Below are positions 1 to 64,000 of a stretch of DNA of 64,000 bases, piece by piece (position 1 is the first letter of the stretch; each line of letters opens with the position of its first letter). Source of the DNA: Haplodiscus bocki. Lineage: Eukaryota. The stretch lies in assembly GCA_965655095.1 (NCBI GenBank), contig OZ296650.1:4154001-4218000 (forward strand), written 5' to 3'. A model generated the notes under the pieces. That model did no database searches. It was not told where the DNA came from and saw only the letters and a program-made list of their open reading frames with translations. The translations under genes and the position numbers were made by a program.

Positions 1-1410
1 TTTCAAATTTGAAAAATCGTTTAATGTAGCAGTGTAAACTCTCAAAATTTACGTATGCTAAGTGTTTGAATATTCTATGTTTCATAAATTAATTCGCTGT
101 TCACATTAGTGCGGCATGAAAAAACGTCCTCAACTCTTCTTCATTGATTTTTCTCCGTTGTTGCAACACGTAAATTTTGGATTCATTGCAACGAGGGTAT
201 CAGTTTGTACAATTGAAGTTTCGTTTTGCAATCAAAAAACATGCGATTAAAATGTACCCATAAATGCAGCATACAATAATTTCAATGAATGTTCTCCAGG
301 GTAGAATTCTGTTACAAATTTTGTTGTTTTTTGTTATGTCTTTTCTACTATCTGCACCAGCCAAGCGGAGAAAAATTGCGCCCCCAAGGAACAACTTCGA
401 CAAAATTTTACTTCTTATACTATTCTGAAAGATTCTTTGCGTCATTTTTGAAATGCCACAAATTAGTGTAATGAAAACATCAAACCAAACTTTTTTGAAT
501 CACGAAATCTTACAAAAGTAAAGCTCTGTCAAATAAACGTTTTGTGCTTCCAGTTCCAAATGAATGAAACCAAAAAAGGAGGGTGAACATCAATCATTAT
601 TCAAATGAGAACCTCTGAGACTGTGGAGCAATTAAAAGTCGGAACACGGTCAGGGGAGTAGTCGACTGGTTGCATTTCGAGCTCTTTTATAGTTTTAACG
701 AAAATGGCCTTGCTTAGAACGTCCGTAGAGCGAATGTGTGTGAGCAATTGGGCAAATTTTCCCTGAATATGGAGAAAAAACTATGTAGTGCCTACATCTG
801 CTTGGTATACATGCCCAAACTCCACATCGGATCACAACATTAACTGATCATTTGTGAAGCAGTTTGGGGTTGCCAAATTTATTACATACCTGAAAACAAA
901 ATCATTTGGCAGAAGATAGAGAGGAGAAATGTTGGTCGGTCGTTCTGATATCAGATGGTGCTTCGATTAGCTTTCTGCAAGACGTGGAAAAAATGGCATA
1001 TTTTTTTGACAAAGTTGTGATTGCTGTTGCTCTGATTTTGTGAAAATTCGCTGCTTTTGTTGTTTTTGCTATTCCTCTAATTGCAGGCACAGTTGATGTA
1101 TTTTATGTGCCCTTTGTTCAATTTTTTCTTGTAATGGCTGTTTTCATTCTTGAACTTCTTGGTTTTTATGATCAACAAGATCACAAATTAGTTGGTTCTG
1201 TCCGAATGAGTGAGTCATATCATTATGAATTACTGATTACTCATTCATTCATTCATCGAGATATCTGTGACTCAGCTCATTTCAATTTGAGGGTTGGGGG
1301 AGATAATTCACAGGGAGGATTTTTGAAAATGACGGATTGCTTACTGTATCATTTGAGCTATTGAGAACGCATCATATGTGAAGCGTTCTGTCAAGCAATG
1401 CTGTGCATTC

Positions 1411-2571
1411 CAGTATTATGAACTCATCCAAAAGGTCGCCCAAATCGGGGTAGGCGGGTGTCTACTTGAAATCCTGATCAACTACCTTGAAAATCGCAAG
1501 CAGTTTGTGAGAATCGACAACTGTAGCTGCAGAACTTTAGATGTTACTAGTGGAGCACCCCAAGGTTCGCTCCTTGGCCCTTTGCTGTTCTGCATATTTA
1601 TAAACGATCTACCGGAAGTTCTAACCTTTTCTGAACCATTCATCCTAGCGGACGACTTGAAAGTACTCTCAATTAAAAAATCATACCGGGAAATACAGAA
1701 TGATCTGGATAGGGTTGAAGAATGGGTCAAAAAAACAGAATGGAACTTGCCATGGACAAGTGTACGAAAAAAACCTTTAGAGGGAGTGACCGAAGTTTCA
1801 ACATCTTGGATCAGAAACTAGATCACTCAAAGATTGTGAAAGATCTCGGCATCCATGTCTCGGATAATCTAACCTGGAAAATGCACATCGAGGAGCGATT
1901 GAGGAAAGCCAATGAAGTGCTATACTTTCTCCGCAGAAACGTTGCAGTGAAAGTACAGACACTTGTAAAACTAGGACTGTACAAGTCTCTCATCTTGCCA
2001 GTGCTGTTGTACGGTTTCGCATGTGTCTTTGCATCAAGAGCAGATCTCCACTTACTAGAAAATTTCCAGAAGAAGGTAGTGAGGTGGATAACCGAGAATA
2101 AGACAATGAGTTATCTAAGTCAACTGCAATTCCTGAACATCCTGCCGCTACCAATGTTTCTACAGCTGAACGATATGCTGCTCTTATCGAAAATCACAAA
2201 CGAAGAATTGGGAACCAGCATCAGCCTACCCGAGAGACCCGAAAAAAGAGGAAGAAGAAGTGAAATCTTCAAACTTTGGAAGACACGAACAGAGAAAGGG
2301 AGAAGCGAGTTCGTCTTCAGAAATTGCAGACTCGTCAATCGTTTGGACGACTATATCGACTTCATGAACCCGCAAGGACTGAAGAACAGACTTGTAAAAT
2401 TAATGTGGAAATTTTTTGGTGAAAAATACTCGGAATCAAACGTGTGCACTTGGCAGCTCTCCTGCGACTGCCCCACGTGCCGCATTAAGTGGACATTATT
2501 TTAAAAAGACGATTGGGGCACTGAGCCCTGCAGCTATAAGCTGCGAATTCCCAACAACAACAACAACAACA
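1411..2571 (+). mobile_element. 5'-truncated non-LTR retrotransposon (CR1/L2 group LINE)
   Basis: RT motifs 'VTSGAPQGSLLGPLLFCIFINDLP', 'ILADDLKV', 'KDLGIHVSDNLTWKMHI', 'LYKSLILPVLLYG'; C-terminal 'CTWQLSCDCPTC'; stop at 2504, short 3' UTR, then (CAA)n tail 2552-2570. 5' edge approximate; no TSD found. Confidence 0.9.
1414..2504 (+). pseudogene. LINE ORF2 reverse transcriptase, C-terminal half, one frameshift
   Basis: Track ORFs 1378-1821 and 1722-2504 join (…EEWVKK-NRMELAMDKC…) if one A is added to the A7 run at 1729-1735. Confidence 0.88.
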
Positions 2572-2874
2572 TATTTCTCAGCGTTCATTTTCTGCAATTT
2601 GTATGATGCAGCTGCAGATTTCGCGAGATTTTCAAGGCCCTTGACTAGTTAGACACTCTCGAAATCTTATTTTCCCCCAACCAACACTCAAACTTATGAC
2701 CATCTATTTCGAAACTTGTGTAATGTTTCCAGATTTAACCTCTGAAATTTGTTTTTGGATTTGGAAATTGGGTGGTTGAAAACTCAGGTTTTTTCCAGAT
2801 CAAGTTCTAATTGATGCCGCGTCAAAAACAACGATGCAATGGAGTATCTCGCGACTTTAAACTTTTCGCGGGTA

Positions 2875-3556
2875 CACTTGCTTGGGATTTTGGTTTTCTT
2901 CGCAAAAAAGTTCTTGGATTTTCTTGCCTTCTTGCCAAGATCTTAGCAAATAGTCTTGTCAAGGCACGCAAGTTTTTTCAAGATCTTGGCAAGAAATTTA
3001 GAAATATATCACATTTTTTTGAAAAAATAATTCAAATTATTAGCAATTTGAATATTAGCTAATAAAATATTCAAATTGTATTAGCAATGCCTACTTGTGA
3101 TCTCTGTCATGACCAATTGATAAAAAGAGCGAACCTGCAGCTAAATTTCGAGGAGGTTTGAACTGTTGAAGATAGCACAGCCTATCCAACAGTCGCTGAT
3201 GTTTTGCCAAAGGACTAATTTGGTCAATCAGTATTTGGTTAGTTAACAGTATTTTGGTGAAAATTGTTTGAAAAACAATTAGGTCATTCTATTCTATAAT
3301 ACATATAAGTTAGTGTATAACTATAGTTACAAATAAAAATGGTTTGGAACAATGCATCCTTGTTTTGTGTGAGAGAATCTGCGAAACTAATTAACTAAAC
3401 AAAAATTAACTTTCAAGGTGTCAGCACATAATTAACCTTCTTTCCCTTGTCAAAAAACCAAGATTATTTGTTATTCGTGGGAAGAATAATTGATCTTGGC
3501 AAGAGTTTTGACATAATCCAAGAAATTCCAAGAAAACTAATATTCCAAGCATTGGG
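2875..3556. mobile_element. MITE-like non-autonomous DNA transposon with imperfect ~70 bp TIRs
   Basis: Left 'TA|cacttgcttgggattttggttttctt…cttgccaagatc' versus reverse complement of right end 'TA|cccaatgcttggaatattagttttctt…cttgccaagatc'; TA at 2873-2874 and 3557-3558; internal 'aagatctt' palindromes; no coding capacity. Confidence 0.55.
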
Positions 3557-3960
3557 TAGTTACAAATTCAATGAGTTGTGTTCCAAGCGCTAAAAAAATC
3601 TCAAGATGTTCGTTTTGGAGAGTGTTTGATGTTTCGAAATCTTTTCAGGAGACACTCCAATTTCATCTACACTTTTAGTTGGCTACTTTTAGTGATCTCA
3701 CAGCTTCAAAAAGCTTAAAAAATTATCGCGCAAATTTCTCTTTTTCGAAGTCTTTGATCGACTTTATTTTCAAAAAAAACTCCGAGGAAGTATGACAATA
3801 AATTGTCAAAAAGTTGTTTCTAAAACTGAAGGCGTTCTGTTTTGCTCTTTTTCGTATCGATTTGATGCTTTGGTGCGTCGCTAATTATCAACAAAGTGAA
3901 TGACGACTGCCTGCCAATCAAAGAGTTTTGTCAGCTGAGACAAGTCGGAAAAAAGTAATT

Positions 3961-4236
3961 GCTGTAGTGGGGCTTGTTTGTACGCGTCGTCTAGAAAGAC
4001 CGCAGAATTGTCGAGTTTAGTTTATGGAAGACTAACCCTGAAACCCTGATCTGGAAAGTAATCTGCAGGTCGCCACTCGAGTGCCCTCCCACTGCTGGTG
4101 TGCCAAGTGTCAAATCTTCTTTCCAGTGTCATCTCCGGGTTGATGTAACCTGGTTAAGGAAATAATTGATTGGAATAAAAAGAATTGTAAATGTGAAATA
4201 ATAGATACAAAATAGCACAACACAACACAACACAAC
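3961..4236 (+). repeat. Possible SINE or LINE 3'-end remnant ending in a (CACAA)n microsatellite
   Basis: GC-richer ~250 bp segment ending in 'cacaacacaacacaacacaac' (~4217-4236); A/B-box similarity is weak. Confidence 0.3.
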
Positions 4237-4921
4237 TAGAGCTAGAGGTCTGCTGCACACATTGAAAGAAGGCTCAGATTGAAGACGTCAGAGAAAGAAG
4301 CTGGAACGCACGTGTCAAAAAACAACATGCGTAGGTCGAACATGGCATTGACTAAAACAGAAACAAACGCCACAGTATTGCGTGCTCATACATTTTAATG
4401 CAGTTAAATGGAAGCTTTTGCGTTTCCAAGTTTTGTTTCATCAATTTCTATTTTCTGAATAAAAAAGCCGTACTTAACAATTGACAATTTGTTCCACCAA
4501 AATTAATTATACAGTACGAAAATGTGAGAAGTGACCAAATGAAACGAAAATAGAAAATTTTTACAATAAAATCACAGAAGGTCTTTTTCAATATCTCTCA
4601 CCCACCCCACAGCCAACTGTGAAACAAATTATGTACCCTCAAACAATATACCCTCAAAATTGACGAAAATTTGAGTATCCTGAATGACTTTTGAGCTTTG
4701 AGTCATTCTAAAAGAGTCAAAAATAGCTGTTGTAATCCTAATGGATGAGTCATAACATTAAAAAGTTGTGATTACTTCATCACTTCATATTGTTGCGTGA
4801 GGGAAGGGGTGTTTAAATCAGAGGGGAGGAGGGGAGTAAACAGAAAAAATCTAACCATAATTTATTTGCTCTCATGGGTCTTTTCCTGTATCTCCTAATG
4901 AAGTGCCTCCCAATGAATTAT

Positions 4922-5022
4922 GCCCCCTCAATTGCAATGAGCTGAATCATACTTTTTCGCATAAATAGTTCAAAGCATTCATTGACGAATGTGTGACTCA
5001 GTTCATTGCATTTTTTGGGGGC
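4922..5022. repeat. Short imperfect inverted repeat (~30 bp arms)
   Basis: 'gccccctcaattgcaatgagctgaatcata' (4922-4951) pairs with 'tgtgactcagttcattgcattttttgggggc' (4990-5022). Confidence 0.55.
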
Positions 5023-5032
5023 GGGGAGGGGG

Positions 5033-5864
5033 AGTAATGTGTGTGTGAATGTCGGTCAAAACGTGCTTTCTTGACCAGGAATTCACTTACCTCGTCAGGA
5101 TTATACCCTCGAGTCTAATCAGTTGAATTTAACCCGCGGAAACTACTATTCTTATCAGATACGTTCCAATAGCTGGCAGAGTTCCCTATTTGTTCCCCAC
5201 GTTCAGAATTTGCGGTAACACAGGCAACGTTTCGTACGGACAATGCGTTCACTGACTCGACTCCTAACTCAATTCTAGGTGTGATGATAAAAATCATTGC
5301 GGTCAAATGACCGCTCTGAATCCTATTTTTGACCGTTTCAAAGATATTACTCATTTCCCTAGACATGCTATCGGAGAAATTTCTCTCCAACGTTTGAAAA
5401 TCTACTGTGTTCTCAAGGGTTGCCGCTAAACTATCAATGTTTTTGCTAAAAGCAGCAAACCCTTGATCAGCTAAAACACTATTGACCACGTTATTTTGTT
5501 TTTCACTATTCACAGCATCACCGATAAAAGCATCTTGGTCAAAGTCGTCTAATTGGCTAAGCAGCCTTCTGTTCTTGTTCTTCTCTTTCTTCTTGCCGCT
5601 CGAAACCATATTTATTTCGAAAAGTGAATTGTACCAAACAATTCAAGTAGAAACGTCCAACAAAACAAGTGGCAACAGATTATTTCTGTTAATAAAGTTA
5701 AAGAAATTCAGTTTTAACAGTAGTTTCGACCAACTAGTTTCTAGGGTTCATCTCAAGATTCTAAAATTGAATCCGGATCAGAGTTGCGTGGCGTTTCCTC
5801 AGATCGACCTTTTGGTTCGCCAACCAGTCGGAGTGTGCAATTTGTTGGCATCTTACTTGTAACT
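5033..5864 (-). mobile_element. Solo LTR of the ~0.8 kb Gypsy LTR family (related to 56909-57718)
   Basis: Carries a gag N-terminus homologous to 57140-57718 (RLLSQLDDFD / KLFSQLDERD; PRIELGVES / PRVELAMKS). Homology stops at the position matching the LTR end of the 57 kb copy, and no TGG PBS follows. Outer boundaries approximate; no TSD seen. Confidence 0.7.
5115..5609 (-). pseudogene. gag: LTR-encoded gag N-terminal segment (164 aa open)
   Basis: Track ORF MVSSGKKKEKNKNRRLLSQLDDFDQ…; homologous to the start of gag at 57140. Confidence 0.7.
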
Positions 5865-8029
5865 GCAACCACGAATTTTAACCGAAACGAACATCAAAGC
5901 AATTTTACCGCATTTTACAAAGTTATTATGTTGTAATTTTAAGAATAGCAGTTGTACTTGTGTTTGTACTTGTACTTCAACAGTACTTTGACCTAAAAAT
6001 GGAGAAATACCAACAAATAAAGACAGTCAAAATTAAACCGGAGAAAAGTATATTCAAGGTTGAGGTTAAATTATTACGGTAGAAAGCATGGTTTCATGCG
6101 TTGGCACGGTTTTGGGAAAAGTCAGGTACAAAGGGGTTGATATTTTACAGGAAAATCATTTTCATGGTTGATTCAAAAGTGCTCGGTATTAACCTCAAAA
6201 AAGCTGGTCATTGATCTTGAGCTTTGGGTTATGTTTTAATGGTGACTGCTAAGGTTATATTGGGGCGTTATGTTACATTTTTGACATGAAGATATGCATG
6301 TAGTTGAATAACTTAAAAGCGGGTAATTAGGACCAATAAAGAACACGTAACATGTCAATTGGTCAGATTGAACCGAAAAGAGGAAATTTCAAACACTGTT
6401 GACATGTTTCTTTCAAGACACAATCAAAATTGTTTGATCACAATAATAATTACACGAGATAACTTCAAGGTAATATTTATGGCATCAATAATCTTGTTAG
6501 GTTATGCTACTGAAGTTAGATGAGCGTTCGCACATTGTGGTCAAACGACGGTCACCAAGACCTGCTGGTGACCTGAAAATTGTTTCAGTTTTGAGAATAA
6601 ATAAGGAGGATAATTACAAGCACTGGTTGGTTGGGTGGCGTCATTACGTATTTGTATATCGACTATCGTTACGTAAAGTAATAATTGGTTTGGTGTTCAT
6701 ACAATAATACAATTAAGCAGCATGCCTAACTTCAGGCACATAGTTGGTTCAATTTGCATTCTTGGCAGTTCACTTTTGTTCTCTTTCCTCCTTCAATTTG
6801 ATGCCACAGTTTGCTTTGAGAAAACTGGTAAAAAGGAGGTCGTAGTTACCAACTTTGACCAGTCTATTTTTGCAGCGTTTTTTGAGCAGGAGTTTGGTGA
6901 CAGTACTCAATTTAACTAGTTGTAGTTAAGCATAATACTACACGTCAAAAAGCAGTGTTAGCAATAGTTTGGATTGATTCTCTATTTGATGCTAGCGCAC
7001 TTGTTGACACTATGAATTTTATTACGTACGAATATTTCGGCTAAACTCTATTTTTTATACGTACGATTGTATGTAGGTAGGATGGACTTCGGGTAAAAAA
7101 GAAGCATTTGTTTTCCAGCAGTTGCATACTCAAAAGGGATTGCAGTTATATTTTGGTCCTGAAACAACCGCATAGATTTTTTGGCTTCAATAACCGTGCA
7201 GGCTTTGCCGAAACTGACTGTATATGTTTGTCTGGCCGTTACAAGCAGCAGCATGCAACACGAGGAGCAGTGGGGTAATTCACTGGGAAGTACTAAAATT
7301 ATGTTTTTGTTGCTTTTGATGAAGTTTGAGTTAAATTGTGACCAAATGTCTTATGTTGTGTATGAGTGTGTAGCGTGTGTGCGTGTGCGTGTTTCAGCGA
7401 GGGAAATCAACAGGCGCCGACATTCGTCATCTAATGATGCCCGTCAGGACTTTTTTTCAAATAGCCCTCACAGCGCGCAAGCAAACTTTTCGGCTGAAAA
7501 TTAAGGGTTGAACATTGTGCTACCTAGAATTTGGCAGGTTTGTCATTTCGTTTGTATATTATGCATTTAGCCTATTTGCTGCCATGATGATCATGCTCAA
7601 AAATCTATTTATCATCATCTAATACATAATATTATTTTGTTGGACCAATATGAGCAACACTTTGCACTATTACTTCTCTCCCGTCTGTTAGGAAGAAAAT
7701 GACTGCGAAGGCTTCAGGAAAATGTCCACCATGTATGTCCTGGTTTCAGTGTCCAATCGGCATTAATCATGAATGGGTATCAATCTTGTTCGTTTTTGTC
7801 TAACCGTTTGATGCTAACCAGGTTGATCTGTTACAAGGATTGGAAATAGCGTATCCATTGATTTGCTCTGTCAGCTTTGTTACAGTTTAGATAGGGTTGA
7901 CAATTTTCCAGAAGAAAGCTTTCAATGTGCCTGTCGCAGCTGACTGCGAGGCATGCGGCCAGCCCTACCACCAAGAAAGACACCCTAATGCTCAGGAAAA
8001 ACTCAAACACTCACACTATTAATCAAACT

Positions 8030-11000
8030 TTGAACTATGCACTATTAGACTAATTTTAAGTATTGTGCAAATGAACGGATACGTATCTAATACTTATCCT
8101 TAACAATATACATATATATTGGTACGTATTTATACGGAACCAAACTGATCCGAACTAGGACGGAACCGTTAAGGAGCAAACAAATATTTGTGGAGCATTA
8201 TTAACATAAAAGGCGATTTTTCCATATTAACAAAAAAATATAACTTTTAAATAAAAATCCACCTTTTGTCAATGAAATCTGACGGTTTGATTGATTGCAA
8301 GAAGTGCAGTTTATTTAGAACTTGTGATTAAATTGACGCTATAAGCACAGTAACTGATTTTGAGTGTACTGACTCTCGGAGTGAAAATTTGTTCCGTACG
8401 TGTTCCGTCGCTACTAGTCTGGTGGCGTCACCATGGCTACTCCCACTATGTCGTGCTGCAGTTCTGTTGTGAATACGGAGTGATTCCGGATTCATTCCTC
8501 ATTTGAGCACAGACTTCTACCACTACTAGCGAATACGGAGTTATCCGGAAACCACTAGTTGCTAACGGTACGAACGAGGAGTAAGCAAGTAGTGCTACTG
8601 GTTTTCCTCATTTCCAGAAGAGTAGAAGACGTCAAGACTACCTATTGATGAAAGGAGCATGAAAATGATGATGAAATATATTTCTGTACTAGGGTCATGT
8701 AATCTAGATTTTTTATTTTCTTTTTTCCAATTTAGTTTTTTTTTGATTTTCCAATTGAGGAAATTTTCTGTTTCTTCTCATCTATGGATTACACAAGTTT
8801 AAACACTGTAAACAACATGTCGGTGCGGGAACAAACATTTTGATATCCATCTCTGACGGATTAGGTCCGTCCATTTTCTGTCGAAAGATGGAAAAGGCGC
8901 GTCCTCTGAGGGAAGTGATGGATGGAATAGTTGTTTGTTTCCCGCCTCTGTCGGCCTTTGTTTTTGATATTGTAATATATAAAGTACTTTTTCGTACTTG
9001 TGCCTTGACTGAGCGTGTAAACAACAAAGTTTCCCGCCAGGAAAAGGTACAAATATGAGAATTGAAAGTACAGGTGTAGGACCCTTAGAGCGTTTGTAAT
9101 TTTGACTAAAACTCTGTAGTTCGGACGATACTAACCAGGATTGTTATTTTCTGTTATTTAAAACATTGTAAAACAGCAAATTGAGTATTGTGCTGTTTGA
9201 GTGTAGACTTTTTTCAAGGTTTGTGCCTTTAAACGGATACGCATCTAATATTAATCCCGCATAATGTACATGTATACTGGTACGTATTTATTTGGAACCA
9301 AACTGATCAGAACTAAGACGGAACAGTTACGGAGCAAACAAGTATTCATGGAGCAGTTTTATTCTGAAAGGTGCTAATTTCATAAAACATATTTATCTAG
9401 TTGTTAACAAAAAATCCACTTTTTCTCAATGAAATCTGAAGGTTTGATTGATTGCAAGATGTGCAGTTCAATTAGAACTGGTGATTAAAATGAAGCTATA
9501 AGCAGAGTAACTGATTTTAAGTGTATTGACTCTCGGAGTGAATATTTGTTCCGTACGTGTTCCGTCGCTACTAGTCTGGTGGCGTCACGAACACTACTCT
9601 CACTATGCCGTGCTGCAGTTCTGTGGTGAATACGGAGTGATTCCGGATTCACTCCTTATTTGAACACAGACTATTACCACTACTAGTGAATACGGAATTT
9701 TCCGGAAACCACTAGTTGCTAACGGTTCGAACGAGGAGTGAACAAATATTGTTACTAGTTCTCCTCATTTCTAGAAGAGTAGAAGACGTCAAAACTACCT
9801 AATGATGAAAGGAGCATGAAAATGATGACGAAATATATTTCTGTACTAGGGTCATGTAATCTAGCTTTTTTATTTTCTTTTTTCCAATTTAGTTTTCTTT
9901 TTTTGATTTTCCAATTGAGGAAATTTTCTGTCTTTTCTCATCTATGGATTATACAAGTTTAAACACTGTAAACAATATGTCGGTGCGGGAATAAACACAT
10001 TGATGTCCATCTCTGACGGATTAGGTCCGTTCATTTTCTGTCGAAAGATGGAAAAGGCGCGTCTTTTGAGGGAAGAGATGGATGGAAATGTTTGTTTTTC
10101 ACCAGAGTTGGCTTTTGACTTTGATATAGTAAAATATAAAGTACATTTACCTGTTTGTGCCTTGATTGGGCAAGTAAACAACTAAGTTTCCCGCGAGGAA
10201 AAGGTTCAAAAAGGAGAATTGAAAGTACAGATGTAGGAGCCTTAGAACTTTTATAATTTTGACAAGCACTATGTAGTGCTAACGATATTCAGCAGGATTG
10301 TTATTTTGTGTTTTTTAAAACACTGTAAAACAGCAATTTGAGTATTGTGCTATTTGAGTATAGACTTTTTTCAAGTTTTGTGCCTATAAACGGATACGTA
10401 CCTAATACTTTTCCATATTAATGTACATATATTTTGGTACGTATTTATACTGAACCAAACTGATCCAAACTAGGACGGAACCGTTACGGAGCAAACAAGT
10501 GTTCATGGAGCACTATTAATCTGGAAGGTTCTATTTTCGTAATACTATTTTGATTTAGGTATTAAAAATAAACCCACTATTTGTCAATGAAATCTGACGG
10601 TTTGATTGATTGCAATAAGTTCAATTTAATTAGAACTTGTGAATAAATTGACGCTATAAGCAGAGTAAATGATTTTAAGTGTATTGACTCTCGGAGTGAA
10701 TATTTGTTCCGTACGCGTTCCGTCGCTACTAGTCTGGTGGCGTCACCAACACTACTCCCACTATGCCGTGCTGCAGTTCTGTGGTGGATACGGAGTGATT
10801 CCGGATTCACTCCCCATTTGAACACAGACTAGTACCACTACTAGTGAATACGGAATATTCCGGAAACCGCTAGTTGCCAACGGTTCAAACGAGGAGTGAA
10901 CAAGTATTATTACTGGTTCTCTTAATTTCTAGAAGAGTAGAAGACGTCAAGACTACCTAATGATGAAAGGAGCATGAAGATGATGATGAAATATATTTTT

Positions 11001-12656
11001 GTACTAAGGTCATGTAATCTGTATTTTTTATTTTCTTTTTTCCAATTTAGTTTTTTTTGATTTTCCATTTGAGGAAATTTTCTGTTTTTTCTCGTCTTTG
11101 GATTATACAAGTTTCAACACTGTAAACAATGCGTCGGTGCGGGAATAAACACTTGGATGTCCATCTCTGACGGTTTAAGTCCGTCCATTTTCTGTCGAAA
11201 GATGGAAAAGGCGCGTCCTATGAGGGAAGAGATGGATGGAAATGTTGTTTGTTTTTCACCAGATTCCGCTTTTGATTTTGATTTAGTAAAAAAAGAAGTA
11301 GTTTTCCCTCTTTGTGCCTTGACTGGGCGTGTAAACAATTAGGTTTGCCGCCAGGAAAAGGTTCGAATAGGAGAAATGAAAGTACAGATGTAGGACCCTT
11401 AGAACCCTCATATTTTTGACAAGCACTTCGTAGTACTAACAAAATTAACCAGTTTTGTTTTTTTATGTTATTTAAAACACTGTAAATCAGCAATTTGAGT
11501 ATTGTGCTACTTAAGTATAGACTTTTTTCAAGTATTGTGCTTATAAACGGATACGTATCTAATATTTTTCATTATTAATGTACATATATTTTGCTACCTA
11601 TTCATACAGAACCAAACTGAGCCAAACTAAGACGGAACGGTTGCGGAGCAAACAATTATTCAAGGAGCACTATCAATCTGGAAGGTGCTATTTTCGTAAT
11701 AATATATTTATCTAATTTTTAAAAAAATCCACTATTTGTCAATGAAATCTGACGTTTTGATTGATTGCAAGAAGTTCAGTTCAATTAGAACTTGTGATTA
11801 AATTGACGCTATAAGCAGAGTAACTGATTTTAAGTGTATTGTCTCTCGGAAAGAATATTTGTTCCCTACGTGTTCCGTCGCTACTAGTCTGGTGGCGTCA
11901 CCATGGCTACTCCCACTATGCCGTGCTGCAGTTCTGTTGTGAATACGGAGTGATTCCGGATTCACTCCACATTTGAACACAGACTACTACCACTACTAGT
12001 GAATACGGAATTATCCGGAAACCACTGTTTGCTAACGGTACGATCGAGGAATAAACAAGCAGTGCTATTGGTTCTCCTCCTGTCTAGAAGAGTAGAAGAC
12101 TTCAAGACTACCTGATGATGAAAGGAGCATGAAGATGATGATGAAACATTTTTTCTAATAAAATCATCTATTCTGTGTTTTTATTTTCTTTTTTCCATTT
12201 TAGTTTTCTTATTTTGATTTTCCAATTGAGGAACTTTTCAGTATTTTTCCATCTGTGGATTATACAAGTTTCAACACTGTAAACGATTTTTCGGCGCGGG
12301 AATAAACACTTTGATGTCCATCTCTGATAGATTAGATCCGTCCATTTCTGTCGAAAGGTGGAAAAGTCTCGTCCTATTTGGGGAAGAGATGGATGGAAAA
12401 GTTGTTTATTTCCCGCCAGATTCGGCTTTTGATTTTGATATAGTAATATATAAAGTACTTTTCGCTTTATGTGCCTTGACTTGGCGTGTATACAATTATG
12501 TTTCCCCGCCAGGAAAAGGTATAAATAGGAGAGTTGAAAGTACATATGTAGGACCCTTAGGACTTTTAAGTTTTTGACTAGCGCTATGTAGTTTTAACGA
12601 TATTAACCAGTATTCTTATTATCTGTTATTAAAAACACTGTAAAACAGCAATTTGA
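8030..12656 (+). repeat. Four tandem ~1157 bp copies of the LTR U3/TATA segment
   Basis: Marker 'aacggatacg' at 8074, 9232, 10389 and 11546 (periods 1158, 1157, 1157); units are clearly diverged (roughly 10% by eye). Confidence 0.95.
12520..12528 (+). promoter_or_regulatory. LTR TATA box (TATAAATAG)
   Basis: Same motif lies 195-197 bp upstream of the gag ATG position in three LTRs (12520, 47792, and 52987-52995 on minus). Confidence 0.7.
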
Positions 12657-12714
12657 ATTCTCTTCAGAAAAGACAATCAAATAATAATCACTGGCAAACA
12701 GTTTTCCTGTACGA

Positions 12715-13116
12715 ATGGCTACTCTTATAAACAATAGGAAAAATGGTAATATTAAACAAGGAAAATTGTGAGGAACATCCTAGAAGCAAGCAGGAACAAA
12801 ACTCGATTATTCCCAGATCGCAGGAAGACTACATAACTCAAGTTTTTGAGGAAATTGAGGGAATAGTCACAAAGAAATTGTCGCACTACTTCAGTAAGAT
12901 GGAAAACTGCATATTAGGCGCGTTATCACGTCTTGACGATTCTCATGAACTCGCTATTTCAGGGCCACTCCGGAACCACTCCGGAGACGTCCCGGAATGC
13001 ATTTCGCACAAACCAGGGAACAAATGAAGACGACTCACAGAGTGATCCTCATCCTGAAGCAGGCATCTTCCGGAGCCAGACTGCACAAAACTCTGGCCCA
13101 AAAGTTGGCCACGACA
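12715..13116 (+). pseudogene. gag: LTR-encoded gag N-terminus (frameshifted)
   Basis: 'LNKENCEEHPRS…QEDYITQVFEEIEG…ILGALSRLDD…' is homologous to the first 135 aa of the 47989 gag; ends at the LTR end. Confidence 0.85.
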
Positions 13117-13199
13117 GTGCCGAAACCAAATGGGTTCCTCCATGTTGTTGTCACGAGTTCTTCTTGGTTTTGCATGGGCTTTGGCTGTGGGAAGCATGG

Positions 13200-16100
13200 A
13201 CACTTTGCAAGTAGCATCTAAGTGTCTCCCTTATTGTTCTTAAAGTCGTGATATAAAGATAACGTTCTGCAGACAGCAGCATCCTTCTCTAAAAAAGTGG
13301 GCTCAACCGTCGCACGTCGCCACCTGATTTTCATTGTTAGCTCTCTTCTATTCTTCAGAATGTGTGAGGAAGCAACTTATTCTCAATTCTTGAACACGAG
13401 ACTTTGGTGAGTCTTCTAAATGTTCTCTACAGCTCTTAAATTATGTCAATTTATCATGTGTCAAGGTAACAAAAGTTGTTCCTGGGAAATGTTCAGAAGA
13501 AAAAATTGTCTAGGTTGAAAGAGCAGTTAGATTTTCTTTGACTAATTTAGAGGAGCATCAATTCATTGGTTGGCTCTAAATATACAACCAATTCCTGCTC
13601 GTTCAGCTGATCGGGTGTGCTGATTTTGCTATTGCCCTCATCTTTGGTCAAATGAGTCTTTGCAAGTTCCCTATCTTTTTCCAGTTCAATGTGGAGGTAG
13701 CATTTCCCATGTTGTAGGATTAAGAAGCGCTTCTGAAAATCCTCGATTGTTTTTTCTCAGTATGTTCACCACGTTGGCCTTGTCGTCCTTCTTTTTGCTA
13801 TTCTGATTGTAGAAGGTGGCTTACATGGAAATTTGCCGGCCCTATTCTGAAATATAGTTGTTTGACTGGGTTCCAAACGAGTGGTGGGAAGGTGGAGTAA
13901 CCCAGTGAAGAGCGGAATTCCACAGGTTTCATACGTCTGTTCCACATCTTCACTGAGTTATTAAACGATGATGATAGCAAAGTTTTCAATGAGCGTGGCT
14001 CTGATTTCGGTTCGTTGGAGCAACCTGACTTCCTGTTGGTCTGCTCATCTATCTCGGGTCATAGTGGTAACGAATAGATTAGTTTTTGTCAAATAAAACT
14101 GAATCCAATTTTTTTACATCGCCGGGTGATGTTCTGGTGGCTCTTGAATTGTAGTGTTTTTACTTATTGCTGACTCTTCATTTTTGTGTCAGTTGCGAAA
14201 CCTGTGTTCTATGTAGATGACATACTGTTTCAGTAACATGCTACAGTTTCCGATCGTGCTTCCATCCACGGAGTATTCTTTCGGTCATGACAGAGCTTGT
14301 TTTTATGAAATCGCAGGGTAAAAGTTTTGGGTTGTTAAGAAGGGTGTCAACATCAATCTTGATACTGCTGCAAAAACCTTGAACATAGATGCACCAAATT
14401 TCATTTCAGTGAGCTTCAAGAACTTAGTGCGGAATTCGAGGCAGTCAATTTCCTTCCTCCATTCTACTGTTAATCTTGATGACGCAGATTTCTTGACCAC
14501 CAACCACTGGAGGCATCAGTGTCAAGAAGAAAACGAACCTTTTTTTCAGTTAACGATGACAGGGTTACTGCGTATGACAGGTCTTTTTCTGTTCAGTTCG
14601 AAATCAAGTTGAGCATCAGGGGGAACAATTAACAGTTCATAGGTTTTCGAGTCAGTTTCTTCATGGTGTGGATTATCGTTGCATAGTTGAAAATGGAATA
14701 ACAGCAGTGATTGTGACACAGCCAATCAAACTGACAAGACATTTACCGTTATGAGGAACTGTCAAATCCTCTTGTTGGAAGCGTTCTTTTAGGGGGTCAC
14801 GCCCTCTGCGTAATAGGTGTTTGCCAAGATCTTGTCTTCTGTCCACCAGAAGTTTCAATTGGCTGACTGGCACTTGAATCTGTCGGGTGTGATGCTATTG
14901 AAGACCATTTTCAGTCTCCTCTAAAGATACTCAGGCAGTACAGTGGAAGTGATGATAGCACAAAACCAGACAACTGGCTCTCTATCCAATCGACCACAGG
15001 GTTTTATTAACTCTTTGAAATGTGACAATTGCATTCCAGAGATCGAATGATATACACAAGCCTGGCTCGCAAGGGAGAACGGTTTCCTTAACATCATTCC
15101 ATTTTAGTTTTTCAGAGGGATATGCGGGAACATTGCAGCTAAATCTGACTGCTGAAACACTCTGGTTTGCTTGAACGGAAGAAGTCCTCACAGATCGTTG
15201 GCGCAGGAGAAGCATCAATGAAGGTGACGTCCTTGAGTTGCTAAAACTGCCGTTCCTCGCATTTTTCTCACCATGACGATTCCATTTTCCCGAAGCTGAG
15301 TACACCTGCGCTATCATGCTTAAGGTGTGAATGGCAACGCACTACCTACCAGTCATTCTTCTTGCTCCATTACGCTGAAGATCAGCGCTTGGGATTAGCT
15401 GAATACCATGTACAGCCAAATATTTGAGCCTCAACATTCCTTGTGCCTCATGAAAACTTCTTCAATTTTCCCGAGTTGTTGGCTCAGTCCAGACTCCACT
15501 TCTACTCCCAAGAACAATTTACTGGAACAATGTCTGACCCTGGGACGGGTTTCAACAAAACCGAGTCCAGATCTTGTCCTGTTTCGAACTCAGGCTACTT
15601 CGTCGTGGGGTAATCAGATGACCACAGAAGCTCTGGCTCGTGTGATGGAATAGTTTAAAATTGGTCATTCACAATTACATTAGGCATATTCTCCTTCATT
15701 TTTTACTTCATTTGTGTTTCGAGTTTGACTTTCCTTGTGAAATTTCATGAAGTACACTTCTTCAATCAATTGCCAAGACATTTGTCTCGTTAGTGTTGTT
15801 CCTCATTTAAGAAAACACTGATTGGACCGGCGTTACGATGTCCCAGCGTCAGTTCAAGCAAATGACAGTTGACTACTGCGTTGTTTCGGGTGACGAGAGG
15901 AAGTTTTTGTGGACCTTTCAATATTGAGTTCATTTGAAAGGTAGCCGTGCAGAGCAACAAAGTCAACCTGGAAGAAGATACAGTTTCAATTAAGCATATT
16001 CTTTCCGTTCTACGAAGGATTCCGTTAGCAGCCGCGGTAATTATATGCTAGGTTAGTGTACTGCATGAAGAACTGTAGCCCGGCAATTGTCATCCTTGAT

Positions 16101-17100
16101 TGTCCAGCTTGAGTTTCTATTCAGCCATGTAAATTGACAGGTTTTGGGCGCTTTGATAAAAGTTTTACTAAAGTTGCAAACTGATCAATGTAACCCACCT
16201 TGAGCAGACATAGTGGAAAAGGTCTAAATGGCTCCAGGGCTGGTTGCGGGATAACTGCTGGTACCGCCGCAGAGCTTGCAGCGTATGGGTTTCTTGTTAA
16301 TGTCGCGTTGTTCTTATAGAGCACAACTCTTGACATGGCTTTTTCTCGGTAATGGTCTTTCACTTTTTTGGCAAAAAAGTCAATTCCTATGGCGCATGCT
16401 TGGTTTCTCAGTACGGCTCTCCAGTTCATATGGCGATAATTCGACGCAGATCCTGGTTTTTGACCCCAGCTATAAACTTTTGCATTACATAAGATCTTCG
16501 AATCTGTCAAGTCCTCATGGTAACCTTTGCTTGTCAAACTTGTAGCTCATGCAATTACTGCTTTTCTGAGCTTCCTGGATTTTGTTTCCGGGTAGCGAGG
16601 GAGTTCGTCCTTTGGGCGCTATCTTCTCCAACTCTGATTCGTCGCATCAAAGGTTGAAAAAAACTTTTGGGTTCGCTGTTATTCGATTTCAGTTTGTTCA
16701 GAATGCGATCGCTCGCTTCGTTTTCCACGAACTTGTTTACCAACCATACTAAATGCGGTTTCACTGTGGATGTTTGGAAAACCTTGATCACGTGCCTAAT
16801 GTTAGTAATCTATCCTTCAGTTTTCCACTGCGGGTTCCTGTGAAAACCATGGTTTTGACTTTCATGGCATTTCGATCCACTGGATGACGTAGACATCTGG
16901 TGGTGTTCACTAAGAGTTGGTCGAAAAAAAGGTTAGTGACATTGGAAAGAGGAAGGTGGACATAGACTCCAATTATCACTGGTTCCTTATCTGTTTCTGG
17001 CAGTTCATCCTCACGGTGGTTGCTATTCTTCAGCTTCCTCCAATTTTCAATGAGTTTCATTTGTCTGCAACTACAAAAAGTTGAAAAGTGTCCACCGTAA
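13200..17100 (-). mobile_element. Very old, heavily mutated Gypsy-like gag-pol remnant
   Basis: Minus-strand relics in Gypsy order: gag with a decayed zinc knuckle (~16100-16800), RT ('QLKDVTFIDASPAPTICED', 'RFKCQ', 'VPHNGKCLVSLIG', ~14700-15320), RNase H (~14300-14550), integrase-like region (~13600-14100). Boundaries approximate. Confidence 0.55.
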
Positions 17101-17499
17101 AGACCTAAATTTTTTTTGTCTCTAGCTCAAGCATGGGCTCGTGTACCATTCTCAACCGTTGTGGCATAGGTGATGATCGAATTTCCAAAGTTATAGGGTG
17201 ACAACGTTGAATCCACGAACATCAGAGCATAAGCAATTTGATCCTTGGTCCCTGGTTCCTAGGTTATGGGGCTCCCTCGTTTCTACTTGAAGGCTGAGTT
17301 TTGCTTTTGTTGGTATCTTTTAGGGTGTTGATGGCCTGCAGGTCTAGAGCCATCTGTTCACTCAAGCAAGAAGTCAAAATTTTGAAACTGCTTCGTTAAG
17401 ACCCAAAGTATTCAAAGCGGTTTGCAATCGATGTTTGTGTTTTTGATTTGGAGGGGTTTGGTGTTTGATTTGTCGAATGCGTTCACTAATATCAGTGGT

Positions 17500-18800
17500 T
17501 TGGGTTCTAACTAATGACATTTCTCCTCACTTTGTTCCTCATGATTGTCTTGTCTCCCCTCAACTTCGTGGCAAAAAGCTACCACTCTCTTGTTCAACTC
17601 ATGTTCCGTGAGTGTTCGCAGGAGCAGAGAGACCGATGCTCATAATGGGTTCTTCGCCTGGATGGTGGCTGCTAAAACAGTGCCGCTGCAGTTATCAAAA
17701 AATTCAGAAACAGAATCAAGTTTTATATGACATCGATTATGGAGGGAATGGAATTAGGCTGTAGTAGGCTAATTTGACGAAAAGTCATGATTGCTGGCAG
17801 CATTCTGATGATCCAGTCGTGCTGGCAATCGGTTCATGAGTTTAGGTTTCTATATTTTTGAAATTGTTTGGGTAAATAAGGTCTAAGTTTCATTTGGAAA
17901 TCGTTCGCTTTTGACTTTTTATGTTAACTAACGGCTCCAAATTGGCTACCTGCAGCCATGGTTTTGTGCCTTTTATCGTCTACGTGCCTTGTTTAGATGT
18001 TGAGAGTACGTATAGCTTTATAGCTTTTATGGAAACTTGTAGGACTGTGATGGTTTGGCTAGAGATCTCCCCCAACGAGTACATCTACTTGCCACCCTTG
18101 TCCACTTGTGTTGATTTTTCGCCGTGGTACGATGCTGACTTGCAAAAAAGACCAACCAAATTTTATCAATGTTAATCCCAAGAACTTGAAGCTTGACATG
18201 CAATAGAGGGAGATCCCATGTTGATGGAACCATGCCGAGATGATTTTTTCCGAGATTGAAAGCTGTTTCTGGTCTGAAAATCAATGATTACGGGGTTTGC
18301 AGGAAAATGGGGTGTTCTTGACGCTTTTCGAATGTTCCGTGTCGAGCAGTCATCCTCCTTGGCAAGAACTTACACACCCGTTGGTATATTCATTGCCAGA
18401 ATCCAAGATTCTTGCCTAAAGGATTCTATGGGAAGATGTAGAACATAGTACCAGTAAAGTGCTGAGCTTTCACTCTTAATCGAATTTCACCAATGAAACT
18501 TCGCTCTCAAAATGGTTTGATTAATTAGAAAGTTGCTCTATCCAACATGTTCGAAACGTCGTGTTGATCCTGAATTTCATCAAAGAATGTCAAAAGGCTT
18601 CTACACAATTTTTTTGGGTGTGAGTCTCATTTTATGTTGTTATATCCCAGAAATTCAGCCAATTTTTGACACTTACAATTATGTGTTCGAGAGGACTGGT
18701 CTGATTGGCCTGAAAAAATCGAACAGTGTTTGATGGCCCTTTAAAGTTGCTCCAATATTCCGATGGGTCAAAATCATTCTGCATTTGTGTCCGAATTTGA
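17500..18800 (-). mobile_element. Possible second degenerate retroelement integrase remnant
   Basis: Only weak integrase-core-like fragments ('PLLHVKLQVLGINIDKIW…'). Confidence 0.25.
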
Positions 18801-20434
18801 GATCTTATGGGTTACAACGCTCCGAAACATGCTTTACGAATTACTGGAGGCATTCCAGGAGCCAAGCTTAGGCCAGAAACCGTTTAAAGGTGGCAAGAAT
18901 CTGTAGACAAGCGGAAAAGGTTGGTGCAACGTCGCGTTTTTGTTTTCAAACGCAAAAAGGGGTGAAACTGGGCAAAATTCAGAAGTGTCAACTTCTGAGC
19001 AAAAAATTTAATCTTGAATTGGTTTTTTCGGGGACTGTTTTTGGTATTCTTTGGCTCAAACCGCTGACGCGTTTTTCATTTGTTTTTTTTTCAGTGATTT
19101 TTTCAAGACAAAATGGTGACTATGCAAAACTTTCTCTTCATTTTTCTGTTCTTCTGTGTTCTGCTGTTTTTTTGACGGCCTATAATGTTCTCAGGTCCTA
19201 TCCTCTGTTCTTGCCATTTGCTGCTGACAGTAAGCGTTAAAAACAAACAAACAAACACATATTTTGAGGGAGAGCAAAGGCTGCTTTGACGCTCAGCGAT
19301 CCTGTTTCAGGTGCTAGTCAGTGTCCCTGAGGTGTAAAAGCAAAAACTGAAATGGAGCAAAGCAATCCTCGGGATTGGTCCCAATGTTACAAAAAATTGC
19401 AGATTAACGATTACTATGAAGTTCAAATTAGCAAACAATTGCTACCTTTTGCCACAAAATTGTCGCATATTGCTTGATAAGTACCGGTATACGTGCAAAA
19501 CACATTCTGGAGAGTTGTAATTTCCTCATGACTTGAAAAAGACCAAAAAAACACCCCCTCCGGTACTGAGTTTTACCGATCATGGGCTGTAGTATTTGAT
19601 TCTCCATAATCTATTTCTCACGACACAGCTCCGCTACAGTTTCGTTATGGTCATCAATCAAGAGTAGAGTGTACAAGAAAGCAGCCAGAGGATCGGCGAA
19701 GAGAATGATCAGATATATTATAAACATAGAGATTTTTTGTAAACTTACTCATGTTGGTAAATGTCGAAAAACTCTTTGAATCTTTTATAGGGTTCTTTTC
19801 GGAAAATTCGGGCCTATGGTTTGCCGCTGGTGGGCGGTCATTTTCTTCCCATCTTTTCTTTTCTCTCCTTGTCAAGCTTTTGTTTTCTTCAGTCATCTGT
19901 CGATTCAGGCGGCGTCAACTGTCAAAATCTTGGAACAACCACGTTTTTGCCCAAACTGACGTTCAGGTACTTAGAAAGAGATTTGACCACCCAGCCGAAA
20001 CTTTTTTGCTCACTGTCTGAATAGAGTAAAAAAACTTCGAACTTCTTCCAAAATATTGTATTGGGCTTCTGATGTTTCCTTTCGACACACCAAATTTTCG
20101 ACACACCTTGTAACAACACCAGATTTTTGAGAAAACTCGAAAAATTTTGGAGTTCATTTTAGAAAAAAAAACGAAAAGGTTTTTTTCAGCATCTTGATAT
20201 GTAATTTTTAACCAATATGGTTTGCCGGGAACAAAAAATAACAAAACAACTCCAGTAGTGTGTAAAAAGGCATTTGACGCCAAAAGACGCGGACGCAGCA
20301 AAAACCAAGCAGAAAATAATGAAAATTAAACTATGTCAAGGGAGGTAGACAGGAAAAAATTTTTAACATACCTGTTTTTTCTCCACCACACGTACGAAAG
20401 CGTGTATACATAATACCACATTTACGTCTACGTA

Positions 20435-21172
20435 AACTTGTGAAGCAACGGTAAAATGAACTTGCACGTGTATTTTTTTACGTTTACGTGATATTGAAAA
20501 AATGTATACAAAAACTAGTATTTCTTTTTCTTCTTCGCCTCCTATAGCCTAGTGGTATTTGTTACATTGACTAAAGTTAAGCCTGTGCTTGCATATTCGT
20601 CGTGTTTGTGGTTCACGACTAACCAACGTCCCACTGTCTATGTCAACATCACGCACAAAAGCTATATGGAGGAACTGTCGATGTCTTGAAGCTTGATAAA
20701 GTACGTGTGATCGACGGGGATATCCACCAGGAACGCTCACTCGATAGACAGCTGAAAAGCTAGACACGAAAGTTGGCCAGTGGATATTTTTTGTCATAAA
20801 CGAAAACACGATTTCTGAGAAATATTCACACTATGTCGACATACCTTAAACATGTAGAGATATAAAACTTTGAGCTACAACAAAGTGTGATTTGTCATTC
20901 GTTGGCCCGTTAAAAGTTTAGTGTACCCTGAAAATTTCAACCCCATATCTATCATAATCTTCGAGAAAATTAACAGAAACAGAAAATGTCGACATACCTT
21001 AAACATGTAGAGATTACAAAAGTATGTTAAATTGTAAGATTTCTTTTTCTTAGATAGAATTCTATCATAGTATCTTGTATTTCTTTGTCCTCATAGAATA
21101 TACTTTTTAGATTTGTCGTTATTTTTAACATGTCTAGTCTTTTCGAAGTATTCTTTTAATTTTACAACCATT
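20435..21172 (+). repeat. Polinton left terminal inverted repeat
   Basis: Reverse complement of ~38235-38819, plus an extra 153 bp unit bounded by the 29-bp direct repeat 'atgtcgacataccttaaacatgtagagat' (20833-20861, 20986-21014). Confidence 0.93.
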
Positions 21173-21193
21173 TATAAGAAAGCAAATAGGATA

Positions 21194-21517
21194 TTATTTG
21201 TCATTATCATTTAAATTATGTCTATTAGTCTGTTGTTCGTCTCTAATCAATTTCTCAAATGAGAGCATGTATAATATGTTTTCTCTTAAATAATGAATAT
21301 TTTCAATAATTTTTTCAACATCATTTTCGTAAATTTTTAAAATTACATCGTCTATTATAGATAAACTTACAAGAATTCTACTATGTGGAATTGTTTTATA
21401 AAAACTGTTAGTTATACATTTACGTACTTGATTCAATTCTACTGTAATACCTATGTTTGTATAATCATAAAAGACTGAAGCATTACAAAAATTTAATATA
21501 CCTTTTACACTCTCCAT
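21194..21517 (-). CDS. Polinton hypothetical protein (107 aa)
   Basis: Open ATG-initiated ORF in the left minus-strand cassette; no motif recognised. Confidence 0.6.
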   Translation of the reverse strand: MESVKGILNFCNASVFYDYTNIGITVELNQVRKCITNSFYKTIPHSRILVSLSIIDDVILKIYENDVEKIIENIHYLRENILYMLSFEKLIRDEQQTNRHNLNDNDK

Positions 21518-21549
21518 TTGTTATACATAAAACATGTCACCAATCACAC

Positions 21550-21936
21550 CTAATCATAATTTGAATGAATTTTATATATTTCCAATTCTTTAAAAGATTC
21601 CTCCTCACATGGATGCATCCGATTCAAATTAGTATCGTAATCAATCTTATCCTTTTTAATAAATTTGAAATTCGGAGTCAACAGATAATAATTTTCTTTA
21701 CCCGTAGTTATACTATTAGGACATAAATTATTTCCCATGTTCGAGATATATTCATAAATACTATCACCAGTAACAAAACTACACACCACATCACCACCAA
21801 AATATACATTTTTATGTCTACCATTTTCTTCACTTATTTTTAGTAAAATGGTATTTCCATCAAATACTGATTTATTCAAGGCTCCAGAAAACTTAGTCAT
21901 ATTACATACTTGGCTTTTACCTAAAAATATTCTCAT
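21550..21936 (-). CDS. Hypothetical protein resembling a family found in giant viruses (Nucleocytoviricota)
   Basis: 'IFLGKS…MTKFSG…FDGNTILL…VYFGGDVVCSF.T.D.I.EYISNMGNN..P….G.ENYYLL' recalls Mimiviridae-type hypothetical proteins (recalled pattern, not searched). The frame stays open upstream to ~22010. Confidence 0.55.
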   Translation of the reverse strand: MRIFLGKSQVCNMTKFSGALNKSVFDGNTILLKISEENGRHKNVYFGGDVVCSFVTGDSIYEYISNMGNNLCPNSITTGKENYYLLTPNFKFIKKDKIDYDTNLNRMHPCEEESFKELEIYKIHSNYD

Positions 21937-22044
21937 CGGCTTTGCACAATTTATAGTATTTTCATCATTTGAGATAACTTCGATTTTCTGTACTTTAACA
22001 CATCCATTATTTTATATGTTACTCCATAACATTTACAATTATTT

Positions 22045-22867
22045 TCAGTGATATATATTATAGTCATTTATAGAGAGAAAATCACATTTAGTAAAATCAT
22101 GGAAATGACGTTCTCGACAATGCTGATTATGTTTATAATATCTATCGTGTGCGACTTTTGAGTAATGCTTCTTCCATTTTTTAGGAATATTATCACATCT
22201 TAAATAAACGTTCGCAACATTTTTTTGAATTCTTCCTTGTATTCTAATTGTCAATTCGAGAGCTCTATCTAATAAGTTTAATCATCCCTTTAGACGATTG
22301 CATTATTTTTTTCACTTTTCCAATAAAGTTCATATGTTCAATCATAATGTTTTTTGTTTTGTTTTCTATTTTATGAAAAAATTTAACATTACATTTAACA
22401 TTAACTTTTCTATAATAATAATAGCCATTTTTTTGATTATATTCAAGTTGTGTGTTTTTTTTTGTAATATTATTTATTTCAAAAAATTTCGGATTGATAT
22501 AAATAAGTTCACTAGTAACAAACATTTATATAATTCAATTTCTTTGAAATAAAATCACGACAATGTCGTAAATTGGTTACCAGACTCTTTTAAAAAATTG
22601 TGAGTTGGTTTTACTTTCCAGACATTCAATTCCACTAATTTTCATTTTTAATTCTATATCTAAATCTCTTATTGTTGTACCCACTATATTTATCAATTCT
22701 TTAAGAACAACATTCTGAATTGAATTATCATTTCCTATTTTCGATTGATAATTATAAGGTAATCTATTATATCTATCTAACATATCGTTTATTTTATTTC
22801 GTACTTTGGGATCTTTTTTAATTACATTTATAAGAGCTTCCGTTTTAATAATGATAATTCTTTTCAA
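22045..22867 (-). pseudogene. Polinton hypothetical ORFs (fragments 22045-22254, 22265-22525, 22577-22867)
   Basis: Closely packed minus-strand ORFs; the one at 22525 starts in TAAATG context. Confidence 0.5.
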
Positions 22868-22885
22868 ATAATCTTATCTTAATAA

Positions 22886-23071
22886 ATGAATAGTGATATT
22901 CAACAAGTTATTTGCTGTGAAGATGGAGAATATAGAGTATTCTGTGATATTTGTGATGAATTATGTATAGAACGATATTATAAAAATAATTTAACATCAA
23001 AAACTCTTACTAATAATATTCGTAAAAGAGACCAATTAAATAAATCATTTCAAATAAATCTACCTAATTAA
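22886..23071 (+). CDS. Small zinc-finger-like protein
   Basis: 'YRVFCDICDELCIERYYKNNLTSKTL': CxxC with decayed His ligands; TAAATG start. Confidence 0.55.
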   Translation: MNSDIQQVICCEDGEYRVFCDICDELCIERYYKNNLTSKTLTNNIRKRDQLNKSFQINLPN

Positions 23072-23073
23072 AT

Positions 23074-23616
23074 ATGACTCCTCTTTCTGAAGTATGTGAT
23101 CGATCGATTATCGAAAATCAATCTGGATACAATAATTATCTAGCTACCTTACATAAAAAAGATCATAAAAGTTTATATAAAAAATGTACTAATAATAATA
23201 GTAAATTGGATGAAGTTATTAAAATATTAAACGATTATATCTCTAATCAAAACAAATTTTTTGATTATTATTTTAATAATTGTGAATTTGTAATAGAATT
23301 TGATAATAATTTTATAGCAAATATAAAAATTAATTTTTTTTAAAATACAGATACTATCAATATAAATAGACATTTATTATATGATATTGATTGTTTTAAA
23401 ACAAGAGGACTCAAATTTTATAATGTCAATCAAATGACAATCAATATAAATAGTGATAGGTGTAATATGACATATGAACATTATATTAATTAACCAATGC
23501 ACGCTGTTGAAAGAAAGATAAAAATGAATATTGCTGGAAATCCACAATTGATAAAGTCATTAGATCGTAATAAAAATCATCCTCTTATCAGAAACTATTT
23601 ACATATACCATTTGAT
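23074..23616 (+). pseudogene. Polinton hypothetical protein (frameshifted)
   Basis: Track ORF 23074-23343 continues after a T-run frameshift into '…CNMTYEHYIN*PMHAVERKIKMNIAGNPQLIKSLDRNKNHPLIRNYLHIP'. Confidence 0.6.
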
Positions 23617-23625
23617 AACTAATAA

Positions 23626-23814
23626 TTGTACATAACAAATGTTACTGATGATTATAACAATACTTTATCAAAAAGTAATATTTGTACAAACAGTGATAAT
23701 AATATTGAGATAATAATACCTTTATTTACAATCTTCCCATGTGGAATGTCACTTGCATGTTTAATATCGCTAATAGTATATACGCTAATTAAACCTTTAA
23801 TAGGTAAAAAATAA
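23626..23814 (+). CDS. Small single-pass membrane protein (62 aa)
   Basis: Polar N-terminus with NVT/NNT sequons, long hydrophobic stretch 'IIIPLFTIFPCGMSLACLISLIVYTLI', basic KK tail; start codon is TTG. Confidence 0.55.
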   Translation: MYITNVTDDYNNTLSKSNICTNSDNNIEIIIPLFTIFPCGMSLACLISLIVYTLIKPLIGKK

Positions 23815-23842
23815 ATCTCCGATGTAACATATGCTTTAATAA

Positions 23843-24574
23843 ATGACAATTGATAAAATTCTCTATCCAAATCATCCAGTCAGATGTATTATAACAGGAC
23901 CTAGCGAATGTGGAAAATCAGAAATTATAACAAATATAATTTTAAATATCATAAACGAATATGATGAAATATATATCTACTCACCGAGTTTACATCAAGA
24001 TTTATATCAAAAATTAATTAAATGTTTCAGTAATTATATACCTATTAACATAATACCAAATATTTTAAATGAAGAAGATATTGATATAGTAATTGAAGAG
24101 ATAGTTAATAATAAAGGCTTCGATAAATCTGATACTGAAATAGAGACATATGAATCAATTGAAGAAATAAGTTTTCCACAGGACTATGAAAATAATGGTA
24201 TAATTATCCTAGATGATTTAAATGAAAAAGAAATTAACAATGATAAAATACAAGCGATGTTTAAACGAGGACGTTATAATAATTTATCTATTTTCATAAT
24301 CAGTCAAGATTATTACGAACTACCAAAGAGAACAAGAAGAGCTACTGGAAATATCTATCATATATTCGAACCAAACAATTTCTTAGACGTTAGTATTATT
24401 TATCAAGACAAAGCAAGTATCGATATGACATTAGATGAATTTAAATACTTAACTAGTACTTGTTGGAATGAAAAATATCAACCTTTTCTTATTGATATGA
24501 CAAAAGACAAGTTCTGCGGTCGATATCGATTAGGATTAAATTCAATATTTGTTCCTGATAGCTCTCCGTTTTGA
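23843..24574 (+). CDS. Genome-packaging ATPase (A32/FtsK-HerA family)
   Basis: Walker A 'GPSECGKS', Walker B 'IIILDD', arginine-finger region 'FKRGRYNNLSIFIISQ'; intact 243 aa. Confidence 0.93.
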   Translation: MTIDKILYPNHPVRCIITGPSECGKSEIITNIILNIINEYDEIYIYSPSLHQDLYQKLIKCFSNYIPINIIPNILNEEDIDIVIEEIVNNKGFDKSDTEIETYESIEEISFPQDYENNGIIILDDLNEKEINNDKIQAMFKRGRYNNLSIFIISQDYYELPKRTRRATGNIYHIFEPNNFLDVSIIYQDKASIDMTLDEFKYLTSTCWNEKYQPFLIDMTKDKFCGRYRLGLNSIFVPDSSPF

Positions 24575-24619
24575 AAAAAAATACTTACAATTTTATTCGA
24601 ACACATTTACGATACTTAA

Positions 24620-25486
24620 ATGAGTATCTATTCTAATGTGACAGAAGAAGATTTGAATAATTTACGTAAATTAGCCGATCTGCAGAAAACTCAAAGAGCC
24701 CTTAATTTTAAAAATAGGATTTTGAAACAAACTCATGATATAAAATTAGCAGAAAGTTTCTCACCAATAAGTAAAAAATTAGATACTATTAAAAAATCCA
24801 CTAAACAATTAGGTGAAACAGTTAAAAAATCAAATGTTGAAGATGGCCACTCTCAAACACCAGCTATAGAAAATACAACAACCTCACAATCATTACGCGA
24901 CACTTTGTCATTTATGAGGACAAGTGAAAACTTCATCAAATTAGAACAAAGAGATCGTGGTGAAGTATTTTGGAATGGTGTATTTATTAAACCATATGGA
25001 GAAAATAGAGTTCGTGTTAATGATCAAGAACATGATATAACTCCTGATGTACAGGCATATTTCACTAATACAAAATTCACTACTAAATTTTTGGATAATA
25101 TTGAAAAAGAAACTGTGTCTGAAATAGATAAAAATGTTAGATTTCATGAAAATATACCTAAAATAGGTTTTAATTCAGCTAGAATGAAAATTGCTTTATA
25201 TAATCTTCCAAAAGAAATAGCTAAAATTCGAAATCCACCTTTACCAACAATTGAAATTGTAGAAGATTCTAGTGATCTAGAAGGTAAAAGAGGAAAAAAA
25301 AATGTCATCCCTTCAAACATAATTGATATCTACACTACATTACAAATCTTTCTAGGATTAAAAATATCAGGCCATACTGATACTCTAACAGAAGCTAGTA
25401 ATTTAATTGATGATTTATATAAAAGAGGTGAAATACAAAATGAACAACAATATCGGAATGCTCTTAACGAATTTTCTTCGCGTTAA
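24620..25486 (+). CDS. Conserved Polinton virion-module protein (288 aa)
   Basis: Intact ORF between ATPase and penton; C-terminal 'IYTTLQIFLGLKISGHTDTLTEASNLIDDLYKRGEI' resembles the LxxxxxAGN…E…ixdeL motif common in Polintons. Confidence 0.7.
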   Translation: MSIYSNVTEEDLNNLRKLADLQKTQRALNFKNRILKQTHDIKLAESFSPISKKLDTIKKSTKQLGETVKKSNVEDGHSQTPAIENTTTSQSLRDTLSFMRTSENFIKLEQRDRGEVFWNGVFIKPYGENRVRVNDQEHDITPDVQAYFTNTKFTTKFLDNIEKETVSEIDKNVRFHENIPKIGFNSARMKIALYNLPKEIAKIRNPPLPTIEIVEDSSDLEGKRGKKNVIPSNIIDIYTTLQIFLGLKISGHTDTLTEASNLIDDLYKRGEIQNEQQYRNALNEFSSR

Positions 25487-26262
25487 ATGGAACTTCCAAG
25501 TAAAGTATTAGAACAAATAGCTTTCAATACAAGACTTAAAGTAGAGGAGCATATTTTGATAGTTATGTATTAAAGTACTCGTGAAGAGCACCATTATCAA
25601 CCACTGCAAACTAATAATAAACAATTTAAAATATCTGTTACTTTTCTATCTGCTTATGACGGTATTTTCAATGTTACAAACTTGAATAAAAAGTTTTATT
25701 TCAAGAAAAAGCACTTACTGTTGAGGATTTTATTCAAATATTAATTCCCAAGGGAGCTTACGAAATAGAAAATTTGAATACGGAAACCAATCGAAATATT
25801 ATTGCTAAAGGTCAATATAGTGAAAAGGAATATCCATTCATGATAAAACCAAATTTTAGTACATTGTGTAGTATTTTAGAAATAAAGCCACAAGGACCGA
25901 TAATTGGTTTGTTGTTTGAGGATAGTACTGGTGAGCTTCTAGGGTTTAACGAGACTATTTTATGGAAAGAATATACTCTCTCACCTAATATTATATCATA
26001 TGATAATATATTCATTGAAACTAATATTGCCAAAGGAATGATTTTTAAAGGAAGACGAACTGGTATTATTCATAATTTCACTATGGATGTCAATCTTGGG
26101 TATAAGTACGTTGAAAAATATCGTGGTGGAGTTCAATTGTATATGATGCATAGTAAAGATTTTATTTCACATATTAATAAAAATTTAATACATGAAAATG
26201 GTAATTTAGTATCATTCAACGGTCAATCAATAACATTTAGATTGTCAATCATGGAAATATAA
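25487..26262 (+). pseudogene. Minor capsid protein (penton, single jelly-roll), frameshifted
   Basis: 'GIFNVT…IPKGAYEIENLN…IFIETNIAKG…GIIHNF…LIHENGNLVSFNGQSITFRLSI'. Confidence 0.85.
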
Positions 26263-26280
26263 GTATTTAATACTTTATAA

Positions 26281-26505
26281 ATGCCAAAGAATTTAATAAA
26301 ATCAAGATTACATTCTAATGAACACAAACCTAAAATTAAACAGGAACCTAACAAAACTCAATCTAATTTAACTCCAAAACTACAGTCTTTGAAACAGAAA
26401 TTATTATCAAGAAATGGTTTTGTTGAATATAAATACTTTTTTATAAATCATGATTACTTGAAAAAGTATCATAAACAGAGGTTTAATATTGACAACGTTT
26501 ATTAG
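26281..26505 (+). CDS. Small basic hypothetical protein (74 aa)
   Basis: TAAATG start, Lys-rich, lies between penton and MCP. Confidence 0.5.
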   Translation: MPKNLIKSRLHSNEHKPKIKQEPNKTQSNLTPKLQSLKQKLLSRNGFVEYKYFFINHDYLKKYHKQRFNIDNVY

Positions 26506-26520
26506 TTTTCTAATACATAA

Positions 26521-27805
26521 ATGAGCTTAGAAGATTTTGAATTATTAGATAATGAACCATTTGATAAATCTATTATAAAAAGAGATTTTCTAAAAATATA
26601 TCATCAACAAGGCGCTAATTTAAACAATTCAGATCAAAATTTTGTTTTCATATTTGGTGAAAATAAAATTTATCATCAGATTGGGAATGCTTATTTTGAA
26701 TTTGATATAACAGTACGAAATCCTATTGCTAGTTTGGCCGACGACGCTGCTATAAGGTTGTTTAATAATGGTTTAGCTTATGTGTTTAAAGAAGCAAGAC
26801 TGAGTACTACCTCAGGAGGTGATCTAGAGCATAATACTTTTGTTGGTAAAGTTTCTCCTATTATGAGAGTTTTAACTAGTAAAATGGTGATTTACTATGA
26901 CAATTTGATAATATTAATGAAGAAATAGGTGCTGATGATGATGAAACCTCGGATAATATCCGTAGTATTTCTTTGAACAAAATGAATATTAATAATCCCT
27001 CCGAAGCTAATAGAGGAAGAATAATAGGTCAAATAACATTAGAGCATATATTCGGTTATTGTAAAAAATTTAAAAAGATTACTAAAAATCTCGGGTTTCA
27101 CCTAACATTTAGAACTGCCAATCTACAAGATGTTATTTATACAACATTAGCAGATGCTGTTCGAGTTAATGTAACAATTAACAGTTTATATTTATAAGTA
27201 CCATTTTTAAATCCTAGTACTGAAACACAACTTTTACTCAATGAATCCCCTGAAAAAAACTATAGAATTTTTTTTGATGAATGGTATACAGAAAGAAGAA
27301 TTGTTACAGATCAAGCATATCAAGTTGATATCGGATCAGCACAATCAGTTGATAGTCCAATATTTTTAATTTGTGCTCATCATACAGATGATAGATCAAA
27401 TCTTCCAAGCAAAAGAAGAAATATCTCAATTTTTGATAATCATGATGTAAGAAATTTTTTCATTGAGTAGACGGTATTCGTTACCTTCGCGATAGTGTTC
27501 TTACAAACTATGGATTAAATGATTATCTAGACCAATATAAAGTTGTTAAATTTTTTTATGAAGAATATGTCGTTGAAGAATTATTAAATCCATTTATATC
27601 TTACACTGATAAGACAAACAAATGTCCTATCCAAGTAATAGATCTTAGGTTTCAAGTAGATCACATAACCCCCAAAAAAATTCAATTATTCGAAGAGCGT
27701 AGAGCCGATCCAGCCAATGCTAGATTATTTGTTATATTAATAAAACGAAGAGGAATTGAAATGATTTCAGATGGAAATAAATTCGTTGAGGTCAAAGGTA
27801 TATAG
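26521..27805 (+). pseudogene. Major capsid protein (double jelly-roll), disrupted
   Basis: ~425 codons from 'MSLEDFELLDNEPFDKSIIKRDFLKIYHQQGANLN…AYFEFDITV…LFNNGLAYVFKEARL' through 'TLEHIFGYC…KITKNLGFHLTF' to 'EMISDGNKFVEVKGI*'; several stops and frameshifts. Confidence 0.88.
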
Positions 27806-27874
27806 TTACTCATATTCAGATATTAACTATCATCATACTTGTATGAATAAGTTATCTTATTTCTAATTATAAAT

Positions 27875-28273
27875 ATGAAAATATGAAACTTTAAAGATTT
27901 TATGAAAAAATATAAGTTGAAAATTGATACTATGAATGAGTCACAACTACAGACAATTTATAATTATCCTATATATCCTAGAGATTCTAAAATATATTCA
28001 GATAAAGGATTTGTAAATATAGACAATGGTAGTACGGGAGGAAATCATTGGACTTGCTTTTATATAGAAGATAACGAATCCTAATATTTTGTTAGTTTCG
28101 GTTGTCAGCCAGATAAATTTCCACTCAATCAATTACTTGAACCAATAACCTATCATAATTATATTATACAAGACATAAGTTCTAAATTATGTGGATCATA
28201 TTGCTGATACTTTTTCTATTTAATTGAACGGATGAATTATTATGATACAATTCTAAAAATGTATTTTCGGTAA
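27875..28273 (+). pseudogene. Adenain/Ulp1-like maturation cysteine protease
   Basis: 'VNIDNGSTGGNHWTCFY…YFVSFG…IQDISSKLCGSYC': catalytic His, Gln and Cys present, Asp mutated; in-frame stops. Confidence 0.88.
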
Positions 28274-28281
28274 TTTTAAAA

Positions 28282-29616
28282 ATGCCTATTAACGTATTTG
28301 GTAATAGTAACTCACATGATAATGGTAACAAAATCGATAATTCTCTATTTGTACAAAAACCATATTTGAGGACTAATTATTTAGAAGCAAACATCGAAGA
28401 AGATATTGACATAAAAAATCAATATAAAATTAAAAATCTACCTTGTCCTCAAAAAAACTCAGATGCTGTTTGTAAATTTTATGTAGACAATTTATTCAAC
28501 GATCCTGGTATGTTAAAAAACACTGCACATATTGATCTGAAAGATAGAAATATCACTAACGCAAGATTTAACCAAGTCAATCAATTGCCTCAAATCGACT
28601 CTCATTTAACAGCTAAGCTATATGTTGATAATGCTATAGACGAATCATCTTTAGTTAGCAATAATCAAGATAATGATTTTAACAATAATGACCTAACTAA
28701 TATAATTAGTATTACGTTGAATAAACAAGCAGAAAATGATAATGAAGTCATTACTAAACCTATGTGGATCAATTTCATCAAGAAAATGAACGATCACGAC
28801 GAGATTTAAGAATTGATTTTTATGATATAGCAAATGTCTTGGTAAAGAACAATCAAGGTTTTGACTTCAATGACAAGAAATTAACAAACATAGTTTCTAT
28901 AATAGTTAATAGAAATCCTAATTCAGATAACGAGCTATCAAACAAAAAATATGTAGTTGATTCAATAGGAGAAGATACAATAGTTAGATTTAATCAAACA
29001 CTACAAAACTATCTCAAAGTATCTGTTGGTAATGATACTTATAATTTGACTAAATATAATAAAATATAAATTATAGATACAACAAGTATCTAATATCCAA
29101 ACGTCGGGGGATATCTATTAAAATAGTGGAATATCAAATGTAACGCTAAAAACAACAATGTTAAAAAACAAATTTTTATACGTTCATCAAAAACACACAG
29201 GCCTACATCTCATTCGGGAGCAACATCTTTATCACCCATCGGTTTTGCGTTTATGTATATAGAGACAAGTTCAAACAATCATGGACCAAATGTATTCGTC
29301 AGCTGGCAGAGAACTGATATCATTCAAATAACTAATATAACATTCTATCACAACAGATTTTCAATTTTAACTGATGATAATTTAAAAAATATGGGTCGTT
29401 TTAGAATTCAGTTATTGTTAGGTTATAACACTTGGAGTACTCATTATACAATACCTCAAAAGAGTCAATATAGTGATAATCCAATTGATTGGACATTACT
29501 AAAATTAGTTTTTACTGTAAAAAAATTATAATATTAAACTAGTTCTAGATCAAATCGATACGGCACTTTCTGATATGTGTTTTTCAAATATAACAATAAC
29601 ACATTCTGTATTTTAA
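28282..29616 (+). pseudogene. Putative fibre/adhesin: four K-x-YVD stalk repeats plus a C-terminal MAM-like domain
   Basis: Repeats 'KIKNLPCP…DAVCKFYVD', 'LTAKLYVD', 'VITK.YVD', 'LSNKKYVV'; head 'FMYIETSS…ITFYHNR…MGRFRIQL…W…DW…IKL…DMCFSNITI'. Confidence 0.7.
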
Positions 29617-29884
29617 ATGAATTATGAAAACTTTTTTAAAGTTTTTTTCGAATCAATACCAGATTATAGAAAGATTGTCTTTTTAGTATTCTTAATCCAA
29701 AATGAATTTAGTATTCTTAATCCAAAATGAAAAAGATTTATTACGCGAGGTTGGTTTTAGTGAACGTGATATTAACCGTTTAAATTTAGAGTTCAAAAAC
29801 TTTTCAACAGAACAACATGAGGAATACTTAGATTATATTAAAAATGAAGAAGAATCAATAATTGAAAAGACATTAAATAAATAA
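29617..29884 (+). pseudogene. Hypothetical protein broken by a 25-bp tandem duplication
   Basis: TAAATG start at 29617; 'tttagtattcttaatccaaaatgaa' occurs twice (29682-29731). Confidence 0.65.
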
Positions 29885-30219
29885 ATGAAAGATATTACAC
29901 ACAAACGATTGTTATTATTATTACTATCTTTGACAGAATTATATATTTTTATAACCAAGTGTATTAAATTATAAGATTTTGATTAGGTAAATGGAACAAT
30001 ATTTCTCAACTTTGTTTGAAGATGTTATACATGGACGTTCAATAAAATTATTAGTGTAACTAACAGATCCAGACATATTGAAACAATCCAAATTCACAGA
30101 TGATGAAATTAATATAACAAAAAACTGGCCCTTGAAAAAATACACCGCCAAAAGTGTTCAAAGGATTATTTTGCTTTACAATTTTTAGAAAAGTATTTTG
30201 CGTTTAATAAATTCGTGCA

Positions 30220-30825
30220 AAGCCCAATTTGGAAAATGATCCAGAATTGTTACAGAGAAAAACAAGAGATGATGGGATTAAAAATCTGAAATATCAAACA
30301 GAAAAACATGATCATTAGATTATTTTAAAATCTCCTACAATTGATAATGAATATTATAAAAAAAGTACAAGATTTTGAATATAAAGAAAATATTAATAAT
30401 TATCACTGAAATTTCTATCGGATCAAGATCAGCAATAGGTAGTTCAACAATGGAACTGATTAATCCAGGTGCTGGCAATTTTATTTCAATTAGTACCGCT
30501 CTAATAACTAGTATTGCTATCTTAATCACTAACGAATATTTTAGTAAATTCAAAATAAGGTATACTAACTTGTGTGATTGGATTATTGTTATTACACTGC
30601 TATATGAAAAGACTTTGAAAACTTCTATGGTTGATAAGAAAATTGATGAAAAAGAAGCACAAGGATTGAAAAAGCTTTATAATCATTATGTTGATAAAAA
30701 GATCTGAACTCATGAAAAATACTCAATTCAAAGTAGAAGATGTTTATGGCGAAGTTATAAGTAAAGATAATTTGAGTCAAGATCAAATAACCAAACTTAA
30801 TAGTTTTTTAGCGAATTTATTGTGA
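30220..30825 (+). pseudogene. Two-helix membrane protein typical of Polintons/adintoviruses
   Basis: 'YKKKYKIL' followed by hydrophobic Gly/Ser/Ala-rich helices ('ILIIITEISIGSRSAIGSS', 'ISISTALITSIAILIT') and 'KTSMVDKKIDEKE'. Start approximate. Confidence 0.6.
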
Positions 30826-30932
30826 ATATAAATATAAAAGTCAATTTTAACTTTTTCAAACCTATAATGAAAAAAAGTATTGATATTGAACCCAATGCTC
30901 CTACGTATTACGAAAAAATCATTTGTATATAA

Positions 30933-31089
30933 ATGATAAAGACGTGGTGCCTCGGAGGTTGTCATTATAGTAACACTAATAATATAACTCAATAAGAAGA
31001 GAAACCCTATGACTGAGAAACTTGTTAAAATTATCAGTGGAACTTGTAGTATTTGCGGTCGTAATAAATCACAAATTTTTACTAAGTAA
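30933..31089 (+). pseudogene. Small zinc-ribbon protein (DUF5679-like)
   Basis: 'MIKTWCLGGCHYSNT…KIISGTCSICGRNKSQIF'; TAAATG start; one frameshift. Confidence 0.6.
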
Positions 31090-31532
31090 ATGACTCGAGG
31101 AGAATCTTTTGTTAAAAATGCAGAATGTACACACGGACGTCGATCAGCTATGAGTAACTCAGCTTGATGTGATTTAAAAAAAATTGTACTGTGTTGAAGT
31201 TACATGATATGTGCCATAATCCAAAACATAATTGCTAAAAGCAGATAACTTTTCGTCTTAGGTAATTTCAATTAGAAGGTAATGGGTTTAAAAATACAGT
31301 GAAAAAAAATTTCAAGGGATCTCAAACAGCTTGGAATAAATTCTTGAAACCGACGATAAATACACTGGCACCAGTGATAGGGATGGCTGTTGGAGCAAAG
31401 AGTAAAAATAAACAAGTTGGAGCTGCAACGACTAATATATTAAAGAGTATAACTGGAGAAAGAATCCTGAGCCTGACGGACATGCATGGGCACGGTGTAA
31501 AGTTGAAATTAATGTGGAATCATTTCAAATAA
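31090..31532 (+). pseudogene. Putative protease-processed core/membrane-active virion protein
   Basis: Cys/His-rich N-terminus, then 'LEGNG-FKNTVKKNFKGSQTAWNKFLKP…' and 'MHGHG'; both fit the adenain consensus (M/L/I)xGx/G. Confidence 0.55.
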
Positions 31533-31548
31533 AATTTCAATATTAAAA

Positions 31549-32130
31549 ATGGATGATGATTTGAAGAGATGCTCCAAATGTGAAAATATACAATTGAAGG
31601 GTAATTTTCATGAAAAATCAAGATCTAAATATGGAATAACACCACATTGCAAACGAAAAATTCTTAGAAAAAAATACTATGATGAAGATTTTGATTTAGA
31701 GATTAATAGACGTAGAAAATACCGTGTTGATACTAAAGAAAAAATAAATGATTATAATAAAAAGACAAGAGAATCAGATCTAAATTTCAAATTAGTTTGT
31801 TGTTTACGATCAAGAACATCATCAGCATTCAAGTCTAAAAATATTAAGAAAACGAATAAAACTTTTGATTTATTAGGATGTTCTCTTTCGTTTTTTCGAA
31901 GATGGATTATTCATCAATTATATGGTAATATGACTATTGAAAATTATGGGTCCATTTGGCAAATCAACCACTGTTTACCAATAGCATCATTTAACCTATT
32001 GAATGAAAATGATATGAAGAAATGTTTCGATTGGGTTAACTTAAGGCTTATGTTTTTTACTGAAAACAACTCAAAGAAAGCAAAAATTGATCACTATCTA
32101 TATCTTTGTCAAGAGGTGAAAGCTAAATAA
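31549..32130 (+). CDS. HNH-type endonuclease with an N-terminal zinc finger (type common in large DNA viruses and phages)
   Basis: 'KRCSKC…F…G…HCK', 'LRSR', 'DLLGCS', 'MTIENYGSIWQINHCLPIASFNL…KCFDWVNLRLM…ENNSK'; the usual DH is NH here. Confidence 0.78.
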   Translation: MDDDLKRCSKCENIQLKGNFHEKSRSKYGITPHCKRKILRKKYYDEDFDLEINRRRKYRVDTKEKINDYNKKTRESDLNFKLVCCLRSRTSSAFKSKNIKKTNKTFDLLGCSLSFFRRWIIHQLYGNMTIENYGSIWQINHCLPIASFNLLNENDMKKCFDWVNLRLMFFTENNSKKAKIDHYLYLCQEVKAK

Positions 32131-32143
32131 TTTATGAAATTAA

Positions 32144-33001
32144 ATGCCCAAGAAGGACAGAACGAAAATATTCATTGATGAGATATTTTCTGAACCACCT
32201 GAGAAAACTTATGAAACCAATAAAATATTTTATAATCTTATCGATGAAATCTGGAGTATTGATTTGGCTGACATGATTGACTACAAAGTTTCAAATAACA
32301 AAGGATACAGATGTATATTCATCATCATTAACATTTTTAGTGAATAATTGTGGGATATACCTCTTAAAAATAACTCTAGTCAAAATATCACAATTGAATT
32401 TTCAAATATTTTAACAACCTGAAAACGAAAGCCTCTCAGAATAGAATCTGATAGAGGTACTGAATTTTATAATAGTATTTTCCAAAATTTTTTAAGAAAT
32501 AGAAATATACCTAACTTTTCAAGATTCACAGATAAAGGACCTTCAATAGCTGACCGTGTTATTAGAACAATACGTAATTTGTTAAAGAAACCAGTCTTTT
32601 TAGCAGGAAACGCTGATTGGTTAAGTGAACTTCCATGTGTTTTTAAACAATATAAAAAAACCATTCACCATTCAATAAAAATGACTCTACTTCAGGTTAG
32701 TAAAAAATCAATTGAAAAACTAGTCTATTCCAATCTTTAGGATCAAAGAGATAAACAACTACCAAAATTTAATCTAGGTCAATTAGTCAGAACCGCAGAT
32801 GTTAAAAGTGTCTTTAGCAAGGGTGATAGTACAGACTATAGTTATAAATTATATAAAATAACTGAAGTCATTCACGATACTATACCATCATATAGATTCA
32901 ACTATTTACCCGAGAGATATAATCAAAACCTCTTACTACCAACTAAATTAACTCTCGATGAAATTAATAAAAATATGAAAGAATTAAATTTAATTCAATA
33001 A
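32144..33001 (+). pseudogene. Retroviral-type (rve, DDE) integrase of the Polinton
   Basis: 'WSIDLADM…NKGYRCIFIII', 'IESDRGTEFYN', 'IADRVIRTIRNLL', 'HHSIKMT', 'KFNLGQLVR…FSKG'; in-frame stops. Confidence 0.92.
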
Positions 33002-33011
33002 TAAAATAAAA

Positions 33012-34334
33012 CTTGAAAGGAATTAACAAGAGATGAAATACTTGAAAAATATGCTAAACATTGTGGTCATTGCCATCGAAATACATTATTACCATACGAA
33101 TATGAATGGACTTATATTTCATGCGGATTCAACTTAATAAAAAAACACCAACTCTCTAAATGTTCTAAAAAAAAAAAATTCCATCACTCGATTGAATTAT
33201 GCTGAACACTAAATATTTTGCATATGTGTAGATGTGTACAAACTTTATGAAGGTAATGATTATGATAAAATATACGAAGCTTTATCAACATTAGAAAATA
33301 AAAAAGTAAAAGTAAACAAAATCTTAATCGAGAATTTTAAAAGAATGTTAGAAAATCCCAATTTTGGACAAGATTATTGGTCAAGAACTGCAGAAGGTAT
33401 TTTCAAAATCGGACATGATAGTATTAAAGAACGAAATGAGGATTTTATTAGCATCGATCTTATTATGATAATATGAAATATTATGATTTAAAGGGGTTCT
33501 GTTTGTAAATATGTAAATGAAATATCTCAATGGTGAACATTACGTTGAAGTAAAAATCATCGATTTAAAATTCGCCCCACTGAAAATAATATTTTACGAA
33601 AACGAGATCCTCCAACTTCATTGAGAACTCAATATCAAGTACAAAATGAGACTCAGATAAGGAAGAATCAGAAAGTAATCAAAAATGATAATGATGAATT
33701 AGTAGTTAAAAAATATCCTAAAAATAAGCAACCAATTATTCAAGAACGAAAAATTAATTTACCTTCATGTCCTAGTTTTAAACAAAAAAAATGGTCAAAA
33801 TTCGATAAAGGGTACCATTGCAAAAATTGTGAATACATTATCAACAAACAAAAACATCAGATTGATAAAAAAATTCGTAGACAAGATCATAATTTTTCTA
33901 TTAGATTAAATTATGCTAATAAAAAGATTAGAGAAATTTGGACGAATTTAGTTAACACTAAATATAATTCAACAGAAGATATGATTAAAAAATTACAACA
34001 GTTATAAGGAAAAACAAAATTAAATTTTTATAAAAATATAAGTAATTATTATGATAATTTGAATATTAAGATGGATGAAGATCCTTTTGCTAAAAATGCT
34101 CAAGGTATTAGTAAAATTTATCATGAAGTGTTATTACTGATGAAGTTTTTACAGACTAGACCACAGGTTAAAAATACGAATAGTAATTATTATGGTTTAT
34201 ATTATACCGTTATTAAAAATAGAAAAGAAAAACAAATTTTAGATAATCAATATGCAAATGATTATATTAATTTTATTGATAATATACCTAATCATTATAT
34301 TGAGATTAAACCTCCGGAAACATTTTTGAAGTAG
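33012..34334 (+). pseudogene. Polinton hypothetical ORFs with zinc-ribbon motifs
   Basis: 'KHCGHCHRNTLLPYEYEWTYISCG' plus track ORFs 33234-33476, 33621-34007 ('CPSF…YHCKNC') and 34059-34334. Confidence 0.5.
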
Positions 34335-34398
34335 AGAAAAATGAGATCTCAAATAAATCATTTCAAATAATTCTTACTATATAAATAGAGACGTAGAA

Positions 34399-37300
34399 AT
34401 GAGTAGCCGCAAATGTGAAATTTGTAATGTTGATGTTCATAGAGCATCTTATGTGAAACTTTTGAGAAGTAAAAAACACTTGGAAAATATGATAAAAGAT
34501 GAAATCATTATACCAGAATTGTTATTTAAAGATGAACAAGCACCTATTAAGAAACAAATAAAAATGTATATAACCCTAAAACATTAAAACAGATAGCCAG
34601 AGAAAATATTAAAATGAATGATAAAGAAGTAGAAAAAGACTTAGCTAAGAAGATGAATAATCCATTTTTTATGAGAATATAAAAATTGGTTTCAAAATTA
34701 ATCTAGAAAGTCATAATATTAATCATGCAAATTCTCTTATAACAATTACACCCAATTTTCCAGATATCGGTATTGAAACAAGATATATTGATGAAATCTC
34801 AAGAGAAATGGCTACTATTTACGCTAGATTAGAAAATCAATATAAATTCAGATATCAATTATTATTTTCAGCTAGCTTTTATAAGACTAACGAAGAAGAT
34901 CAACGAAGTGATAAAATTGAACTTTTTGTTAATTTGAATATTAACAATAATTTAACAGAATCTGATGTTGATAACATTGACATTAAATCTCAATTCGAAC
35001 ATCAACTTCAAAATAAAAAAACAAAGGAATCAGGTTGGATATTTGATAAAAATAATTCAATGAAAACCAGTTTCTATAAAACTGGTGAATTAAATGGTTC
35101 TTCTTATGTTAAAATTCCCTTGAGATCAAATGCTTTAATAAATATTCAAAGTGATGATAAATTTTGTTTCATTTGGTCAATATTAGCTAGTCTTCATCCT
35201 TGTGATAATGATCATCCTAATAGATTTTCAAATTAATCAAAATTTTTTAATGAATTAAACATTGATGGTTTTGATTTTACAAACGGATTCAAATGTAGTC
35301 ATGTTCACAAATTTGAAAAATTAAATAATTTATCTATAAACATATTTGAATTAAACTTTTACCAAGATAAAGATAAATGGAAACATAATTTAATTCCTAT
35401 AGAAATTAGTAAAAATGAATCAGATAAAGTTGTATATTTTATAATCTATAAAAATCATTATGCTCTCATTAAAAAGTTAAATGTATTTTTAGGAGATCAT
35501 CACAAAAACTTTATGTGTAGTCGATGTTTGAATTCATATACATTTGAAAATGCTTTAATGAATCATAAAGAAAATTGTGGCGATGATAATATTTGTACTA
35601 TTAGAACATCAAATGAATCCCATTTTTATTGGAAAAAACATTTTCATAAGAATATACTATATTTTAGATTACATGCTGATTTTAAAGCTGATAATGAAAA
35701 AGATAACTCTAGTGTAGGTAATAAAAGAGCTAATATTTATAAACAAAAACCCAGTACTTAATGGTTATCGTATGGAATCTGAATTGAATGTTATTTTACA
35801 AAGTGGTTGTTATGAATCTCCTCTAGGTTATAATAATGTTGGTTTGTAAACTAAGTTAAAAAATTAGTAAAATAAAATGGCTTTCTATTTTAAAAACACT
35901 AAGAAAGACATCATTATGACAAAAAAAGATAAGGAAGATTTTGCAATTAATAACATTTGTCGATTTTGTGCAAAAAAATATTTAATCTGATAAAGTTAGA
36001 GATCATTGCCACTTAACAGGTAAAAATGGAGGTCCAGCTTATGACATTTGCAATTCAAAAGTTAGTCAACAACAAAGTAATATTATTCCATTCATTTTTC
36101 ACAATTTTAGTATTTAGGATTGTCATGGGTTCTTCAAGAGATTAGTTGATTTAAAAAAGAATGATAAACTAAAATTTGATATAATACCTAAAACAAATGA
36201 AGAATACATATCAGTGACTTATGGTTGTATCAGAATTATAGATAGTTATAGATTCTTATCAAGTAGCTTAGATTCATTAGTTAAAAGATTAATTGAAAAT
36301 AGTCATGGAACATTGAAAAATTTGAAAACTGAAATTGTAGATAATGATGAAATATTCAAAATTGTTAATGAAATAGAAGAAGAGGATAGAAGTATTAAAA
36401 ATTTAAAAAAAATATCCAAATGAAATTGAGAAATTAGAAGAGGCTTTACTTACTTATCAGGGTGGACATGATCTTAAATTTTTGAAGACGGAATTTCCTG
36501 AGAAAATGAAGCTTTTGACTAAAAAATGAACCATATACATATGAATGTTTCAATAGTATTGAAGATTATCAAAAAAGCCTGTTAATATTTTAAAGAACGA
36601 ATGTTTTTTTAGTAAATTATAAAACGGTTATCCTAATGATGAAGAAACAAAAAGAACAAAGGAAATTGTTAGAAAATACGATATTAAAAATGGAGAAGAA
36701 TTGACACTATTATATATAAAAAGTGATGTACCTTTGCTTACTCTTACTTGTGTGTTTGAAAGATTTATAAAAGTGTCAGTTAATGAATTTGGTATCAATC
36801 CTCTATATTGTGTTACTTTACCAGGTTGTACTCGGCAATGTGGATTAAAATATACAGGAAGAAACTTACAAACACTTCAAGATATTGATTTGATTCTGTT
36901 ATTAGAAAATATTATACGAGGCGGTATAAGAAGTGTTATGGGTAAAAGATATGTAAAATCAGATGAAAATAAAAATATTTTTTATGCAGACGCTAATCAT
37001 TTTGATGGTCACTCAATGTCTCAACCGTTACCTTATGATGAAACTGAATTTCATAAGAATGTTAAATTGGAAGATATATTAAATACTCCCGATGATATTG
37101 ATATTGGTTTTTTCATTGAAGTTGATTTGACTTATCCTGATAATATAAAAGAGAAAACAAAAAATTTCCCGTTCGCTCCTGAAAATGAAAAAATTAATCC
37201 CGATAGTTTCACTGATTATATGAAAGAGATTATACCTGATAGTTATACTCAAACTGGAAAATTGATATGTGATTGATCTGATAAGAAATTTTATTCGGTT

Positions 37301-38235
37301 CATTATAGGATGTTAAAATTTTTTGTTAGACATGGAATGGTAGTAGAAAATGATCATACTGCTGTTTCATTTAAACAGAGTAAGTGGTTAGAAAAAAAAT
37401 ATAAGTTTTAACACTCAGAAACGAAATGAAGCTAAAAACGATTTCGAGAAAGACTTCTATAAATTATTAAATAATGCATTTTATGGAAAAACTATGGAAA
37501 ATGTTCGTAATCAAATAAAAGTAGAATTTATCAAAAAAGATGATGTTAATAAAAATATAAAACAACAATCTAAATTGACTTTCACTGGAATTCATAGGTC
37601 ATATGAATATTATGATAGTTATACATTCGAACAAAACGAAGTTCTTATGGATAAACCGATATACCTAGACTATAGTGTGTTAGAATTGAGAAGACTACAC
37701 ATGTATGAAACATATTATGGAAAGTTTCAATCATATTTCGGTCAGACAAATATACATCTACACTATATGGATACTGATAGTTTCGTGTTAAGTGTGAATA
37801 CAAAAGATATTATAGAAGATTTAAAAAACTTAGACGAAATTTTTGATTTTAATAATCTGGATGACAATCATGAATTATTCAGTAATAAGAATAAAAAATT
37901 GATTGGTTTTTTCAAATTTGAAACTCCTAAAAAAATTGGATTTATGAATTTATTTGTCTAAGAAGTATGATGTATGCGTTTAGTTGTGGGGATGATAGTA
38001 AAAATAAAATAAAAGGTATTTCTCAAAGTCAATCGAAAAATATTAAATTTGAAGATTATAAAAAAGGTTTCGATGGAATGGAATATCAAAGAGAATGTAG
38101 TATTTGCATTATTCGTTCAATTAACCATCAAATGCATCTTCAAGAAATAAAAAAAAATCGACATTATCTATTTTGGACGATAAACGATGTTATTTAAATG
38201 ACGCTGAAGGTGTACCATGGAATTATTATTATTGA
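34399..38235 (+). pseudogene. polB: Protein-primed family B DNA polymerase with an inserted endonuclease VII/HNH-like domain
   Basis: N-terminal 'CEIC…KKH'; 'ESGW…GSSYVKIP…INIQSDDKFCFIWSILA'; ExoI 'HADFKA'; 'KVRDHCHLTG'; ExoII 'FHNF'; 'DSYRFLSSSLDSLV'; Pol motifs 'YADANHFDGHSM', 'KLLNNAFYGK', 'YMDTDS', 'DDKR'; many frameshifts. Confidence 0.95.
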
Positions 38236-38819
38236 ATGGTTGTAAAAGTAAAAGAAAAATTTGAAAAGACTAGACATGTTAAAAATAACGACAAATATAA
38301 AAAGTATATTCTACGAAGACAAATAAATACAAAATACTATGATAGAATTCTATCTAATAAAAAGAAATCTTTTAATTTAACATACTTTTGTAGTCTCTAA
38401 ATGTTTAAGGTATTTCGACATAGTGTGAATACTTCTCAGAAATCGTGTTTTCGCTTATGACAAAAAACACCCACTGGCCAACTTTCGTGTCTAGCTTTTC
38501 AGCTGTCTATCAAGTGAGCGTTCCTGGTGGATATCCTTGTCGATCAATTGTACTTTATCAGGCTTCAAGACATGGACAGTTCCTCCATATAGCTTCTGTG
38601 CGTGATGCTGACATATTCAGTGGGACGTTGGTTAGTCGTGAACCACAAACACGACAACTATGCAAGCACAGCCTTAACTTTAGTCAATGTAACAAATACC
38701 ACTAGGCTATAGGAGGCGAAGAAGGAAAAAAAATACTAGATTTTGTATATATTTTTTCAATATCACGTAAACGTAAAAAAATACACGTGCAAGTTCATTT
38801 TACCGTTGCTTCACACGTT
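38235..38819 (-). repeat. Polinton right terminal inverted repeat (outer end truncated)
   Basis: Matches the left TIR up to '…ccgttgcttcaca' (38815), then unrelated sequence; has a single copy of the 29-bp repeat. Confidence 0.93.
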
Positions 38820-39149
38820 GGTCGTCCGCCTTCTGAATATCTGTCGTGAGGTATATCACGAGAAGAAACTTTTTCTCTCAAAACAAACATTTGGTTTGCT
38901 TTGGTGAGTCGTCACAACAATTCAGGCTGCGTAAACTCCCAGTCTTTTGGAAAAACTTTATATTCACGCACAATGTTCCTCCAGACACCTAAATTGCAAC
39001 TTTGACAAACCAGGCGAAAGAGTTTAAGCTCAAAGTCCAAAAAAATGAAATTTGCTGTAAATTTTCAAGAGCAATTTTCTGTTGTAAATACCATCCAAAT
39101 AGCTACTTTTAACAGCTCCAGATGTTTCAAAAAAGCCGAGACTTTTTCA

Positions 39150-42100
39150 AATTCCTTCCAGGAAACGTTACTGTTCACCTTTGTTGATCAACCATCGGAA
39201 TAGAAAACAACGGGTTCTGTGACTCCATTGGAAAGATTCACCAAAACACCAGGTTTGCCGATTTCTAACTCAATGTCAATAATAAATGAGAAATTGCAGC
39301 AGTCAGATTGACCAACACAATCAATACACCTTACACGATTAGAGAAAACACTTAAAAATAGCCGAGTTCTTCGTAATGAACCCGAAGCAATCCAAGTTCA
39401 ACAAACCAGTGGGCACGGCAATTCTCAACGTGATGATCGGAAGTGATCCAGACATGACGACATACCTGGATGAGCTACTTAAAACAAGTAAACCAGAACT
39501 TCAGAAAAACACAAGTCTAGGCAAAACTGAGTATCACACGCCAATACAGACAGGAATCCTCTAAAAACTGAATGAACTGAAGGAAGAAGAAAAATTGAAC
39601 ACTACAGACAATGCTGAATCAAGAGGAAAAGGCGTTGAACGGTTTGATTGGACAGATACAGTGCTCAATGAACTTCGCAAAAGAGCAGCTGAAAAACTTT
39701 TAGTCTTGGACCATGATACTTTTGCTAGAAACACGATGGACATTGGGATAAAGACAAAGAGTTCAAAGTGATACTGACACCCAAAATAAACAGAGCTGTC
39801 TACTGCAAATTCCCACCAGTGTCCATCTACGTGAAGGAAGACCTAATCGTTGAGTTTGCCTTGATGCACAAATAAGTCACCATTAGCGAAGTGCCCTTCA
39901 CCAAGTACGCAAACCCAATTTTTACACAGAGAAAACCTAACGGAAAATTACGGCTATTTGCGGTTTCGAAGAAAATTAACAGCTTGATTGCAGATGACTA
40001 TACGAAAAACAACCACCCAGGAAGCACTCTGTCAGACGTAGCACAACACTGGGCAGGGAAGTCTGTTTTCTGCAAGCTCCATTGCTCCCAAGCGTATGAT
40101 TGTTTGCAGATGGCAGATTAACGGTCTGTAGAAGTGCTTGCATTCACTTTTGTCAGGAGAACCTCTGCCTACAAATGACTTGCACAAGGTCTTAGCAGAT
40201 CTGTGTCTGCAATTTTGAGATTCCTGCGCGAGTTTTTGGATTCAGTTGTCAAGGTTGATCAGTGTACATACGTGGATGATATTGGATTTGCAGTCAATGA
40301 TGCAACGGACCCTACCCAAAACATTCGGGCAGTCTTTGAGTGCGTTTGAAAAGCAGGATTGAAGCTAACAGTAGAAAAGTGCCGTTTTTAGGTCAGACAA
40401 TTTGAATTTATTGTTAGGACCGAGTCATCGGAAGGAGTCTCCCTACAAACTCACAAGATTCGAAATTTTCTCAGCCATTTGAGATTCCCTAAATCAAAAA
40501 AACTTTGCAGTGCTTCCCGTGTTTCCTGAACTATTACAGAAATCATCTTGCCAGGATGGCCGAAGACCTTAACGTTTTCTCCAAGCCTTTAGAAACAGAA
40601 GTCCCATGGAAGAAAAAGTCAGAATTCAAAGAAATCTTTGACTGACTCAACTAAGTGCTCGGCGATGCCTGTGAGTTTTCTTTGAAGCAAACTCCGCCAA
40701 AAGAACAACTCTTCCTGATGACAGATGCCAGCTTCAAGAAATCTGGCTTTACTCTGATGAAAGAGCAAAGGTCAGAAAAGATCCAATCGAAAGGAAAGAC
40801 GTACGCGCCTGTGGCGTTTGGATCCAGATTCTTTACCCCTGCGCAAATAAAATTGTCAACCAAAGCGAAAAAAATTCTGGCGTTTTACATGGTCATTTTT
40901 CAATATGCACACAATTTGCAGGAAGCAGCAAAGCTTACAATCGCCTGAACAGACTTAGTCACACGTTTCTTTCGGACAAAAGGTAGACCACCGTCGTTGT
41001 GGAATCCATGCAATTATGAGTTGCAAGTTGACTTCATAATAGCGCACATCGCTGGTTCAGTCAATGCACCAGCTGACTTTTTCTGCAAACTGGAACTAAA
41101 AGTCACGGAGAAAACACTTGTCAAAGTCCGGGAAGACGTACGGTAAACATCCTTTGAGTGACAATATCTTCTTCAGATGACAGCCATGGACGTGATCTTC
41201 AGATAATTTTGCCTTTTTACAAAGAGTCAAAATGAAAAAACTAACAAAAGAGTCGTTTTTAACATCATGCCCAAGAACGTCTACTTACCAACAACAAATA
41301 TTTCGGCAACGGATCAGCCTTTGTGTCTAAAGTGATCAAGGAAGTGGCTGAAAAGCTCAGAATTACACGGCAGCCGCCACAAAAAAGCCAGCCAAAAGAG
41401 TCGTTTTTAACATTAAGACTAAGCACGTCTACTTACCGAGAACAAATATTTCCGACAACGGATCAACCTTTGTGTCTCAAGTGATCAAGGAAGTGGCTGA
41501 AATGCTCAGAATTACACGGCAGCCGCAACAAAAAAGCCAGCTAAAAGAGTCGTTTTTAACATCAAGACTAAGCACGTCTACTTACCAACAACAAATATTT
41601 CCGACAACGGATCAACATTTGTGTCTCAAGTGATCAAGGAAGTGGCAGAAATGCTCAGAATTACACGGCATCCGCCACAAAAAAGCAAGCGTAAACAATT
41701 GGATTGCTTGAAATAACACACGCTCCACTCAAAAAGGCATTAAAGGTTGAAACTGGTGAGCGAAGGTCATTGTGGCATATATTCGTCTGCAATGCTGTCT
41801 TTCATTATAACAAACCTCAACACGCAAGTATTGTCTGTGAACCGAGTAGAATGCTCCATCAAGGCATTCTCTAAACTGTCCGAGATTTGGAATTCGATAT
41901 TCACCCACAAATATACCCACATCAATTCAACAATTCCCTCCAGCCGTTCTGGAACAAACGGAAACGATATACCAAGACGTTCGCAAGAATGCCTTACAAA
42001 CATACATGAAGAACAAAAGCTACTATGACAAGGAAGCCAGGAAGACAAAATTAAAGGAACGAGACTACGGGTATGTCTCGCAGCCAAAAACAGGTCATGA

Positions 42101-42611
42101 GGTAAGGAAAACACCTCCTACAGAGTTGCGTTGGATTGGCCCTGACATCGTTGAAAAGGCTTTACCAAATTAACAAATGTTTCCTACATACAACGTTCAC
42201 GTCTAGTCAACCCATATCCGACGTACAATTGACGTCACAGGAATGGAAACGCTATCTTGAGGTGATCGTGAAACATGACGATTTGAAGGCCAGAGCATGG
42301 GAGTATGAATACAAAAAGTTTTTTTTCGACAACGTTCAAGATGAACTCGATATACCTACTCCACTGGAAAAAACAGTACAATCCGACTTAGCAGAAGACG
42401 GAACGAATACCATCGAGTACGAGAAAGTTGCCCTAAAACTTTTCCCCAAAATGGCGCGGTTCATGACGGAACCTATACGGATGACGAAACTAGCTACACG
42501 CGGGACGCAAATATGAAGCATCAAGGCCCTCTCCCAACAAACCTTCGAAGCACAAAAGGTGTTCTACAACATACCTCGAAGCCGAACTGCAATGGCTTTT
42601 ACAGATACTGA
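39150..42611 (+). pseudogene. pol: Ty3/Gypsy pol (RT-RNase H-integrase), 5'-truncated and internally rearranged
   Basis: 'RKPNGKLRL', 'KLHCSQAYDCLQM', 'YVDDI' (~40268), 'LMTDASF', 'SDNGS', 'RWIGP'; ends 'PNCNGFYRY*'. The integrase HHCC region is missing. Confidence 0.9.
41246..41690 (+). repeat. Three tandem ~149 bp copies within the integrase core
   Basis: 'aaaagagtcgtttttaacat' at 41246, 41394 and 41543. Confidence 0.92.
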
Positions 42612-42894
42612 CATTAGGGTATCTGAGGAAAACTTTCCTAGTAAATCCTATGATGCTCTCCGGTGCATCTCCGGAGACAAATCCGAAAAGATCCTACAAT
42701 TTGACCCCGGAAGCAATACGGATCGCCTACTGTCCTAGGCTTAGTTTTTTGAGGTTACACCCTGCCACGAAACCATTTCTTCACTCATCCGCATGGACTA
42801 CATCAAAGACTCGATCCAATGTTTACTTCGGACTGAAGACTACAAGCTTCAGAAGAAGACATACAAACCTCAGTCGGAATTAACAACGGGACAC

Positions 42895-45265
42895 TTAAAA
42901 TATGAGAGCAGCACAGCAGTCACGAATGCTCTTGCGGGTCCCGGCTCCTTCAAAGCTTTTGTCTAGAGCAGCCACAAAAACAAGGTGCTCCGACTGACGC
43001 GTTTACGGGGACTAGCAGGTGGACCGCCAACAATAGGAACAATCGGCAGTATCGTGTCTACGGTACGTATAATCTGGCTTTGGATGCCAAGCTCGTTTGC
43101 TGCATCACCGGTGATTTTGTCCGTCACAGTCACGCAAACGCGCTGAAAAGCGTTTTTCCCAGGTGCCCAAGAACAACCACCTCAAGAGACATTGCTCTTC
43201 AAATTCATTACTGTAGCAAGTAATAATTGTGACCTTTGACCCAGTCTACAGCAAGATGAAGGGTGCGGAAAAACAAGATGGTTGAATAAAACAGAAACAA
43301 GTAAAAACGACGTAAAAGTGGATTTACTACGATAGCAGAAACTTTCTCCGGAACTAACCAGCACTTCTTTCGGCAACAAAGCAACCTCAATGTCAGTAAA
43401 GCTGGCACCGAACAGAAGGACTTCCATGAGGGAGGACATTCTCACGAGCAAAGGCAAGTTAGGATCGGCTGCACCACTCTGGCCGAACAGCAGACCCTCG
43501 TGAACACACGTTCACGGTCACGCTTGACAACTGGAGCCAGCAAAATCTCCTCTTTCTGTTATTCGACTTCTCCATTATCAAGAGGGTTACCATCGAAATC
43601 GAGAATCGGCCAACCAGGAGCTTCCAACCGCAAGCCCTGATCCCGTGTGGAAAGACGAGCACCTTGAAAATGCCGTGAGTTCTCGTACGACCCATAAGTT
43701 GGCACGGAGACAACCTTGCCACAAAGTCTGGAGAAGAAGTGACACTGGTTCCCAGCAGCACCCGTTGGTCCTGTGACAAAGTATCGTCTCAGCTTGTCAG
43801 TGGCATACGAATTTTTCAACTTGTTCTTCTTGTTTAGGAACTTCTGTCACCCAGGGCTCCCGATTGACTACTCTCCACTCGTGTTTGTTGCTGTGTTGAC
43901 ACTTATGGCATTCATAGTAACTCCCTGGCCCAGCTTGTCCGGGATTTCATTCAACTCTGTGAACAAAACAAAATCAATGTACATCTTGAAGCAGGTTCCT
44001 CCTATTGGATGCGGAAAAAAATCCCGGCTCATGAAAGGATCCATTAACTGAGACTTCTACTCCTCACAAATGGACCGGCAAAACGACACAAGCTGGTGTC
44101 CGGTAGAAAAAAAAAGCTCGGTCAGGCAGGATCTGCGGTAAATTGGTCCATAACAAAAAAAGAAAGTGCAATGAAGATTGAATGAAGAACCATACTGCAA
44201 AATTCCACAAAAAACCAAAACATTACCCTCATCAGAAGCCGGCTCAAGCAGAGTGCTGCTTCGATAAGCACTGAAACAGGGAGGATGGTGGACATCACGG
44301 CCTTTCGAAACAGGAACTAAACTTCTGAACACCATTGCCTTCCTTCGTCGAATAAGGCTCTCGCTCTGAACAACAGTCGAAACTTCCTCGTAGCCAGATC
44401 ACACAGGCGCGTCCTCATCAGCACTTATGCACAAAAAAGGTTGCAAAGACATGAACGCCTACGAACGCAGAAACTGAAACAATTGTGATAAAAATCAACT
44501 CTTGATGATATCCATGAGGCCATTTCTCCTGGAAGCCCTGCTACTCACCTCGTCTGCAGACTTTGCTCCAACCACTTCAAATTCGGACGCTGACGGTTCG
44601 GTGAAGATGCCCTGGGAACATTCTGGACGACCAGCTGGCTCTCCAGATCAATCTTACAATGAAAGACAACAACCTCAAAATGCCATCTTCAGGATAAAGT
44701 GCTCACGGATATAATTAGCTTGGAAATGAAATACAGAGAGGCAAATGTGTGAGTTTGACAAGAAAAACTCAAGCAGAGTGAAGACAGGTTGAAACGAAAA
44801 CTTACACAAGGGAAGGCCAGCAGTGTCAAGAAACCCGCCTGTGTTTCGCGGGAAAACATTGCTCACGGACTCTGAAGGTGAACCCTCAGGCTCCATACCA
44901 CCACGCACTGGGCTACTGCTCCAAACCAGATCCACATATTCTTCCGCTTCATAAGCAGTGATAGATTGACCTTCTCTCAGCATCGGAAGCGCATCCCCAG
45001 CTTTGCTCGCGTCTACAACCACGGTGGCAGCAACGCACACATTCTCGTTCCGTTTTGATTCCGGATTCGCCAATCTCGCCTCTTCCGCACTTCTCTCCAT
45101 TTTCTTGACGGGGAAATCAAGGAAATTAGGGGGAACTTCTCGCTTGTCAGCTCGAACAACATGAATGACGGACTCACCCTGAGATGAGCTGGCATCCTCC
45201 ACAACCACAACACTCCCCTCCGCATTCACTGACATATTTATTCTCCCTTTGTTCAATTCAAGCAT
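42895..45265 (-). pseudogene. Antisense, intron-containing gene with a decayed C2H2/BED-like zinc finger, between pol and an LTR fragment
   Basis: Minus-strand introns GTAAGT…AAG (44805-44719), GTGAGT…TTTCAG (44548-44474) and GTAATG…CGCAG (44226-44133) link track ORFs 44675-45265, 44057-44335 and 43559-43819; finger relic 'HFFSRLCGKVVSVPTYGSYENSRHFQG'. 3' end approximate. Confidence 0.6.
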
Positions 45266-45479
45266 GTGGCTATCAAGCCATCAAGCTTCTATATGGTTGA
45301 TATAAATAAATTGTTTAATATCTTTGATTAGTTTGATTGCGAGTGATTTGTCTGCCAGCAAAAACATCAGCATGATATTTCAAGGACACAATGAGGATTG
45401 AAACTCAAAACTTCCTGAATCCCAATTTTCATTCCACGTTTTGTTTACCACTCATCAACTTCTTTTAAACCCTAGATTA

Positions 45480-46213
45480 CTCGACATTATCATTTCGAAT
45501 GCGTCCTATGAGGGAACAGAAGGATGGAAGAATTGTTTGTTTCCCTACAGAGTCCTCATTCCTACTATGATTCCTTAGTAATTTAGGTAGTTTTTCCTTT
45601 TTGTGCATGGACGTTTTTCCCACCAAATAAAGAGTAGCTATGAATAGGAGAAATGAAAGTACATCACATAGAATTTAAATTTACTGATACTGTAGAAGCA
45701 GTTAGCGTATATATAAAAAACGTGACTGTTGAATTTCCTAATTTGCTTCAAACTAAAGTTCCCCAATTCAGTCTTGGTATACTGTTGACTCTTCCGCCCT
45801 TTTTTCAAGAATGGCAACTCTGAGAATTGGAAAAAAGTTATCAGCCACGAATGGGGAGAATCATGACGATTTTCCCAGGAACAACCAGGCTAGAAATGCA
45901 ATTTCTCCAAGAATCCAGGAACACTATATTACACAAATCTCAGAAGAAATTCAGTTTCCTGTGACAAAGAAAATGTCTCAGGAGTTCGGTAGGACAAAAA
46001 GTCGCATTTTGGGCGTCCTATGCCGCGGCTAGATGAGTTTTTTCAGAACCCACAAGCCCGGGTTCACTCCGGACCTGTTCCCGAGACATCTCGAAAGTTT
46101 GCAGAGAAAACGGCGGAACGATTGAAGACAGTTCCCAGAATGATCCTCATACCGAAGTGGGGTCTCATTGAGCCACTCTTAACAGAAATTAAACACAGAA
46201 GAGACCCCCTACA
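45480..46213 (+). mobile_element. 3' part of an LTR of the 1.7 kb type, containing the gag N-terminus (ATG 45811)
   Basis: U3 block 'gcgtcctatgagggaa…ggatgga', decayed TATA 'tatgaataggagaaatgaaagtac', 'MATLRIGKKLSATNGENHDDFPRNN…'; ends '…ctaca' 403 nt after the ATG with no TGG PBS following. Left edge not defined. Confidence 0.75.
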
Positions 46214-47988
46214 GGTATCGTTTTCTACTTTCAGAAGGGACAACGAACTGGGGTTCCTTGCTTTTTGCCAAAGCAAGAGATGTTTCATGGAACTCTAAAA
46301 AAACAGAGATATGCAATTGCTTTTGTGGTTTTGTAGATAATGAAACTTACAGTCTTTTAAAGCCTTGGGCTTGAATTCTTCGGACAAGGTCTCAATCGAC
46401 AACTTTACATTCAGTGAAGATTTTTGTGAAACTCATTGTTGTGTTCGACCGATTATTTCCTTACCCTCCCTGACAGAAAAACTTTCAGTGCAACTGCGTT
46501 TCTTGTAAGAACATTCAGTCACACTCCTGTTCTTGAATTTATTATTTTCTCAGTCCACATGCTGGAAGTCGTCGAAGTTTGTACATTTTGTCAACCAGCT
46601 GTTGACTGGTTAATCAATATCTAGCAAAAAACGTGTGAAAAATGAAAATGATTACTGCTTTTACAGAGTGATGTGTTAAAAAATGAGCTATGAATTTGCT
46701 GTCGCAACATGTCTGTGAAGTATGCGGACAAATGATTCCTCCGATAAAGGACTTTCCAGCACCGTCAATGAAAAATTTGAAACTCCACAAACACTCAAAC
46801 TATACATTTACATGCTAATAAACTCTTAACATTATTCATTATACTTTAATTCATGTAAACGATACGCAGTGGTTACGTATCGTTCCACAAATTTCACTCC
46901 ACGTTAAAAGCTTGTATCCTTTACGTGCAACTCCGGTGAACTGATCCAGATTGGGACGGAGCAACTATGGAACACACGGATCTTCATTTACTTTCGCTAC
47001 TGTAAACTTATATTTTTCTTTGGTGCTACTTTCAGAACTAATTTTACTAATTGGCATTCAAATCCACCTTTTTCGATTGACTTGTGGAAAGTTTTATATC
47101 AAGATTGAAAGTGTCAACAGGTTTGCAATATCTATTAGAGCTATTATCACAGAGCGTGACTTTGAAAGTGATTATTTGTTCCGTATGCGTTTCGTCGAAA
47201 GGAAATTGGTGACGTCACGAGATTTCCAGCCAATCCGCTGCGTCGCTTTGGACGAACATAGAATGGTTACGTCGGCACCCATTTCATTCTTTTCAGTAGC
47301 ACTGCCGAGAGCAGTGCTGCAAGCGGCTACCGAATTTGTCCAGAACGCTTCAGCCAAAATAAGGAACGGGCTAGTTGAAAGGAGAAAACGGGCTAGAAAA
47401 AAGCCTAGTTTTGATCCCAGCAGTGGATTTAATCGATGCAATAAGTAAACACATTGACTTTATCCAACGTTTTTTTCTTTTTGTTTCAAGTATTCCACTT
47501 ATATTTGGTCCATTTTCAGTAATTATCTCTTAACGAAAATCATTTTGATCTTTTGTTTGTGTTTCGGCGCGGGAATAACCAATTCAATGTCCTTTTCTGA
47601 CGGATTAGACCCGTACTTTTTTCTGTTGAAAAGTGGAAAAGTCGCAGTCATTGGAATATTAAATGGACAGAGAGGTGTTTTTTCCCGCCAGGTTCGGCAT
47701 TATTCTTTCATAGATAATATCAATAAAGTACTTCTCCCTATTTGTACCTTGAATTGGCGTGTAAACAAATATCTATCCGGCAAGGACAGAGTATAAATAG
47801 GAAAAACGAAAGTACTATTAATAATATAGAAACTTGTAACCTTTTTTAATGTACCTTTTTTCTGAAATCATTAACTGTTTGCTTTCGTTGAAACGCTTTT
47901 CCCTCAAAATGGAGGAGATCGACACTTTCGTTATAAATTGGAAAGTCAACTCAGCCTCCAATACTGACAGATTTTTCCCCTCAGACTC

Positions 47989-49065
47989 ATGGCACCATTG
48001 AGGAATAGGAGAAAATTAGCGGCAGTTTCGAGAGAAACACCAGAAAATCCAATGAAGAGTCAGTCACTAAACACACTTGATCCGGGAATGGCTCAAGAGT
48101 ACATCTCCCAGGTTTCCGGAGAAATTGAAGGGAGGGTCACCGAAGAACTTTTTGAAGAATTCAGCAGGACGGAGTCACGTATTTTCGGCTCTTTCTCTAA
48201 GCTTGATAAATTTCTTCTGAACCCACAAGTTCGGACTTGTTCCGTAGCTGTTCCGAGAATATCCAGGAACAACAACTCAGAAAACCAAGACCCCACTGGT
48301 GATCGTTCCCCAGTCAATTCCTGTCCCGAAGCGGTGTCCTCTGCCTGCTACCCTGGTTTCCTAAATGATTCAGAGCAGGACGAGGCTCATCACATGGTGA
48401 CAGTAGTTCAAGAAGAGATTCCCTACTGTTCCCGTGGAACCTCATCAGAAAAGCAAAAGAAGGGGCGCACTGCTAGTCAGCCAGAATTTCGCGATAAAAA
48501 CACGCCTGCGACAATTGAAGCAGACCAGTTTCTCTTAGCACTTCAACAATTGGTGACGATCAGTAATTCAGCCACTTTGGACAACAATATCAACAGAATC
48601 TCGAAATTGCCCAAATCCCTAACAATGACAATGCCCACCTTCGATGGGAAATCAGATATTTTCGAACTATTTGAAAGTCTGTTCCAAACAAGTTTGAAAT
48701 TTCACATTCAACTCACAGAAGAAGAAAAAACAAACTATTTTCACTCGCTCATGCGTGGTGATGCGCTACAAACATTCGAAAACATCACCAGCCTCAACAC
48801 AGTGAATTTAGGAGAAAGTCTTACTGTGTTCCGTAGAAAATACGTGAAACCTCAATCATTGGGTACAGCAAAACACATATTTCGACAACCGGTCTTCAAC
48901 TCTGCGAACCAGAAGTTAATAGATTTTCTACACGAACTCCCGAAACTAGCGAAAGATGAATTCGGAGTTGCCGCTCAGGCGATCATTGAGCAATTCATAT
49001 ATGCCCAAATGCCTTCCCACCTGAAGAAATCACTAAACAAGGCGCATTTGGTTAATGACACATAA
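47989..49065 (+). CDS. gag: Gypsy gag (358 aa open; premature stop, degraded continuation to ~49420)
   Basis: 'MPTFDGKSDIFELFESLFQTSLK…YFHSLMRGDALQTF…FRRKYVKP'; the first 135 codons lie inside the LTR. Confidence 0.85.
   Translation: MAPLRNRRKLAAVSRETPENPMKSQSLNTLDPGMAQEYISQVSGEIEGRVTEELFEEFSRTESRIFGSFSKLDKFLLNPQVRTCSVAVPRISRNNNSENQDPTGDRSPVNSCPEAVSSACYPGFLNDSEQDEAHHMVTVVQEEIPYCSRGTSSEKQKKGRTASQPEFRDKNTPATIEADQFLLALQQLVTISNSATLDNNINRISKLPKSLTMTMPTFDGKSDIFELFESLFQTSLKFHIQLTEEEKTNYFHSLMRGDALQTFENITSLNTVNLGESLTVFRRKYVKPQSLGTAKHIFRQPVFNSANQKLIDFLHELPKLAKDEFGVAAQAIIEQFIYAQMPSHLKKSLNKAHLVNDT
48395..48408 (+). promoter_or_regulatory. Primer-binding site (TGGTGACAG…)
   Basis: Directly follows the LTR-terminal CA; same motif at 57719 (+) and 52381-52394 (-); absent after the solo/3' LTR ends at 13116, 46213 and 49891. 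Confidence 0.8.
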
Positions 49066-49890
49066 GAACAGATTGTTTTACATCTTGATAGGGAATTGGA
49101 ATTGAATGGTTTGGAGGCTTCAGATGCGCTGCAGATAAATACTGTGACGCAATAAGCCACACAACAAAACCCAGAAAAACTAAAATCAAAATTCCACCGC
49201 CTTAAAAACCAAGTTACTATTGAAACCAACTCTGTCAACTCAAACGAGAGAAAGACCAAGCCCAAAACAACATGACTAGTGCCGGCAATAACATCAACAA
49301 AATTGGTGGTCAGACAAACTCTAATTCCAACAACAAATTTCCTGACAATACCAACGCAATCAATACAAACAATCAAAAAGACAGGAAACCTAGACCTGTC
49401 TACCTACCTTGTGAGACCGGTGGTATGATGGTATGAAGCCCTCACTACTGTTACATGGACTACTTTCTGCCTTTTTAGCCTTCAGAAAATATATGAAAGT
49501 GATTTTGTTGTCAATGCACTTGTTAGCAGGAATAATTATTTCTCAGTCAGCTATGGGGAGATATCGGAAAAACCCCCAACATTTTCAGCAATTCTCGCTT
49601 CCTCTTGAAAACATTGACATGTTGGAGAATTCGAGACAGAGCTTAAGCATTTTAGTGGAATGATAATTTTTATTCAGAAACAAGTAGAATCTCGTTGAAT
49701 TCCCCGAAAAATTTTCCTCCAACTTTTCTGCTTTTCTCTGCAGGTTCACTACCTGACGCATATTATCCACTTCCAACGTTTTCTGTTTTTTGAACAACTT
49801 TTGTCTTTGAACTCTGGTTTTGTGGAAATTTGTTTTGTTATAAAAAGTATTCGGCGAAAGCATAATTAAGTTTTTTCTGCAGTGAGCGTC

Positions 49891-52800
49891 TGTCGTGTGT
49901 CTCTTCCTGGCCAGAGTTTCCTGTCTTTTGGCTCTGAGTGGTGGTCGTTTTAGAATGAATATTACTCTTGTAGGCATCCTCATTCGTTCCCTGGTTAGTG
50001 CTGTATGCGTTTCGAGACGTCACTGGAGTGGTCTCGGAGTGACGCTGAATTAGCGGGTTGAGAAGAAAGTCGTCTGGACGGGCTAGTGCGCCTAAAATGC
50101 GATATTCCGTACCACTGAAATCCTGGGACAACTTCTTTATTACTCTACCCTCATATTTTTCAAAAAATTGAGTGATCTAGTCTTCTTGTGATTTGGGAGC
50201 ATGTGAGTTTTCTGCCTAGTTACACCTAGGATGCTCCCTATTAACGATAGCATAACAGTGCAAGCAATGATGGCAAGAATGCTGTGGTGGTTTTTGTTGC
50301 CATTGATGGTACTGTTATGCTATCGTGAATTAGAACAGCTGGAGATTTAACTCTCGTTTCGCTCGCAGCGCTTTTGACTTGCTTTGTCAGGTGGGGAAAA
50401 TGGAAGAGGCCATGTGTAGTGTCGATGACCATAATTTTGTCTCATGAAATGCAACCCTTTAATGCGCCCTATCAAATTCTTCATTAGGACGAAATGTTCT
50501 GGAAAAGGATGGTCTCCAGTTTAAAAATTAAGTGTGGTTGTTGTCACTGGTTTCTCTAATTGGCCATTTGCTACTTGATTTTCAAAGTAGGGATGATAGT
50601 CGTTTTTAGAGATATTGGCGGGGCTTGCTGTTTAATTTTGTCCAATTCACTCCAAGCAATTGCACTTACATAAGCTCCCGGGTCAACTAGGGCATGTATT
50701 GTTAAGCCGTTTTCGAAATCCAGAGGGACGTACAGCATTTCTGTCTTTCTCTCTAGAACAATTGTGGATGACAGTGGCATGTAAAGTTTGATCGTTGTTT
50801 CATCCCTCACGAGTCTCTATTCAATTTCCTAAGCTGTAATTTTAGGAGGTGGCATTTTGTCATCTCGACTGTGGTAGGCTGTTGTGTCGACTGTATTTCC
50901 TTGGATTTCAGGCTGGCTTTCCTGGGACTCATTGAGGCATTGTACTGGTGTGTTCCCAGATTGATTTCCTACGAGCGGTTCCGTCACGGATCCAGATACT
51001 CGGGGTGAGGTTTCTCTTAGTGGTGACGTTTGTGATTCCAAATATTCAACTCAGCCATGTCGGTACTTTTGTGAATTTTAGTGTTCGAGTTTTGATGAAT
51101 ATTAATCAAATAAGTCTCTTGAGGTTGCTGCCAGATGACCTCTGGGATTGTGAAAGTTTTGTAAAAGTAGTCTCCGGTCTGTCAATCGGAGCTCCAGAGT
51201 GAAGACGTGGCTTTCCTAGTTTTATTTTCGGGCTGTAGGTTGAACAAATCCATATGAATTCTTCTTATTGTCTCTTTGTGAGACCTGATTCTATCCTGCC
51301 GGTCTTCTATGCCGGGGAGGCGGTCTATTGGTTGCATTGGCTCCAAAGTAACATTACTGTGGAGTGTTTTGTTTTCGCACAGGTCTCGCAAGCTAGGTAA
51401 ACAGTTTTTGGCTTTCTTCTAGCTCTGGAACTGTTTCCGTAGTTGTTGTTGTTATTGTTGTTGGTGTTGTTGTTTGGGATGGTGTCATCAGCGGCACTGT
51501 TAATATTTCCAGGAATATTCTGAATATTTTCAGCCTGTTCTTTTTGCCTTTTCAGCGACACTGATTTCTGTAAGGTCCAGGTTCTTTACAAAGGTGGTAG
51601 GTTGCTTTGGGTCTGTCGGCACTTGTGTTTGTGGCATTTTTGCTCACAGCGTTTATTTGTAGCTCGTCAAGAGCTTACAAGCCGTTTAGCTCTAATTCGT
51701 TTTTTAGGTTTGTGGCAATGATTTCATACATGCCATCCTCCAAATGGGCCTGATATATTGATTTTTTTTAGGTGTGGTGGCATTTTGGCATATATGAATT
51801 GTTGGATGATCGCATGTGCGGCTATCCCGAATGCGTTTTTGTCCAGCTTTTGAAGTTCATCAAGAAAATCTATTAATTTTTGGTTTGCTAGATTGAAGAC
51901 AAGTTTCTGGAATTTGTGTTTCACTGTCACCATCGATCGTGGTTTTACGTACTTTCTACGGAAAATTGCTAGAATCGCTCCCAAGTTCTCTCGGGTTGGG
52001 CTGTTAATGTTTTTGAATCTTTGTAGGGCGTCTCCCCTCAGGAGAGAGTGGATCTAATTAATTCTGTCATCTTCAATAAGCTGGTTCTGAAGTTTGAGGT
52101 TTGTTTGGAAAGTCTTAAGACAGTTCAAACTTCTTGGATTTCTCTTCAAGCGTGGGCATCGTTGTGGTGAGAGACTTTGGCAACTTGAAAAAACTATTGA
52201 TTTCGTTTGGAAAATTTGCAGAATTGATGTTGTTTGCCGTTTGCTGAAAGCCCAACAAAATTTGGTCTGTTTTGATCTCGCAGGGGTTTTTTGACTGTAG
52301 AACTGCGGCTGACTGGTGGAGTCGTTTTCCTTCCGCTTGCCTGAAGAGGTACTGGAGGAACACTATGTGACTTCTTCGTCAACTCTTGTCACCATGTCGT
52401 GTGTCTTTTCCTGGCCAAAATTTCGTGTCATTTGGCTTTGAGAGATGCCCGCTTCAGAATAAGCATTACTCTGGGATGCCTCCTCATTTGTTTCCTGATT
52501 AGTGCCGTATGCGTTTAGGGAGGTCTCCGGAGTGGTTCCGGAGTGACACTGGAATAGCGGGTTCAGAAGGAAGTCATCTGGACGGGATAGCGCGGCCAAA
52601 ATGCGGCTTTCCATCTTATTGAACTCCTGGGACAGCTTTTTTTACTTACTCTACCCGCACATTTCTCGGAAAATTGAGTGACATAAACTTCTTGTGACTT
52701 GGCATCATGTGAGTTTTCTGCCTAGTTACTCTTGCGATGCTCCCCACAATTTTTTTTGTTCAGTGCTGCGAGTTCTCTTTTATTCCTCAGAGTTGCCTTT

Positions 52801-54101
52801 TCCTACGGAAAAAGCAATCATCAGCGATAATACTTGATTATCTTTTTGTTGAAGGAAAGTCAATTGGGTTTTTTAACAGTTTCGAAAAAAACTAGGAATT
52901 TATCTATACTGCGTATTTTTTTCAGTACTCAAAAATAAAAATAACACTTGTCTCATTAAAATAATTGCTGTGTTTTTTCCTTTCTCCTATTTATACATTT
53001 CCCCAGCGGGAAACATGAATGTTTACACGCCAAGTGAAGGTACAAATGGCGAAAAGTACTGTTATAAAGTGACAACTTCAAAGTGGTAATGCCGACTCTA
53101 GCGGGAGATAAACAACATTTCCATCCATCTCTTCCGTCTTAGGACGAACATCCTTCGACAGAAAATAGACGGACCTAATCCGTCAGATATGGATATCAAA
53201 GTGTCTATTCCCGCGCCGACATTTTGTTACAAACTAATAAAATATACTCCATAAATGGGAAAACTTTAGCAATTTTCTTAGTCAGGAAAATTAGAGAAAA
53301 AACAAAATGCAAGGCTTAAATATAAAAATAATACTACTGGAAGGGGAAAAGATTAAAAAAAATCATCACCCTCGCGCTCACTTCTTCGTTGTTTACAGCA
53401 GTTTGTCAGTCTTTAATTTTTAGAAATGAGGGGATACTAGTGGGACAACTAGTTTACTCCTCATTCATACGAGTAGCGATTAGTGGTTTCTGGATTATTC
53501 CGTTTTCATTAGTAGTGGTAGTGGTCTGTGCTTAAAGGGTGAGGTAATGCGGAATCACTCCGGATTCACCACAGCACTGCAGCACGACATAATTAGTATA
53601 GTATGAATGACGTCACCAGACTAGTAGCGACGGAACACGTACTGAACAAATTTACACTCCGAGAGTGAATACAATTTAAACCGGTTAATCTGCTTATAGC
53701 TTCAATCTATTTACAGTCTCAATTTCAACTGCACTTATTGCAATCAATCAATCAGTTGGATTTGATTGGTAGAAGAATTAACATTTAGTATTTAAAAAAT
53801 TGTATTAATATAAAAATAGCACCTTCTAGGTTATCAATAATGTGTGAAAACTCGCTTGTTCCGTTACGGTTCCGTCCTAATTCGGATCAGTTTGGTTCCG
53901 TATAAAGATGTGCCAATATATATGTAATTTTGTTATGGATACGTATTGGATACGTATCCGTATATATGCACAATAGTTATCAGTACGTATGATAGTTTAG
54001 AGTTTGATTGGAAGTAACTAACGTTTGAGCTTGTTCTGAGCATTAGGGTGTCTTTCGTATTGATAGGGGCTGGTTTCATGCCTCGCAGGTGTGCTGCGGC
54101 G
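49891..54101 (-). mobile_element. Internally deleted Gypsy element: 5' LTR 54101-52395, PBS, gag, protease, deletion, 3' LTR remnant 50238-49891
   Basis: Near-perfect TSD GCGTC (49886-49890) / GCGGC (54102-54106); gag 'FRRKYVKPRS', 'CETCAKTKHS'; protease 'ALVDPGAYVSAI'; RT, RNase H and integrase absent. Confidence 0.88.
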
Positions 54102-57100
54102 GCGGCCTAAAAATATTCACAAATTTTCACAAAGCAGTAGTGATTTTGTTTTCTCCTAATGGGTCAAATTTTTGATGTCCCATGTTTTTTGATCGGTTCT
54201 CGACAAAACAGAAATCAGTTTCTAGCGATTGTTGGTATTCCTGGTGGGAACAGTCAGGACTTAACCTACGGCTCCTGAAAACCTAAAGCTGCAACGCAAA
54301 ATGACTGTCTGCACAATCTTGATGGTTGGTGAAATTTTACTCGAACAGCAAAAAAGTGATTTTCCCGAAGATTAATTCTTGAAAATAAACCCATATTATA
54401 AACAGAAAAGGTAAGATTTAGAGCCTTTCTGGTCTTTTTAAACAAACATCTTCTTGTCTTGTGTCCCTGCCTGTTCCAAAACTGGTCGGCCCGCGGGAAT
54501 ACTGTCAGCCGCCCTTGTTATTATGGTTTGCTCATTTGAACGCCTAGCATGCCCATAAAAGACCAGGTGCGGGAATTCAAGTTGATCATGAAATCCAAAA
54601 TTCAAAATTGACTGAGTCCGAAGGCTTCCATTACAAAGTCAATCAGCGCTGGTTTTTGTTGAATTGAGAATGACATTTTTTCGTTTCTTTTTTATTTTTT
54701 TGTCCGAATTAATTTAAACAGTGAAACAGCGCTGTTCAGCTGATTTGCTCTGGGATTTCAAATGGGCGTTTATTCAGATATTTTTTGTTCTATGGGAAGG
54801 AATCGGTAACTCAAATAAAGCCTTACAGGAGACCTACTCTAGTAAAATATCAGAGGCAACTCCATAAATGCTCAATTTTTTTGTTAACTTTTTCGGGAGT
54901 CGGGGGATCTTATTCATGACACAATCAAATTTTTTCCAATGTTCGGTTAATTAAGGACCAGTCTAACCTAAAAACATAGTTAATGATGTAAAGACTTGAC
55001 TTCATATTTCAAACTGACAATTCCCAAGTTCCCACAATTTCCACCAGAGCAATTTTCTTGGTATCTCAAGGTTTCGGAATCTTGATAAAGTCTTCTGTCC
55101 GATTGTGAATCCTTAATTTTAATAGGGTGACTTTCCGGTGCAATCAATTGGAATCAAAATGATAAATTGCAGCCAAAATTTGAGCCCGATCGGTATACCT
55201 GTTGAAGAATAATCAGTGAATTATCAAGGCAACGCAACACTGATAGTTCAGAAATTATTGATTGTAATCATTGATTATGTTTACTATTGCTTGCATGAAA
55301 ATCACCAATGCTTCATCGATAATCAAGTGACCGTACATTGAGGTCTATTTAATGTAACCATAATTGTTCGATAACGAAATTGATGATTCATGAGTGTTTT
55401 CAGTGTTTCTTTTTCTACTACAAAGCCCAGTGCAATTCTGTGATGTTTCTACTGATCATGTCCGAGAAAACCGTTATTCCACAATCACCGGCAACAGTCT
55501 CCAGGAGCAACTGAATACTTTGAAGACAAAAAAACGTTAAATCAAAAGAAAACGGGTCTTTCAGCAAATAACTTGTCTGTCTGCTGTTCTGGTAGATTTT
55601 AGCAGGTTCATTAACGACAAGTGAAACCGAGGCATTTGTGCCGGCTATCACAAATACTTCGGTTTCACTTACGTTGGCATGTGTGAAAAAAGTCTTCAAC
55701 AAAATTTCGATTTTTTAAGGAATGTTTTGCGTTTTCTCCGACAACTTTTGAGTCCCTATTCAATGATTTGTTGCCGGATATTTTTTTCCATCATCACCGA
55801 ACTGTTAAATGCTAATGTCGTGAAATGCCGCCTGCGACGGGCAAGCGTACGGCATAACGTGTAGAAGTGCCCACAACGGAAATGATGGAAGGTATTTGCC
55901 CCTATTCGAAGACGGAAGCAACAACTAAAACCTTTGCATACTGTGTTATTTATTACGTACCATGAAAATATTATCTTATACTAATGTACATCAAAAGTAA
56001 ATCCATGCAACAGACGGAAACGGCAAGTTGAAGGCAAGCTTAATCTAAATATTGTACCGGGACGTAAATAATTGATTTTTGGCGCTACTTCATTCTCAAT
56101 GGCTATTCGCCCAGTATTATATTTTTTCATTCAATTATGGCAGTGCTTGATGCTCAAATTTAATCCGCGGTCAAAATAACTGGCGTTGACTGCTTTTTGA
56201 CCGCCGGCAACTAAAGGCTCACGACCTAACAAAAAAATTGAAGTCTCACACAGCAAACTAAGTGTTTGGAAGACTTTAAATGTGCTGTAATTAATCTCAT
56301 GAATACAACGAACGCATTCTAAGTGACAGAAGAAAAATTTTATAATAATCCCCCTATATGAAAGTAGACAAGCCCATTTATCACACATGTTCAATTTGTG
56401 ACAAATAACCATAAATTTGTGTTGTGCATGTATTCCATGAAATCCTACATAACTAAAATTCAATGAGACGAGACATTTAAGGAATGTTATACTGCCTAAA
56501 TGAAACCCTTTTGAGGTCCAAAGATTACGTATTGACTTATAATTTGTCATTATCGAGCTAATTTACAATTGACAACCGAAATAATTTCAATTACCAGCGT
56601 TTCACTTAACTACCCGGGCAGGCACCGATCATGTATCACAACTTGACCTAGACCAGAATATAGTCTCATAACGACACTAAAAATGTTCCAACACACTCCT
56701 TAGCTCTACAACTAGTTAACGAGACCATGTTGATGCTTTATTTCTTGATCACATGAGTTTCCCATGAAAAGTATTATGTTTTAGGAGAACCTTGTTTATG
56801 CATTACTGGTAATTTTACTTTGTTGCTATTTATAGTCTGCCGTCATAATATCGCGGTATTTTTTCTTTTCGCGTTTTTTACAAACATGATTGCGGTCTTG
56901 GTTGCAGTTGTGACGTCTTGCAACAACGTACCTTCAGAACGAACTGCAGGCCAAATGAAGAAACACGACCGTGAGTTGACATGAGAGGAGAAATCGTTCA
57001 AAAAAGTTATGAACCCAATGACAAGTCGCTTCGAAACTTTCAAAAAAGACTTTTTATTATTTTCTAACCTTAATTATTCACTGTTCATTTTGTATTAATT

Positions 57101-57139
57101 TGTTCAATTCTTTTGGTCAAGTCATTTGTTATCTTCAAT

Positions 57140-58830
57140 ATGATTTCTATTTGAAAGAAGAAACAACAAAACAAGAAGCTCTTCAGCCAGTTAGACGAAC
57201 GTGATGCTGTTTTAATGGTTGGACAAAGCAATCATGGACTTCAAGCAGAAAGTAGACTTAATATGGCGGACAGAGGTAATGCTTCAAACCATATGAATGA
57301 TCCCGTCCATATTAAAACTCCACAAGTGCATATGTAGACACTTGACGAAAAGGTTCATAGCAAAGTACGAAGTGAAGTGGACAGTGTGAAGACGAAAGTC
57401 GAAACTAGACTCCAGGATGCGGTATTGACTGCAATAGAAAATTTAGTGATTCCTAGAGTGGAATTGGCCATGAAATCAGCCAATGCGTTTTCAGGACGGA
57501 GTGTTGACTGTAATACCTTGGAACCTGACCCGAGGGATTTTTCGGTTAATATCGAAGGCCTACAAACGACCGTTTCAAGTAGAAAAAACTCACAAACAGA
57601 CTTAAATAGAATCGATGAAGCTCATGAGACTCATATTAATGCTATAATACTACTCTAGAGGGTGGTGACTTATCGGTCAACGAAATGAATATTGACTGGC
57701 ATCCACACACTCATCACATGGTGACAGGACAAAACTACCCGCAACAATTTGCTGAATTTTTTTCTGGGAATCTTACAGCTCAATGTGAGTCCATGCAACC
57801 ACAACACATGATCAGAGGTTTTCACGAGACAACATTTTACTTATAGTAAATGAGAACCACAAATGAACACCGACTGATCATAACCCTTCAATTAACAGAT
57901 TAGCTCACGTAATTGCCGGAGCTGCGTCCTAGCAAAGACCTGCAGCATCCACAATTTTAAAAGCAGCATCTACAAACACCTTGAATGTTTGATGGCGAAA
58001 ATGAAAAATTCGATTCATTTGAGGGTTTCTTCCATCCAAGTTCAAAATGCAAACGGATATGACGGAAGCAATGTAAATCAACCAATCTGATGAAATAGGC
58101 ATCAAAAACTTCTCGCAACATCAATGCTACTAACAAAAGAATTCTTGAAGACGTAGTCATATTATTTTGATGAAAATACGTCAAACTTGAATCACGAGCA
58201 ACTGCTAAACCCAATTGACAAAAGCTTATTTTTGACCGAAGACAAAATTAATTTCAGGCCTTTCAGATTAACTACACGAGTATGCAGAGCAAGCATTTTC
58301 CGATAACTTTCAACAAATGATCGACCCTTTTCTATACACCCCTTTACCAATTATTTTGAAAAAGTCAATTGATTTAGCATATCTCGGAAATGGTACATAC
58401 GACCAGATAGTCGCTCATCTCGAAAAAGAGATAGAACTTAGTGGCATGGAAAATAACGGAGAACTCCCCATACCTACTATGGCAGTCGCGGTAACGCGGG
58501 ACAATGAAAATGAAACTTAGTTGTCCAAAACATCCTGCTTTTCATGAAAAAAACTGGGCCATTTAATTAAAGAATGCTAAAAAAGAATACGGGAAGAACA
58601 AGAGCAAAAACAAGAACAGGACCAGAGAGAAGAAGGATTCAAGCCTGAGACATACACTCCCTGACCACGTTGTCAATGGACAAACCAGCCACCAGAAACG
58701 GTCCCAACGCCGCCAACAGACCACAAAAAATTGAACAACACGCACCTACCATTGACAATAAAGAAGGAACACAGAAGGCACCTCTACACAAGATAAACCA
58801 CAGTCAAAAATAAAAAACCCTTTTAACTAA
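57140..58830 (+). pseudogene. gag: Gypsy gag (starts inside the LTR)
   Basis: 'KKKQQNKKLFSQLDE…IPRVELAMKS…MFDGENEKFDSFE…AYLGNGTYDQIVAHLEKEIELSG'. Confidence 0.82.
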
Positions 58831-61800
58831 CCAAGCCACCGGTCCAAGTGGAAGATATAATCACAGCAAGACGCTATATTATATCAGACCCGCTCAGTCA
58901 ATACCACAAAACACTGCAATTCACCTGCAACGGACCCCCATCTTTTGTCTGGCAGCAACAGATTGAAACAGCCAAAATTACTCGATATAATAAAATGCAC
59001 ACAATACATAAACCCTCAACAAAAAATCAAACAGATTGTATACAAGAGTTTGACTACATTTAGACTGTTACCACAAACTGCAGACCATGACAAAAATTTC
59101 GTATACCCCCAATACGGACTTGACTCATATTGGGAAAACAACATTTATGAACAAGACTTATTGGAATACCATTAAAACAACTTTCACCCGTGAGCCAAAT
59201 GAGGGCGACGATATCATTACTGACTCACACGTGTCAGACAAGCTATGATGCGCTTTAATAAACCTATGGACAGTGAACACCCAATTGCCCGGTACATCAC
59301 CACTAACTCATTTTACACCTTTTGTACACCCATACAAAACCACGCAACAACCAGTCATAGACAATGAAATTGCCCTACGACTGACTTCTTTCCTTGATGG
59401 AAGCTTAAAATTACTACAACTTTCAACGAACCTTCATCATAAAATCAAAAGATGATTTTGTACTTTCCAATGGATTTCGGGCACTAAACAATTGACGGCC
59501 TGATCGAGACTGGCACCCTAACCAGCGCTATCGCAGAAGCCGTCATGCAACAGATCAAACAAATAGCGCCCCAAAAAAAACTTAAAAGAACGTCCCTCGC
59601 CAGTTTTTCAAATCATGGTGGCCAGCGGACAGTCGAGAACACCTATTGAAACAACCGATTTCCTCTTCGAAGTTGGTGATATGACATTTGTAGAGCGTTT
59701 CATGGTCACGCCTAAATTTGCGAATCCGTTATTCGAACTGTTATTTTTCACAACGCAATGGGACTGTATTGAACAACAGGCAAGGTATCCTTATTTTTCC
59801 ATCTTTCTCCATGCAACTCAAAGGTGCCAACAACTCGTACCCAAACATACGAGAACCCTTGTTCAACACACACAAAAAATTCTCCCACACCCAGGTAAAC
59901 AAAAAAAATTGGGTCAAATCCTAGAGCTGCACAGACAATGAGGTAACTGGAACCTTGCAACCGTCACAAAATCTTGAAAATAACGACGATATCACATTCT
60001 GCCAGCCATTATAGCTACCAAAAACCACCATTATAGGGTCTGAATCAACAAATTTTAAGACTACCCGTACACGCTTGAAAAAGCATCTCACATGGCAAAC
60101 TTTTCAATACTCACGCCTGATTAAATGAAATACAAACAAGCCATGGACCCAGCACCTGTCAAACACTTGCTGGTCATTATTCATAATGATGCTTTACAAC
60201 ATGTGAACAGCTTGCCTAAAATCTCTAGGGCAGATAACAGTGTTGATACCTATTGGTTCCCTACCTTGCAAAACCCCGGCAACCCAGGCGACCAGACACC
60301 TATACAAAAACACATCCTAACGGAAGTACACCCTTCGGAAGAACTATAGAAATTTGACCACAAGCAAACCAAAGTTCACGAGACCATATTTTATCCAATT
60401 TCGATTGCACAGATTACACACTTGATCAACAGAAAAAAGGCTATAGGGGACCCTTCGTCCAATTCAACGACATTTTTGCCAAGCATACACTTGACATTTG
60501 TTTTAACAATGACTTTTAAATCAAGGCGACGCCCACTGACGAGAGCTCAGCATTTAAACGAAGCCCTTCAGCTCCACTACAACCGAAAGAAGACATACAA
60601 GTGGAACTAGCGCAACCACACGAAAGTGGTATAATCACAACGGTCTTTTTCGATAGACACGCTAGCCCTATCTTCGCACAACTAAAATCCACTGGTAAAC
60701 TTCGACTACTGGTCGATCTGAAAAAAAATCAGTAAACTCGTATCTGATGATTTTAAAACAATAACCATTCTGTTAGCACGCTGGCGTATGGCTGGGAAAC
60801 AACTCTTTTGCAAACTGGACTTTTCCCATGCTTCTTACTGCTTACAAGTGGCCAAACAAAGACCAGTAGAAAAGCCAGCATTTAACTTCGCAAGTTGAAT
60901 GTTGGCGTACCGTAGGCCAGCCCAAGGACTCAGTAGATCCCTTTCAGCATTTTCCACCTTTTTTCCAGAATATCTCGATCCAGTCATCAAAGCGCAAAGC
61001 GGACCAATGCGCGTAATACGTTGACGACATTGGTATTACAGCAAATGACCCCAGCAATTAGTCAAAAACCTCGATGCAATTTTGGCATGCATACAAAAAA
61101 CCAGAATAAAACTAAATATGGCAAAATGCCACTTCGAAGAAGAACAATTCAACTTCCTTAGCCAAACCATAATACCGCATAAGGTTGGCCCAGAGAAACT
61201 CAAAATTGCAAAAATTCTAGAAAGAGTCACCTTACCACGATCCAAAAAAGCACTACAAAGATACATCGAATCCTTAAAAAATTACGAAAACTATATACCC
61301 AGCTTAGCTGATAGATTAACATCATTTATCCAGTTGGTAAAGTCAACCGATGCCAACGACTAAATCAGCATCACCCCAGAACTTTTCAACGAAGTGCGCA
61401 GCCTGAATGAGACAATGGACACATGTTGCGAACTTGCCCTTTGGCAACCATTTCCAGACAAACAATTGGTACTGGTGATTGGTGCTAGCTTCCAGGCTTC
61501 AAGATATGCAGTCTTACTTGAAGATAACCCCAATCATAACTACACTTCAACAAGAAAAACCTATGCACCAGTCCACTACGGGTAAGAAACATTTATCCGC
61601 TCCCAGATGAAAACGTCATTTCATGCTAGAAAAATATAGCTAATTATTTAGCACTAAAATGATTCGAGCATAACTTCTGGGGTGCTAACAGATCCATCAT
61701 CATAGTGAATGACAGTAAATCAGTTTAAAGATTATTCCAGACCAAAATGATACCGCCACCACTAAGGAACGCTTGTGACTTTGTGCTAGTGATCAATTTG

Positions 61801-63935
61801 TAATAGCATACAACCTTGGCAAAATTATTACTCCGGCAGACTTTTTATCAAGACTTGTAGTCGACTCAACTGAGGAAATAACCCGCAAAATACGAGAAGA
61901 TATACCAACTTAAACCATAGAATTCAACATAGAATCAACCGGCATCTCACCGGAAGAACCCGTCTTCAACACTGATGCCGACTTGATTGAAACTCCCGAA
62001 CGAGACATGTGGCAACGTCAAAGAGAAATGTGCAAAAATAGACCCCATCAACCACCGATCATAGTGATCGCCTCCCTTTATCATATTGACCCACCCAATA
62101 AACCTTCAATCATAGACATGGCACATTCCAATAAACTGTCAAGAATACTCATAGAACAAGATTCCGACCCTACTCTGATGAACTTTAAAAAAGAGATGCA
62201 CGGACTACTGTTGGAGGATCAAGTGCTACTAACGGACGGAAGATACATGAGCGACTCCAGAAATAGAAAACGCATCATTGTCAAACAAGACAAACTCTGA
62301 AGACAGTACTCTAACGAAGTAGGCGAAATCAGTCACCTGCAGGTGTTATTACCTGTACAGTTACTTACACACGCTAAAGATCCTTGCATGCCACAGGAAG
62401 CAAACACCCGTGAATCTCCCAAATGATGCAGGATAATCGACGCAATTACTACTTCCCATCAATTGCCAAGTATGTAAAAATTTGGCTACGGCATTGTGAA
62501 GCTTGGAAACAAGACAAACGAATCAGTAACATGAAAAAAGAACCCGAACTATTGAAAGTACCCGAATGGGACTTGGGACTGGAAGATGCCATGCAAATAC
62601 ACCTGCTGCCAGAATTACCACACGGCGGAGGCTACGAAAACAATTTCACAGCGATAGATCTTTTTTCTAGGTACGCTTTTGCATACCCTGTTTCCGACTC
62701 CATTGCAGTAAACCAAGCGGAAGTCAAAATAGATATTCTTACAAGACACGCATGCCTACCTACACTAGTGATCACAAAAAAAGATCGGTATTCAGTTCTG
62801 AAGTCGTTGTTGAGGAAGCAGCAGTATTGGGCATAACGTTGAAACATGCAACCGCTAAAAATGCACAAACGATTGGAGTCCTAGAACGAACACATGCAAC
62901 AAAAAAACATTACTGAAAATGGTGTCAGGAAATTATCGATATCTATGGCATAAAAACCTACCACTGGCAATTCTCAACTATAACACATTGTACCAAACAA
63001 GTCTCGAATGTAAGCCAAGCAGAGTTGTCCGATGCAGGCTCCTTTACAACAGACCTGAACAAAATGAGAACTCAATTTTGATTCTAACCTAAGGGTGAGC
63101 ACTAATTTCGCCGATTACTTATACAGAAGATTGTCAATTTTATACGAGAAAACCAAAAAGAACGTCATGTAGTCATATGTCAAATACAAAAAAAAACAAA
63201 AAGTATCATGACAAAAAAAGCAAGAACTTCGCCACTCGAAGATTCCGACTATTGTTACAATCTCCAACCCACAGTGGACCACCAAGGATCAAAAGTCCTT
63301 TTTCGAGCTTTCCGATGGATCGGTGCTTGTGTAATTGAAAAAGTATTACCAAACGAAATTTACGTAGTTCGCCGAATTAACACCAGAAAAACTCAAACTT
63401 TACACCAAATTAGATTACGGAAGTATAATAGCGATAAACCGCTTGATGATTCCTATCAACATGGAAATTTTCAACGACTGGAAAGCATAGTAGTATCGCA
63501 AGACAACCTATACACCATAGCTTGGAAAACCGAATTTGTACCAATTTTCGACAAACCGATCCCTTATCAAGATCCTAATATGATTGATTCAAACAGAAAT
63601 ATCGATAATGAAGTCCCTAATGACACTGAACATCAGAAAACTGACGACAGTGCAAATCTTACTCTTGACCCGGTCGTTGACCGACAAACGTCTCAAGACG
63701 TAGGTCAGAGCACGATCTCTGATCAAATCTCTGACCTGATTTCCGAAAATCACGCAAAAAGACAATCAGATACAATCTGAAACTAACGGAATAACACATA
63801 AAACTGAGAACATGAGCGATACAACGTCTGCATCAGAAAAGAACGTTTTGAAAGAAGAAAAAAAACACGCGAGGCGGAAAGTACAAGTTACGACCAAACT
63901 TGAGCCCCAACTGCTCAGATATCTACAGATATTGA
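58830..63935 (+). pseudogene. pol: Gypsy pol (PR-RT-RH-INT), many stops and frameshifts
   Basis: 'GLIETG' (~59497), 'GKLRLLVDL', 'YVDDI' (~61017), 'LVIGASFQAS', 'TAIDLFSRYAFAYP', 'GVLERTH', 'FRWIG'; ends 'PNCSDIYRY*'. Confidence 0.92.
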
Positions 63936-64000
63936 AAATAAGCAGATTATAAACTCTTCTCTAAAATAAATGTGACAAATGCAAATTAACAAGTTCCATA

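Follow-up and report, generated by a model that had tools for sequence, protein, structure and literature searches.

Two Polinton families in this genome have a complete post-replicative promoter of poxvirus type at nearly all their genes, and they are likely parasites of a cytoplasmic pox-like virus that would supply the RNA polymerase for their transcription. Because nearly every gene starts inside a two-part pox late signal, the elements likely borrow a pox-like RNA polymerase, and from this grammar we infer helper dependence. The window, a stretch of 64,000 nucleotides, holds one decayed copy with the following parts.

20254–38819, unstranded: decayed Polinton/Maverick copy of ~18.5 kb, ~25% GC within ~39% GC flanks
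20435–21172, unstranded: left terminal inverted repeat (TIR), matched part, 92–94% identity to the right TIR
21169–21187, minus: start of a small TIR gene, T-run and TAAATG
22065–22083, minus: start of a broken ~177-aa gene, T-run and TAAATG
22860–22888, plus: start of a small zinc-finger gene of the box class, decayed upstream box and TAAATG
23046–23076, plus: start of a variable zinc-finger gene of the box class, CATTTCAA box and TAAAT-ATG
23843–24574, plus: A32-like packaging ATPase, frame open, TAAATG start (PF04665, E 1.5e-9)
24620–25486, plus: conserved ~290-aa gene, frame open, T-run and TAAATG
25487–26262, plus: putative penton (by size and position only), broken near 25705, T-run and TAAATG
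26281–26505, plus: small gene ahead of the capsid, T-run and TAAATG
26521–27805, plus: major capsid protein in three broken pieces, T-run and TAAATG (PF21738 in an intact copy)
27875–28270, plus: putative cysteine protease, broken, TAAAT-ATG, His-Asp-Cys motifs
28282–29615, plus: fibre-like gene (labelled from position, without family match), broken, T-run and TAAAA-ATG
29617–31517, plus: five small genes (80 aa, 75 aa, membrane, DUF5679 and one presumably cupiennin-like)
31521–32130, plus: endonuclease VII/HNH-like gene of the box class, CATTTCAA box and TAAAA-ATG
32144–33001, plus: rve integrase, stop-broken, T-run and TAAATG
33017–34331, plus: two zinc-ribbon genes, both broken, one of 173 aa in the box class with a decayed start and one of 279 aa starting with TAAATG at 33517
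34359–34388, plus: PolB promoter, CATTTCAA box at 34359–34366 and TAAATAG at 34382–34388, 17 nt upstream of the ATG
34399–38225, plus: protein-primed PolB in at least nine pieces, 38% identity to a PF03175-positive PolB
38235–38819, unstranded: right TIR, matched part

Judged by sister copies, the left terminus is present (AGTAGT at 20254) and the right terminus is absent. Of 25 orthologous starts in the window copy, 14 are exact, five are variants (PolB included), three keep TAA(A) with a lost start codon and three have decayed; the block of five small genes retains TAAATG in four (29617, 29991, 30933 and 31090) and has lost the start codon in one. All 14 TAAATG sites of a preliminary description, and both TAAAAATG sites (fibre 28282, HNH 31549), were found where it had placed them, and 12 of the 14 are orthologous starts common to other copies. 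The exceptions are 29885, a 29-codon ORF with a weak match (E 0.007) to the neighbouring gene that is probably a duplicated remnant, and 22525 on the minus strand, which finds no homologue among 29 other copies and probably arose by chance. The preliminary description had overlooked an exact TAAATG at 22067(−) and another at 33517(+), and it also omitted the TAAAT-ATG variants of 23074 and 27875. Intergenic gaps, described earlier as mostly 0–50 bp, are not uniform, with per-gene medians of 53–925 nt in a second family.

These elements probably belong to group 2 of the Maverick-Polintons/adintoviruses (Polintoviricetes), with which they share pPolB, rve integrase, A32 ATPase, a PF21738 double-jelly-roll capsid, a putative cysteine protease, long TIRs, a 6-bp duplication and a length of 17–20 kb; replicase swapping is likewise described for group 2 in the available text of bioRxiv 2026.06.19.733378. 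The integrase matches PF00665 (E 4.5e-13), the ATPase PF04665 and the major capsid PF21738, with atlas neighbours in Preplasmiviricota/animal, and the protease conserves His-Asp-Cys motifs without a family match. PolB of a sister copy is a 1284-aa ORF with 38% identity over 1200 aa to a PF03175-positive PolB, PF03175 itself giving no direct match. Clean 6-bp target-site duplications flank 8 of the 17 copies having both TIRs (none is recoverable for the window copy), and TIR identity is ≥97% in 12 of the 17. No two sampled copies have a dS below 0.13, close sisters possibly having been missed because copies were chosen as best matches of two queries; dN/dS is 0.12–0.21. The copies are young insertions from long-diverged lineages, under purifying selection. 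A first look returned 15,878 ATPase candidates in the genome, which is not a copy count. PF21738 is the sole domain match of the capsid; its profile matched no solved capsid, nothing pointed to a virophage capsid, and a profile search of 1.84 billion representatives returned 3001 relatives. The earlier term "virophage-like" is apt for the likely lifestyle only; the capsid is of Polinton type. Contigs from two of four sequencing runs span all 30 bins of the window element, several unique pieces at 0–1 differences, which speaks to presence only. For a sister copy no RNA dataset was listed, which carries no information on expression.

Among gene groups picked by inspection (26/39, 11/15 and 12/37 clusters retained for the three families), TAA directly precedes ATG at 473 of 589 orthologous starts in 30 family-1 copies and, with a capsid-less palindromic element excluded, at 65 of 65 starts in the second TAAATG family (family 3), against a background of ~6%. 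In 23 of 26 family-1 genes at least half the copies have TAA (binomial on genes, P = 6e-25). The two families are deeply diverged (27% identity in capsid, 31% in ATPase and 41% in PolB) and differ in gene order. In the control family, a third Polinton lineage of the same genome with a capsid barely alignable to that of family 1, the motif stands at 1 of 62 starts, and in host genes at 0 of 16. Host starts are A/C-rich, and 1 of the 16 reads TAAA-ATG. An unfiltered count gave 251/479 and 55/76 AT-rich ORFs with the motif in the two TAAATG families, 3/160 at control-family loci and 6/106 in AT-rich viral contigs, two Polinton-like contigs among the latter.

The probability that AT richness and an A-rich Kozak context created this pattern as a compositional artefact is close to nil. 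In favour of such an origin are the GC contents (25–27% in TAAATG elements, 40% in the control family) and the base preference of host starts, but upstream composition predicts TAA at 0.053–0.063 and out-of-frame ATGs in coding sequence have it at 304 of 5097 (0.060), against an observed 80–100%, and the AT-rich contigs stay at 6/106. We rejected the artefact on the start counts, the AT-rich contig controls, across-copy conservation and a permutation of the upstream T. The enrichment over internal ATGs and host starts, for which the preliminary description proposed a test, is present, and the accompanying caveat of AT content, Kozak context and TAA-ATG coupling fails to explain it (composition ~6%; coupling 96/538).

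A second element, overlooked by the preliminary description, lies at a fixed distance from the first. T occurs exactly 10 nt upstream of TAAAT, within a T-run, at a frequency of 0.88 in 29 genes, where 5000 permutations gave a mean of 0.43 and reached at most 0.65, and across-copy conservation peaks only at this −10 T (0.97) and at TAA (0.98–1.0) over a background of ~0.6. Vaccinia late promoters similarly place TAAAT(G) over the start codon with a conserved T, in a T-run, as the 10th nt upstream (PMC11980589, PMC5294985; available text). The T-run class takes in the genes for capsid, packaging and integrase along with most of the others. Polymerase, nuclease and some zinc-finger genes are marked by a fixed CATTTCAA box 23–16 nt upstream; three box genes have T at −10 at only 0.00–0.04, but the two classes overlap, PolB and the 173-aa gene carrying the box plus the −10 T (0.90 for PolB). 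The register of the box is identical before three different polymerases: the family-1 PolB (0.86 of 21), an unrelated PolB that was swapped in (0.88 of 8) and that of family 3 (6/6). Across copies, the PolB initiator lies 14–17 nt upstream in 13 of 16 and on the ATG in 2 of 16.

Vaccinia intermediate promoters combine TAAA with an AT-rich stretch, its core A-rich, 15–19 nt upstream (accessible text of PMC11980589). The box of polymerase and nuclease genes sits where this core lies, and PolB therefore fits the promoter grammar; the earlier statement that it does not is overturned by TAAATAG at 34382, 17 nt ahead of the ATG and behind the box. Vaccinia differs in that the elements here have no recognisable RNA polymerase and use a fixed CATTTCAA box that can co-occur with the −10 T; those letters are absent from vaccinia promoter descriptions in the literature text, as distinct from logos, that was available. 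No early-type AAAANTGAAAA class was seen in these elements. The pox-type reading of the preliminary description is supported by a correctly spaced second element, by a second promoter class, and by a grammar that two diverged families share and the third lineage lacks. A minority box variant, ATTTGA, matches ATNTGA of yeast virus-like elements (in the text available).

The same spacing bears on whether TAAATG is a translation signal, acting through stop-start coupling, through re-initiation along a polycistronic RNA or as an acceptor for trans-splicing at the ATG, which we consider very improbable. Two genes are indeed tightly coupled, the upstream stop being used by 23/24 and 18/21 starts. 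TAA nevertheless rarely closes an upstream frame (93/473 in family 1 and 3/65 in family 3), and it also occurs at first genes of transcription units and behind long gaps. The PolB TAAAT stands 14–17 nt from its ATG, ATG is preceded by AA rather than AG (AG within the last 8 nt at only 57/454 and 4/58 starts), and neither coupling nor trans-splicing predicts fixed-distance elements at −10 and −23.

It is improbable, too, that the elements are autonomous nuclear viruses that host RNA polymerase II transcribes, perhaps guided by a zinc-ribbon factor encoded in the element, from a compact promoter convergent on the pox type. Integration requires the element to reach the nucleus, and both TAAATG families have less GT[AG]AGT than expected (0.46 and 0.28), which fits nuclear transcription and counts against a pox-like helper. 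Two conserved zinc-ribbon proteins, possible transcription factors, have sub-threshold TFIIB-ribbon matches; their structure models are of low confidence (pLDDT 50 and 43), and a single fold search returned no match. Gene ends show a modest excess of AWTAAA (0.57 versus 0.38), confounded by the next gene's TAAA and AT content, and coral polintovirus genes are expressed (PMC11131425, available text). Against host transcription, the motif is missing from host genes and from the control lineage, and family 3 has identical grammar although none of its clusters is homologous to either zinc-ribbon protein. Polymerase II geometry places TATA ~25–30 nt from the start, which prevents a TATA-like sequence over the start codon from driving the gene it overlaps. 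AATAAA is kept on coding strands of the TAAATG families at 3.3–3.8 per kb and lies within 118/133 and 28/28 long ORFs, but its ratio does not discriminate because the control family shows no depletion of AATAAA either (0.97). A composite splice-donor pattern is not purged from the TAAATG families (observed/expected 1.07 and 0.93) and stands at 0.10 in the control (9/9 loci). Depletion of AATAAA and TTTTTNT, and 3′-end motifs, did not separate the models.

A viral polymerase or helper was not found in the assembly, which yielded only three intron-split largest subunits and host-type second subunits, its RPC2 being closer to human than to yeast, which places the host as animal-like; none of 37 element copies has a recognisable RNA polymerase ORF. 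Searches of the assembly for VLTF3, capping enzyme and NCLDV capsid gave no match, with uninformative search controls. Scanning viral contigs for the box plus TAAATG gave 26 matches, 25 of them not at the start of an ORF of ≥80 aa, and therefore no candidate helper; scans of the viral contigs for capsid and integrase relatives outside this genome were empty. One 1.2-kb metagenome contig has TAAATG at a protease start, without the −10 T, and three distant Polinton-like viruses (PLVs) found via PolB have about one TAA|ATG start each.

The helper is unlikely to be another large DNA virus with its own polymerase and a similar initiator, asfarvirus-like or of an unknown Nucleocytoviricota lineage. 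The motif extends beyond Poxviridae, since a TAAAN initiator is found in yeast virus-like elements as well (PMC6211774, available text), and known poxvirus hosts are insects and vertebrates (PMC4542343), which favours another helper for a host not demonstrated to be either. In ASFV, late promoters place TATATA at the start, with TATTT further upstream at −15 to −11 (PMC5294985), but TATAA occurs at only 92/375 family-1 and 17/58 family-3 TAA starts (109/433), unlike an ASFV-type TATA initiator. The ASFV late Inr is TATA, slipping on AU (PMC7163114, accessible portion), whereas the invariant part here is TAAA(T), and poly-T terminators at gene ends are rare (8/320).

Under the favoured pox-like helper, free element DNA in a coinfected cell would enter the helper's factory. 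Vaccinia transcribes intermediate and late promoters in trans from naked DNA (PMC3039670, available text), which meets a satellite's need. Box-class genes, PolB first, would be read by intermediate-type factors and T-run genes by late factors; initiation inside AAA would slip, adding a 5′ poly(A) leader in place of the missing 5′ UTR. Progeny would be packaged in the element's own capsid, the rve integrase would insert some genomes into germline chromosomes, and integrated copies would stay silent without a helper and then decay, as the window copy has.

Virophages have promoter motifs in common with their helpers (PMC10945749, available text). As described there, Mavirus/EMALE of Cafeteria resemble these elements in being integrated, in encoding pPolB and rve, and in having a helper late-promoter motif, with several types bearing distinct motifs per host; they differ in their protist host, CroV helper and motif, and virophage capsid, and in that reactivation and protection were shown experimentally, where our case is one of sequence. 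Polinton-like viruses occur in entomopoxvirus occlusion bodies and have been proposed as poxvirus hyperparasites, two of their capsids adjoining the mavpol2 clade (Barth et al. 2024; PMC11296320, available text). They are tied to poxviruses by co-occurrence and by an exchange of genes; the main text does not analyse promoters, and AHEV_PLV1 has no detected integrase. Compared by description, the elements here encode rve, are massively endogenous and are linked by promoter. Yeast pGKL elements share pPolB, an upstream box (20–40 nt from the start) and an initiator that slips at TAAAN, but have their own RNA polymerase and capping enzyme, lack a capsid and do not integrate (PMC6211774, portion available).

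What sets these elements apart from other Maverick-Polintons is a genome-wide two-class pox-type promoter. We found no report of such grammar in animal Polintons in the literature searched, supplements of the cited papers aside, and the word "promoter" is absent from the main texts of PMC8502044, PMC11131425 and bioRxiv 2026.06.19.733378. Transcription and virion formation of animal Polintons are a long-standing gap, no virion having been observed according to the available text of bioRxiv 2026.06.19.733378. Within one genome, promoter grammar separates pox-type from host-type Polinton lineages, offering a sequence-only lifestyle test for every animal genome. The helper reading predicts that a pox-like virus infects this host and that transcripts carry a 5′ poly(A) leader at TAAAT. 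More tentatively, and with somewhat less than even probability, a whole branch of animal Polintons may be endogenous poxvirus virophages, two capsid lineages and a capsid-less satellite using the polymerase of an invertebrate pox-like virus, as yet undiscovered, for a cascade from intermediate to late genes; thousands of insertions would record its circulation and could act as an inherited antiviral defence. If true, endogenous virophage biology, so far shown in protists, would reach animals at very high copy number.

By membership the window element is a Polinton: it has the Polinton/Maverick gene set of packaging ATPase, double-jelly-roll capsid, rve integrase, cysteine protease motifs and protein-primed PolB, and in this copy the majority of genes are broken. 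Its limits in the window are as follows.

20254: left terminus of the AT-rich (~25% GC) Polinton/Maverick; the right terminus is missing
20435-21172 and 38235-38819: inverted repeats bounding the element

Elsewhere in the window, a ~1157-nt unit that is probably LTR-like occurs as four tandem copies, and related copies lie on the right-hand side of the Polinton (8046-12656, 45501-47620 and 52413-54068), and a 149-nt tandem repeat (41246-41747) adjoins retrotransposon-like ORFs. An ATPase search of the 1.5-Gb genome gave 15,878 first-look candidates, 150 of which were scored. Family 1 (n = 30) comprises the window copy, 20 of the best ATPase matches, which by segment are roughly 64-90% identical to the window in nucleotide sequence, and nine matches of a 62%-identical capsid. 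One family-1 PolB (1763-6448 of the fetched sequence L057) holds an intein with a LAGLIDADG endonuclease.

Gene starts were defined as N-termini common to several copies, which retained 26 of 39 clusters in family 1, the rest being judged internal-methionine or antisense. TAA directly precedes the ATG at 473 of 589 orthologous starts against an expectation of 0.063, an enrichment that the preliminary description had proposed to test, and 23 of the 26 genes have it in at least half of their copies. Of the 589 starts, 551 have an initiator (TAAAT or TAAAA) no more than 8 nt away, and without any filter 251 of 479 AT-rich ORFs begin with TAA-ATG. Every TAAATG site listed in the preliminary description is present in the window; as gene starts, 12 of the 14 are truly orthologous, another is a probable remnant and the last probably chance. 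The observation of TAAATG starts is confirmed, and it extends beyond the window copy.

Two further lineages surfaced through a PolB family search. Family 3 (7 copies, 27% GC; L225-L238), with a capsid 27% identical to that of family 1, a different gene order, two penton-like paralogues of ~360 aa, and PolB and integrase facing the structural genes, has TAA before the ATG at 65 of 65 starts in 11 genes. The control family 2 (9 loci, 40% GC; L203-L222 and L239-L242), whose capsid is barely alignable, has it at only 1 of 62. Host genes gave 0 of 16 (3 histones, 8 tubulins, 4 Ras-family genes and RPC2), one of them having TAAA-ATG, and twelve AT-rich viral contigs gave 6 of 106 starts. Because of these controls, and because the TAA also closes the preceding gene at just 93 of 473 family-1 and 3 of 65 family-3 starts, AT content, A-rich Kozak context and stop-start coupling, earlier offered as partial explanations, are insufficient for the signal. 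A trans-splice acceptor at the ATG is ruled out, since the preceding dinucleotide is AA, not AG. Three metagenomic Polinton-like viruses (L277-L279) have a different, A/T-alternating motif ahead of their starts.

With positions anchored on the T of TAAA, two upstream elements missed by the preliminary description came to light. Most genes have a T at -10 within a short T-run (0.88 over 29 genes; permutation mean 0.43, maximum 0.65), and only this T and the TAA are near-invariant across copies. A second class is marked by CATTTCAA at -23 to -16 and consists of PolB together with endonuclease and small zinc-finger genes; the -10 T is missing in three box genes, and PolB has both. PolB had been set aside as not fitting, but it fits the promoter pattern because it carries the box and a shifted initiator. 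That the motif is a translational signal is very improbable. The PolB initiator usually stands 14-17 nt upstream of the ATG. The box keeps an identical register ahead of the family-3 PolB (41% identical) and, with the same initiator, ahead of an unrelated PF03175-type polymerase that replaces the usual PolB in some family-1 copies (L042:4556-7807). As described in review text (PMC11980589), vaccinia late promoters place the start codon within TAAAT(G) and, ten nt upstream, conserve a T, a close match to the T-run class, whereas intermediate promoters have TAAA and an AT-rich stretch 15-19 nt upstream with no -10 T, a partial match to the box class.

An ~18-kb AT-rich element consisting of a single giant inverted repeat (L223, L224, L215 and L216; contig G000:C4, ~88.367-88.385 Mb) has family-1-like TIRs and promoters as in family 1. 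Each arm encodes a 1208-aa PolB alongside 4-5 small ORFs, of which one is a winged HTH, the centre holds 41-42-nt tandem repeats and a palindrome, and the adjoining ORFs are presumably HSP90-like. No capsid, ATPase or integrase ORF was seen in it, and it is possibly a capsid-less satellite.

Internal AATAAA occurs in 118 of 133 long ORFs in family 1 and 28 of 28 in family 3, and against codon shuffles the control family 2 is just as undepleted. Family 2 has purged a composite splice-donor pattern (0.10), which families 1 and 3 keep (1.07 and 0.93). In these related, not independent, copies the donor-word test leans towards non-nuclear transcription, short of proof because GT[AG]AGT by itself is reduced in families 1 and 3 (0.46 and 0.28); an autonomous nuclear programme, with which that reduction would be compatible, seems improbable to us. 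Family 2, motif-less, depleted in donor words and including a near-identical pair of copies, is probably host-transcribed. In 12 of 17 copies the TIRs share 97% identity or more, and eight have 6-bp target duplications, while dS between copy pairs is at least 0.13 (medians 0.5-1.6; dN/dS 0.12-0.21), which suggests, for copies sampled by best match, repeated insertion out of a diverse replicating pool.

Helper promoter mimicry and reactivation are established for mavirus-like elements of a protist (PMC10945749). Entomopoxvirus occlusion bodies contain Polinton-like viruses, two beside the mavpol2 clade, and the main text of PMC11296320 holds no promoter analysis of them; the word 'promoter' is absent from the main text of PMC8502044, PMC11131425 and bioRxiv 2026.06.19.733378. 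Literature searches covering mainly open-access main texts turned up no account of TAAATG in Polintons of animals. Further background is given in PMC5294985, PMC7163114, PMC11788076, PMC4542343 and bioRxiv 2026.10.13.758929.

No gene of the elements is recognisable as coding for an RNA polymerase, and the polymerase subunits in the assembly are only host-type; the gene for the second subunit of host RNA polymerase III is one open frame of 1132 codons (L111:6601-9996). Vaccinia transcribes intermediate and late promoters on transfected DNA (PMC3039670). Leaders of 5′ poly(A) arise by slippage on TAAAT (PMC6211774), and these would explain genes lacking a 5′ UTR. That another polymerase-bearing virus serves as helper is unlikely. 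The pox-type promoter and helper dependence proposed in the preliminary description are plausible and now better supported. We favour, with reasonable though not high confidence, a cycle in which a pox-like virus infecting the same cell would transcribe free element DNA in its factory, starting with polymerase genes and moving on to structural genes, with integrated copies as a latent or dead-end record; the window element's mode of life is probably virophage-like.
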